A DNA stretch of 64,000 bases from Eledone cirrhosa. Lineage: Eukaryota. Position numbers and translations under genes: made by a program. The stretch is from contig OZ024751.1 of the NCBI GenBank assembly GCA_964016885.1, forward strand, positions 44,516,001-44,580,000, written 5' to 3'. This document shows, one piece after another, positions 1-64,000 of this stretch (within the stretch, counting starts at the first letter, position 1; each line of letters begins with the position of its first letter). The notes beneath the pieces were generated by a model, which saw only the letters and a program-made list of their open reading frames with translations, was not told the DNA's origin and made no database searches.

Positions 1-389
1 AACAACTACAACTACAACAACAACAACAACAACAACAACAACTACAACAACAAATAAGCGTATGACGAAATATACAGAAAGAAAAGACAGGCGTAAAAGA
101 CAAAAGATCTGTATTGTGTGGTTCACTTTGTTGTTGTTGTTGTTGTTGTTGTTGCTGCTGCTGGTGTTATTGTTATAGTTGCTGTTGCTGTTGTTGTTGC
201 TGCTATTGTTGTTGTACATGTTTTTGTTGTTGTTATTGTTGTTGCTGCTGCTGGTGTTATTGCAGCGGTTGTTGTTGCTGTTGTCATTATCGTCATATTG
301 TTGTCGGTGTTGTTGTTGTTGTTGTCGCTGTCGTTGACTTTGTTGTTGTTGTCGTTGTTGTTGTCGTTGTTGTTGTTGTCGTCGTCGTC

Positions 390-420
<31 letters not shown>
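1..420. repeat. (CAA)n/(TTG)n-type trinucleotide microsatellite region
   Basis: Direct reading; explains the poly-V/L/C ORFs. Confidence 0.9.
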
Positions 421-588
421 CATTGCATCAGCAGCAGCAACAGAAAGTGCAGAGCATTGTGGGTATTTGGTGACAGTCAACTTTTGACTTGTTTCCAAAC
501 TCTGCTTCCTTTGGTGGACTGTAAAGATATTAATTATGATTTTAGAACACCACTGGTTCATTTAGCGACCCTAATTGAAGGAAATGTA

Positions 589-590
589 CT

Positions 591-653
<63 letters not shown>

Positions 654-1045
654 TAACATACACACACACACTCACACACACACACACACAGACACTAACA
701 TACACACACACACTCACACACACACACACACACAGACACTAACATACACACACACACTCACACACACTCTATCATACACACACTCACACACACACACATT
801 CACACACGCACTCTCTCTCTCTCACACTCACACACACACACACACAGTCACACACGCACACTCTCTCTCACACACACTCATAGACACACACACACACACA
901 CACGGACACTCACATACACAGACACTGACACACACACACTCACACACAAACACTCACATACACACTCACACACTTACACACACATACACTCACACCCACA
1001 CCCACCCACACGCACGCACACACACACAGACACTCTCATACACAC
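589..1045. repeat. imperfect (CA)n microsatellite
   Basis: Direct reading. Confidence 0.95.
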
Positions 1046-1119
1046 ACATCCATGCAAGCGATCACAAGCACATTTATAATCATACATACCCACAAGCAGA
1101 GAAATGCACAAGCATAGCC

Positions 1120-4100
1120 ACATACAGACACACACATACATATACACATAGAGATACACACGTACAAATACACATAGAGATACACACGTACATATACACA
1201 TAGAGATACACACGTAGACATACACATAGAGATACACACGTAGACATACACATAGAGATACACACGTACAAATACACATAGAGATACACACGTACAAATA
1301 CACATAGAGATACACACGTACATATACACATAGAGATACACATACATATACACATAGAGATACACATATAGACATACACATAGAGATACACACGTACTAC
1401 TGAGAGACACCCTGCTGGAGGCGAACTTGATGGCGACCAACCTAAGGTTTAGGAAGAATCTGGGGAAGATGTGGACCTACATCTCAGATGTGCACCTGTC
1501 CAAGTCCCAGATTGATTTCATTCTGGTGAGGAAAAAGTGGCGGAATAGTGTTCTGAACACGGAACCATACAGCTATTTCAGTACACTGGGTAGTGACCAC
1601 CGGCTTGTTATGAGTGAGGTCCGCGTGAGCTTAAGAAAGAGCAAGGCTCAGCCCCGGAGAACGATCTATGACTGGGGAGCTTTCAAGGAAGATGATAAGC
1701 TACAGGAGAGGTTCACAGTGGAAGTGAGAAACCGGTTTAGTGCTCTGTGTGGAGAGTCAGAGGAGAGAGAGATTGGATGGACTGAGGAGAGTGTGACAAG
1801 GAGGTACGGGCACTTCACCAATGCAGTGGCGGAAGCAAGTGAAACCCTGGTGCCGAGGAAAAAAACAAAGGGAAGCACGTCAGCTCTGCAAACACAAAAG
1901 TGTGTGCAGCCAGAGAACACCTGAAAGCTGCCAGGGACCAATTCTATGCTGATCCTACGGAGGAGAGGATGGAGACTGTGGAGGTGATGAGGGAAGAGCT
2001 CTGTACCGCTTACACTGAGGTCAGAGAGGAGGCACTGATAGAGAAGATCAGAAGTGTGGAGAGAGCGGTTGACAGATCTGGATGTAAGGAGAGCTGGATG
2101 ATCATCAACGAGATCACAGGGAGGAAGAGAAGGTGTTCGAGTCAGATCCAGGGAACGGGGCCCGAGGATAGGAAGAGGAAATGGCTAGACCATTTGAGGA
2201 ACTGGATGTTGAGACAGAGCCCTTCACCAGAGAGGAGCTTCAGAGAGCCAAGAAGAGGATCAAGGAGGCCAAGGCTCATGGAGAAGATGGAGTGGCATCA
2301 GAGGTGATGAAGAGGTGTGATTTTGATGATATCATCCTGGGGTTCTGTAACGAGGCACTGGAGAAAGGAGTTGCCCCGAATCAGTGGAGGATCAGTAACA
2401 TCGTCCCAGTGCCAAAGAAGGGAGATCTCTCTAACACCAACAACCACCGGGGGATCTCACTGACGTCACTTGTGGCAAAGACCCTCAACAGGATGATTCT
2501 TAACAGGATCCAGCCTGAGATTGAGAAGAAGCTCAGGGACAACCAGAACGGCTTCAGAGAGGTAGATCAACCACCAGTCACATCCTGATGCTGAGGAGGA
2601 TATTAGAGGGAGCTAGAGCAAAGTGCCTTCCTGTGGTCATGGTTTTCATTGACTTTAGGAAGGCCTTTGATTCTATCGACCGTTACTGCCTGATGAAGAT
2701 CTTACAGGCTTATGGAATCCCCAAGAGGATAGTGGACCTGATATCACTGCTCTACACCAACACCAAAGCCCAAGTCATTACACCTGATGGGATGACAAAG
2801 TTTTTTGAGATACTGGCTGGAGTGCTCCAGGGAGATACATTGGCTCCCTACCTTTTTATCATCGTAGTGGACTATTGTATGCGCCTTGCACTGGAGAAAC
2901 ACCAGGACTCTGGCTTTACTGTAGCACCGGCTCAGAGCAGGAGAGTTAGGGTGAAAAAGGTATCGGATGCTGAATTTGCCGACGACATAGTTTTGGTGAC
3001 AAATACAGTGAAGGAGGCAGAGGATTTGATGCGGGAGGTTGAGACTGTGTCGATGAGTGTGGGGCTGAGAATGAATGAGACTAAAACAAAATATCTGGTA
3101 GAGAATGTTGAGAAGCCAGAGGGGATCACTAATGTAGGCGGGAAGCCGCTGGAATTGGTTGAGGACTTCCTGTATTTGGGAGCAAAGATTGGGAATACGG
3201 AGGATGATGTGGTTGAGAGGAAGAGCAAGGCCTGGGCGGCGTGCCACAGCTTGAGATCGGTGTGGAAGTCGGACCTTCGTAGAGACCTGTAGTGGAGTCT
3301 GTGCTGCTGTATGGGTCTGAGACTTGGACGCTGACCAAGAAACTCACTCAGATGGTGGATGGGTGCTACACGAGAATGCTGAGGATGGCTCTGAACATTA
3401 ATCAGTATACACTGAGGATGAAAAACTCAGAGCTGTATGGGAGCATCCCAAAAGTCAGCTCAAAATCGACACAGAGGAGACTGAGGTTAGCTGGACATGC
3501 TCAGCGACATCCAGAGTTGACATTGCACTCAGTACTCCTTTGGGAGCCCCTACATGGACACACTAGAAGAGGAAGACCAAGGTTAACGTATGTTGATGCC
3601 CTAAGGACAGACACTGGTCTGTTGGAGACGCAGGACATGGCAGCGATAATGAGGGACAGAGACCGCTGGAGAGAACTCGTCCATGGATCTCGGGAATTTT
3701 ACCCGCCTTAGATGATAAATACACATAGAGATACACATGTAGACATACACATAGAGATACACACGTAGACATACACATAGAGATACACACGTAGACATAC
3801 ACATAGAGATACACACGTAGACATACATATAGAGATACACATGTAGACATACACATAGAGATACACACGTAGACATACACATAGAGATACACACGTAGAC
3901 ATACACATAGAGATACACACGTAGACATACATATAGAGATACACATGTAGACATACACATAGAGATACACATGTAGACATACACATAGAGATACACACGT
4001 ACATATACACATAGAGATACACATGTAGACATACACATGTAGACACACACATAGAGATACACATAGAGATACACATGTAGACATACACATAGAGATACAC

Positions 4101-4240
4101 ATGTAGACATACACATAGAGATACACACGTAGACATACACATAGAGATACACACGTAGACATACACATAGAGATACACATGTAGACATACACATAGAGAT
4201 ACGCATGTAGACATACACATAGAGATACACATGTAGACAT
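1120..4240 (+). repeat. 22-bp minisatellite (GAGATACACAYGTAGACATACACATA-like), interrupted by the RTE LINE
   Basis: The same unit occurs at ~1120-1397 and ~3719-4240 on both sides of the LINE. Confidence 0.9.
1398..3718 (+). mobile_element. 5'-truncated, frameshifted RTE-clade non-LTR retrotransposon (APE endonuclease C-terminus + reverse transcriptase)
   Basis: Consecutive ORF pieces 1427-3711 contain QIDFILV and LGSDHRLV (EN), IVPVPKKGD, NHRGISL, QNGFR, FIDFRKAFDSI, GVLQGDTLAPYLF, FADD, FLYLG, YGSETW, LRLAGH and RGRPR. Several frameshifts. Confidence 0.92.
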
Positions 4241-4585
4241 TGCCCACGGAGTCACTGGTTATAACCATGTATTACTAAGAACTTAAGTACAGTTGATAGA
4301 ACAATTTATCTATATAGAAGGCATTCGTGGCAGTCTGATTCATACAAGTACATTATTATTGATGTAGCTATTGTGGTTAAGGCCCTAGGCCAAGCCTGTT
4401 TCATCAGACCTATGATCAAATGAAGTCCAACCATGACCATACCACCTTCCTTTCGTTTTTATGATATATCTAGGACTGAAATATCTAAAGGCAGACTTGC
4501 CAAACTCTAAACACCCAAACGGGAAGTACCACGAAAAAAGTACCCCAAAACGGGGAGAAATGAGGCAAAATGGGGAGATTTTACA

Positions 4586-4687
4586 CAATTGTTTCTACTT
4601 TTGGCACAAGGCCAGCAAATACCCCAGTGCATTACTGGTACTTTATTTTATCGACCCCCGCAAGGATGAAAGGCAAAGTTGACCTCG
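4586..4687 (-). mobile_element. SINE fragment (family with TTTGCCTTTCATCC..GGGGTCGATAAAATAAAGTACCAGT core)
   Basis: Reverse complement matches the SINE core seen many times at 39-57 kb. Confidence 0.8.
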
Positions 4688-4799
4688 AAAGCTATACTCA
4701 TTTTCACAAGAGAAGACATGTCTCATCCACCCCCAAAAGTGGGTGGGAGATCTCCCCGTCGGGCGGGGAGAGTTAACTGGTCTGTAATGGGTTCTCACC

Positions 4800-4940
4800 A
4801 TCCTCCCCCTGCCCCTCCCCCTCCTCCCCCTCCTCCTCCTCCTCCTCCTCCTCATCATCATCCTCATCATCATCATCACCACCGTTGTGGATGAAGAAGA
4901 CGATGAGGATGAGGAGGAGAATGACGACGATGTTTATGAC

Positions 4941-4971
<31 letters not shown>

Positions 4972-5045
4972 TTGACGATGATGATGTTTATGATGGAGGT
5001 TATGTTGATGATGACGATGTTTATGATGACGATGATGATGAGGGC

Positions 5046-5076
<31 letters not shown>

Positions 5077-5245
5077 GCGATGACGATGATTATGATGGAG
5101 GTTATGTTGATGATGACGATGATGATGATGATGGACATGGTGACCATGGTGACGGTGATGAATCGAAAGTAAAGAACAAGGACAAATATTGCAAAATTAT
5201 TTGTCCGATGCTCTAACGATTCTGCCAGTGCTACTGCTGCTGCTG

Positions 5246-5291
<46 letters not shown>
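4800..5291. repeat. compound (CCT)n/(CAT)n/(GAT)n/(CTA)n microsatellites
   Basis: Direct reading. Confidence 0.9.
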
Positions 5292-5443
5292 ACAATTCTT
5301 GACACTCATCCCGTCATCTCAGATTTTGACCTTTGTCATCTCACTCTTTTAATATCAGGGCATTTTCTATATTTTCTTTACACACATATATACACACACA
5401 CACATACACACCATTAACACACCTACCCATATATACATACATT

Positions 5444-6911
<1,468 letters not shown>

Positions 6912-7475
6912 TTCCCTGACGTCTATATTCACCCACATATTCATATAGGGTGTTAAACCCGTCACATCACATCACACTCATCATCTGGTTCTCTCTTATC
7001 ACGCTGCTTTACAATGGCTTCAAGATTTTAATACACAAAATCAACAAAAATAAATCCCCACACATTCATACACAAACACCATGAGAAATAAAGGGGAGAA
7101 AAAAACACAGCAACGAACAAAATTATGACATTTTCACGAAGTAGATAGTAAATAGCTCATAATTTCCTCATCAGAATCTACTTCCACAATTCTTCCTTCA
7201 CAATTGTCAATTGTATCATTACTGCTGCATCATACGACACACCTAGCAAGTTATACTAACATTTCCTTCGTTACAGCACACCCAAGGATTCGCGGAAAAA
7301 ATAAATAAATAACAAGCAAAAAGTTAAAAAATAATAATAAACAAAGCAATAAAATAAAACAAAAAAAAAAATGAAATGTTAGCATTATTCTTAATGTTAA
7401 TACCAATTGAATTTTACGCAACTTAATTATATCATTAGCACACATACATACACACACATTCATATATATTTACAG

Positions 7476-7540
<65 letters not shown>

Positions 7541-7724
7541 AACACACACACGCGCACACACATATTGACATACAAATAGGTAAATAAATAGATAGATAAT
7601 ATAGAGAGAGATAGGTAGATAGATATCTTTCTTTATTCGATAGACAGACAGATAGACAGACAAACAGACAGATAGACAGATAGACAGACAGACGGACAGA
7701 CAGACAGATAGATAGATAGATAGA

Positions 7725-8032
7725 TTTCTATTTATGGCCACTAGGGCGCAAAAGAAGGGGACAAATACAAGGGGGGAGTTTACAAAAAAAGGCGAGTAAA
7801 GAAAACAAATAACAAATATAAAATTAACAATAAAGTCCTCAATAGGGAGGGGGCGTTTGGGGGGTCGCACACACCGCCGAAAAAAGTGTGCAACCCCTTC
7901 TCCTCAGGAGCACAGAGAGAGGGTGCTCCCTCGTTCCTTCCTCTTTTCCACCTACAGGCTGATGTAGAGAGAAGGCCCATTCACACGGGCCATTCTCGCC
8001 ACTTTCACCCACCTTTCATAAAAACGACTGGG
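7725..8032 (-). mobile_element. L1/Tx1-type LINE, 3' fragment, in (GATA)n
   Basis: Homologous to the 3' end and UTR of the element at 27885-32276; flanked by GATA repeats. Confidence 0.85.
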
Positions 8033-8066
8033 TAGATTGATAAATAGATAGATAGATAGATAGATA

Positions 8067-9463
8067 TATTTCTTTATTAGCCACAGGGCCACAAAAGAAG
8101 GGGACAAATACAAAGGAGGAAGTTTACATACAATAAAAACGTGTAAAATATTATCACAAATGCAATTTAAAAATTAATCGATTTTTCCCCAATAGGGGGA
8201 GACAGTTCATATGGGTAACACATACCACCGAAAAAAAAATGTGCAACCCTCATCTCCAGGAGTACGAAGAGTTTGTACTCCTTTCCTCTCCTCTTTTTCC
8301 TCAACCTACAGGCTGATATAGAGAGAAGGTCCATTCACTCGGGCCATTCTCACCACTTTCACCCATCTTTCATAAAACTTGCTGGGGTACAGCACCTCTC
8401 TCTCCATCCTGATTCTTCTTCCAAAGTGGAAAAAAAGAATCATTTGTTGGCCGGAGAGAAAGGTGTCTGACCTCAGCCCTTTCAACATTGTCCACCATAC
8501 AACCTCTTTCGCCATAGCTATCACACAAAAGAAAATCGCCTCTCCTTCGTTTTTGAAGGATGGTGGCGGTTTGATCATGACAATGGACTCGGTGGTCAAC
8601 TGGATTGGTCCCACTCGCGACAATAGTCGTTCTACATAGCCCCACAGGTCGGTGACGCCCGGGCAGTGTATGAATGCGTGCGCGACGGTTTCTTCGTCTC
8701 GCACGCACCTCGGACAGATCTTTTTTGCAGGGTCCCTGTCCGGGCGCCCATGTCTGTAGAGCTTGTCTCGAACTGGTAGAGCTCCTCGGTAGCACTGCCA
8801 GGCCAGGGAGTTTTGGAAGTTGTCCATCGGTCCCGGGCGGAAGGTCCTACCGAACAGACTGGCCAGTTCGTCTTCCTCTACGCCCAGAGTTTCACCGAGC
8901 GCGTCGTCGCACTTGCTGCGGACCAACCCTCTATAGAATGACGAAGTGGAGACTCCACTGATCGCCGGGTCCGCCTGCCAGAGGGCTGTGAGCGCCTGAG
9001 CACATTCGATGTGCCAGTCGCCCATTTTCCTCGGTCTTTGCTTGACCCAGGACTGCAGCTCGGTCAGCGAGACGAGTCGTGGGAAGGCTCGCCTCACGAA
9101 CGGGGCCCACACCGGTTGTCCGGTGAGGAATACGTAGAGATGCCGCAGCCTGAGCACGTGTTTGCGCATCGTCAGCCACGGCATCCCCAGCCCTCCGTTG
9201 GAAGGGCGTTGGCAGCAGATGGATCTTCTCACCAAAGGAGCCCGCCTCTTCCAAAGGAATTGGAAGAGCGCATGCTCCATTTTGGCGAGCGTTTTGGCTG
9301 GACAAGGCACGACGGTCAAGCGGTAGTAGATGGCGGACGCTATAAAAGTGTTCGCCATCTCCACTCGACCTTTCAAGTATAGTTTGCACTCGGTTCACTT
9401 CTGGGTGAGTGCAAACACCTTGGCCGACACCTCGTTCCAGTTCTTCTCCACCTGGAGGTCCGG
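8067..9463 (-). mobile_element. L1/Tx1-type LINE, 5'-truncated diverged subfamily copy (ORF2 C-terminus with CCHC-like motif CPRC..ETVAHAFIHC)
   Basis: ORF 8306-9376 is homologous to the C-terminal third of ORF 28147-31608 (GGLGMP, ALPVR, CPRC). Both ends abut GATA repeats. Confidence 0.9.
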
Positions 9464-9552
9464 ATAGATACATAGATACTATATCATATAAAACACATGG
9501 TCTTTCCATTGCTGATACTATCTACCGGTTGCAATTCATTGCAGATAGTGCA

Positions 9553-9665
9553 ACGTTAAATAAAGTGTCTTGCTTAGGACAGAACGCATCACCCGGTCCT
9601 GGAGTCGAACTCGAAACGTCACGATTGCGAATCCAATTCTCTAACCATTAAGCCACGCGCCTTCA
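9553..9665 (-). mobile_element. tRNA-derived SINE fragment (second family)
   Basis: Minus strand reads GCGCGTGGCTTAATGGTTAGAG..GTTTCGAGTTCGACTCC (A/B boxes), then GTCCTAAGCAAGACACTTTATTT, as at 33.5 kb and 55.4 kb. Confidence 0.75.
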
Positions 9666-10668
9666 CTAAGAAAAGATACTTGACCCGAAAGGTTGGAGCT
9701 GTGCTGTCACCACTAAAGATACTCAAGAAATTTCAGCTTGAAGTGTTAAATTAAGTCTTACATGCAAACCCATTCTTTCGACCCAGTTTCTTTCACAATA
9801 CTTCGTTTGAACTCAAAACTGTGTTAGTTTCAAAGCGAATATCTTGACCATACAGATCAGATAAGCCTGCACCCACTTCAGTAATACAGTTGTTTATACT
9901 AATAAGTGTCACTTTTTTTTAAAGATATAATCCGCGAACGGTGGCTATCCTTGTTGAATTAGATGTGTGGGAAGACACATAAATGGAAGTGTGGTTAATG
10001 ATAATATTAAAGCATTTATAATAATTACAATATGAGAACACAGATAGATATAGAGGAAGAACAGTTTTTCATTCATCAGAAAAGGAAGAACATATTAAAT
10101 TGTTCTAAACTATAGTTAAATGTTGTTTTAGTTAGGGAAGCGTAAATTGTAATTTGTATTGTTCATGATGGCTTTCACAAAGAGTTTGCTGTCATAAGTG
10201 GAAAGAAAGATCTTCAAAGGCAAATTAAAATGACATAATAGGTTAGGCTTAACTCGTGCTTTAATTTACTGTTTATTCAAAGAGGAAAGGGCAGTCCCTA
10301 TGACTCTTTTCAGGGCCTTTGAACTTGGTAAGGAGGAGGATGACGTTACCCTCATATCGGAGACCTAGCCCAAACGTTTACAACACAGCGGTTTCTGCTA
10401 AAGACACCAACTAACAAGATGATGTATTAACGCAGGCGACGGATTATGTCTACGACTCAATTAGACCACTGCGGGATTTGAACACAGAACTCAGGAGCCA
10501 GAAAACATATCACAAATGTTCAAATCTGAGGCTCTAAGAATTCTACTCTTTTAGCAAGGTTTTCATTCTTAGTTTAGCTGTTTCCCACTTTATATACGAC
10601 ATTTATTACAAGTTATATACGACATTTATATATGACATTTATTACCATTTTCAATTTGTATTTTTCAG

Positions 10669-10782
10669 ATTTGGAAATAGAATCTTTCGAGGCACCTCAA
10701 TATAATTCAGAATACGCCAGTGTGCCGCGGTGGCTCACAATTTGGGAATCACAGCACAATATACTGAGGAGCAGTGGCGCTG
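10669..10782 (+). CDS. candidate 114-bp phase 1-1 exon, (D)LEIESFEAPQYNSEYASVPRWLTIWESQHNILRSSGA(G); product unknown
   Basis: Acceptor TTTGTATTTTTCAG, donor CTG/GTGTGT, only one open frame, higher GC than the flanks. Confidence 0.35.
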
Positions 10783-11779
10783 GTGTGTATATATTTGTAT
10801 GTATTTGTATGTGTGTGTGCGAATTATAAGCATCTGTGTTTGTGTATATGTGTAGGGATGTGTGTGTGTATATGTGGACATATACATTATATACCTTGTA
10901 CAAATGTAGTTATAATTCGTCTCCCACCAGTGGTAGCCATCGTGGAGTTTATCTCTCTATCCATCAATTCCTCTATCCATCCATCCATTATTTAGTTATG
11001 ATCAAAGATATAAATCAACACCGTATAATGTCGTGAGAACTATATCTTTATTTTTGAATCATTATCTGTTATGTTCTGCTTCAGTTATGTCCTAACAACA
11101 TTGTCACAGACCTTGGGAAATCATTTGACAATAAAAAGAATCTCACGCAACCATTTTGTTTCCTGGTCGAATACAAATGTCCATATTTTACTAGCTGAAA
11201 TCAATATAAACATATTTAAATATTTACAGTCTATTTCACCATCTCAGAAACATCAATATTCTGGGCCGTATCAACTCGTGTCTAGGCTCACTAAAGTTTC
11301 AGATAATTTAGACCCCTTTATAGTAGTTCAATCATTCACCCTACTCAGAATAAAATGAACCAAAATATATTGACGAGGTCCTAAGCTTTAGCCTAGTCAG
11401 TGTTATGAATAAACAAGCTCTTTCCATGTTAGAAATGTTTCATATACTTTTCTTCAATAGCTTGACAGGCGAATCCACCCCACTCAGATCGCAAATACAT
11501 TTCTATATAGTTTTTTTCTTCTTTAAATATCGACTGGTTGGTTGGCTGGCTTATTGGTTGGTTTTGTATCTGGCCCGTTGGCTGGCTGGTATCTGGCTGG
11601 TTGGTTTGTTAGAGTGGTTAGTTGGCTGGCTGAGTGGTTGGGTGGCTGGCAGGTCGGGTGTTAGGCTGATTCTTGGCTTATTGGTTTCTTGGTAAATTGG
11701 GAGATTGATTGGCTGGCTGGTTAGTTGCTTAGTTTGTTCGTATGTTCGTTATAGGTTAGTTGTAGGATATGAGAGTAGC

Positions 11780-14700
11780 TAAGGTAGGTAGATAGGTAGG
11801 TAGGTAGATAGGTTGGTAGGTAGGTAGGTAGGTAGGTAGGTAGGTAGGTAGGTAGGTAGATAGGTAGGTAAGTAGGTAGGTAGGTAGGTAGGTAGGTAGG
11901 TAAGTAGGTAGGTAGATAGGTAGGTAGGTAGGTAGGTAGATAGGTAGGTAGGTAGGTAGGTAGGTAGATAGGTAGGTAGATAGATAGATATATTTCTTTT
12001 ATTTGCCACTAGGGCATCAAAAGTGGGACAAGTACAAAGGGGGGAGTTTACACAAAAAGGCGTCCTCAATAAGGAGGAGGCAATAACAAAATATAAAAAT
12101 AAAATAAGATATAACAAAAAATAAAATTTTTAACAAAATCCTCAATAGAGAGGAGGCGCCTTGGGGGGTCGCACACACCCCCGAAAAAAGTGTGCAACCC
12201 TTCTCCTCAGGAGCACAGAGAAGGGGTGCTCCCTTGGTCTTTCATCTTCCTCACCTATAGTCTGATGTAGAGTGAAGGCCCATTCACACGGGCCATTCTC
12301 GCCACTTTCACCCATCTTTCATAGAAACGGCTGGGGTGCAGCACCTCTCTCTCCATCCTGATCCTTCTTCCGAAATGATATCGGAAGAAACGGACCAGTT
12401 GTTGGCCAGAGAGAAAGGTGCCCGACCTCAGTCCTTTCAGACGCGTCCACCATACAACCTCTTTCGCCATGGCTATTACGCACAGAAACACCGCCTCTGC
12501 TTCATCTTTGAAGGGGGGAGGCGGCTTGATCATTACAATAGACTCGGTGGTCAACCGGATCGGTCCCACCCTTGACAGCAGTTGTTCGACATAGCCCCAC
12601 AGATCGGCTACGCCCGAGCAGTGTACTAATGCGTGTGCAACGGTTTCCTCGTCGCACACGCATCTGGGACAGATCTTTTTGGCGGGGTCCCTACCCGGGC
12701 GCCCGTGTCTGTAGAGCCTTTCTCGAACGGGTAAAGCCCCTCGGTAGCACTGCCAGGCCAGGGACTTCTGGAAGTTATCCATAGGTCCCGGGCTGAATGT
12801 CCTACCGAACAGGCTGGCCAGTTCGTCCTCCTCCATGTCTAGGGCTTCTCCGAGGGCGTCGTCGCACCTGCTGCGTACCAGCCCTCTATAGAATGTTGCG
12901 GTGGAGTCTCCACTGATAACCGGATCCGCCTGCCAGAGGGCGGTGAGCGCCTGGGCACACTCAGTGTGCCAGGCGCCCAGTTTTCTCGGTCTTTGCTTGA
13001 CCCAGGATTGCAGCTCGGTGAGTGAGACGAGTCTGGGAAAGGTTCGTCTCACAAACGAGGCCCACACCGGTTGTCCGGTGAGGAATACGTAGAGGTGCCG
13101 TAGCCTTAATGCGTGTTTACGCATCATTAGCCACGGCATCCCCAGCCCTCCTTTCGAAGGGTGTTGACAGCAGATGGATCTCCTCACCATAGGAGCCCGC
13201 CTCTTCCAAAGGAATTGGAAGAGCGCGCGCTCCATCTTGGTGAGGGTTTCCCTTGGGCAGGGCACTACGGTCAGGCGGTAGTAGATGACGGACGCTATGT
13301 AGGTGTTCGCCACCTCCGCCCGACCTTTCAGGGATAGTTTGCAACTGGCCCACTTCTGGGTCAGTGCAAACACCCTGTTCGTAACCTCCGCCCAGTTTTT
13401 CTCCACCTGGAGGTCCGGTCCGAACCAGACCCCGAGCAACTTCACCGGGCCCTCCGTCCAGCGTCCGACGACGCTATCGGAGGGCATCGGTCTGCCCCTC
13501 CACGTGCCGAGTTGCAAACCGATCGACTTGTCCCGGTTCAGCTTAGCCCCTGTGAACTTTTCGTACTCCTCCAGTAAGGTGCCGACCGCCTCGATTTCGG
13601 AGGCCGTCGACACCATTACTGTCACGTCATCGGCGTAGGCCGACACCGCTAGATAGATAGATAGGTAGGTAGATAGGTAGGTAGGTAGGTAGGTAGGTAG
13701 GTAGGTAGGTAGGTAGATAGGTAGGTAGGTAGGTAGGTAGATAGGTAGGTAGGTAGATAGGTAGGTAGGTAGGTAGGTAGGTAGGTAGATAGGTAGGTAG
13801 GTAGGTAGATAGGGAGGTAGGTAGATAGGTAGGTAGGTAGATAGGTAGGTAGGTAGGTAGGTAGGTAGGTAGGTAGATGGGTAGGTAGGTAGGTAGGTAG
13901 GTAGGTAGATAGGTAGGTAGGTAGATAGGTAGGTAGGTAGGTAGGTAGGTAGGTAGGTGGGTAGGTAGATAGGTAGGTAGATAGGTAGATAGATGGGTAG
14001 GTAGGTAGGTAGGTAGGTAGGTAGGTAGATAGGTAGGTAGGTAGGTAGATAGGTAGGTAGGTAAGTAGGTAGGTTGGTAGATAGGTAGGTAGGTAGGTAG
14101 GTAGGTAGGTAGGTAGGTAGGTAGGTGGGTAGATAGGTAGGTAGATAGGTAGGTAGGTAGGTAGAGAGATAGGTAGGTAAGTATGTAGATAGGTAGATAG
14201 GTAGGTAGGTATGTAGGTAGGTAGGTAAGTAGGTAGGTAGATAGGTAGGTAGGTAGGTAGGTAAGTAGGTAGGTAGAGAGATAGGTAGGTAAGTAGGTAG
14301 GTTGGTAGGTAAGTAGGTAGGTAGGTAGGTAGATAGGTAGGTGGGTAGATAGGTAGGTAGATAGGTAGGTAGGTAGGTAGGTAAGTAGGTAGGTAGAGAG
14401 ATAGGTAGGTAAGTAGGTAGGTTGGTAGGTAAGTAGGTAGGTAGGTAGGTAGATAGGTAGGTGGGTAGATAGGTAGGTAGATAGGTAGGTAGGTAGGTAG
14501 AGAGATAGGTAGGTAGGTAGATAGGTAGGTAGGTAAGTAGGTAGGTTGGTAGATAGGTATGTAGGTAGGTAGGTAGGTAGGTAGGTAGGTAGGTAGATAG
14601 GTAGGTAGATAGGTAGGTAGGTAGGTAGAGAGATAGGTAGGTAAGTATGTAGATAGGTAGATAGGTAGGTAGGTATGTAGGTAGGTAGGTAAGTAGGTAG

Positions 14701-15150
14701 GTAGATAGGTAGGTTGGTTGGTATCTAGGTAGGTAAGTAGGTAGGTAGATAGTTAGGTAGGTAGGTAGATAGGTAGGTAGGTAAGTAGGTAGGTTGGTAG
14801 ATAGGTATGTAGGTAGGTAGGTAGGTAGGTAGGTAGGTAGGTAGATAGGTAGGTAGATAGGTAGGTAGGTAGGTAGAGAGATAGGTAGGTAAGTATGTAG
14901 ATAGGTAGATAGGTAGGTAGGTATGTAGGTAGGTAGGTAAGTAGGTAGGTAGATAGGTAGGTTGGTTGGTATCTAGGTAGAGATTGTGGTGGGTGGGTAA
15001 GTAGGTAGGTAAAAAGAGTGGGGTAGATAGGTAGGTAGGTATGTAGGTAGGTAGGTAAGTAGGTAGGTAGATAGGCCGGTTGGTTGGTATCTAGGTAGCG
15101 ATTGTGGTGGGTGGGTAAGTAGGTAGGTAAAAAGAGTGGGGTAGATAGGT
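11780..15150. repeat. (GGTA)n/(GATA)n tetranucleotide array interrupted by a Tx1 LINE
   Basis: Direct reading at 11780-11990 and 13650-15150. Confidence 0.95.
11991..13649 (-). mobile_element. L1/Tx1-type LINE, 5'-truncated young copy (YADD to 3' UTR)
   Basis: ORF 12255-13646 is almost identical to the C-terminal part of ORF 28147-31608; inserted at GATA units. Confidence 0.95.
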
Positions 15151-15430
15151 AGATAGGGAAATGGATAGCCGTAGTGGTGACCGTGCAGTACAGGGGGGGA
15201 CACACTCACCCACACAGAACCTTACACAAACCCTTCGGCACCCTCTTGCTGTCAATGAGTAATATTGATAAAGTCTGCAATTGTCTAAGAACAACAAGGA
15301 GGCAATGGAGGGTGAAGTGAGTTTTTGGCAATGGCACTATAAATGATGGAAGTCGTCTCACCTGTAATATGACGCATACCTGCACCTAACACCTAACCGT
15401 ATATATGTCTAGGTGCTTCTAAATTTATGT

Positions 15431-15503
<73 letters not shown>

Positions 15504-15563
15504 TAACAATATTATGTTTCTAAATCTATGTATATATGTATATGTATATATTTATGTAAATAC

Positions 15564-15594
<31 letters not shown>

Positions 15595-15645
15595 CATACA
15601 TATATATATATATATACATACATATATATTGTTATGCTTTGGAAA

Positions 15646-15691
<46 letters not shown>

Positions 15692-16064
15692 GTGTGCGTG
15701 TTTGTATGTGTGTACACGTGTCTGAACATGCGTGAAGGTATATCTGTCTGTGTATATGTGTATTTGTATGTCTTTGTGCGTGTGTGTGTCTTTGTGTGTG
15801 TGTGTGTGTGCGTGTGTGTGTGTGTCTTTGTGTGCGTGTGTGTACACGTATCTGTAGATACGTGAATGTATGTCTGTATATGTGAGGGTGTTGTATTGAG
15901 AGACGAGTCAGAAGATATAAACGGGTAGTTTGATGTGGGGAGTGGGAGGAGCGGGGAGAGGAAAAGGTATGTCGTACTAGCTAGAAGAATAGATATATTT
16001 AGCAGCCATTGTATATAACAAGAAGACTAACACATGAATGAACGACCAAACATATATTGGCAAT

Positions 16065-16116
<52 letters not shown>

Positions 16117-16119
16117 GAA

Positions 16120-16177
<58 letters not shown>

Positions 16178-16327
16178 TGTGGGTGAGAGAGAGAGAGAGC
16201 GGGTGAGATAGACAGATTGAGACAAAGTGAGAAGGAGAGAAAGAAATAGACAGGCAGAAGCATACTTAAAACATTACATACATACATATATGCATACATA
16301 CATACATACATATATACATACATATAT

Positions 16328-16377
<50 letters not shown>

Positions 16378-16379
<2 letters not shown>

Positions 16380-16985
16380 TGGCTGCCAACTCGTTTTCGA
16401 GTACGGCCACTACTTTATATCCATGTAGGAGAACCCCTACCGATGCGCTGAACGAGTGTGACTTTTTAGTCCAGCCAGCGACTTGAAAACTCTGGTACAA
16501 ACACTACACTTGTGACAATTACTGACACATAGTGCTGGGCCCATGGTACCATGTGACGACAAGTGCAGAGAGATCTCCAGATATAAAACAATGCCTGTGC
16601 CGTGAAGCTTTTATAGTGAGCAAAGGCACTGCACAAAGCCAGTCCCACTCTCTTAACCAAGATGATATTTACCAAAAAGAAGAACAACTCAACATCATTG
16701 GATACCATCAGGGTTGCAGGTGTTATATCAGAGTTTTCCTTCTCCTAGAATTCTGCCTTGACGAAGGCTAAGGGGTCATCTCTCCCGGTGATTTTGGATG
16801 GCCATTAACTCTTAAGAGCTCCTTTGCCCTTTGACAGGTTTTGTTTTTAGTCCTGCAGGATGTCCAAAGTCACCCTCCTCACCAAGAAACCTTGGTGGGG
16901 TTGCCAGTTTAGTCGCCAACGGCCCGACCATGAGACAGGTTGTACTGGGATACATGTTACCAGTAGCACCAACTGGTGACCTAAC
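16378..16985 (-). mobile_element. ~600-bp non-autonomous interspersed repeat with RTE-5'UTR-like motif (GGAGAAGGAAAACTCTGA)
   Basis: Near-identical inverted copy at 46427-46995; both end at GCAGCCACC followed by (AT)n. Confidence 0.75.
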
Positions 16986-17255
16986 ATACATATATACATA
17001 CATACTTATATACAGGCTGTTATGACATAAAATGTTCTGTTATGAAACAGCAAAGATGTCGGCCGTATATAGAGCAAGTAATACAAAAGGACACTTTAAT
17101 GATCGAAAAGATAGCTTAATAGATTCAGTACTGTATTCAAAGTTACTGGGCCATCGTAAGCCTGTTCCTTACTGCAGAGGCCGCGTCCCCCCATTAAACA
17201 CCCCACAAACATATACTTCAAATTATAGACATCGGTACATTATCAGAACCCAGTT

Positions 17256-17338
<83 letters not shown>

Positions 17339-17373
17339 TATATATATACATATATATATATATGTATATATAA

Positions 17374-17456
<83 letters not shown>

Positions 17457-17459
<3 letters not shown>

Positions 17460-17700
17460 ATAATAATAAATTTGAAGACTAAAATCCAAAGAGGGCTCGA
17501 TAAGGATAAATATATATCAAATATATAAGAACCGTAGTGCAAATATTTATTAAAATAACAGATTAAAGTTTAAGCAAAGAATCGCTGCTTTCACCCTTAA
17601 CGGGATCTTCTGCGTTTACAGATTGACTTTGTTAGTTTCAGAAGATCCCGTTAAGGGTGAAAGCAGCGATTCTTTGCTTAAACTTTAATCTGTTATTTTA

Positions 17701-17708
<8 letters not shown>
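17457..17708. mobile_element. (TA)n-embedded Penelope-like remnant with 70-bp inverted arms (17543-17612 / 17639-17708) containing an HHR-like core variant
   Basis: CAGAAGA-TCCC-GTTAA-GGGT-GAAA-GCAGCG in each arm; 26-nt spacer. Confidence 0.6.
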
Positions 17709-17744
<36 letters not shown>

Positions 17745-17747
<3 letters not shown>

Positions 17748-17946
17748 GGAAAAAGTATGACCCCGGCGGCAGAGCTCAAGCCGTTTCGACGGCTATTTTT
17801 GGACAGAGTCCAGAAATAGCCGTCGAAACGGCTTGAGCTCTGCTGTCGGGGTCTTACTTTTTCCTATTTCCCACTCTACTACCCTAAGTATTGAGTACTC
17901 TGGTGCGTATGGTCCATCTGGTTCCTTACCACATTTCCTTCGTTAT
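17745..17946 (+). mobile_element. (TA)n-embedded fold-back mini-element, family A (palindrome 17745-17867 plus unique tail)
   Basis: Homologues at 23915-24098, 36485-36540 and 41306-41504. Confidence 0.8.
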
Positions 17947-17948
17947 AA

Positions 17949-18018
<70 letters not shown>

Positions 18019-18069
18019 ATTATATATATATATACATATATATGTATATATATATATATAGAGAGAGAG

Positions 18070-18303
18070 AAAGGATAAAAAGGACGATTGATTATTCCTT
18101 CATTGCATTTATTGATAGGTAACGCGCGTTTCGCCACTGATCAGCTCAAGGTTCGATCTATATCGATCCTACCCGACTCAATAATCGGCAGCTCGATGGA
18201 CCCTCTTAAAATGCTATAGCTCTACACATCATCACAGAAGTGAACCTAAACATCGAGTGCTCACCCGGGTGAACCTGCAGTAACTCCTAGTTACACCCAC
18301 TGG
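18070..18303 (-). mobile_element. (TA)n-embedded mini-element with GCGAAACGCGCGT motif (Penelope-type)
   Basis: Diverged homologue on the + strand at 22366-22555. Confidence 0.6.
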
Positions 18304-18359
<56 letters not shown>

Positions 18360-18651
18360 AAAACAAATAACGAAACGAAATTAAATTTCGTTTCGTTTGT
18401 AACTCACTTTTGTATGACTGACGCTTAAACAATTAAGTTAAAAATGTACATCCACATATGTATACTGAAATACTAGTATGCATATGAATACACACACGTA
18501 TACATATGTAGATGTACCGAGTTTTTCACTGGTCACTTTACTGTGAGTGTCCAGCTATTCTGTATGTAAGCACACAGACAAACCGGTTTTTAGAGTCATA
18601 CTGGTTTTTGAGGAAACACCTTTCCTCTATTCTCCAGAAAGCCAGACAAGG

Positions 18652-18694
18652 AATATTGAACTAGTTTCGATGTTGTTACATCTCATCAGCAATA
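18652..18694 (-). ncRNA. minimal type I hammerhead ribozyme (5' strand of stem I partly clipped by the inversion junction)
   Basis: Minus strand: TATTG-CTGATGA-GATGT-AACA-ACATC-GAAA-CTAG-TT-CAATATT. Confidence 0.8.
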
Positions 18695-19054
18695 AAAACC
18701 GGTTTGTCTGTGTGCTTACATACAGAATAGCTGGACACTCACAGTAAAGTGACCAGTGAAAAACTCGGTACATCTACATATGTATACGTGTGTGTATTCA
18801 TATGCATACTAGTATTTCAGTATATATATGTGGATGTACATTTTTAACTTAATTGTTTAAGCGTCAGTCATACAAAAGTGAGTTACAAACGAAACGAAAT
18901 TTAATTTCGTTTCGTTATTTGTTTTTATCGTCTCCGTTGAACCGGTACGTACTCACGCTCTATGCAAATTAGTCTGCCCACTACTAATTTTCATAGAAAA
19001 AGCATATAACGATATGTGCTTTTACGATTCTCTAGAGAGGCCGGAAGATAGGTA

Positions 19055-19099
19055 AATATTGCTGATGAGATGTAACAACATCGAAACTAGTTCAATATT
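19055..19099 (+). ncRNA. minimal type I hammerhead ribozyme
   Basis: AATATTG (stem I) CTGATGA GATGT/AACA/ACATC (stem II) GAAA CTAG (palindromic stem III) TT CAATATT (stem I'). Confidence 0.9.
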
Positions 19100-19520
19100 C
19101 CTTGTCTGGCTTTCTGGAGAATAGAGGAAAGGTGTTTCCTCAAAAACCAGTATGACTCTAAAAACCGGTTTGTCTGTGTGCTTACATACAGAATAGCTGG
19201 ACACTCACAGTAAAGTGACCAGTGAAAAACTCGGTACATCTACATATGTATACGTGTGTGTATTCATATGCATACTAGTATTTCAGTATACATATGTGGA
19301 TGTACATTTTTAACTTAATTGTTTAAGCGTCAGTCATACAAAAGTGAGTTACAAACGAAACGAAATTTAATTTCGTTTCGTTATTTGTTTTTATCGTCTC
19401 CGTTGAACCGGTACGTACTCACGCTCTATGCAAATTGGTCTGCTCACTACTAATTTTCATAGAAAAAGCATATAACGATATGTCCTTTTACGATTCTCTA
19501 GAGAGGCCGGAAGATAGGTA

Positions 19521-19565
19521 AATATTGCTGATGAGATGTAACAACATCGAAACTAGTTCAATATT
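19521..19565 (+). ncRNA. minimal type I hammerhead ribozyme
   Basis: Identical to 19055-19099. Confidence 0.9.
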
Positions 19566-19841
19566 CCTTGTCTGGCTTTCTGGAGAATAGAGGAAAGGTG
19601 TTTCCTCAAAAACCAGTATGACTCTAAAAACCGGTTTGTCTGTGTGCTTACATACAGAATAGCTGGACACTCACAGTAAAGTGACCAGTGAAAAACTCGG
19701 TACATCTACATATGTATACGTGTGTGTATTCATATGCATACTAGTATTTCAGTATACATATGTGGATGTACATTTTTAACTTAATTGTTTATATATAATA
19801 TAATTATATATATATATACACACATATATATATATATATAG

Positions 19842-19913
<72 letters not shown>

Positions 19914-20033
19914 ATATTTAGGGATGGTGATGTTGGCAATATTGCCAATAGAAAGAAACAGACACACCATATAATTTCCACTTTATCTTTATTGTTTGTT
20001 ATTCATTTGCTTATCAACTAAATTTATTTGCTT

Positions 20034-20086
<53 letters not shown>

Positions 20087-20174
20087 CATATTATATATAT
20101 ATATTATATACATATTATATACATATTATATATACATATATATATATGTATATACATATATATACATACATATA

Positions 20175-20219
<45 letters not shown>

Positions 20220-20613
20220 ATATACACACATATATACAGTACATATTTATATGTATGTATATATCAGAATGAGGAGGAGTTTCACAAGTCTCTGCTTTGT
20301 CGTATGAGGCAGTGTATTCAAAAACGTATGTATTAAACAATACCACAAAAATAAACATAAAAACAACTACTACAACAACAATAACAACGGGCAATAAAGG
20401 AGAAGAAAAAGGTGGGTGGTTCGGCCTGTTTACTGAGAATGGTCGAGGGTGGAGCATTGCAGGTTGTATGATGTTGAGGTAGACAGCGAAACAGAACGAT
20501 GGACCAAGGAACATTGCTCTGAATGAAGGTAACTTAAAGTGCAGCGACAATAGATTTTGATTTCTTATCTATTTATATATATACAGATAGCGGGCTCATT
20601 CACACATTAATTA

Positions 20614-20684
<71 letters not shown>

Positions 20685-20823
20685 TACGTGTATATATATG
20701 GATATACATTAACATTAGACAATACTTTTTATTCAATGATTTTGAGTTTCAAAGCTATGTCTTCACAGACCGTTACTTTACAATTGCGTCGTTGCTGAGT
20801 CATGTTTGCCATTATTTATTTAT

Positions 20824-20888
<65 letters not shown>

Positions 20889-20918
20889 CAGTATATATGT
20901 GTATATATGTATATATAT

Positions 20919-20960
<42 letters not shown>

Positions 20961-20962
<2 letters not shown>

Positions 20963-21648
20963 CGTCGATGAATTAGTTTTGCGAGGTTTTTTATATGAAA
21001 TCGTGTGTCGAAACAGATATTGTTATATTTGGGGAGGGTCATATTTGCGTAATATTGCCAGAATTAATAACAGAACACACTCACTGTTTGGTTGGTTTTC
21101 GCTTCTCGCTGTCTTTTATATATATATATCTGCGATCTAACTTACTCGGTCCTCAATGTTGCCATTGACTGACCGGCGGTCAAAAATAATACAGATACAA
21201 TATAGACAAACACATATATATATAGTTTACATAAATCTTTCGTTGCACATCTGCAACATCGTCAGTGGTGTTATATTCATTGTTCCTCCTGTTGTGTTGT
21301 ATGTCTACGCCATTTTTTTTGTTCTGTCTGTCTATATATAGACAGACTGAACAAAAAAAATGGCGTAGACATACAACACAACAGGAGGAACAATGAATAT
21401 AACACCACTGACGATGTTGCAGATGTGCAACGAAAGATTTATGTAAACTATATATATATGTGTTTGTCTATATTGTATCTGTATTATTTTTGACCGCCGG
21501 TCAGTCAATGGCAACATTGAGGACCGAGTAAGTTAGATCGCAGATATATATATATAAAAGACAGCGATAAGCGAAAACCAACCAAACAGTGAGTGTGTTC
21601 TGTTATTAATTCTGGCAATATTACGCAAATATGACCCTCCCCAAATAT

Positions 21649-21656
<8 letters not shown>
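20961..21656. mobile_element. (TA)n-embedded element family F as a ~640-bp palindrome (21017-21656) centred on GTC(TA)4GAC
   Basis: Arms are near-perfect reverse complements. Family members at ~19905-19975, 59557-59750, 59990-60055 and 62110-62440. Confidence 0.85.
21408..21441 (+). ncRNA. hammerhead-like core (mirror copy at 21232-21265 on -)
   Basis: CTGACGA-T-GTTGCA-GATG-TGCAAC-GAAA-GATTTA. Stem I is weak; stem II covaries with the homologue at 62185. Confidence 0.55.
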
Positions 21657-21703
<47 letters not shown>

Positions 21704-21872
21704 AATATATATATATATACATACATATATATAGATATATATATATATACATACATATATATATACATACATATATACATATATACATATATACATATAT
21801 ATATATATACATACATATATACATATATATACATACATATATACATACATATATTTATATATATATATATAC

Positions 21873-21903
<31 letters not shown>

Positions 21904-21931
21904 CATACATACATATATATATACATATATA

Positions 21932-21969
<38 letters not shown>

Positions 21970-22004
21970 CATATATATATATATACATATATACATACAA
22001 ACAT

Positions 22005-22067
<63 letters not shown>

Positions 22068-22137
22068 CATACATACACACACATATATATATATATATAT
22101 ACATACACATACATACATACACACATATACATATATA

Positions 22138-22200
<63 letters not shown>

Positions 22201-22365
22201 ATTGATTGTATGCTATGTATTTGCCAAATTATCCCTGACGCACTTCACCGACGTCTGTTAGAGATGCGGAGGGATGGTGTCAGTGATAAGGTCCCAGATA
22301 TGTGATGAAAGATTTACACATAAATATAAGATATTCTTTGTTAGTACTTAAACATATATATATAT

Positions 22366-22555
22366 CCAGGGAGGGTAACGTGGAGTTACTGTAGGTTCAT
22401 TCTATCATTACCACCAAAGAGGTCCGACGAGCCATTGTTTACAGAGTCGGCTAGATCGATACAGATCGAACCTTGAGCTGATCAATAGCGAAACGTGCGT
22501 CACCAACCAATACACGTAATGAATGAGTAACCATTCGTCTTTGTTTTATTTTATT
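22366..22555 (+). mobile_element. (TA)n-embedded mini-element with GCGAAACGTGCGTC motif
   Basis: Homologous to 18070-18303 (-). Confidence 0.6.
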
Positions 22556-22589
22556 ATATATATATATATATATACATACATATATGTAT

Positions 22590-22830
22590 GTAAAAGTAAA
22601 CAGAAATAATAACACAATCGCTACAGTATATTGAAGGTATATATTAGGTTAACGCTTGATATAGCAGGAAGAGGGACTTAATGTTTCGGACGCTAGTCCT
22701 TCACCAGAAGAAAGAATGAGAAATAAAATAGATTGAGGGGACGGGCGGGTTGGAATTGGAAAAAATGTCTTTAGATAAAAATAACAGGTCCATTCATGTT
22801 GACATCTCTTGCAAAACTGTAAAGAGAATT
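22590..22830 (-). mobile_element. Penelope-like 3' end (degenerate GIY-YIG tail + mutated HHR CTGGTGA..GAAAC)
   Basis: Translation KRCQHEWTCYFYLKTFFP resembles the R..E..(W)IF.LKT..P tail; homologous to 61036-61262. Confidence 0.65.
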
Positions 22831-23142
22831 TTTTTAATTTCATTTTGTACATATAAACTCTATTTATATAATATATGTAAATATAATGAATATCAAATAT
22901 TGAAAAGATTATATTTTATATACATTATATATACATATATTACATGTGTATATATGTACAAAATGAAAATATATATATTTTTCTTACGGTTCTTCTTTTT
23001 TATTCTGTGAGGCGGCGAATTGTCAGAGTCTTTAAAGTTTTTCTCTAGCTCGGGAGACTCATCAGAGTGCTGCTTCTTCAGGTTTCCGTGGCGTTAAGTG
23101 GCTGAGAGTACCACCTCCACTACCGTGGACAGCACACCTGCT

Positions 23143-23385
23143 CATCGCAGGGTTAAACTCCCAGCTATCAGCTGAGTGTACTGGAGCAATGTGAAATGAA
23201 ATGTTTTGTTCAAGAACACAACACACAACCCGGACCAGGAATCGAACTCACCACATGATGATAGTAATTCCAACACACTTACCACTAGGCCATGCAACTT
23301 CACTAGGGTCATACGTTCCGGCTTTTTGCGCTCTGAGTTCAAATCCTGCCGAGGTCGGCTTTGCCTTACATCCTTCTCAGGTAAC
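23143..23385. mobile_element. SINE fragments of both families
   Basis: tRNA-like head and GTTCTTGAACAAAACA on -; GAGTTCAAATCC..TTTGCCTTACATCC on +. Confidence 0.7.
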
Positions 23386-23711
23386 GAAAGTGTTTGTAAA
23401 ATTTCGTAATAGCTAAAGTAAAACAACCAATTCAACAAAGATGGTGCAATAGATCATTTCTACTATACATTGCGTGGGACCTCCGTCAGTTTCGATGGTA
23501 ATGTTCCAGTTGTTCGATCAACGGAACAAGGAACAAGGTCTCTGGGAAGTTAACGTGGATGTTAATGGTAACCATTCAAATTTTAATAATATTCTCAGGG
23601 AGATTCCGCTTGAAAAAGAGTATGACAAATTTGACCCATTGAATTAGTGCTACAGTTGGGTTTTTATACATACAAAAATACTTAAATACGTACCTACATA
23701 TATTTGTACTT

Positions 23712-23756
<45 letters not shown>

Positions 23757-23806
23757 CAGACAGACAGGCAGAGACACACACATCTCTTTCTCTTTCTTGC
23801 TCTGTT

Positions 23807-24098
<292 letters not shown>

Positions 24099-24380
24099 AT
24101 ATATATATATATATACATAAACATATGTGTGTCTATGTGTGCATGTGTATGAGTCTGTATGTGTCTATGCGTATGCGTGCGTGTGTCTGCGTGTGACTAT
24201 CGGTGTGTGTGTGTGTGTGTGTATGCACGTGTGTATCTGTGTGTCTGTGTATGTGAATACGTATATTAGCACGTGTCTGTGTGTCTTCGTACACGTGTAC
24301 CCGATACTCTCCATTCAGACAGATGTAGGTGTAACGCATAAACATGTGTCTGACTTTTAATCAGATGTGTATGTATGTAC

Positions 24381-24456
<76 letters not shown>

Positions 24457-24577
24457 GTCACTATACAATACAAGCAGACGTGTGTAGGTGATTATTTATT
24501 TACATCTGTACAATATAGAACCACTATCTTTATATATATATATACATATACATATATATACATATATATATATATAT

Positions 24578-24672
<95 letters not shown>

Positions 24673-24799
24673 GCACGTGTAGGTGTTTGTTATGACGTTG
24701 TTATCTGATTGTCTATTCAACACTGAAGTACTATTTTTTCAGGCGTATATAAGGTAAGGTTCAAGGTGGAACGGTTTCGCTGTGTATAGTCACGTTTGA

Positions 24800-24839
<40 letters not shown>

Positions 24840-24847
24840 GGTGGTGT

Positions 24848-24888
<41 letters not shown>

Positions 24889-25262
24889 TTGGTGGTAGTA
24901 GTATTAGTAGTAGTAGTAGTAGTATTGGTGGTAGTGTAGGTGGTGGTGGTGGTGCTGTTAGAAGAAGAAGAAGAAGAAGAAGAAGAAGAAGAAGAAGAAG
25001 AGATAATAATGATTGATGATGGGCTGCTGCTGATGGTTGAAGTGTTGATAGGGATGATGGCGATGATGATGATGATGACGAAGAAAAGAAAAATAAGACA
25101 AGATGAAGGACAATGATGATGATGATGTTGATGATGATGATGATGATGATGATGGTGATGGTGATGGAGGTGATGGTGATGATGATGGTGATGATGGTGA
25201 TGATGGTGATGATGATGATGATAGTGGTGATGGTGATGGTGATGATGATGGTAATGGTGTTA
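24800..25262. repeat. compound (AGC)n/(AGT)n/(GAA)n/(GAT)n/(GGT)n microsatellites
   Basis: Direct reading. Confidence 0.9.
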
Positions 25263-25364
25263 GTAATATTAATTTGCAGGAACAAATATTACTAAACATT
25301 TTGTCTGACGCTCTACTGATTATGCCAATCCCCCAAAAGCCCACAATGAAACAGAATATATTAT

Positions 25365-25742
25365 CCCTTTAGCATTTACATTACTTTATATATACCATTG
25401 TATTTGTGTGCTGAAGGCTTTATCTTACATACTTATCTCACATAATATCGAATCTATGAGAACTATAACTTAAGGTCAATATGAGTGGTCAGTTACGGGC
25501 CGGTTTGAACAGAAAGAGGTGAGAGAATTCTGGCCAGTTATGGGCCGGTTTGAACAGAAAGAGGTGAGAGAATTCTGGTCGGTTATGGCCGGTCTGAACA
25601 GAAAGAGGTGAGAGAATTCTGGCCAGTTACGGGCCAGTTTGAACAGAAAGAAGTGAGAGAATTCTGGCGGGATATGGGCCGGTTTGAACAGAAAGAGGTG
25701 AGAGAATTCTGGCCGGTTATGGCCAGTTTAAATGCTAAAGGA
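25365..25742. mobile_element. piggyBac-type MITE with internal ~43-bp tandem repeat
   Basis: TIRs CCCTTTAGCATTTA / TAAATGCTAAAGGA flanked by TTAT and TTAA; about 5 copies of GGCCGGTTTGAACAGAAAGAGGTGAGAGAATTCTGGCCAGTTA at ~25490-25730. Confidence 0.75.
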
Positions 25743-26506
25743 TTAAATAGCGACAGAAGAAAGAAATATGCGGAAGAAAGAAATAGTTACATTGTCTTAG
25801 CGAAGGAAGACATAACATATTTAGGATTATATACATAATATATTATATACATTAGAGTTTATACTGACATTATGAAATACCAACAGCAAACAGATGGTTT
25901 TAAGTATACGACCGAAAAGCTCTCAGAGAATGACAAAGTATGATATGTCAATAAACACAGACGGGGAGTTTAGCCATCAAAATAAATGGATTTTAATAGC
26001 GATATCAATACAACAGACGACAATACATCTCTCCAACAAATGAAGAAAACAACCCAATATAAATATCTAGAAATTAAAGATAGCCCAAATGTGGACGATT
26101 TAGAACAAACCCTGTTTGTTCCTTCCAAATATGTGTTTCACTTGGCCTGTCCATATTTTCATCAACAGGAAGACATAATCATACGATGATATTTATGTTG
26201 ACAATTTAGTTTAAATTGAATTGTCATTTGTATCAGATCGATAAATAAAGTATCAATCCGACATTGGTGTCGATTCTCCATCCTGGTATTATTCTTTTCA
26301 TCAAACGTTAGTTGTATCTTATTTAAAATGAAATGATAAGACACCTTGTTAGCTTTCGTCAGCATAAAGCAAGATTTATGAAATATTCAATTTCACTTCA
26401 ATTCCCTATCTTTCTGCTTTGTTTGAAGAGTTCCGAACGCGGGATGGAGAGAGAAAGCCAGCTAACTAGCTAGACAGACAGACAGACAGGTAGATAGATA
26501 GATAGA

Positions 26507-26983
26507 TATCTTTCTTTATTTAACACAGGGGCGTACAAAATGACGGCGGGGTTTTTACATAAAATCTATAACAATGATAAATAACAATAAACTATATAAA
26601 AATAAAACAATTGAAATCCCCATGGAGGGGGGGGGGGGTAACGCTACTGCGGGGTTGTTTTACACCCGTTGATAGAACAACCCTCAACACCAGGAACACG
26701 TTTTGTAGGTGTTCCCGTCTTCCCTCCGTTTATCTTCCTCAACCTACAGATAAGGCCCATTCACCCGGGCCATTTTTGCCACATTCACCCACCTTTCAGC
26801 GAATTTACTGGGGTGTAGCACCTCTCTCTTCACTCTCACCTTCCTTCTGAAGTGGTACTTAAAGAAGGGGATGAGTTGTTGTCCGGAGAGAAAGGTGCTT
26901 GCCCTCAGTCCTTTTAACCTCGTCCACCATATTACCTCTTTCGCCATAGCCACCAGACAGTGGAAGACCGCCTCTCCTTCATC
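26507..26983 (-). mobile_element. L1/Tx1-type LINE 3' fragment (third subfamily)
   Basis: Encodes EGEAVFHCLVAMAKEVIWWTRLKGLR..VNGP; GATA-flanked. Confidence 0.85.
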
Positions 26984-26993
26984 GATAGATAGA

Positions 26994-27273
26994 TATCTTT
27001 CTTTATTTGCCACAGGGGCGTACAAAAATGGGACATTACAAGACGTGACGGCGGGGGTTTTACATAAAAATAACTTTAACATTAATAAATAACAATAAAC
27101 TATATATAATAAAATAACAATTGAAATCCCCAGTAGGGGGGAACGTTACTGCAGGGTTGTTTTACACCCCGTGGATAGAACAACCCTCAACACCAGGAAC
27201 CCGTTTTGTAGGGGTTCCTGTCTTCCGTCTGTTTATCTTCCTCAACCTACAGGTTTATATACAGAGAAGGCCC
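26994..27273 (-). mobile_element. L1/Tx1-type LINE 3' fragment (same subfamily as 26507-26983)
   Basis: Shared 3' UTR; separated from its neighbours by 2-3 GATA units. Confidence 0.85.
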
Positions 27274-27285
27274 AGATAGATAGAT

Positions 27286-27857
27286 ATGTTTCTTTTATTT
27301 GCCACCAGGGCATCAAAAGTGGGACAAGTACAAAGGGGGGAGTTTACACAAAAAGGCGTCCTCAATAAGGAGGAGGCAATAACAAAGTATAAAAATAAAA
27401 TAAAATATAACAAAAAATAAAATTTATAACAAAATCCTCAATAGAGAGGAGGCGCCTTGGGGGGTCGCACACACCCCCGAAAAAAGTGTGCAACCCTTTT
27501 CCTCAGGAGCACAGAGAGGGGGTGCTCCCTCGTTCCTTCCTCTTTTCCACCTACAGGCTTATGTAAAGAGAAGGCCCATTCACACGGGCCATTCTCGCCA
27601 CTTTCATCCACCTTTCATAAAAACGACTGGGGTGGAGCACCTCTCTCTCCATCCTGATCCTTCTTCCGAAATGATATCGGAAGAAACGGACCAGTTGTTG
27701 GCCAGAGAGAAAGGTTCCTGACCTCAGTCCTTTCAGACGCGTCCACCATACAACTTCTTTCACCATGGCTATTACGCACAGAAACACCGCCTCTCCTTCA
27801 TCTTTGAAGGGGGGAGGCGGCTTGATCATTACAATAGACTCGGTGGTCAACCGGATC
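27286..27857 (-). mobile_element. L1/Tx1-type LINE 3' fragment
   Basis: Highly similar to the 3' end of 27885-32276; GATA-flanked. Confidence 0.9.
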
Positions 27858-28146
27858 AGATAGATAGATAGATAGATAGATAGATTTCTTTTATTTGCCA
27901 CTAGGGCATCAAAAGTGGGACAAGTACAAAGGGGGGAGTTTACAAAACAAGGCGTCCTCAATAAGGAGGAGGCAATAACAAAATATAAAAATAAAATAAG
28001 ATATAACAAAAAATAAAATTTTTAACAAAATCCTCAATAGAGAGGAGGCGCCTTGGGGGGTCGCACACACCCCCGAAAAAAGTGTGCAACCCTTCTCCTC
28101 AGGAGCACAGAGAAGGGGTGCTCCCTTGGTCTTTCATCTTCCTCAC

Positions 28147-31100
28147 CTATAGTCTGATGTAGAGTGAAGGCCCATTCACACGGGCCATTCTCGCCACTTT
28201 CACCCATCTTTCATAGAAACGGCTGGGGTGCAGCACCTCTCTCTCCATCCTGATCCTTCTTCCGAAATGATATCGGAAGAAACGGACCAGTTGTTGGCCA
28301 GAGAGAAAGGTGCCTGACCTCAGTCCTTTCAGACGCGTCCACCATACAACCTCTTTCGCCATGGCTATTACGCACAGAAACACCGCCTCTGCTTCATCTT
28401 TGAAGGGGGGAGGCGGCTTGATCATTACAATAGACTCGGTGGTCAACCGGATCGGTCCCACCCTTGACAGCAGTTGTTCGACATAGCCCCACAGATCGGC
28501 TGCGCCCGAGCAGTGTACCAATGCGTGTGCAACGGTTTCCTCGTCGCACACGCATCTGGGACAGATCTTTTTGGCGGGGTTCCTACCCGGGCGCCCGTGT
28601 CTGTAGAGCCTTTCTCGAACGGGTAAAGCCCCTCGGTAGCACTGCCAGGCCAGGGACTTCTGGAAGTTGTCCATAGGTCCCGGGCTGAATGTCCTACCGA
28701 ACAGGCTGGCCAGTTCGTCCTCCTCCATGTCTAGGGCTTCTCCGAGGGCGTCGTCGCACCTGCTGCGTACCAGCCCTCTATAGAATGTTGCGGTGGAGTC
28801 TCCACTGATAACCGGATCCGCCTGCCAGAGGGCGGTGAGCGCCTGGGCACACTCAGTGTGCCAGGCGCCCAGTTTTCTCGGTCTTTGCTTGACCCAGGAT
28901 TGCAGCTCGGTGAGTGAGACGAGTCTGGGAAAGGTTCGTCTCACAAACGAGGCCCACACCGGTTGTCCGGTGAGGAATACGTAGAGGTGCCGTAGCCTTA
29001 ATGCGTGTTTACGCATCATTAGCCACGGCATCCCCAGCCCTCCTTTCGAAGGGTGTTGACAGCAGATGGATCTCCTCACCATAGGAGCCCGCCTCTTCCA
29101 AAGGAATTGGAAGAGCGCGCGCTCCATCTTGGTGAGGGTTTCCCTTGGGCAGGGCACTACGGTCAGGCGGTAGTAGATGACGGACGCTATGTAGGTGTTC
29201 GCCACCTCCGCCCGACCTTTCAGGGATAGTTTGCAACTGGCCCACTTCTGGGTCAGTGCAAACACCCTGTTCGTAACCTCCGCCCAGTTTTTCTCCACCT
29301 GGAGGTCCGGTCCGAACCAGACCCCGAGCAACTTCACCGGGCCCTCCGTCCAGCGTCCGACGACGCCATCGGAGGGGATCGGTCTGCCCCTCCCCGTGCC
29401 GAGTTGCAAACCGATCGACTTGTCCCGGTTCAGCTTAGCCCCTGTGAACTTTTCGTACTCCTCCAGTAAGGTGCCGACCGCCTCGATTTCGGAGGCCGTC
29501 GACACCATTACTGTCACGTCATCGGCGTAGGCCGACACCGCTTTCCGCAATCCCGGTTCCAAAGGGATGCCCTGCAACAACTCCAACTTCCGCAGTAGTG
29601 GCTCGAGAGTCAACACATACAGAAGGGAGGAGAGAGGGCACCCTTGTCGGATGGACCGCGCGATTTTGAACGGCTCCGAGAGGTAGCCGTTCACCTTGAC
29701 CCTAGAGCAGATGCGGCTGCTGTGCATAGCAGTGATCCAGCCCCTGAAAACGGGTCCGAAGCCTGCCGCCGCTAGCACCGCATCCAGGTAACCATGGTCG
29801 ACCCTATCGAACGCCTTAGATTGATCCAAGTTGATCAGAGCCCCACCAAAGCCGGGTTCGTTCCCAACCCTCTCTATGATGTATCGCATGAGGTGGAGGT
29901 TGTCATGGATGGACCTGGACGGGATAGCGCATGACTGCGCATCTCCCACCAGGTTGCCCACGACAAGCGCCAACCTCTTTGCTAGCACCTTGGCCAAAAT
30001 CTGTAACTCTGTATTTAGCAGTGTTATGGGCCTGAAGTTACTTATTTCGTCCCCCTTGTTCTCGTCCTTCCTCACTAGCGTGACTACGCCCTTGGTCACA
30101 GTACAGGGAATTCTCCCGTTCTGTTGCCAGTTGCAGTAGACCACCTCGAGGAGATCGGGGAACAAGTCCGGCATAGCTAGATATAATTCGTAAGGAAGAC
30201 CATCGAGACCCGGGGATTTGCGTTTGCCGCATTGGCTCAGCACGTCCTCTATCTCAGCGGCCGAAATCGGCTCCTCGCAGGACTTCGCCTCCCTGTCCGA
30301 GAGGCGCGGCAGGCCGTCGAGGTATGGACCGAAGTCCACGTTCCCAACCGGCTCCCCGCCCCTCCCGAACAGTCGGGCAAAGTGCCTTTGAAAGGCCTCA
30401 CACATCTGCTTAGGCTCAAGAATCGCTCGTCCATCCAGGTCTCGCAAAGACCGGATGGTGGATTTAGTTCCACTGTTGGCCTCTGTCACGCGGGCCCAGC
30501 TAACAGCTTTGGTCCCCTCGTTCCCTCGAGCACGTATTTTACTTCGGACAACGCAGCCTTCGTGCTTCGCGTCGAAAAACTGGCTCAAAGCCGTTCTCGA
30601 CGCTAGCACTCTGGCCACGTCGCCGCTTCTAATTGCCTCTTCTACTCTATCTATTAGCTCCCTTTCCTTCCTATTCCTATCCGCAGCTAGAACCTTACTA
30701 AATTCTATCGAGACTACTCTAATCTCTCTCTTTAGAGATACCCACCACCTGCTGTTGACGATCGCTCCAGTCAACCGTTCCTTAACTAACGTACTAATCC
30801 GATTCCTGTAGGCTCTACTTGCCGGCAAGGACAAGTTGAGCTTCCAGTAACCGGGGCCCTGTCTATGAGTTCTGTCAAGGTTGACCATGCAGGTCACTAA
30901 TTTGTGGTCTGAATAGCCAACCATGCGCATTTTTGGACAACTTAAAAAGTCCTTATCCTTAATTCTAACTAAGAACCTATCTAGGTACGACCTAGATGAT
31001 CCGCTACGATTTGCCCAAGTCCAGGTTGGCGCAGTCGGAAAATCTAGTCGATATCTATCGGCCAGGTCAAATCGACCGATTAACCCTTTGAGGCTATTAC

Positions 31101-31584
31101 ACCCCTCTCTATCGGGGCAGGCCCCTACGTAGTCCCAGCGTGCATCTAGGATACCATTCCAGTCCCCCACTAATAGCAAGGAGCGGGTCGTCCCTAGAAA
31201 AGTCTCCAGACGATGGAAGAAGTCCGGCCGCATTGACCCGAAAGGGCCGTAGGCGGCTACCAACCTAAACGCTCCGCCTTTACCACTGCCAAGGTCCAGA
31301 ACCACTAGTCGACCCTCCGGGTCCAAATGTACCATCTGTGTTGCGAGACCCAGATATTTTTGCAGCAGAACGACAACTCCACCCCCGCCTCCGGGCTGAC
31401 AGAGAGATGCGTGCATCTCAAAGTCATCAAAGGTGGGGGCCAGCTGTCGCACGTTGCTGATCCGGGCCTCGCAAATAACCATCACATCTATACGTTGTGA
31501 CCTGAGGTCATTTAGAAGCATTGCTTGCTTCCAAGTTGAGCCCAGGCCACGCGCATTTAAACAGCCTACTCTTAGCATAGCCAT
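28147..31584 (-). CDS. ORF2p: APE endonuclease + reverse transcriptase + C-terminal Zn-knuckle-like motif (~1145 aa)
   Basis: CLNARGL, ICE, GDWN, SYLDRF, YSDH, GYWKLN, KSPGLDG, NFRPITLLN, LDQSKAFDRV, RQGCPLS, YADD, GGLGMP, CPRC..H...C. Uninterrupted; first ATG at 31584. Confidence 0.95.
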   Translation of the reverse strand: MAMLRVGCLNARGLGSTWKQAMLLNDLRSQRIDVMVICEARISNVRQLAPTFDDFEMHASLCQPGGGGGVVVLLQKYLGLATQMVHLDPEGRLVVLDLGSGKGGAFRLVAAYGPFGSMRPDFFHRLETFLGTTRSLLLVGDWNGILDARWDYVGACPDREGCNSLKGLIGRFDLADRYRLDFPTAPTWTWANRSGSSRSYLDRFLVRIKDKDFLSCPKMRMVGYSDHKLVTCMVNLDRTHRQGPGYWKLNLSLPASRAYRNRISTLVKERLTGAIVNSRWWVSLKREIRVVSIEFSKVLAADRNRKERELIDRVEEAIRSGDVARVLASRTALSQFFDAKHEGCVVRSKIRARGNEGTKAVSWARVTEANSGTKSTIRSLRDLDGRAILEPKQMCEAFQRHFARLFGRGGEPVGNVDFGPYLDGLPRLSDREAKSCEEPISAAEIEDVLSQCGKRKSPGLDGLPYELYLAMPDLFPDLLEVVYCNWQQNGRIPCTVTKGVVTLVRKDENKGDEISNFRPITLLNTELQILAKVLAKRLALVVGNLVGDAQSCAIPSRSIHDNLHLMRYIIERVGNEPGFGGALINLDQSKAFDRVDHGYLDAVLAAAGFGPVFRGWITAMHSSRICSRVKVNGYLSEPFKIARSIRQGCPLSSLLYVLTLEPLLRKLELLQGIPLEPGLRKAVSAYADDVTVMVSTASEIEAVGTLLEEYEKFTGAKLNRDKSIGLQLGTGRGRPIPSDGVVGRWTEGPVKLLGVWFGPDLQVEKNWAEVTNRVFALTQKWASCKLSLKGRAEVANTYIASVIYYRLTVVPCPRETLTKMERALFQFLWKRRAPMVRRSICCQHPSKGGLGMPWLMMRKHALRLRHLYVFLTGQPVWASFVRRTFPRLVSLTELQSWVKQRPRKLGAWHTECAQALTALWQADPVISGDSTATFYRGLVRSRCDDALGEALDMEEDELASLFGRTFSPGPMDNFQKSLAWQCYRGALPVRERLYRHGRPGRNPAKKICPRCVCDEETVAHALVHCSGAADLWGYVEQLLSRVGPIRLTTESIVMIKPPPPFKDEAEAVFLCVIAMAKEVVWWTRLKGLRSGTFLSGQQLVRFFRYHFGRRIRMEREVLHPSRFYERWVKVARMARVNGPSLYIRL

Positions 31585-31608
31585 GTTGGTGGTGAAGAGA
31601 AAAGGCAC

Positions 31609-32276
31609 TTACCTCTCTGCGTCCCGGGTATCGGGCTGCACAATTTCCATTAGGGTGGGGGATGGGTTGTTGGGTGGGGTGGTGGTTTGTGGAAGTGTGG
31701 GGGCATCAGTGTGATGTGTGGTTGGGGAGCTTGGAGTTGTGTGGGTGTTTGGGGAGGGGGTGGGATAGTTTTTTAGGAGGACGCGGTTAATGGGCCCGAC
31801 GCAGGGGGGACCCACGTCCTCTTTAAAATTGTTTTTTAAAGTTTTATAGGTGTCCTGTGGGGCCTTAATCATTTTGAGGTGGGGGAAATCCCCTGCCTGG
31901 GTGAAGTTAGGCCCTTGTGTTTTTATTAGATTGTTGTTGTACACAATGTTTAACAGTTTTTTGTTTCTTGTATTTATGTATGTGTATGCATGTTTTTGTT
32001 TTTGTGTGGTGTTTTTTGTTTGCTGTTGTTGTGAGCTCTTTTGTGTTGGTGTCAGTGTTATGTTTTGGGGAGGGGTTTTTTTCATTTGTGTGTCTGAGGT
32101 GTGTTTTCTTTTTTTTCTTTTGATTGTGTGGAAGTGCTCCTCCTCGTCTGACGACGAACTAGGGTCATCTTCCGCGTTGGAGGGGAGGGGTATATTTTCG
32201 GGTTGTGTTTGCGGTACGGGTGTTTTGGAAATTGTTTTTGTTTTTTGAGTGGAGGGGATGGGTTGGACATTGTTTT
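31609..32276 (-). CDS. C-terminal low-complexity part of ORF1 (5'-truncated)
   Basis: Open frame rich in P/T/K/Q with a KRKKRK basic patch, ending 24 nt before the ORF2 ATG. Confidence 0.65.
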
Positions 32277-32310
32277 GATAGATAGATAGATAGATAGATG
32301 GATAAATAGG

Positions 32311-32389
<79 letters not shown>

Positions 32390-32701
32390 GAAGAAGAACA
32401 ACAAGTTATGAATGTCATGAATCAGGAAAAATGAATTTACTTATTCTTGTAACTAGGAAGGTAGATTCAAAAATACAGGGAGATAATTTACTATGTGTGT
32501 GTTGTGTGTGTGTAGGCGTGAACATATATATATATGTATGTATATGCATATAATATTCATATATATATATATATATATATATCGTCAGTCTTTAACAGGC
32601 TCCAAAGCCACTTTATAACATAACATACCTTAATGAAGGTAAATATTTTGTACAGGTACGTAATGACGGCACCTTCAAACCTCATCATTACACACACACA
32701 G

Positions 32702-32810
<109 letters not shown>

Positions 32811-32958
32811 TGTGTGTGTGTGTATTGTATTATATCATTTATTTATGTTGATACCCGGAACATAAATAATAATATTTTTGCTCTCTTCCGAATTGAGCAC
32901 TGTTTCCCTTTTCCTTCCTATTCACACCTACACTATTCCTACACACACACACATACAC

Positions 32959-33027
<69 letters not shown>

Positions 33028-33111
33028 AACGATGGGTGCTTGGTTTAGTGGAAAGGGCGTTAACCACTAAGCCACGCACCTTCACCTACCCCACAATATA
33101 TATATATATAT

Positions 33112-33178
<67 letters not shown>

Positions 33179-33179
33179 T

Positions 33180-33211
<32 letters not shown>

Positions 33212-33329
33212 TTTTGGTGCTCCTTCAAATTGACGCTGACTAATTGAATTTCTGTTAGTATGTGGAAATAAGGTGCAATTTTTATTAGGAAAGTCATTCC
33301 AGGGTCGAAGTCATTGTTGTTGTTACTTG

Positions 33330-33380
<51 letters not shown>

Positions 33381-33537
33381 AGAGAGAAGGGAGGAGAGAA
33401 ATAGATGGGTTAGGTGGTTAAGATGAGAGGCCAGGGTGAATCACGTGATACGTTACAGCTCTATTGTATAATAATGCATGTTTGAAACTTCTCCTTGGAT
33501 ACAAAAATACACATTCCTACATATAAATGCATATATT

Positions 33538-34125
33538 CATGCCACTCCGTCGATTACGATGAGTGTTCCAGTTGATACGGAAGACCCTTCTCGTGAAATT
33601 AACGTGCAAGTGGCTGAGTATTCCACAGACGCGTGTACATTTAATATAGTTCTCAGGGAGATTCAGCGTAGCACAGAATGTCACACCGATTGCTTTTCGA
33701 ATTACTGGTACTACTCATTTTTGGCAGCCGAGTGGACTGGAACAACGTGAAATAAAGTGTCTTGCTCAAGGACTCAACTCTGCGTCAGGAATCGAACTCA
33801 TGGCCTTACGATTGTGAGCCGAATATCCTAACCACTAGTCCACGCACCTTCACCCATAAATATAGATACACTTACATAAACACACATACGTCATGTCACA
33901 CATACACACATTGTCTCACACGAACACACTCAAAAATACACAGTCTAAAGTCTGTTTCAAGCTCTGAGGTTCATCAGATCTATGCTTATCCCACTTACCG
34001 TGGCATGAAGTAAATGAGAGTACAATACTCTCCCCTGGACAAGATGCCAGTCCATCGCAGGGTTAAACCTCGAGCCACTGCCTGTACTTGATTTTTCAGC
34101 TAAGTATACTGGAGCAACCTGAAAT
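33538..34125 (-). mobile_element. tRNA-derived SINE (33538-33851) and adjacent SINE fragment (33960-34125)
   Basis: Minus strand GGTGCGTGGACTAGTGGTTAGG..GAGTTCGATTCC..GAGTCCTTGAGCAAGACACTTTATTTCACGTTG. Confidence 0.75.
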
Positions 34126-34130
34126 ATACT

Positions 34131-35700
34131 TCCTACCAATAAAGTTATTATCAAATACGATATTATATTACAACCTAGCAATAGATATATTATCGAACGT
34201 AATATATCACAGCCTACCAATAATATAATATCAAATACGATATTATATTACAACCTAGCAATAGATATATTATCGAACGTAATATATCACAGCCTACCAA
34301 TAATATAATATCAAATACGATATTATATTACAACCTAGCAATAGATATATTATCGAACGTAATATATCACAGCCTACCAATAATATAATATCAAATACGA
34401 TATTATATACAACATACTAATAGAGATATTATTAAATGTAATATTATATCACAGCCTACCAATAATATAATATCAAATACGATATTATATTAAAACCTAG
34501 TAATAGATATATTATCGAACGTAATATTATATCACAGCCTACCAATAATATAATATCAAATACGATATTATATTAAAACCTAGTAATAGATATATTATCG
34601 AACGTAATATTATATTACAGCCTAACTATAATATAATATCAAATACGATATTATATTACAACATACTAATAGAGATATTATCGAACGTAATATTATATCA
34701 CAGCCTACCAATAATATAATATCAAATACGATATTATATTACAACCTACTAATAGATATATTATCGAACGTAATATATCACAGCCTACCAATAATGATAA
34801 TATCAAATACGATATTATATTACAACCTACTAATAGATATATTATCGAACGTAATATTATATCACAGCCTACCAATAATATAATATCAAATACGATATTA
34901 TATTACAACCTACTAATAGATATATTATCGAACGTAATATATCACAGCCTACCAATAATATAATATCAAATACGATATTATATTACAACCTAGCAATAGA
35001 TATATTATCGAACGTAATATATCACAGCCTACCAATAATGATAATATCAAATACGATATTATATTACAACATAGCAATAGAGATATTATTAAATGTAATA
35101 TTATATCACAGCCTACCAATAATGATAATATCAAATACGATATTATATTACAACCTAGCAATAGAGATATTATCAAATATAATATAACATGGCCTACCAA
35201 TAATATAATATCAAATACGATATTATATTACAACCTACTAATAGAGATATTATTAAATGTAATATTATATCACAGCCTACCAATAAAGTTATTATCAAAT
35301 ACGATATTATATTACAACCTAGCAATAGAGATATTATCAAATATAATATAACATGGCCTACCAATAATATAATATCAAATACGATATTATATTACAACCT
35401 AGTAATAGAGATATTATCAAATATAATATTATATCACAGCCTACCAATAATATAATATCAAATACGATACTATATTACAACCTACTAATAGAGATATTAT
35501 TAAATGTAATATTATATCACAGCCTACCAATAAAGTTATTATCAAATACGATATTATATTACAACCTACTAATAGAGATATTATCAAATATAATATAACA
35601 TGGCCTACCAATAATGATCTTATCAAATATCATAGCCTACCAAGAGAGATATTATCAAATATGATGTTATCTACCAGCCCTACCAATAGAAATACTATCA
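34131..35700 (+). repeat. AT-rich ~80-bp minisatellite built from two related ~40-bp halves
   Basis: Period of 80 at 34201/34281/34361; halves begin CCTACCAATA and CCTAGCAATA. Confidence 0.92.
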
Positions 35701-36361
35701 AGGATGGTTCAGCAAATAGAACCTTGAACCTTGCTGTCAATTTCTACCAGAATTGATGTACCAACCAATCAACCCATCAATCGAACGATCGATCAGTCTG
35801 ATTCAGGAGTAATATATTTTGCACTGTCACACGGATCTACAGACTTCCCCCATAACAAACAAACAAACAAACAAACAAACAAACAAACAAACATATACAG
35901 AGCTTTAAAAGATTATATAAAACAATGCAAAATAAAATAGAAAATCAGAAAGTAAAAAGAAACACATTTTGGCAGAGAGCAAATCTCGCAGTAGGTTTAG
36001 GTCTGCGATGTCTAACTTATCTCTGTATATCAAGTTAGTTCTAAAAGAGAGCGACTGATATTCTGATTTCGTTTAAATAGTAAACCTTCTTACAAGATAG
36101 CTTCACTGGAAAGAAATATTGTTATCTGATGACATTTTCGTCTCGCCGAGCAAAATAATATAGAAATAAAAATGAAAATAAATAATACCTGAGATAATAT
36201 GAATAGAAATCTAAAAATGTGACGTAATAACGAGAAAATTAGACGAATGAGTATAGACAGGCTTATAAAGAAATATATCTATATATTGTACATCACCCAT
36301 TTCCTCTCTTACTCTATCTTACTCATACATTCTACCCTCTCTCTTGCTCTTTCTTTGTCTC

Positions 36362-36540
<179 letters not shown>

Positions 36541-36573
36541 AAATTCCAATACATATATATATACACACACACA

Positions 36574-36661
<88 letters not shown>

Positions 36662-37076
36662 CGTCAGAAACGTTAAGAGTTTTCCTACTATATAAAGTGT
36701 GAAACTAATATGTCTTTATTGTACTTCATAGCCTGTTGTGTTTTTTCCGTTTAATTTCCACACACACACACACAGATATATATATATATGTGTGTGTGTG
36801 TGTACGTGTACGCCTTTGTATGTGTGTGTGTGTGTTTGCATAAGTAATTTGAGTTATCCATGCATTACAATTGCGTTCATTAGATGTGTGTTTAACTCTA
36901 ATGACTCTAATGAAACCAACAGTAATGTCAATTCTCTTCCTCATTATGTGGTGATTGTCACTTCCAATTGTTTCTACCCACACCTATACACACACACACA
37001 TGTATATATGTATATATATATATGTGTGTGTGTGTGTGTATATATGTAGGTGTATATAAATGTATATATGCATACA

Positions 37077-37533
37077 CTGAGGATGAAGAACTCAGAGCTG
37101 TACGGGAGCGTCCCAAAAGTCAGCTCTAAAGTATCCCAGAGGAGATTGAGGTTAGCTGGACATGCTCACCGATAACCAGAGTTGATATTACGCTCAGTGC
37201 TTCTGTGGGAGCCCCTACACAGAGGAGACTGAGGTTAGCTGGACATGCTCACCGATAACCAGAGTTGATATTACGCTCAGTGCTTCTGTGGGAGCCCCTA
37301 CACAGAGGAGACTGAGGTTAGCTGGACATGCTCACCGATAACCAGAGTTGATATTACGCTCAGTGCTTCTGTGGGAGCCCCTGCATGGGCACACTGGAAG
37401 AGAAAGACCGAGGTTGACATATGTTGATGCCCTAAGGTCAGACACTGGTCTCTTGGAGGACATGGCAACGATGATGAGGGACAAAGACCACTGGAGAGAA
37501 CTTGCCCATGGATCTCGCGAATTTTACCCGCCC
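37077..37533 (+). mobile_element. RTE LINE 3' fragment with internal 83-bp triplication
   Basis: Homologous to 3412-3708 (LLWEPLHGH..EFYPP); units start at 37137, 37220 and 37303. Confidence 0.9.
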
Positions 37534-37725
37534 TATATATATATACATGGAAAGTTATATTTAAATTGTTGGGTTACAACTAGTAAATATTTATAACTGA
37601 TATAAAAGCACTCAACAAGTATTTGGAGTATATTTACGATATTAAATAATGCCATCAACTTTTCAAATACAAGTCGATGTTGAACGGTATGTCAAATCTA
37701 TTTATTTATAAAACTGTCTATATTG

Positions 37726-37791
37726 TATTTTGTCTGAAGAAGGCATAACATATTGTTAATATGATATCCCTGAAATATATATAATGAAATA
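37726..37791 (+). ncRNA. type I hammerhead ribozyme with long stem II in a Penelope-like 3' end (37548-37820)
   Basis: TATTTTGT CTGAAGA AGGCATAACATATT-GTT-AATATGATATCCCT GAAA TATATA TA ATGAAATA. Upstream degenerate LNK..E....CH motif. Confidence 0.7.
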
Positions 37792-37817
37792 AATATGGTT
37801 TTATAAATATAGTTTCC

Positions 37818-37864
<47 letters not shown>

Positions 37865-37903
37865 AGAGTATTGAAGTTTGCTTGAAGCATTGTGGAACAA
37901 TAA

Positions 37904-38089
37904 GTAAATATCTTTAAGTCGTTTGGAAGCCTCGACAATGCAAATGGGTAAATCTCCGGGTAACAAGGTCTGGTTGTGGAGAGAGAGATGTACACCCACT
38001 TACATATCTCTCTCCACCACCGGACCTTGTTACCCGGAGATTTATCCATTTGCATTGTCGAGGCTTCCAAACGACTTAAAGCTATTTAC
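37904..38089. repeat. 89-bp inverted repeat with 8-nt spacer between (TA)n tracts
   Basis: Arms 37904-37992 and 38001-38089 with a few mismatches. Confidence 0.9.
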
Positions 38090-39172
38090 ATATATATATA
38101 TAAATATAAAAATGTATACATACATACATATTTACATACATACATACAATTTGTACACGTGATGTTACAATTCACACAAGCATTTACAAAGATGCAATGG
38201 AAGAGCTTGCTCATGAAATGAACATGTTTGTTGTGGTTTAACACTTCATACTATATATATATATTACATGTTGTATGACATTCCGTGGAAGAACACAGAA
38301 AATAGAAGTCTGCTACTTATCATACTAAAGTTATTTAGAAAGTCAATGTAATAATCCTCAATGAAAGCGGTATATTTTTAAACCGCAGTTGTTGTTTAAC
38401 CCTAATTCAATGTTCATCGCGTAGATATATGATCAAAGGCTTTCAAAATATGAAAAAAACCTCCATTGACTTACTCGAGATGTTAGATTGCGATTTGAGG
38501 GAAATTGTGGTTCTACGTTATGCAAGGTAAAAAAAAAAAAAATAGAGCTTAAGATAGATGCTCTCCAAACTAACGATGAGTGTTCCCCCATAAAACAAAA
38601 CAAAAGAACTAACACAGAACTCATACAAAAGATGTAAAAAATTTGGAAACAGAACAAAAACATATTAAATGCGCTCACCAGGAACTAAAAACATTTTGGC
38701 AGAAAGCAAATCTCGCAGTAGGTTTAGGTCTGCGATGTCTAACTTATCTCTGTATATTATGTTAGTTCTAAAAGAGAGCGACTGATATTCTGATCTTGTT
38801 TAAATAGTAAACCTTCTTACAAGATAGCTTCACTGGAAAGAAATATTGTTATCTGATGACATTTTCGTATCGCTGAGGCAAATGAAAAAAGAAAAAAATA
38901 TATATTGAAATAGAAATAAAAAGAAAACGTGACATAATAACGAGAGAATTGAACAAATTAATAAAGATAGACATAAAATACATACAAACATACACATATA
39001 TATATATCAGATGAATATATAGATATATAGATATATATTAGGTTTAAATCCAAGTTGTAGCTGCAGTAGGGTAGATACCAATCAATTTGTTTGAGGCGGT
39101 TATAAAGCACTCAATGGTGCGAAAGTTAATACATTTTTCGTCCAGAGTAAACACAGTTAAAAAAGTGACACC

Positions 39173-39306
39173 ATGAATAAATCGACCCGGCGTATGTGGC
39201 CATTGTGTATAACCCTCAACAATGCAGTTTCGGCCCTTGCCAACGGGTCTCCTGGTCCACACGAGGTCACAGCGTCTGACAAAGAAACCAAAGTGCTGTC
39301 CCTGGA
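39173..39306 (+). CDS. candidate first coding exon MNKSTRRMWPLCITLNNAVSALANGSPGPHEVTASDKETKVLSL
   Basis: Acceptor TTTTTCGTCCAG before 39146, ACCATG start, donor GA/GTGAGA; non-repetitive and GC-richer. Confidence 0.3.
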
Positions 39307-39389
39307 GTGAGAGAGTATATCTTTATTTTATTATCTAAATGACATCTATAAGCCTCGGACTTTGAGTCATACGAGTCGAAAGTCTATGT

Positions 39390-40020
39390 GGATTGGCAGA
39401 ATCGTTAAAGCATTGGTCAGATGCTTAGTAGAATTCATTCCAGTGTTTTATGTTCTGTTCTGAGTACAAATCTCGCCAAGGTGAACTTTGCCTTTCATTC
39501 TTCTGAAGTTTGATAAAATAAACTTCAGGTAAATTACCGGAGTCGATTTAATCGTCTTCCCCTCACTCAAATTGCTAGCTCCTGATTGAGGTGTGAAGTT
39601 AGCAATTTGAGTGAGAGGAAGACAATTAAATCGACTCCGGTAATTTACCTGAGTGCTTTGTTATTTCTATTTAAAAAAAGGCGGTGGTTTTGCCTTTCAT
39701 CCTTACGGGGTCGATAAAATAAAGTACCAGTAATACACTGGGATAGTTGCTGGTCTTGTGCCAAAGGTAGAAACAATTATTTCTATTTTTAATAAGGCGG
39801 TGGATTGACAGTATCTGTAGAGAGTCGGACGCCATGCTTTCCAGCATAGTTACGTCCCTTTACGGTCTGAGTTCAAATCCCACCAAGGTTAACACTGCCT
39901 TTCATCCTTTCGGGGTCGATAAAATAAAGTACTAGTAACGGACTGGGGTCGATTTAATCGACTTTCCCCTCCCCCTAAATTACTGGCCTTGTGCCTATAC
40001 TAGAAATCATTATTTCTATG
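39390..40020 (+). mobile_element. cluster of tRNA-derived SINE copies
   Basis: B box GAGTTCAAATCCC followed by TTTGCCTTTCATCC..GGGGTCGATAAAATAAAGTAC; about three copies. Confidence 0.85.
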
Positions 40021-40995
40021 TTTAATGTTTGATAGGAAGCGTTTTTGTGTGTTATTGTGGGCGTGTGTGTTAGGGTAGGTGGTAGCGTGTGTATTAGGGT
40101 AAGTAGGGGCGGGTGCATTTGGACAGTTTGGAGTGTTTGTATTTTGGCATGTGGGGGTGTGTGTATATTATGGCAGTTGGTGGCGTGTGTATTTTGGCAG
40201 GTGGGGGTGTGTGTACATTATAGCAGTTGGGGTGTCTGTATTTTGGCAGGTGGGTGTGTGTGTAAGTGGGAAGGTGGGGGCGTGTGTAAAATGTGTTTGG
40301 ACAAATTATGTGTTATGACCATTAGAAAATAAAACCGCATAAGTTTAATTTTCATCTAATGATGTGTATATGGATCGGTAGAGCGGTGCGGATATTAAAA
40401 AGGTGAGGAAGGGAGGACACGTACGGTTATTTATAAGAAACACAGGCAAGATCAGAGAGTAGAGTAAAGACTAAGCAATTGTCTTGGGCTGAGTGGCATA
40501 AAGGTTTGGGGATCAGCGATACAGTGGATTGTTTGTGAGTAAAGAAACTTTAGGGTGGGTATATTTGTTTTGGAGACAATAAACGTCACCCGGTAAAATA
40601 AAGTAGAGTATGTGAGGGGTAGGGTAGTTGTAGGGGAGATATCTTTGTTAGTTTACAACTTGATTGATTCAAATATATATTTAGGGGAGGGCTGCGTGTT
40701 GTGTAGGTGGTATTAAATAGTAGTACTGAAAACCTTTAGTTTGTATGGAGCAAGGATGGGGGCGGGGAGAACAGGGGTTAGCTATGATTGCGTCGACTTT
40801 ACAGGGAACGGTCATCCATATAGATACACACGTATAGATGTTCAGATACGCAGGCTTGTTTATACCAAACAAAATAGTGTGTGCATGGAATTGTTTTATA
40901 GAAACGGGCGTGATCAGAGAGTAGAGGAAAGACTAAGTAATGTCTATATATACACAAACATATACATATGCATATACATTCATGAATGTACAAAT

Positions 40996-41204
<209 letters not shown>

Positions 41205-41241
41205 TATATATATACATATATATATATACATATATATATAA

Positions 41242-41305
<64 letters not shown>

Positions 41306-41310
<5 letters not shown>

Positions 41311-41504
41311 AACGAGTAGGACCCCGACGGCTGAGCTCAAGCCGTTTCGACGGCTAATTCTGGACAGTCCAGAATTAGCCGTCGAAACGGCTTGAGCTCA
41401 GCCGTCGGGGTCCTACTCGTTCCTATTACCCACTCTACTACCCTAAGAATTGAGTACTTTGGTGCGTTATGGTCCATCTGGTTCCTTACCACATTTCCTT
41501 CGTT
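41306..41504 (+). mobile_element. fold-back mini-element family A (perfect 60-bp-arm palindrome 41306-41426)
   Basis: Centre TGGAC-A-GTCCA at 41366; flanked by (TA)n. Confidence 0.85.
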
Positions 41505-41519
41505 ATATATATATATATA

Positions 41520-41599
<80 letters not shown>

Positions 41600-41615
41600 A
41601 TATATATATATTCAG

Positions 41616-41658
41616 ACCGAGCTGAAGATCCGCATAAAGGGAAACATTTGTTCTCGGT
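41616..41658 (+). ncRNA. type I hammerhead ribozyme in an ~80-bp insert between (TA)n tracts
   Basis: ACCGAG CTGAAGA TCCGCATAAAGG GAAAC ATTT GTT CTCGGT. 6-bp stem I; stem II weak. Confidence 0.65.
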
Positions 41659-41891
41659 ATGGTGAACTAACTGTTGTAGAACTACTTCTATATATATATA
41701 TATAGAGAGAGAGAGAGAAAGAGAGATGTATTTAATTATGTCTCATATAAAATAATACAACTGGCTATCCGCAAAATACGTATAGTTAGCACCCCAAACG
41801 TATAATTGTGATTATACTAAGGTATATCCTAATGTTTGTTGAGTGAGACGGAAGCCGGTCGGAGTATTGCTTAAAGCTTTCTCTGTTAATG

Positions 41892-41943
<52 letters not shown>

Positions 41944-42093
41944 CTCCTCCCCCTCCATTCTTTACTCTCATCTCCTCCTCTTTTTCATCGTTTCCACCCC
42001 CCCCCCCCTCATTTTTTTCCCAATATCACTCATCAATCTTAAACTACTTTTCATATGTTGATTTAAAACTGCAATATTCATATCATGTCTCCC

Positions 42094-42164
42094 TATTTTA
42101 TCTGACGAAAACGCAAATGTCATCGCATGATGATATTTGTTTTTGAAATGCGCATAATAAAATA
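42094..42164 (+). ncRNA. type I hammerhead ribozyme with long stem II, within element 41940-42290
   Basis: TATTTTAT CTGACGA AAACGCAAATGTCATC-GCAT-GATGATATTTGTTTTT GAAA TGCGCA TA ATAAAATA. Confidence 0.85.
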
Positions 42165-42314
42165 CATGGAACTCTTTTAAGCATCTTTTGATCTTATATT
42201 ATTTATACTCCAGTTCTACAAACTGTAGAGTGCTTCTTAGCCGATATCTGCATTGCTTTATTGTACTACAATAAAACTCACCTCCTACATTATATATATA
42301 TATATATATATATA

Positions 42315-42425
42315 GTAAAAAATTGAACGGGAACAAAACAGAGAGGTAGTACGAACAAAGGTTTATTAGTTTCACGCTCTTGAGAGTGGGGTGGTGGTGG
42401 GGAACGACGTTTCGGGCATAAGCCC

Positions 42426-42430
<5 letters not shown>
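42315..42430 (-). mobile_element. Penelope-like 3' end truncated inside the HHR core (..ATGAAGGGCTTATGCCCGAAACGTCG)
   Basis: Homologous to 48660-48915; joins (AT)n at the ATGA of the core. Confidence 0.7.
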
Positions 42431-42500
<70 letters not shown>

Positions 42501-42694
42501 TTTATGTGTGTGTTTTATATACATCTATACGTACAAAATTATATTTATAAATAAAATTCCACCATTTTGTGTTTGTATCTGAAATCAGCAGCGTTTCTTC
42601 TGAATCATGTTGTTGACTTCTAGAAACATCCAGATGTGAAAAACCTTAGAATATTGAAACATGGAGAGGAAAACATGAAGACTGCTTAGATATT

Positions 42695-44612
42695 GATGTT
42701 GTTGTTGTGGTGGACATTGGTGATAGTAGTACTGGTGGTGGTGGTCTTAGTAGTGGTGTTGTGGTGGTGGTAGTGGTGTTGTGGTGGTAGTGTTAGTAGA
42801 GGTGTTGTGGTGGTGGTGGTGGTGGTGGTGGTGGTGGTGGTGGTAGTGGTGTTGTGGTGGTGGTACGGTGTTGCGGTGGTGGTGTTAGTAGTGGTGTTGT
42901 GGTGGTGGTGCTGGTGTTGCGGTGGTGGTGTTAGTAGTGGTGTTGTCGTGGTGGTGTTAGTAGTGGTGTTGTGGTGGTGGTGTTAGTAGCGGTGTTGTGG
43001 TGGTGGTAGTGGTGTTGTGGTGGTGGTGTTAGTAGTGGTGATGTGGTGGTGGTGGTGGTGGTAGTGATGTTGTGGTGGTGGTGGTGGTAGTGGTGTTGTC
43101 GCGGTGGTGTTAGTAGTGGTGTTGTGGTGGTGGTGTTAGTAGCGGTGTTGTGGTGGTGGTAGTGGTGTTGTGGTGGTGGTGTTAGTAGTGGTGATGTGGT
43201 GGTGGTGGTGGTAGTGGTGTTGTGGTGGTGGTGGTGGTAGTGGTGTTGTGGTGGTGGTGTTAGTAGTGGTGTTGTGGTGGTGGTGGTGGTTAATAGTGGT
43301 GTTGTTCTGGTGGTGTTAGTAGTGGTGTTGTTGTGGTGCTAGCGGTGTTGTGGTAGTGGTGTTGAGGACATTGTGGTAGTGGTGTTGTGGTAGTGGTGTT
43401 GTGGACATTGGTGTTGTTGTGGTGGTTGTGGTGTTGTGGACATTGGTGTTGTTGTGGTGGTTGTGGTATTGTGGTAGTGGTGTTGTGGTAGTGGTGTTGT
43501 GGTAGTGGTGTTGTGGACATTGGTGTTGTTGTGGTGGTAGTGGTATTGTGGTAGTGGTGTTGTGGTAGTGGTGTTGTGGACATTGTGGTAGTGGTGTTGT
43601 GGTAGTGGTGTTGTGGACATTGTTGTTGTGGTAGTGGTGTTGTGGACATTGGTGTTGTTGTGGTGGTAGTGGTATTGTGGTAGTGGTGTTGTGGTAGTGG
43701 TGTTGTGGTAGTGGTGTTGTGGACATTGGTGTTGTTGTGGTGGTAGTGGTATTGTGGTAGTGGTGTTGTGGTAGTGGTGTTGTGGTAGTGGTGTAGTGGT
43801 AGTGGTGTTGTGGACATTGGTGTTGTTGTGGTGGTAGTGGTATTGTGGTAGTGGTGTTGTGGTAGTGGTGTTGTGGTAGTGGTGTTGTGGTAGTGGTGTT
43901 GTGGACATTGGTGTTGTTGTGGTGGTAGTGGTGTTGTGGTAGTGGTGTTGTGGTAGTGGTGTTGTGGACATTGGTGTTGTTGTGGTGGTAGTGGTGTTGT
44001 GGACATTGTTGTTGTGGTAGTGGTGTTGTGGTAGTGGTGTTGTGGATATTGGTGTTGTTGTGGTGGTAGTGGTATTGTGGTAGTGGTGTTGTGGTAGTGG
44101 TGTTGTGGTAGTGGTGTTGTGGACATTGGTGTTGTTGTGGTGGTAGTGGTGTTGTGGTAGTGGTGTTGTGGACATTGGTGTTGTTGTGGTGGTAGTGGTG
44201 TTGTGGACATTGTTGTTGTGGTAGTGGTGTTGTGGTAGTGGTGTTGTGGACATTGGTGTTGTTGTGGTGGTAGTGGTATTGTGGTAGTGGTGTTGTGGTA
44301 GTGGTGTTGTGGTAGTGGTGTTGTGGTAGTGGTGTTGTGGACATTGGTGTTGTTGTGGTGGTAGTGGTATTGTGGTAGTGGTGTTGTGGTAGTGGTGTTG
44401 TGGTAGTGGTGTTGTGGTAGTGGTGTTGTGGACATTGGTGTTGTTGTGGTGGTAGTGGTATTGTGGTAGTGGTATTGTGGTAGTGGTGTTGTGGTAGTGG
44501 TGTTGTGGTAGTGGTGTTGTGGTAGTGGTGTTGTGGACATTGGTGTTGTTGTGGTGGTAGTGGTTTTGTGGTAGTGGTGTTGTGGTAGTGGTGTTGTGGA
44601 CATTGGTGTTGT
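42695..44612 (+). repeat. cryptic GT-rich minisatellite of 14-bp GTGGTAGTGGTGTT units punctuated by GTGGACATTGGTGTTGTT
   Basis: Direct reading; open in all three minus frames. Confidence 0.9.
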
Positions 44613-44738
44613 TATGACAGTAAGGCCGAATTTTATGTTTTGACATAAATTTCCCTTCCGAGATATACAAAACGTGTAGAAACCAGACATAGCATTGTTA
44701 GCAAACATTCGAGAACAAGCAACACAAGGTCAACAGGA

Positions 44739-44775
<37 letters not shown>

Positions 44776-44830
44776 CATCTGCATCTATGTATACATATTT
44801 GTACATACATATACACATTTATAGACACAC

Positions 44831-44891
<61 letters not shown>

Positions 44892-44946
44892 CATCTGCAT
44901 CTATGTATACATATTTGTACATACATATACACATTTATAGACACAC

Positions 44947-45026
<80 letters not shown>

Positions 45027-45119
45027 TTCTATATATATTTCTAAGCATGAGTGTCTACGTCTGTGAGTATTTACTACCAGACACACATACGCACACAACA
45101 GTTGTGTATATATATATAT

Positions 45120-45244
<125 letters not shown>

Positions 45245-45470
45245 TATATATATATATATCTATACACATATATACACACATATATACACACATATATACA
45301 CAACTTCAACATGTTTATTTTGATAATATATCAAGCTGTGTAGCACAATATTTCTAAATATAGTTTCGTCTTTCGTTTTTTCAAATTACCCAATAAAAAT
45401 AAGCACCATTTTATTTTTAGTAATATTGTTCTTGCTGTTGTTGTTGTTGCTATTGTCATTGCTGTTGCTG

Positions 45471-45521
<51 letters not shown>

Positions 45522-45553
45522 TTATTAACACAACTACTATTACTATCACAACA

Positions 45554-45596
<43 letters not shown>

Positions 45597-45622
45597 TTAT
45601 TATCACAACTACTATTACTATC

Positions 45623-45708
<86 letters not shown>

Positions 45709-46426
45709 CACTACTACTACTACTACTACTACTGCTACTACTATTCCAAAGAAAGTCACCTGAAGACGGGTCAATGCCCTTAAGTATTATAGTATAAAGA
45801 AATATCATGTTTAGACGTCTGAAATATTTGAAGGAATCGAGAGCCGTAGAGATACAAAACATAGACACATCTTATATTTTTAATTTTATTAATGTTTCTT
45901 TTCTTTTTGTCTCAGAAAATAACAAGATAGATTTGTTATTTTTCTTCCATAGCTATTGCAAAATATATTTGCACGCACACCAATGCAACTAATCCCACGG
46001 GACCCAAATTGTCGGCCTCAAATCCGTGGGCCATTATCACTGAGCTCTGATTTCTGATCTCTGATCCCGATCAGGTGAACAACAACAGCTTGAGACAGCA
46101 TCATTCTCATACACAACAAGATGAAGACTACCTATCTCAGCAAACATACGGAAATACGCATAGACGCGCACACACATGCATTCATACAAATCGTCAGGAA
46201 TTCCTTGGTGATTTCTTACGAATGAAACAGTTCTAATCCTGTAGAAGTCATTTCTATAATAAAATAAAGGTGACTATACCCTACTAACGTATTGAGTGCC
46301 CTTTTTTAACTGTGGTCACCTCCCGATATATATCAGGATTCCACCCATTACATATATACAGTATATATATATATATGTATGTACGTATGTATGTATGTAT
46401 GTACACCTACGTATATATATATACGT

Positions 46427-46995
46427 AGTACAACCTGTCTCATGGTCGGGTCGTTGGCGACTAAACTGGCAACCCCACCAAGGTTTCTTGGTGAGGAGGG
46501 TGACTTTGGACATCCTGCAGGACTAAAAACAAAACCTGTCAAAGGGCAAAGGAGCTCTTAAGAGTCAATGGCCATCCAAAATCACCGGGAGAGATGACCC
46601 CTTAGCCTTTGTCAAGGCAGAATTCTAGGAGAAGGAAAACTCTGATATAACACCTGCAACCCTGATGGTATCCAATGATGTTGACTTGTTCTTCTTTTTG
46701 GTAAATATCATCTTGGTTAAGAGAGTGGGACTGGCTTTGTGCAGTGCCTTTGCTCACTATAAAAGCTTCACGGCACAGGCATTGCTATATATCTGGAGAT
46801 CTCTCTGCACTTGTCGTCACATGGTACCATGGGCCCAGCACTATGTGTCAATAATTGTCACAAGTGTAGTGTTTGTACCAGAGTTTTCAAGTCGCTGGTT
46901 GGACTAAAAAGTCACACTCGTTCAGCGCTTCGGTAGGGGTTCTCCTACATGGATATAAAGTAGTGGCCGTACTCGAAAACGAGTTGGCAGCCACC
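46427..46995 (+). mobile_element. second copy of the ~600-bp RTE-5'UTR-like non-autonomous repeat
   Basis: Reverse complement of 16378-16946. Confidence 0.75.
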
Positions 46996-47819
46996 ATATA
47001 TATATATACAGAGAGAGAGAGAGAGAGAGAGAGAGTGAGAGAGAGAGAGAGAGGGCGAGAGTGACGTAAATAGCAAGCAACAAACATCTCCAACTTTATA
47101 GCCATTAAAACTACACAACCAACACATAAAGTGTACTATATGAATCAAATACATAAAAACTATAAAACAGACGAACACATAATAATGAAATTTCTCATAA
47201 AACGTAACACAAAATACATCGTAGCAAGCCATAAATTATCAGTAATAATATGTACTACGAAAACTGTCAAATGAAATGTCTCTTTATTAACCAGAAGCCA
47301 TAAGTGTGTAAACCTGTAAATAATATGTTATACAAACCATCAATGTGATTTATAAATTCAATTTGATAAACATAGTTCACTTAACTCTTCTTCTTTATTT
47401 TCTTCATTTCTTCTAATACTACAAATAAATATGAAAATAATAAGAATAACAAACATCTCCAGAGTAGAAACAATGTCATTGAACTCTCAGATTGGTTATG
47501 TTCCTATCTCCAACATTAGTTCTATCTGTTGTAAAGAAATCTATTTCCAATCATAGTTGACTTTCTCCGACTGATTAATGTAATGTCATTTCTTTAGTAA
47601 GGTGACATTAGATAATATGTTCCTAGATAGACTATGTCATTGAGGAAATAAAAATGTCATAGGCCCGAGTGGAACATGTTTGATCATAATCCTGGGCTGA
47701 ATTTTGAAGCATGACAGAAAAGTAAATACTCCTGAGGGCATGGATGGAACGTCTTCAATTTAAACTTATTTCTTGACTGATTTAAGGCTAAGAAAATATA
47801 TAAGAACAACATAGATAAA

Positions 47820-48160
47820 AATAATGGTTTCTGATTTAACCACGAGACCACAAATTTTGGGAGAGGGGATAGTCGATTAAATAGACCCCAGTGTATTACT
47901 GGTACATTATTTTATCGACCCCTGGAAGGATGAAAGGCAAAGCTAACCTCGGCGGTATTTGAACTCAGAGCGTAAAGGGACGTAACTCTACACCGCAAAG
48001 TATATGATGTCCGATGCTCTACCAATACTATTAATCCACAAAAATAATTGTTTCTACTTTTGGCACAAGGCCAGCAATTACCCAGCACGTAAAGGGACGT
48101 AACTCTGTGCTGAAAAGCATGGCGTCCAACCCTCTACCGATACTACTTATCCACAAAAAT
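47820..48160 (-). mobile_element. tandem tRNA-derived SINE copies
   Basis: Reverse complement of the SINE core and head. Confidence 0.8.
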
Positions 48161-48593
48161 AATAACAATCATAATAACGACTACTGTGTCGAAATTGCTG
48201 ACAAAAGCAGTAGCAGAATGAGTAATTGTATCAAGAATAGTAGTAATAATATCAGTTCTTTACCAAAGAAACAATAAAGCAATGTCTGCACTTGCAAAAC
48301 AACGACGATAATAAGACATTAAAACAATGGCTACGTTGAGAACAATGGTCCAAGTGCACTAGACATATGATAAATGAAATAAATGTCTCAACGAAAAAGC
48401 ATCTGCAGAAGCAGTAAATGAGCCAAAAAAGAGAAGCAGGAGTGATTGTAAAATATATGACTGGTTGTATAAACAATAAAATACTATCACGAGTATAAAG
48501 AGAGAACGTTGAATTTTACCCAATTATACGGATGGCTATGGAGAATCTGACGTCAGTTTGATTTCAGTAACGGAGCAAACATAAAAATATATG

Positions 48594-48628
<35 letters not shown>

Positions 48629-48753
48629 CGCTCAATAAGTATACATATGTATTGTATACTTTATTCCCTCCTTTTAATTTTTTTCGCCCTTTTTAATGTC
48701 TTTGCACCAATCCCCCTCACACCCTCGGAACTCTTTTCCTTCCCACTTTTCTC

Positions 48754-48784
48754 CTGATGAAGGGCTTATGCCCGAAACGTCGTC
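48754..48784 (+). ncRNA. hammerhead core in Penelope-like remnant 48660-48915
   Basis: CTGATGA-A-GGGC-TTAT-GCCC-GAAAC-GTC-GTC; no convincing stem I. Confidence 0.55.
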
Positions 48785-48805
48785 CTCACCCCACACTCGT
48801 GAATA

Positions 48806-48841
<36 letters not shown>

Positions 48842-48916
48842 AAAGTAAAAAACAAAAAAACAAAACCAATAACAAAGAGTGCAGTACGAACAGTGTGGTA
48901 TTAGGATCACGCTTGA

Positions 48917-48972
<56 letters not shown>

Positions 48973-49064
48973 CTCATGTTTCCAGAGAGGGATATCGATA
49001 AGTTGAATATCTAACACGAGGTGTGTAAAATGTAAACTTGTTAGCCTCTTTGTGGGGAGCTAAC

Positions 49065-49495
49065 GAAAATCTAAACATATGAGCTATTGCCCTTAGAGTA
49101 GAGAAAGACGGATGTAATCTAAATTCTGGGCTCTTGCCCCTCAACAGGGAGGAGAGAAAGACGGATGTTTAATCTAAATTCTGGGCTCTTGCCTCAACAG
49201 AGAGGAGAGAAAGACGGATGTTTAATCTAAATTCTGGGCTCTTGCCCCTCAACAGGGAGGAGAGAAAGACGGCTGTTTAATCTAAATTCTGGGCTCTTGC
49301 CTCAACAGAGAGGAGAGAAAGACGGCTGTTTAATCTAAATTCTGGGCTCTTGCCTCTGAAGAGAGAGGAGAGAAAGACGGATGTGTTGCTAGTCTGGTCG
49401 TCGGCAAGTAACACAATCTAAACTCTTGGGGGTATTGCCCTTCAGTGGAGAGGAGAGAAAGAAGGATGTGTTTCTGGCCTGGTCGTCGGCAGTTA
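49065..49495 (+). repeat. ~54-bp minisatellite (AATCTAAATTCTGGGCTCTTGCC..CAACAG.GAGGAGAGAAAGACGG)
   Basis: About 5 well-conserved and 2 degenerate units. Confidence 0.9.
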
Positions 49496-49731
49496 ACGAA
49501 GAACGAAACAGGAGTGGTATGCGGAGTGAAGTGTAGGGTAAAAAGAGAGATTATCTGATGAGAAGATGAAATCAATGGTAGACAATAAACAAAGAAAGAA
49601 CGCCAACAGAATGTCGGTTTGAAATATTCTAAAAATGTTATCTAACTTAATAGATTAATTTGCCAGGAGTTGCAACCGGTATTAGTACCAGCAATTAGAA
49701 AGAAGAATTGAGACATTGTTTCCTTGGACAG

Positions 49732-49753
49732 ATCTGTAGTTCCACACCACTTG
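49732..49753 (+). CDS. candidate 22-bp micro-exon (SVVPHHL)
   Basis: TTTCCTTGGACAG acceptor, TTG/GTAAGC donor. Confidence 0.3.
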
Positions 49754-50067
49754 GTAAGCGGCGAATGAGGTTTGGGATCTTTTCAATTGATTCAACCCAA
49801 CTCCTAATAGCTTAATGAAGGCGGTGAATTGGCAGAACGTTACGTCATATGACATATTTCGTAGAGTTACGTAATCAGTGTTGGTGTAAAACTCTGTGAC
49901 GTCACGGTGAAACAATATTTCATTGACATTGGAGCTAAACAGGAAGTAATAATAATATACGTAAAATAATTCAGTATTTAACTTCATCAGCCGGAATTCC
50001 TAACAATATAATTTGATTGGGAAGTTCCATTCTTGGCATTAACAACAACAATAACAACCCTAATAAA

Positions 50068-51040
50068 ATAATTGTTTCTACTTTTGGCACAAGGCCAGCA
50101 ATTACCTCAGTGCATTACTGGTACTTTATTTTATCGACCCCGTAAGGATGAAAGGCAAAGTTAACCTCGGCGAGATTCGGACTCAGAACGTAAAGGGCCA
50201 TAACTCTATCCGGCAAAGCATGGTGTCTGACCCTCTATCGATAAGCCCTAACAAAATAATAATAATAGATTCAAAGCACTTAGCCGGTATCTGGGAGATA
50301 CATGGTTCAATCCCTTATAGCGGTCGATGACAACTATTTTTTCCGTCTTTAAGGGTTTTCACCTTATTTTATTAAATATTTATAGCATCTCTACCAATGA
50401 GCACACCACTCTTTATACGAAGAATTATAATTATTATTATTATCTCTACTTTTAGGGCGGTGGATTGGCAGTATTGGTAGAGAGTCGGACACCATGCTTT
50501 GCAGCATAGAGTTACAGCCCTTTACGGTCTGAGTTCAAATCCTGCCGAGATTAACTTTGCCTTTCATCCTTACGGGGTCGATAAAATAAAGTACCAGTCA
50601 CGCACTGGGGTCGATTTAATCAACGTTTCCCTCCCCCCAAATTACTGGCCTTGTGCCTATATAAGAAACCATTATTATCTCTACAGGGCGGTGGATTGGC
50701 AGTATCGGTAGAGGGTCGGACGCCATTCTTTGACGTATAGAGTTACGGCCCATTGCCATTCTGAGTTCAAATCCCGCTGAGGTTAACTTTGCCTTTCATC
50801 CTTACGGGGTCGATAAAATAAAGTACCAGTAATGCACTGGGTAATTGCAGGCCTTGTGCCTAAAGTAGAAACAATTATTATTATCTCTACTTTTGACACA
50901 AGGCCAGCAATTTAAAGGGACCCCAGTGTGTGACTGGTACTTTGCTTTCTTGACCACGTAAGGATGAAAGACAAATTAACCTCGGTAGGATTTGAGCGTA
51001 AATAGCCTGTATACCGCAATAGTATTTTATCCGACACCCG
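50068..51040. mobile_element. SINE cluster: 50068-50255 (-), tandem 50455-50880 (+), 50885-51040 (-)
   Basis: A-box-like TGGCAGTATCGG, B box GAGTTCAAATCC, shared core, (ATT)n tails. Confidence 0.85.
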
Positions 51041-51044
51041 ACTA

Positions 51045-51081
<37 letters not shown>

Positions 51082-51144
51082 CTCTCGTTCTCTGTCTATC
51101 TTTCTGTCCACTTCTTTCTCTCTCTCTCTTTCCACTTCTTTCTT

Positions 51145-51195
<51 letters not shown>

Positions 51196-51287
51196 TATAA
51201 AACCTTATAAAACAAATAACCATGATCATGAAATCAAAAACATAAATATTTATAATCGCTGGAACAACAAGAAAAACAAACAAACAA

Positions 51288-51320
<33 letters not shown>

Positions 51321-51727
51321 CAGATAGATAGATAGATATTAAGATAGATAGATAGATATAAGGAGATGGAATTGAGGTGAAAATGGAAGACGTATATTTT
51401 CGCCGATCCTTGAGAAAATTTCTCTGGGACACGACAAACATTAAGGCGACATTTTCAGACCTAGAATGTCAGAGGTAAAAAAGGCGTATAGTCAACCCCA
51501 CAGGATTTAAACCTTAACAAATTTGACAACATAACTTCCTCCCTCATTTTTTTTTGTGTATTACTTTCTTTCTTTCCTTTTGTTGTTGTTGTTGTTGTTA
51601 TTTGTTTGTTTGTTTTGTCCTTATTTTTGTCCTTGTAATTGTTGATACTTTGCACATAAAAAAGGAAAGGGAGACAATTATATAAGTATTAAAATGTAAA
51701 GGGCAGAAACCTTTCACATATTTTCTA

Positions 51728-51794
<67 letters not shown>

Positions 51795-51904
51795 TCTCTT
51801 TCCTTCTTTCTATTTTTGTCTGTCTGTCTAGTTCGCTCTCTCTATCATTATCTCTATTTCATATCTCTCTTTATGGCTGCCTGGGTCTTTCTCCCCACCT
51901 CTCT

Positions 51905-51964
<60 letters not shown>

Positions 51965-52056
51965 ATCTGTCTATCATATATCGCTTTATGTCTGTCAGTC
52001 TCTCCTCCACCCCCTCCACTCTCTCTTGATATCTCATTTTTAATTCTCTTCATGTG

Positions 52057-52101
<45 letters not shown>

Positions 52102-52767
52102 GTCTATCTGTCTATCTCAGTCTCATTATCTCATTTTCCCTTGATACCACAGCTTTGTTCTCTCCAGTTCAAAATGTGTAACTTTGACGGTACCAAAAAT
52201 ACAAAAATCTTGTTTCCCTTCGTGCGACTGCTCCCAGAAATTTTGTTGAGAAAGTGAAATTTAATTAGAGAGAAAGAACGTGTGGTAAATAGAATAAGAA
52301 AGAATGAGTGAGAGATTTGGAGAGAGAGAGGGTGAGGGAGAGTAGTGTAGAAGGGGAGAGAGAGAGAGAGCGGGAAAAAAAGAGAAAGCGAGGAGGTGAT
52401 AACAGGAGAAAGAGAGGAGAGGAGAAAAGGGGAGAGAGAGGAGAAAAAAAAGAAAGAGAGTGGCTGATAAAGGGAGTGAATTTGAGAAAGTATAGAAAGA
52501 GAAAGAATGATATATATATATGTATATATATATGTATGTATATGTATATATCTCTCTCTCTATATATATATATAGATAGATATATATATATAGATAGATA
52601 TATATATAAAGGGAAGATGAAATGGGATACCCGGGGAGGGGGAGGGTGGCGGGGAATGCTCAGCGGAGCAACATTTGCCAAGTGGTGAGAGCAATTAATG
52701 ATAATTGGTTAGTTCGTATGAATCTATTAAATATAACTGACTCTTTAAGGACAGTCTACTAATATTG

Positions 52768-53820
52768 ATGGTAATGGTGGGTGGTGGTGGTGGTGGTGGT
52801 GGTGGTAATAGTGGGTGGTGGTGGTGGTGGTGGTAATGGTGGTGGTGGTGGTGGTGGTGGTGATGGTGGTGGTGGTGGTGGTGGTGGTGGTGGTGGTAAT
52901 AGTGGGTGGTGGTGGTGGTGGTGGTGGTGGTGGTGGTGGTGGTGGTGGTGGTGGTAATAGTGGGTGGTGGTGGTGGTGGTGGTGGTGGTGGTGGTGGTGA
53001 TGGTGGTGGTGGTGGTGGTGGTGGTGGTGGTAATAGTGGGTGGTGGTGGTGGTGGTGGTGGTAATAGTGGGTGGTGGTGGTGGTGGTGGTGGTAATAGTG
53101 GGTGGTGGTGGTGGTGGTGGTAATGGTGGTGGTGGTGGTGGTGGTGGTGGTGGTAATAGTGGGTGGTGGTGGTGGTGGTGGTGGTGGTGGTGGTAATAGT
53201 GGGTGGTGGTGGTGGTGGTGGTGGTGGTGGTGATGGTGGTGGTGGTGGTGGTGGTAATAGTGGGTGGTGGTGGTGGTGGTGGTGGTGATGGTGGTGGTGG
53301 TGGTGGTGACGGTGATGACAACGATGATGACAGTGATGATGATGACAGTGATGATGATGACGGTGGTGGTGGTAATGGTGGTGGTGGTGGTGGTGGTGGT
53401 GGTGATGACAACGATGATGACGGTGATGATGATGACAGTGATGATGATGACGGTGATGATGATGATAGTGTTGGTGGTGGTGGTGGTGGGGGGGTGATTA
53501 TTATGATGGTGTTGGTGGTGGTGGTGGTGGTGATGGTGATGGTGGTGGTGGTGGTAATGGTGGTGGTCGTGGTGGTGGTGGTGATGGTGGTGACGGTGAT
53601 GATGGAGGTGGTGGTGGTGGTGGTGGTGGTGGTGGTGGTGATGACAACGATGATGACGGCGATGATGATGATGATGATATCGATGATGATACTGTTGTCG
53701 CTGACTATGATAAGAATGATGATAATGATCGTGATGACGGTGGCGACAACGATGACGATGTTGATGATGATGATGATGACATTGGGGATTATTATTATTA
53801 TTGTTATTGCTATTATTATT
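52768..53820. repeat. (GGT)n/(GAT)n microsatellite with GGTAATAGTG punctuation
   Basis: Direct reading. Confidence 0.95.
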
Positions 53821-53829
53821 TAACCATCT

Positions 53830-54210
53830 ATATCGATAGAGATTCGGACACCATGTTTTGCAGCATAGAGTTATGGCCCTTTACGGTCTGAGTTCGAATC
53901 CCGCCGAGGTTAACTTTGCCTTTCATCCTTACGAGGTTGATGAAATAAAGTACCAGTCATTCACTGGGGTCGATTTAATCGACTTTCCCCTCCCTCCCAA
54001 AATTGCTGGCCTCGTGCCTATATAAGAAACCATTATTTAACCATATATGCTTTGACGTATAGAGTTACGGCCCTTGCCATTCTGAGTTCAAATCCCGCCG
54101 TGGTTAACTTTGCCTTTCATCCTTTACGGGGGGGGGGGTCGATAAACTAAAGTACCAGTAATACACTGGGGTAATTGCTGGCCTTGTGCCAAAAGTAGAA
54201 ACAATTATTT
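53830..54210 (+). mobile_element. tandem tRNA-derived SINE copies
   Basis: GAGTTCGAATCCC B box and SINE core twice. Confidence 0.85.
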
Positions 54211-55057
54211 AACCATATATGTCGAGGATTTCTCGAACTTGGTGAAACAGTTAACACACACACACACTCTCTCTCTCTCACTCTCTCTCTCTCACACACA
54301 CACACCCACACAAAATCAAACACACATCCCCACACACACTTATACCAGGGGTGGTGGAAGCATTTCTGAAATGGGGAGGGGGGGTCCAAATTTAGTCAAT
54401 TTAGTTGTAGTGATTAGTCTAGCTCTTTGTACTCTAAAATGGTCAGAAAACTTCGATATGCGATAAACATAACATGTACATAAATTGTAGTGCATATCCA
54501 AATAGATGTGTGTTTTGGTAGTTTGGGGAGAAAGTATAATTATGGGGGGTGGGGGCTGCCCTGGTCCCCCAGTTCCACCGCCCTGCAAACACACATACAC
54601 ACACACACACACACATGAATAAGATAATCGTTTGGGCAAGTTTACGGCAAGTCAAAAAACTGATTGACAGACAGCTAAATATAGATGCTGACAGACGTAA
54701 AACAACAGACATACTGACAGACAGACAGACAGACAGACGTGCAGGCAGTCAGACTGACACACGGGGAGACAGATGGAAACGATAACATTAAACGATATTT
54801 AATATCTGTGACCAAAATATTAGCACAAGTGGCTCATAGTTTCTTTGGAAAGAGAAAAGAGAAAATAAACAAAAACAAAAACAAAAACAAAAACAAAAAA
54901 AACACACACTAACAAACTAAAAACAAAACCTCATTTGAGATTAGAGGAAATTAAAGGCACTTGAGTAGTTCTCGTTGATTAGCTTTCTCTGTCATGTTTT
55001 TAAATCATATGGCAGGTCGGGACCTCATTAACTTACTTTTTTTTATCGCTTTGTCAG

Positions 55058-55121
55058 GCAGGGAAGGGCAATACCCGTGACCCTTTGCAGGGCCTCCGGA
55101 ACAGAAACTGGTATGAGGAGG
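55058..55121 (+). CDS. candidate 64-bp exon AGKGNTRDPLQGLRNRNWYEE
   Basis: Strong acceptor CTCATTAAC..TTTTTTTTATCGCTTTGTCAG and donor AGG/GTAAGA. Confidence 0.45.
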
Positions 55122-55369
55122 GTAAGAATGAGAGGGAGAAATGTATTTTTAAACGGGAAAGATGGCCTCAATGCTTGCAACAGTGTGGACTCCGCTAAAG
55201 GTACTCAAGGACCAGGTGATAGTAGTGTTAAATTGAGCGATGAATTACCTTCTGCCCACCCAAGGAGGCCACCACGTAATCTGAACTTAGAAAAAAAAAA
55301 TACTGAAAGTCCAACGAGAGATGAAAGATAAAGTTCACCTCGGTGGGGTTTGAACATATATTTTCCACG

Positions 55370-57520
55370 TGAAGGAGCGTAGTTTAATGGTTACGGTGTT
55401 CAGCTCCCGAACGTAATGTCGTGAGTTCGGTTCCCGGATCGAACAGCAGCCTGTGTCCTTCAGCAAAACAATTTATTTAACGTTACTTCAGTCAACTCAG
55501 ATATCAAAATGAGTGGGCCTGTAATTCAAATGTCCAGCTATGTCACACTCTGTGATACACCGAATCTCACTGAGAACTACGGTAATGGTTCACGTTTTTG
55601 TGAGATGCTCAGTCACTTGCACGTTCATTTCACAATCAGGCTATTACGTCGATCACCTCAGACGGAAAGCTCGTCAAATATATAATTACCACACCGAGAT
55701 ATGAATTTATTATTAGAGTTAATAAAATAAGTTCGAACTCCGCCGAGGTTAGCTTTGCCTTTCATCCTTACGGGGTCGATAAAATAAAATACCAGTAATG
55801 CACTAAGGTTGATTTAATAGACTACCATCTTCCCCCCACCAAAAAAACAGCAACATTGTTGGCCTTATGCCTATAGTAGAAATCATTATTTGAGTTAGTA
55901 ATGGGGATTCTACGAGCTGGCTTGATCTGCTAGCAATAACTTTCAAACCAAACTCTACTCTCCTGACCTATGAAACACTACACCAGAAGGTTTATCTTGA
56001 TCCGCAACGAATTTTTGAAAATAATTTTTTGAAAAGCCACACTAATGTTTGGGCGTCTTGAAACATGTCATTCCTAATTCCATTATACACAAGTGTGATT
56101 GTTAAAAGAAGGAATGTAATAATATTTTTCGACATTTAAGAGGTTAATTTGATAGGATAAAATAACATTACTGTATTTCTTCTGAATCATTACATTCTGA
56201 GTTCAAATCCCACCGAGGTCAACTTTGCCTTTCTTAATTCCGGGGTTGATAATTAAAACACCAGACAAGTACTTTGCTCTACTCCAAATCTGCTGGCCTT
56301 GTGCCTAAATTAAAAATCAATATTTTACAAATTAAAAAAATCTTTTAAATGTCATTTATTTTCCTTTCCAAGCGAAAGACATCAGTAATTTTTTTTCATT
56401 TGATCTCCAGTGTGACACAATGTCACACTGGAGAGCCATTGCCTTTTTGTCTTAAAAAGACAAATTAGATAGTAGTCCTAGATATATTGCACCTTAAAAC
56501 AAACTTATAGCATGATCAAGACTAGAACGGACCTCATTAATTATAACTCTGCTCAAGTAAAGTGTTTTTTTAAATAATTGTTTCTACTTTTGGCACAAGG
56601 CCAGCAAATAACCAGTACATTACTGGTACTTTATTTTAAGGATGAAAGGGAAAGTTAACCTCGGCGGGATTTGAACTGAGAAAGTGTTTTTTTAAATAAT
56701 AACCATAGCTGACCAAAAAGTTATCTGTGAACCTTGGAATAAAAATTCATTGACTGCCTAGTTATTTATGACTCCCCCTGTATTTAGAATCGGGAGATGT
56801 AACGGACCCATATCATAACAATGGATCGGGGATTTATTCCATTGTACATGATTGAATCTTAGTTTCAATTGATATGATAATTCTGCAATTGTTGGCCCTA
56901 ATCTCGTCCGATGAGTTGAAAGAATAAATAAAATAATTGTTTCTACTTAAGGCACAAGGCCAGCAATTATCGCAGTGTATTACTGGTACTTTATTTTATC
57001 GACCCCGTAAGGATGAAAGGCAAAGTCAACCTCGGCGGGATTTGAACTCAGATCGTAAAGGGACGTAACTATGCTGGAAAGCATGACGTCCGACCTTCTA
57101 AAAATAATGGAAAAGCACAAGAAAGAACGTGATAAACCTAGAATTTAACCCGAAATTTGGCACATTCTCGCTGATAACGCTGTACATTGATCGAAGACTC
57201 AGGCAAGTGATAGGCCTCATGTCACTTATTTTGTCAAATAAGAACCAGATATGATTTTAAAAAAAACTGATAACGGTAGGGGATTTTTTGTCGTTGTTTT
57301 ATTATTTTAATTTTTTTATTTTTACTTGCGAATAATGGTTTAAAAAAAATATATTTCTATTTTCATTGTGTAGACGGCTAATTTGTAGATTCATTAGAAC
57401 ATCCTATGTTCTAATGAATGTTTTGCGGTGTTGACTCTGAGTTCAAATCCTGCCGAGGTCAAATTTGCATTTCACCTCATCGAGGTCGATAAAAATGTAC
57501 CAGTGTCGTATTAGGGTCGA
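55370..57520. mobile_element. scattered SINE copies (55370-55675 +, 55733-55890 +, 56195-56320 +, 56575-56680 -, 56932-57105 -, 57435-57520 +)
   Basis: Match the two SINE families found elsewhere in the window. Confidence 0.75.
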
Positions 57521-57615
57521 TTCTTCTTCTATATCTCTTTCTCACTTTCCTTTTATCACACACAAGCCCCCTCTCTCTCCCCCTCTCTCTCTCTTTTCTT
57601 CTCGTTGAAACCTAG

Positions 57616-57828
57616 AGAGGGGATGGGCTCGGTCAGGTTTAAAACAAAAGATACATAAAACAAGTCAGATGTCACCAAGACACTCCTACGAATCGACCAG
57701 GAGTTCCGTGCCCATATATTCATACATTTTATTTCAAGGGCTTCACAAACGAAAGGGGAAAATTCCTGTAAACATTGCTTTCAAAAAGAATTATTTGGGG
57801 TGCTTCATGAATAAAGAGTTTATACCTA
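57616..57828 (+). CDS. candidate 213-bp phase 1-1 exon RGWARSGLKQKIHK..KNYLGCFMNKEFIP
   Basis: Pyrimidine tract then CCTAG, open frame of 71 codons, weak donor CTA/GTGTGT. Confidence 0.3.
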
Positions 57829-58323
57829 GTGTGTGTTTGTGTGTTTGTGTGATTGTATGTGTGTTTATATGTGCGTGTTTGTATGTGTTTGTGTTTGTGT
57901 GTGTGTTTGTGTGTGCACCGGACAAAACGTTGTTAGAAGATCAAGCATCGGATTAGAGGACCTGAGATCATAACATTTAATCTTAGATAGGAGATAATGA
58001 GAAAAGAGAGAGAGAAAGGGAGGGGAAGTAAGATGAAAAGACAGAGATACACAGAGATTGGAATGAGAGAGAGAGAGAGAGAGAGGGGGGCGGGGTGAGA
58101 GAGATGAAGGGAGTAAAATGACGTTTGTGCCAGAAAATATTTGGCAAAGGATTCTCTTTAATTAGCACCTCTGATTGTGTATTGCCCTTTTTCAAGAAAC
58201 ATACAATCATAAATAAGCACCTGCACTCTCACTCTCTCTCTCTCTATCTCTCTCTCACTCTCTTTCTCTCTCTCTCACTCTCTGTCTCGCTCTCTCTCTC
58301 TCTTTCTATCTCTCTCTCTCACA

Positions 58324-58366
<43 letters not shown>

Positions 58367-58395
58367 CCTCAATTATACACACAGACACAGCCCCA

Positions 58396-58454
<59 letters not shown>

Positions 58455-58455
<1 letters not shown>

Positions 58456-58490
58456 CAGGTTGCCCCAAAAATGTATACACATTTTGATTA
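58455..58490 (+). mobile_element. possible Tc1/mariner TIR remnant
   Basis: TA-CAGGTTGCCCCAAAAATGTATACACATTTT resembles CAGGGTGTCCCA-type TIRs. Confidence 0.35.
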
Positions 58491-58722
58491 TCTGTACAGG
58501 CAATATTTATTAGAATGTATATATACCTGTATATATACTTATCTATTTAATCAATTTAAACGTCCGTAAAGAGCTAGTAAGCCATGACAAACGAGGGACG
58601 TATCTATTTCTTCTTACAGTTGACAACATATAGAGAGATATAAAGTGATATATAAAAATCAAAATGAAAATTAAATAAAATAAATAATTTAAATAGGGAA
58701 GGCCAATGGGAGGCGAAATAAG

Positions 58723-58768
<46 letters not shown>

Positions 58769-58856
58769 TATATTTGCTTATTTCGCCTCCCATGTATATG
58801 TATATATATATATATATATATACATATATACATATATACATATTTCGCCTCCCATG

Positions 58857-58888
<32 letters not shown>

Positions 58889-58933
58889 TACATATATACA
58901 TATATATTATTATATATATATACATATATATAA

Positions 58934-58966
<33 letters not shown>

Positions 58967-59170
58967 TATATCACGATACATTAACGGAGCCATAGACTCT
59001 CGCCGGTCCCTGTAAATAATGTGCTCAAAGGAGAGGAAATCCTGGGCACTTTAGAATACAATATGTCGAAAAGGTAACACACTAGAGAGAGATACAGTGC
59101 GCCATCAATAAAACAGGGAAAAACCACCAGTGTATGGAATCTATAACCTATATATATATATACATTGATA

Positions 59171-59244
<74 letters not shown>

Positions 59245-59250
<6 letters not shown>

Positions 59251-59480
59251 AGGAGGTGAGTTTTATTGTAGTACAATAAAGCAATGCAGATATCGGATAA
59301 GAAGCACTCTACAGTTTGTAGGACTGGAGTATATATAATATATAAGATCAAAAGATGGTTAAAAGAGTTCCATGTATTTTATTATGCGCATTTCAAAAAC
59401 AAATATTATTGCATGATGATATTTGTTTTTGAAATGCGCATAATAAAATACATGGAACTCTTTTAACCATCTTTTGATCT

Positions 59481-59494
<14 letters not shown>
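59245..59494 (-). mobile_element. fold-back copy of the 41940-42290 element (palindrome 59331-59494)
   Basis: Symmetry centre GCAT at 59411-59414 is the stem II loop of the HHR at 42094-42164. Confidence 0.85.
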
Positions 59495-60119
<625 letters not shown>

Positions 60120-60139
60120 ATATATATTATATATATATA

Positions 60140-60206
<67 letters not shown>

Positions 60207-60209
60207 TTA

Positions 60210-60331
<122 letters not shown>

Positions 60332-60828
60332 CATATATATATACATATGTGTATGTATGTATATAGAGAATACATAGTGAGATAAGGGGGGAAGAAAAAC
60401 AAGGTCAAATCTGTCGGCCATGGATATATAGACTCAGTATTAAAGCTTGAGAATATCACATCAATTAACATTCTCTCCCTCCTCTTCACTTACTTCGCTA
60501 CATTTATTTGGACTATTATCAATCTTTTTCTTGTTAATACTGTTAATGTTGGCGCTATTGTTTTAGTGTCTTTCTCAATCCTGCGATCTTTCGGCGGAGA
60601 TTTCTACCTTCACGATAGAATAATTAATATACAAATGTTGATTTTCGAAACCTATAATGTTTATTTAATCGGAATATAAATGACATTTAGTGTTGGTAAT
60701 CTAACAATCTTAGTATGATAGATGTCCCCATTCAATAATGTATCGTGGAACTAATAAAATTTGGTGTCATTGTTCATCGTGTGTGTCTTATCTTTATCTT
60801 GATCAACACACACACACACACGCACACG

Positions 60829-60933
<105 letters not shown>

Positions 60934-61138
60934 GAACACGCACACACACAGACATACACACACACACACACACACGCACACACACATATATATATGTATA
61001 TATATATATATATATGTGTGTGTATATATATATATTTGCAAGAGATGTCAACATGAATGAACCTGTTATTTTTATCTAAATACATTTTTTCCAATTCCAA
61101 CCCACCCGTCCCCTCAATCTATCTTATCTCTCATTCTT

Positions 61139-61174
61139 TCTTCTGATGAAGGACTAGCGTCCGAAACGTTAAGA
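61139..61174 (+). ncRNA. minimal type I hammerhead ribozyme in Penelope-like 3' end 61036-61262
   Basis: TCTT CTGATGA A GGAC-TAGC-GTCC GAAACGTT AAGA; palindromic AACGTT stem III. Confidence 0.75.
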
Positions 61175-61261
61175 CCCTCTTCTTGCTATATCAAGCGTTA
61201 ACCTAATATATCCCTTCCATATACTGTACCGATTGTGTTGTTATTTCTGTTTACCTTTTAC

Positions 61262-61354
<93 letters not shown>

Positions 61355-61477
61355 AATATATATTATCAAATAATTGAGGGCGGCCGACCTGACTAGAAAC
61401 TGCTAAATGTGTGGCCGCCTTCTTGTCTCTGCCTTTTCAGCCCCATGGATTATATTCCTTTGTTAAATTTCGAATAC

Positions 61478-61527
61478 CTGATGATGTCACCGAATTCATA
61501 CTGAACCCGGTCATTGAAATGTTCATA
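61478..61527 (+). ncRNA. degenerate hammerhead-like motif
   Basis: CTGATGA..ACCG..TTCA-TAC-TGAA..CGGT..GAAA TGTTCA TA; stem I poor. Confidence 0.4.
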
Positions 61528-61721
61528 ATATAATAAACCATCAAGGAATTACACCAGTCCAGCCTCCTGTTATTTTATAATAATTAACTCCGTACTCGCT
61601 CCACCAACAACACAAACGAAGACGGGTGAGTTGCATTACGTCGAATGCTCTCCCTAATATTACATCAAGGTTGACCATACGGAATGACCAGTTCTATCCA
61701 GTGGTGAACGAACAAACCTAA

Positions 61722-61782
<61 letters not shown>

Positions 61783-61807
61783 TATATAAATATATATATA
61801 TATATAT

Positions 61808-61872
<65 letters not shown>

Positions 61873-61899
61873 TATATAAATATATATATATATATATAT

Positions 61900-61950
<51 letters not shown>

Positions 61951-61966
61951 TATATAAATATATATG

Positions 61967-62002
<36 letters not shown>

Positions 62003-62014
62003 GGTATATAAATA

Positions 62015-62088
<74 letters not shown>

Positions 62089-62109
62089 TATACATATATA
62101 TATATACAT

Positions 62110-62535
<426 letters not shown>

Positions 62536-62774
62536 ATATATATATAAACACACACACAAACACACACACTCTCTCTCTCTCTCTGACACATACGCACTCA
62601 CACGCTCTCCCTCTCCTTCATACACACACACACACACTCATACACACACACATACACATCGACCTAGTAACACATAAAACAAAATGTTTAAGGGCCTTCA
62701 GGAAATAAACAGATTACCTCAGACATAATAACAAAGCTGTGTGTGTGTTTACGTGTGTGTCCCTGAGTGTGTAT

Positions 62775-62808
<34 letters not shown>

Positions 62809-62951
62809 ATACGTGTGTATGTGTGTGTGTGTCCGTGTGTGTGAGTGTGTATACGTGAGATACATGTGTGTGTATGTGTCTGTACATATATGTGTAAGAG
62901 TGTAGGGTTTATGCATGTCTTGTCTACAGGTGACAAAGTTAGCTCTAAAAA

Positions 62952-63390
62952 AATGATGATAACGATAATGATGATAATGATGGTGATGATGATGTTGATG
63001 ATGATGGTGATGGTGATGATGGTGGTGATGATGATGGTGATGATGAGGATGATGATGATAATGATGATGATGATGATAATGATGATGATAATGATGGTGA
63101 TGATGATGATGACGACGATAATGATGATGACGATAATGATGGTGATGATAATGATGGTGATGATAATGATGGTGATGATAATGATGGTGATGATCATGAC
63201 GATAATGATGGTGATGATAATGATGGTGATGATAATGATGGTGATGATAATGATGATAATGATCATGACGATAATGATGGTGATGATAATGATGGTGATG
63301 ATATGATGGTGATGATATGATGGTGATAATATGATGGTGATGATCATGATGATGATAATGATCGTGATGATAATGATGATGACGATGACT
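62952..63390. repeat. (GAT)n/(GATAAT) microsatellite
   Basis: Direct reading. Confidence 0.95.
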
Positions 63391-63662
63391 ACAAAGATGG
63401 TAGCAGGAAAACAGATAATTAGATCGAATAATACATGATCAGATGACAAAGAACAAAAAATAAAAGGCCAATAACCAATTTAAGATGGATGTGTTTTTCA
63501 ATGGGGTTAGGGTTAGGTTGCGGAAGAATTCTAGGATGTTGAGTCATTCATGCCTTTCTCCTTAACTTAATGGTTTAAATGTTTTAAAAGTATCGTGATT
63601 ATTTCATTGAAAACGTGTTGCAATTTTTGCTCTGAAATTATTTAATTTTTTCTCATCTGCAG

Positions 63663-63703
63663 AGGAACCTTACTCGATGTTTTTCAACTATTACTTATTG
63701 TGA
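63663..63703 (+). CDS. candidate terminal coding exon EPYSMFFNYYLL*
   Basis: Strong acceptor TTTTTTCTCATCTGCAG; AATAAA at 63972. Confidence 0.35.
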
Positions 63704-64000
63704 TGGACTATTATTAAGCTCATTTACGTTGGGATGACTACATTTAAAATTTAAAATTTTAGAAACTTAATTACTGGGTGTATAACCGGATTCTGTGAAG
63801 TCTGCTAATTCAATCAACATGGTTGTAATATTGGCAAAGGCGGTGATACTGTTGACGTTTCACAGCTATCATCACTACTAACGTTATTTTTCCAAACTCA
63901 TGAAAGCGTTTGAATATAATTTTGAAAGCAGAAGCAGAGGCTACAGAAAGGAGTTCAGTTTAGATCCTATCAATAAAGTCTTCATACGGTTTAAATTCAC

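Follow-up and report, generated by a model that had tools for sequence, protein, structure and literature searches.

Why do pieces of one retrotransposon family stand head to tail in this stretch of Eledone cirrhosa DNA, parted only by short GATA runs, and is the repeat their target or merely a tail that they carry? As listed in Table 1, the window (the whole 64-kb stretch that was analysed) contains seven retrotransposon copies, A to G, which are all on the minus strand and all 5′-truncated. These are the seven copies that a sequence-only reading had reported, four of them in a tandem stack (D, E, F and G, with spacers of 12, 12 and 25 bp that consist of GATA repeat) and three at 7725, 8067 and 11991. 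A 13-bp stub, H, is a probable eighth copy; by itself it matches the family 3′ UTR profile weakly (E=1.4). It was absent from the list of the earlier reading. The 5′ breakpoint differs in every copy, the 3′ end is common to all eight, and there are no LTRs. The copies occupy three independent loci, all within this one window. A profile search of the window found no SINE-like partner and no additional diverged copy, and no tRNA or Rfam genes were found in the window. A bacterial and archaeal genome collection gave 28 pattern matches, none of them a relative, and the 3′ junction pattern did not occur in it.

Table 1. Copies of the GATA-associated retrotransposon family and related features in the window
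Feature	Positions	Strand	Description
Candidate copy H	7626-7638	-	13-bp 3′ stub with D/E-type terminus, within GATA/GACA array
Copy A	7723-8032	-	3′ end only; tandem with B
Copy B	8067-9463	-	own lineage; in-frame stop and 6-nt deletion; 5′ flank is degenerate GATA
(GGTA)n array around copy C	11782-11990 and 13651-15129		~1.7 kb
Copy C	11991-13650	-	solitary; in sole GATAGATA run of the (GGTA)n array
3′ flank of D-G stack	26473-26508		(GACA)4, GGTA, (GATA)4
Copy D	26509-26983	-	D/E lineage; 219/241 aligned bases same as E
Spacer D/E	26984-26995		(GATA)3
Copy E	26996-27274	-	D/E lineage; 3′ end only
Spacer E/F	27275-27286		(GATA)3
Copy F	27287-27857	-	mosaic of two lineages
Spacer F/G	27858-27882		GATA, 25 bp
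Copy G	27883-32276	-	longest, 4394 bp; 5′-truncated within ORF1; 99.4% identity to C over 1659 bp
3′ UTR of G	27883-28146	-	hairpins, T-rich tract, AATAAA then GAAA, no poly(A)
Hairpins 2 and 3	28031-28092	-	less well supported, with pairing in 94.5% and 91.4% of cells
Hairpin 1	28101-28125	-	8 bp, 9-nt loop; kept in 7/7 copies; compensatory changes in 3/8 pairs
ORF2 of G	28147-31584	-	intact; APE endonuclease, then reverse transcriptase with YADD, then Cys/His motif at the C-terminus; 1145 aa from first Met
Putative C-terminal ORF1 remnant of G	31609-32276	-	221 aa and stop, low-complexity, open up to 5′ GATA junction
5′ flank of G	32277-32388		GATA array: 5 units, interruption, 19 units

What kind of element is it? 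The ORF2 of copy G has Pfam matches to Exo_endo_phos and RVT_1, with zf-RVT just below the cut-off, and its best solved-structure match is L1 ORF2p (E 9e-48), followed by R2 (E 4e-19). The structure model of the endonuclease (EN) domain (pLDDT 95) has the L1 EN as its best fold match (E 8e-20), and the APE catalytic positions, which are invariant or nearly so across 93 aligned proteins, are present in G. The EN hairpin loop has 9 residues, the length found in L1, and aligns with the L1 loop without gaps. The 221-aa frame, which has no Pfam match, stops 24 nt upstream of the ORF2 Met; this position suggests that it is what remains of ORF1. The N-terminal part of ORF1 is missing from all copies, the 4.4-kb G included, and a window-wide search for an ORF with a CCHC knuckle to complete it yielded none that was credible, the one pattern match being broken by a stop.

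Since an APE endonuclease, a reverse transcriptase (RT) and a Cys/His motif in ORF2 are combined with shared 3′ ends, variable 5′ truncation and the lack of LTRs, the family is an L1-group APE-type non-LTR retrotransposon. The earlier assignment to this group was borne out by the ORF2 domains, the L1 ORF2p structure match and the EN fold. The family is distinct from mammalian-type L1 in the strict sense, whose copies end in poly(A) and whose target is loose and T-rich: none of the eight copies has a poly(A) tail, and all lie in GATA.

The family probably belongs to the Tx1 clade. In a tree of 34 RTs, built without Repbase reference families, the element falls in a 13-member clade (100/100), and the sole TX1-named row, Takifugu P0019, is on a long unplaced branch. 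Two TX1-named matches score 98 and 74 bits, below human L1 ORF2p at 166 bits. An ORF1 with RNA-binding domains and a CCHC knuckle is expected in the Tx1 clade, and a relative, P0091 (30% identical), has ZCCHC3-type RNA-binding domains and a knuckle. Target specificity combined with an APE rather than a restriction-like endonuclease, a trait of the clade (PMC4640811), was seen in 8/8 copies at the 3 loci. The closest named relatives of ORF2 are predicted proteins of Argonauta hians (GAB1601854.1, GAB1599396.1 and GAB1606090.1, 58-64% identical), and GAB1606090.1 shares a four-member RT subclade (99/99) with the element. These proteins are annotated as hypothetical only, and the likeness is one of ORF2 sequence. 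Relatives at 40-69% are also encoded on contigs of metagenome and viral collections.

The 3′ UTR seems to be structured. In hairpin 1, 56/56 cells are paired and the covariation score was matched by 0/500 shuffles, while slid controls were 34-64% paired; the test covered 7 rows that are related to one another, and their alignment was also the source of the structure. The 3′ UTR of G has a folding z of -3.0, with the best hairpin ~220 nt from the 3′ end. A conserved 3′ stem-loop with compensatory changes, the mark of stringent-type LINEs (PMC3747384), is thus present. An Rfam search over the 3′ UTRs gave 8 matches, every one far under the gathering score.

How tightly are the copies bound to the repeat? 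As the sequence-only reading had claimed for its seven copies, GATA/TATC repeat flanks both junctions in a single orientation, and this holds for stub H as well; the eight copies also share a single 3′ register. Each junction was scored by the match of the 12 nt outside it to (TATC)n. On the 3′ side the score is 12/12 in all copies except H (11/12). On the 5′ side, where flanks without GATA would have spoken against a target, the repeat is again present in 8/8, being perfect in five and imperfect in B (11/12), A and H (both 10/12). For comparison, 0.11-0.22% of positions in the window reach 12/12, and 0.18-0.34% reach at least 11/12. The 3′ junction pattern occurs at 10 places in the window and in 0 of 100 shuffles. 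Eight of these places are the copy ends and one is an offset duplicate at D. The tenth, a junction-like match at 36267-36285 on the plus strand, was rejected because it lies outside any GATA array. In all eight copies, exactly two nucleotides separate GAAA from the first TATC. The earlier description of GAAA running directly into TCTATCTA fits G and A, whose dinucleotide is TC-type; in the other six, a non-repeat dinucleotide (GA, TA or CA) intervenes.

The strongest case for GATA as target, rather than only as tail, comes from the placement of copy C. This solitary copy has three GATA units on each side and is surrounded by 62 GATA and 289 GGTA words, and GATAGATA occurs at the two junctions only. 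The repeat run on its 5′ side is beyond the reach of an RNA tail, which argues for a GATA target. Inside a repeat, the size of a target-site duplication is not directly measurable; the largest exact duplication is 2 bp for A, 4 bp for H and 8 bp for B, and the maximal duplication for C is 13-14 bp. Both exact spacers of 12 bp, together with the maximal duplication of C, agree with the idea that each insertion regenerates a target, and the minimal target is apparently about three GATA units. Three GATA/TATC arrays in the window (51291-51358, 51906-51961 and 52057-52100), longer ones included, hold no copy. A (GATA)19 marker of Octopus cyanea (PMC6404728), the one marker compared, has no match in the window for either primer at up to 3 mismatches.

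Did one lineage or several use this target? Sequence divergence indicates that the copies derive from at least four lineages, one copy being a mosaic, which extends the earlier count of at least three subfamilies. The dN/dS is 0.05-0.18 in 13/15 copy pairs, the exceptions being A-D (0.50, 20 codons) and C-G (0.52, 8 differences), a pattern that points to purifying selection on the lineages. Copy F is A-like at 13/13 informative sites (27626-27531) and G-like at 29/32 sites further 3′, suggesting that template exchange or gene conversion has occurred in the family. Private differences along the stack amount to 1/326 in G, 5/330 in F, 9/122 in E and 35/284 in D, an age gradient that is confounded, as lineage divergence and post-insertion decay both contribute.

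I consider it likely that this multi-lineage, L1-group and probably Tx1-type family uses target-primed reverse transcription to integrate at (GATA)n/(TATC)n. The ORF2 protein would bind its own RNA via the structured 3′ UTR instead of a poly(A) tail, the APE domain would nick the GATA strand, and the resulting 3′ OH would prime cDNA synthesis at the 3′ end of the RNA. If the RNA had no repeat tail, the junctions would demand a GATA/GATA nick; if it ended in at least one UAUC unit annealed to the primer, a GAT/AGAT nick would fit. An endonuclease preference, sharpened by annealing of the UAUC end of the RNA, is favoured. The cDNA synthesis would mostly halt early, and a second nick about 12-14 nt off, with a scatter of 0-2 nt, would duplicate about three units. 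A usable target would be left beside each insertion, so that later copies of any lineage might stack head to tail, each newcomer probably joining its predecessor on the 5′ side. The small number of loci, the imperfect 5′ flanks and short exact duplications of A, B and H, the longer arrays that hold no copy and the L1-length EN loop weigh against this picture.

Does the endonuclease itself recognise the repeat? Possibly it does not: a weakly specific L1-like EN may nick T/A steps at large, with only the nicks in (GATA)n being productive, since the transcript would run on into the flanking repeat and its (UAUC)n end would pair with the primer, an alternative that deserves serious thought even if I doubt it. 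The EN loop, gap-free against that of L1 and equal in length, is in line with it, as is the lack of poly(A) in spite of an AATAAA. A read-through tail would account for the constant 3′ register, and one T/A nick would yield both the 6/8 junctions with a non-repeat dinucleotide ending in A and the 2/8 of TC-type. Co-transcription with the target is reported to strengthen the specificity of other elements (PMC4494074). However, C and G, 99.4% identical, differ in the junction dinucleotide, so that variable priming or later mutation is needed. Tx1L-type enzymes, moreover, are sequence-specific on their own, the Tx1L EN nicking almost exclusively its own target, and loop identity alone is insufficient to set EN specificity, which makes loop length weak evidence (PMC1950540). 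Recognition of the repeat by the endonuclease itself is a hypothesis: the loop is of L1 length, and UAUC annealing explains the junctions equally well. A broader version is tentative at best: an octopod-wide L1/Tx1 radiation specialised on (GATA)n might combine an L1-like EN with hairpins that recruit the ORF2 protein and a read-through (UAUC)n end that anneals to the nicked strand.

A purely 3′-tail origin of the repeat, with stacks made in single events by template jumping between RNAs, is improbable and was rejected. Tails could account for the spacers (12, 12 and 25 bp), and mosaic F attests to past template exchange or gene conversion. As a general explanation, however, it is contradicted by the repeat at the outer 5′ edge of each of the three loci (B, C and G), for which the chance would be ~2e-9 to 2e-8 if insertions were independent and uniform. 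The solitary C with its three units per side also speaks against it, as do stacked neighbours that differ in lineage and in the amount of private change. Passive accumulation, in which loosely inserted copies persist in microsatellite-rich DNA, as proposed for Drosophila Waldo-A and Waldo-B (PMC3812793), is very improbable and was rejected. Simple repeats do abound in the window, with 151 tandem arrays, but the AGAT class makes up 388/10,972 bp (3.5%) of its perfect simple repeat, and no copy was found in the far commoner AT, AC, ACCT or ACC repeats (43, 9, 8 and 7%); orientation and 3′ register are fixed, and C sits in a rare GATA run within a GGTA array. The idea that local tandem duplication or faulty assembly produced the D-G stack, invited by adjoining related segments and the ~95% identity of F and G, is hardly credible and was rejected, since several lineages under apparent purifying selection meet in the stack with synonymous-biased divergence, 5′ breakpoints differ, 3′ UTR identity between different lineages is 58-95%, and G is most closely related to C, at a distance of 16 kb.

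Insertion into GATA as a target can be set beside known systems. Mammalian L1 (PDB 8sxt, 1vyb) shares the EN fold, loop length, ORF2 layout, 3′ AATAAA and 5′ truncation; in contrast to its poly(A) tail and loose TTTT/AA preference, the GATA family shows covariation in a 3′ UTR hairpin and inserts into a fixed repeat. Waldo and Mino belong to the R1 clade, and Dong to the R4 clade, which has a restriction-like endonuclease. These three also have microsatellite targets, of other repeat units (ACAY and AC for Waldo and Mino, TAA for Dong; PMC3812793), and none of the copies lies in a repeat of these units. The targets described for families of the Tx1 clade are (TC)n, (TTC)n, (TTCC)n and (TTTC)n (PMC4494074). 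Kibi and Koshi of teleosts and the crocodilian Tx1 families are likewise APE-type L1/Tx1-group elements with one microsatellite target (PMC4494074, PMC3812793). Their targets are pure pyrimidine/purine repeats, including the (TC)n or (TTC)n of Kibi and Koshi, whereas all junctions here are TATC/GATA and the host is a cephalopod; this comparison is by target. Tx1L of Xenopus laevis (PMC1950540) likewise has an APE-RT ORF2 and sequence-specific insertion, and the bases downstream of its nick are AGTT, where a GAT/AGAT nick in the GATA family would place AGAT. Tx1L inserts at a unique position within a DNA transposon, and its EN loop has 11 residues versus 9 here. Sequential tandem insertion is likewise described for SINEU-3 and Tx1-Mar (PMC4494074) and Utopia-1_NVit (PMC4640811); those elements go into a Mariner element or into U2 genes and SINEU-3 copies sandwich a target-site duplication, whereas here several lineages share one stack with microsatellite spacers.

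Microsatellite targeting and tandem insertion in target-specific elements are already known (PMC4494074, PMC4640811). No GATA-specific family was found in the literature covered, a search that "(GATA)n" in print could escape and whose scope excluded Repbase/Dfam target lists; GATA as the target of such an element seems to be new, and the 3′ UTR hairpin with compensatory changes is new here. The few microsatellites that serve APE-type retrotransposons as targets are joined by (GATA)n, in a probably new host group. The covarying hairpin suggests specific RNA recognition in a poly(A)-less animal L1-group element.

Microsatellite recognition by such elements has been described as poorly understood (PMC3812793). 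The ORF2 of the GATA family is intact and young, about three units are apparently enough for a target, the GGTA around C is a natural negative control and several lineages share the target, so that endonuclease and RNA annealing become directly testable. Animal genomes commonly contain GATA repeats, and a repeat-specific integrase could for this reason interest gene delivery. If the tentative octopod-wide picture is true, the RNA end would partly set target choice, and GATA arrays would be self-renewing landing pads for stacking and recombination, as in mosaic F.

The copies were located on the minus strand, where the GATA repeat reads as TATC, and have a common 3′ end and 5′ stop points that differ from copy to copy. 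Stub H is probably an eighth copy of the family, although its score against the family's 3′ UTR profile is only E=1.4. Read in the orientation of the elements, the main stack runs G, F, E, D with TATC-repeat spacers of 25, 12, and 12 bp, and the second stack runs B, A, H. Thus, the seven same-orientation copies, the tandem of four, and the lack of a poly(A) tail described in the sequence-only reading were all recovered; no copy carries poly(A). The 3′ terminus consists of AATAAA or a variant, GAAA, two nucleotides, and the TATC repeat. The dinucleotide is GA in D, E, and H, TA in B and C, CA in F, and TC in A and G, so that the junction string first reported fits G and nearly fits A, while the other copies have a differing dinucleotide. 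The three occupied loci (7626-13650, 26509-32276) share one orientation, for which the chance is 1 in 4; no explanatory host gene was identified.

Copies of the GATA-associated family and other features of the window
Feature	Position	Strand	Remark
Stub H	7626-7638	-	second stack; 13 bp, D/E-type terminus between GATA units
Copy A	7723-8032	-	second stack
Copy B	8067-9463	-	second stack
Copy C	11991-13650	-	solitary
Copy D	26509-26983	-	main stack
Copy E	26996-27274	-	main stack
Copy F	27287-27857	-	main stack
Copy G	27883-32276	-	main stack
ORF2 of G	31584-28147	-	1145 aa, without interruption
ORF2 residue 38	31471-31473	-	Cys in G
GATA/TATC arrays	51291-51358, 51906-51961, 52057-52100	both orientations	up to 14 units
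Second, unrelated LINE	1397-3718	+	frameshifted; RT is Pfam RVT_1, E 5e-21
Minisatellite blocks	1119-1397, 3719-4240		one 26-bp minisatellite on either side of the second LINE
Fragment of second LINE, 3′ part	37072-37538		86-90% identity; 83-bp piece three times over
Repeat pair	16365-17012, 46370-47008		inverted orientation, 650 bp, 95% identity
Nested duplication	18305-19908		tandem and inverted, 466 bp, 99-100% identity
AT-rich satellite	34132-35701		83-bp unit, about 18 copies, 1.7 kb from main stack

Seven of the eight copies agree with (TATC)n at 12/12 positions over the 12 nucleotides past the 3′ junction, and H agrees at 11/12. Past the 5′ junction, five copies reach 12/12, B reaches 11/12, and A and H reach 10/12. 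The claim that the repeat lies at both junctions is therefore supported, with imperfect 5′ matches in A, B, and H. A 12/12 match occurs at just 0.11-0.22% of window positions, and the joint chance for the three outermost 5′ flanks is about 2e-9 to 2e-8 if insertion is uniform and independent. The AGAT class makes up 3.5% of the perfect simple repeat in the window, versus 43% for AT. Copy C is the clearest case for the GATA repeat as target. The (GGTA)n array that it splits spans about 1.7 kb and contains 62 GATA words, and the GATAGATA runs around C occur at the two junctions only, three units per side. A repeat tail of the RNA accounts for the 3′ run but not for the 5′ run; thus, the repeat belonged to the target. 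Across these three independent loci in one window, sequence-specific targeting of the GATA repeat by the family is very probable. The three longer GATA/TATC arrays carry no element or stub.

Insertion probably proceeds through target-primed reverse transcription. Across copies, the 3′ register stays constant and the 5′ register varies by 0-2 nt, as expected if the first nick is precise and the second step is looser. If the RNA lacks the repeat, six junctions would require a GATA/GATA nick; if a read-through RNA ends in (UAUC)n, a single GAT/AGAT nick would cover all eight. The AGAT 3′ of the latter nick is similar to AGTT, the bases that lie downstream where Tx1L nicks (PMC1950540, portion available). 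The duplication could span at most 13-14 bp for C and F, 12 for D and E, 20 for G, 8 for B, 4 for H, and 2 for A. The recurring 12-bp spacer suggests that about three units of the target are duplicated, which would leave a fresh target for the next insertion. The earlier idea that every insertion regenerates its target thus gains from these spacers, but sits less well with the limits of just 8, 4, and 2 bp at B, H, and A. The hairpin loop of the APE endonuclease has nine residues between anchors, like L1, versus 11 in Tx1L and TRAS1 (same portion of PMC1950540). With a loop of L1 length, the protein sequence alone gives no sign of reading GATA unaided. That site choice is mainly RNA-directed is possible, if rather unlikely. 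The whole model, target-primed insertion of an L1-group family into the GATA repeat with target renewal, is considered likely; these gradings of targeting, model, and RNA direction overlap.

An origin of the stack by local duplication is excluded, because the copy differences mostly predate insertion. dN/dS is 0.05-0.18 in 13 of the 15 pairs with enough codons (E and H being too short), the exceptions being A-D (0.50, 20 codons) and C-G (0.52, eight differences); such low values indicate that the differences arose mostly in active masters. These comprise at least four lineages, G/C, A, B, and D/E, in keeping with the at least three subfamilies first proposed. Copy F is mosaic: it resembles A at 13/13 informative sites and then G at 29/32 (none of 20,000 permutations was equally extreme), with the switch near 27531-27519, directly past the stop codon. 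Private differences climb along the main stack (G 1/326, F 5/330, E 9/122, D 35/284), which fits growth at the 5′ side and is confounded with lineage divergence.

The 3′ UTRs of the most distant lineages are 57-68% identical. Even so, a hairpin of 8 bp that closes a 9-nt loop, shortly 3′ of the stop codon, is fully paired in all seven copies (56/56 cells), with both sides changed in three pairs; slid controls are 34-64% paired. Two more hairpins are less firm, the folding z of the G 3′ UTR is -3.0, and Rfam gave no family at threshold over the 3′ UTRs. The covariation, from seven related rows that also supplied the structure, is suggestive and not proof. This hairpin was absent from the sequence-only reading. 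Such stem-loops mark LINEs with specific recognition of their own RNA (PMC3747384, in part).

The ORF2 of G contains Pfam Exo_endo_phos, RVT_1, and, slightly below cut-off, zf-RVT. Across 93 aligned proteins, its catalytic APE residues (N10, E39, Y112, D141, N143, D202, D226, H227) vary little or not at all, and the domain as modelled by AlphaFold (pLDDT 95) best matches the L1 endonuclease (E 8e-20). Residue 38, before the catalytic Glu, is Gln in at least 90% of these endonucleases and Ser in both closest full-length relatives of G; a non-Gln residue is a possible mark of the subclade. A 221-aa low-complexity frame 5′ of ORF2, without a Pfam match, is open through to the 5′ junction; read as an ORF1 tail, it makes G incomplete as an element. 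Identity to the closest relatives is 58-69%; those with names are Argonauta hians hypothetical proteins (58-64%), which would point to an octopod as host. In an RT tree of 34 proteins picked out of 220, none a Repbase reference, G and three relatives (99/99) are nested in a 13-member clade (100/100). A 30%-identical relative (P0091) has an N-terminus with ZCCHC3-type RNA-binding domains and a knuckle, the makeup of a Tx1-type ORF1. Taken as a whole, the ORF2 protein of G scores much better against L1 ORF2p than against R2. Of the L1/Tx1 membership first claimed, the L1-group part thus stands; the Tx1 part is probable, judged indirectly from the target-specific APE domain and the ZCCHC3-type relative. 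A 28%-identical relative in Patella caerulea (P0067) comprises 11 entries with near-consecutive tags (SNE40_003393 to 003415), which suggests that a related element forms a tandem array in the limpet.

In the available portions of the literature, Tx1 targets are (TC)n, (TTC)n, (TTCC)n, (TTTC)n, U2 genes, and DNA transposons, and SINEU-3 shows tandem insertions around a duplication (PMC4494074). Utopia copies lie in tandem (PMC4640811). Microsatellite targets include ACAY, AC, TC, TTC, and TAA, by a mechanism called not well understood (PMC3812793). Octopus vulgaris has 13 recently active L1-Tx1 families, with targets unmentioned in the text searched (PMC13282606). One marker came from PMC6404728 (in part). 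GATA is absent from the searched text of PMC8967140, PMC10294476, and PMC4758252, and no GATA-specific family was found in the literature searched; an entry for the family may already exist in Repbase, Dfam, or subscription papers. On balance, the GATA specificity seems so far undescribed. The family works like Kibi and Koshi but belongs to neither. It is a real and well-supported GATA-targeting variant of a known retrotransposon class, probably undescribed until now.

Follow-up and report, generated by a model that had tools for sequence, protein, structure and literature searches.

The window, a 64,000-nucleotide stretch of the Eledone cirrhosa genome, holds three verified, asymmetric palindromes of a short repeat, here called family A, at 17 kb, 24 kb and 41 kb. 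Each is an inverted, 5′-truncated copy joined head to head with a second one, a form taken by three of the four family A copies in the window, and in each the extra nucleotides lie on one arm only. We consider family A likely to be the 3′-terminal stub of a Penelope-like retroelement (PLE) or a non-coding PLE derivative, and hold a PLE-type origin with good confidence. Our main reading of the palindromes, to which we give a probability of about 0.45–0.5, is that they may be built at insertion by priming from both cut strands (twin priming). The parts of the four copies are as follows.

41306..41365, minus strand: short (tail-less) arm of the third copy, matching the long arm over all 60 nt; CCTAT runs into (TA)n
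41366..41505, plus strand: long arm of the third copy, from the AGTCC 5′ edge, mirrored to 41426, then a tail to CGTTA
41427..41505, plus strand: one-sided tail of the third copy, 79 nt, between the two 3′ ends, delimited by arm comparison
17745..17804, minus strand: short arm of the first copy, from arm comparison
17805..17945, plus strand: 3-nt spacer and long arm of the first copy, with the tail at 17868-17945
23915..24049, minus strand: long arm of the second copy, starting with AGAAATA, without GTCC, with the tail at 23915-23993
24050..24098, plus strand: short arm of the second copy, starting with GCCGTC
36486..36546, minus strand: solo copy with the short 3′ end only

The mirrored arms span 17745-17804 and 17808-17867 at 17 kb (60 nt each, 3-nt spacer AGA), 23994-24042 and 24050-24098 at 24 kb (49 nt each, 7-nt spacer) and 41306-41365 and 41367-41426 at 41 kb (60 nt each, 1-nt spacer). 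Their inverted-repeat scores are 42, 44 and 58, respectively, whereas 100 dinucleotide-block shuffles of each gave no score above 9. The predicted common end of the short arm, merging with (TA)n, is borne out, with CCTAT in all three palindromes. The long arms run 78–79 nt past the mirrored part, to CGTTA, and all seven family A 3′ ends in the window enter (TA)n. The 5′ reach of the tailed arm equals or exceeds that of the short arm, the excess being 8 nt at 24 kb and 1 nt at 41 kb. A direct tandem (pLTR) is absent at the four family A loci of the window and is seen in family C only; this feature is optional in truncated copies.

The copies had also been expected to share one fold-back point. 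This holds at 17 kb and 41 kb, where both fold at the AGTCC edge within 1–2 nt, but not at 24 kb, where neither GGAC nor GTCC is present and the arm starts, CAGAAAT and GCCGTC, are shifted inward by about 3 and 11 nt. The fourth copy exists as a solo copy at 36486-36540, with the short 3′ end only and ..ATTT upstream of AGTCC, although its 3′ end reads CATAT instead of the anticipated TCCTAT. This CATAT variant is carried by 737 of 14804 reads. A 15-nt match at 7259-7273 was dropped as a family A member, as there is no likeness beyond the 15 nt.

A family-wide view was obtained by placing four public runs on window positions 17790-17946. Two are raw-read RAD libraries (X17 and X18) and one is a contig set (X1), organism A; the fourth is a contig set from organism B (X5). 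X1 may derive from the source of the window itself; X17 and X18 are other samples, from a different study. Family A reads number 21,222 of 12.5 million in X17 and 21,911 of 12.8 million in X18, and five family A contigs in X5 show that a relative carries the family too. The family is very abundant and about 140 nt long; its 5′ edge is sharp, and its 3′ end takes two alternative positions. At the proximal end, 17867, 3622 reads (X17) and 3448 reads (X18) exit into (AT)n, which is the loose-end consensus there in three of the four runs, while depth at the distal end, 17946, is 8190 (X17) and 9014 (X18). The 5′ edge is seen in X17 as a rise in depth, from about 475 over 17802-17807 to about 12,400 over 17820-17825. 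Before 17807 and 17817 the loose ends show mixed sequence (agreement 0.42–0.51), and those before 17807 finish in ATTT in all four runs, which is also what the 36 kb copy reads there. An upstream TACCAGG motif is common to the X1 consensus and one X5 contig, and together with the ATTT ends this indicates that some family A members are longer; the upstream motif has no occurrence in the window.

Joints between opposite strands are also found in the reads. Among the joints listed, 14 of 15 connect opposite strands, with different breakpoints, and in 13 of those 14 one side falls at 17805-17813 while the partner side lies anywhere from 17810 to 17908. One junction, with a single base between two AGTCC edges, occurs in up to 50 X1 contigs. 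Palindromic reads are scarce, with at least 248 X17 reads in the opposite-strand joints listed, and depth over the centre of the 17 kb palindrome is about 15–19 as against about 13,000 in the core, though three of the four window copies are palindromic. Hairpins are lost in short-read libraries, and this is the likely reason for the scarcity. The same scarcity would also follow if the palindromes were artefacts of assembly or library preparation, i.e. fold-back chimeric reads, a reading further favoured by the identity of the 41 kb arms. We consider this extremely improbable, since four positions differ between the arms at 17 kb and one at 24 kb, the ends fall at family-specific sites in six families, and identical opposite-strand joints appear in two libraries of raw reads from different samples, with several again in the contigs of a third run.

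Variants in both arms of a copy had been described as private to that copy. They are in fact subfamily markers, found in 5–70% of reads. In X17 the GAAT letter of the 41 kb copy is carried by 496 of 3821 reads (13%), its other letters by 7378/12970 (57%), 4058/12542 (32%), 3777/12442 (30%) and 8725/12441 (70%), and two letters of the 24 kb copy by 645/12505 (5%) and 1054/12325 (9%). The expected pairing of arms by locus is seen in two of the three copies: own-arm differences are 0/49 at 41 kb and 1/49 at 24 kb, but the 17 kb short arm differs at 3/49 positions from its own long arm and likewise at 3/49 from the 24 kb long arm. Outside the centre, the two arms of the 17 kb copy show four differences, which does not favour the proposal that the arms were homogenised afterwards.

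Because these variants mark subfamilies, their sharing between arms does not prove that a palindrome is formed at each insertion, and this part of the original prediction survives in a weaker form. The window junctions differ from one another and the opposite-strand joints in the reads are varied, from which we conclude that inversions arose many times independently. An alternative is that the palindrome itself is the copied master, one founding palindrome per subfamily, or that gene conversion later evened out the arms. The subfamily markers are compatible with such a master, and the one-base AGTCC-AGTCC junction recurring in up to 50 contigs is what it would produce; a fixed stall site, however, would give a recurring junction too. 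With three junctions in the three window copies, 14 different opposite-strand joints among those listed, and 17 kb arms that have drifted apart at four positions, we regard a copied master or conversion as improbable.

Family A is not alone in its layout. The window holds 22 local inverted matches, of which nine bounded by (TA)n were retained and 13 dropped (four internal to family C, three AT-rich and of low identity, and six tied to a dispersed SINE-like repeat, without (TA)n bounds). The retained pairs are the three of family A and those of families B (17.5–17.7 kb), C (18.4–19.8 kb), D (21 and 59.6 kb), G (38 kb) and E (59.4 kb). The features of the neighbouring families are listed here.

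17518..17708: family B, with a tail-less plus-strand arm bearing a complete hammerhead fold and a tailed minus-strand arm starting at the core
18357..19791: family C, an inverted copy and 466-nt tandem units, with hammerheads at 18689 (minus), 19062 (plus) and 19528 (plus)
20961..21656: family D, a 632-nt palindrome with a hammerhead core in both arms and a 56-nt one-sided tail
37863..38089: family G, a palindrome with a 41-nt one-sided extension and no hammerhead core seen
42094..42290, plus strand: family E, a non-palindromic copy with a full type I hammerhead (at 42102) and tail, from fold inspection
59244..59495: family E palindrome, centred on the stem II loop GCAT, with the tail on the minus-strand arm

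In all nine (TA)n-bounded pairs, from six families, the extension is found on one arm only, and no pair is tail-less on both arms. Seven of these pairs were measured; that of family C and the 59.6 kb copy of family D were read from the match listings. Extension lengths are 25 nt or more (B), 69 nt (C), 56 nt (D), 41 nt (G) and 86 nt (E). The two D copies differ in where the short arm stops, which is earlier at 59.6 kb than at 21 kb. If ends were chosen independently, nine of nine would be expected with a probability of at most 0.5^9 = 0.002, or 0.016 when counted by family. The one-tail asymmetry thus points to a coupled choice of ends, e.g. one RNA copied twice. Most families have short ends that read TAT or are rich in TA.

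Hammerhead cores are found in B, C, D and E, all of the other families but G. The tailed arm begins inside the ribozyme in B, C and E, and about 70 nt upstream of it in D. The full hammerhead of family E has a stem I of 8 bp, a stem II of 16 bp and a palindromic stem III. In the copy at 59330-59495 the fold-back lies in the stem II loop, with CTGACGA lost and the loop native in the tail-less plus-strand arm; the suggestion that these repeats fold back in a hammerhead stem II therefore fits family E, in its 59 kb copy, but is not supported for family A. In family B the 26-nt spacer is the 5′ strand of stem I of the tail-less arm. An Rfam search of the whole window gave, among the matches listed (150 of 261), HH9 only at 19044 and 19510, at 36.5 bits, below the HH9 gathering score of 52. 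As side observations, the conserved core U4 is replaced by A in both arms of the family B fold (17626-17693), whose stem I is extended and carries a bulge, and each unit of family C carries a minimal hammerhead with a palindromic stem III, resembling a non-LTR retrozyme with PLE-type ends.

What a mechanism has to account for is thus observed: the palindromes, the two ends, the 5′ edge, the many junctions and the neighbours built alike. For twin priming we propose that a PLE reverse transcriptase/GIY-YIG protein would cut both strands of a (TA)n run, as PLE biochemistry suggests. One strand would then prime cDNA at the distal start (CGTTA) and the other at the proximal start (CCTAT), and because these starts are 78–79 nt apart only one arm would gain the tail. 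After a short run both cDNAs may meet a structured region, probably hammerhead-derived, and stall there, which is our proposed reason why copies begin around AGTCC/AGCCGTC. Head-to-head joining of the two cDNA ends, across a few bases, could follow. Both arms would come from one RNA, or from one active subfamily, and so would share subfamily variants. Priming from a single strand alone would leave solo stubs, such as the 36 kb copy. The accessible text of PMC11167929 reports that both strands are cut and extended by a purified anole PLE protein, for which a dimer is predicted, and that this protein starts at two internal sites which bound the tail.

A different route to the same structure is snap-back, in which the tailed cDNA of the same PLE-type stub stalls, folds on its 3′ hairpin and copies itself outward. 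The new copy would end at CCTAT through annealing to a (TA)n overhang or through an endonuclease cut. This is the route of the original prediction, and it is close to the self-priming at palindromic junctions already proposed for Penelope elements in a rotifer study (PMC3846280, in the part available), a precedent in print that speaks for it. The arms that are identical or nearly so within a locus at 41 kb and 24 kb also fit, as do the short ends that are TAT or TA-rich in most families, the tailed arm of family A, whose 5′ reach is never less than that of the short arm, and the family E copy that folds back in a native stem-loop.

The two routes are separated by the sequence at the junction. 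Snap-back copies the tailed cDNA onto itself, so the native junction sequence must then sit on the tailed arm. In families B and E it sits on the tail-less arm, as the native spacer (B) or loop (E). On this sequence comparison the B and E junctions, one copy each, favour twin priming over simple snap-back, which cannot produce either of them. Family A itself permits both routes, and families C and D are uninformative. Two further points count against snap-back: the solo 36 kb copy also uses the short end, yet none of the nine pairs is doubly tail-less, and no native hairpin is seen at the family A junction, where the upstream sequence reads ..ATTT. We therefore consider snap-back rather unlikely.

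Twin priming can be extended into a more specific scheme, which we offer tentatively and hold to be doubtful in its entirety. Here the inverted copy and the one-sided tail would arise when one RNA is copied twice by two protomers, with one start site per cut strand. The tail-less copy would lead, the tailed copy would stall inside the hammerhead, and the stems of the ribozyme would supply the joint. The half-ribozyme of family A would result from a stall at stem II, and the several very abundant stub families of this genome would record the rule thousands of times over.

Short, non-coding, high-copy repeats with inverted arms and TA flanks may also be MITEs, or fold-back DNA transposons inserting at TA, or SINE-like elements of an unrelated LINE, and AP-endonuclease LINEs do occur in the window. 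MITEs are defined by terminal inverted repeats at both ends, which family A does not have: the inverted arms are not terminal, one end carries 78–79 unmatched nucleotides and the termini differ. Solo one-armed copies exist, the junctions vary, and the layout recurs in hammerhead-bearing families. Either origin is in our view very improbable.

The layout of family A is, on the other hand, well known from PLEs. Published elements show an inverted, 5′-truncated copy, a tail at one end and a (TA)n target (PMC8557442 and PMC3846280, in the parts available). The 2021 supplement of PMC8557442, as far as accessible, lists PLE families of which nearly all target (TA)n and have a hammerhead near the 3′ end, and one of its entries has a 5′-truncated inverted copy attached. 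By eye, motifs listed there resemble the C-GAAA/stem III/cleavage layout of family A described below, and the cores of B and D. Unlike those listed PLEs, family A has no ORF and, here, no CTGANGA half, and its tail is 78–79 nt long compared with the 30–40 nt reported for PLEs in the available part of the same paper. Naiad PLEs, as described there, are similar in their (TA)n bias, heavy 5′ truncation, inverted truncated copy and one-sided tail. Like family A they have no canonical hammerhead, and in eight Naiads the core halves are 35–50 nt apart; a second core half at this distance from the family A GAAA was not found in the available sequence. Naiads are defined in that text by a protein with an N-terminal GIY-YIG, and none was found with family A in the window.

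The PLE assignment draws on the layout and the neighbours, because no coding partner was found. The family A copies contain no ORF, a regular-expression search for the GIY-YIG motif in six frames of the window gave no match, and pattern scans of viral, metagenome and genome contigs returned no loci (0) with other family A members. The family A motifs are absent from the supplements of PMC8557442 and PMC13282606. By analogy, family A would work like the end of a Hydra- or Naiad-type PLE, a comparison that leaves it without a clade assignment as long as it has no coding partner.

Penelope and Poseidon elements, as available in PMC3846280 and PMC11167929, offer a further likeness with their head-to-head inverted pLTRs, palindromes at the junctions and an optional tail on one arm, which is delimited by two start sites of reverse transcription. 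There the pLTRs measure 200 nt and belong to coding elements of low copy number, whereas family A consists of bare stubs in very high copy number. Their target duplications are readable, in contrast to family A, where both flanks are (TA)n and duplications are unreadable. Non-LTR retrozymes are, like family A, non-coding, hammerhead-linked and proposed to derive from PLEs, according to the accessible part of bioRxiv 10.64898/2026.07.22.740005. They are built of tandem units with complete hammerheads, and family A is neither tandem nor complete; family C fits the description given there. For LINE-1, twin priming is established: both target ends prime cDNA, with a 5′ inversion as the outcome (10.1101/2024.12.14.628481, in part).

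In LINE-1 twin priming the two pieces copy different parts of one RNA, unlike family A, both arms of which copy the same part. In the titles and abstract openings that we searched, with the subscription literature largely outside the search, no proposal of twin priming for PLE inversions was found; this is weak evidence of novelty.

Whether family A derives from a hammerhead is a separate question. The GGAC..GTCC hairpin had been taken as stem II, followed by GAAA-TAGCCG-TC. This reading is unsupported because GGAC is only the mirror copy of GTCC and non-palindromic members read ..ATTT before AGTCC. The GAAA of this parse is preceded by A and reads GAAT in both 41 kb arms, where no stem III is found. 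The lost CTGANGA half that was to lie upstream did not turn up: none is present within 30 nt in the listed loose-end consensuses before 17807 and 17817, and a CUGANGA core 5′ of stem II is absent in all four window copies.

A second GAAA, preceded by C, is invariant in all seven arms, and opens a stem III of 5–6 bp followed by GUC (an NUH site). At 41 kb it is located as follows.

41383..41410, plus strand: putative hammerhead-like 3′ half, with C, then GAAA at 41384-41387, and a 6-bp stem III closing at T41405

In this half C41406 would be the cleavage base, with GGGG after it. The G10.1-C11.1 pair is conserved in hammerheads, which need a C before GAAA (PMC4209133, in the part available). 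Judged from the sequence, the second parse (C-GAAA, stem III, GUC) would be better than the first, and by eye it fits the Hydra-clade layout in the accessible portion of File S2 of PMC8557442. It would predict a missing 5′ half consisting of CCCC, CTGANGA and then a strand complementary to AAATAGCCGTC. No such 5′ half was found in the window copies or the listed loose ends, a competing hairpin can form around the second GAAA, and no covariation was seen in the stem. A type II parse, with the core 3′ of the cleavage site, was set aside on inspection, having neither CTGANGA nor a stem I hairpin.

None of the 47 Rfam matches over 17547-17950 is a hammerhead; the microRNA matches, many of them sub-threshold, merely reflect hairpins. 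Upstream of 17807, the 30 letters of X5 contig 9 begin with CTATTT, which is complementary to the AAATAG of family A. This could be a single hint of a long native stem about 30 nt upstream. We put a hammerhead origin of family A at about even odds, and do not class it as a ribozyme.

In one sense family A is one more short PLE-type repeat with a layout already known, and its extra sequence on one arm likely records how the pair was built. The origin of tandem and inverted PLE structures is posed as an open question in the available part of PMC8557442, and the in vitro PLE study, to the extent accessible, stops before the second-strand steps and does not take up inversions (PMC11167929). Should the one-tail rule hold genome-wide, together with the side on which native junction sequence lies, twin priming can be told apart from self-priming by sequence alone. 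Such stubs also pass for MITEs or microRNA hairpins in automatic tools. Penelope-like families have been counted in an octopus, and structures of this kind are not described in the accessible part of that study (PMC13282606).

The window is rich in microsatellites (15% masked by a simple filter), and AP-endonuclease LINE ORFs are present. An open frame of 1153 aa at 28147-31608 (minus) has endonuclease, reverse transcriptase and zf-RVT parts and is L1/Tx1-like by layout. Copies of this LINE lie at 12255-13649 and 8306-9521, and the copy at 11994-13649 is 99% identical, which suggests recent activity. A broken LINE at 1358-3723 has endonuclease-like and reverse transcriptase frames (RVT_1 match at 2525-3289), and its 3′ part recurs as tandem pieces at 37072-37547. 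A 569-nt repeat is found at 16378-16946 and 46427-46995, 98% identical and mutually inverted, with one end on (TA)n. An abundant SINE-like repeat, often nested or inverted, occupies 39388-39987, 47819-48163, 50065-50995, 53831-54221 and 55730-57504, and includes a 128-nt hairpin at 39525-39652.

Several further hammerhead-like sequences were also observed. A small, complete-looking hammerhead with stem I ACCGAG/CTCGGT and core CTGAAGA follows the family A copy at 41 kb directly (41601-41690), in an insert of 80 nt that is flanked on both sides by (TA)n. Family F has a minimal hammerhead at 48754 (plus) and 42330-42428 (minus), and its 42.4 kb copy is cut inside the core and continues as (TA)n. 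A diverged pair (79%) at 18077-18310 (minus) and 22350-22545 (plus) has GAAA, a palindromic stem III and, about 60 nt further upstream, what may be a degenerate core; this may represent a hammerhead with a long insert in stem II. A two-copy family at 61143 (plus) and 22592-22815 (minus), 94% identical over 224 nt, has a minimal hammerhead core.
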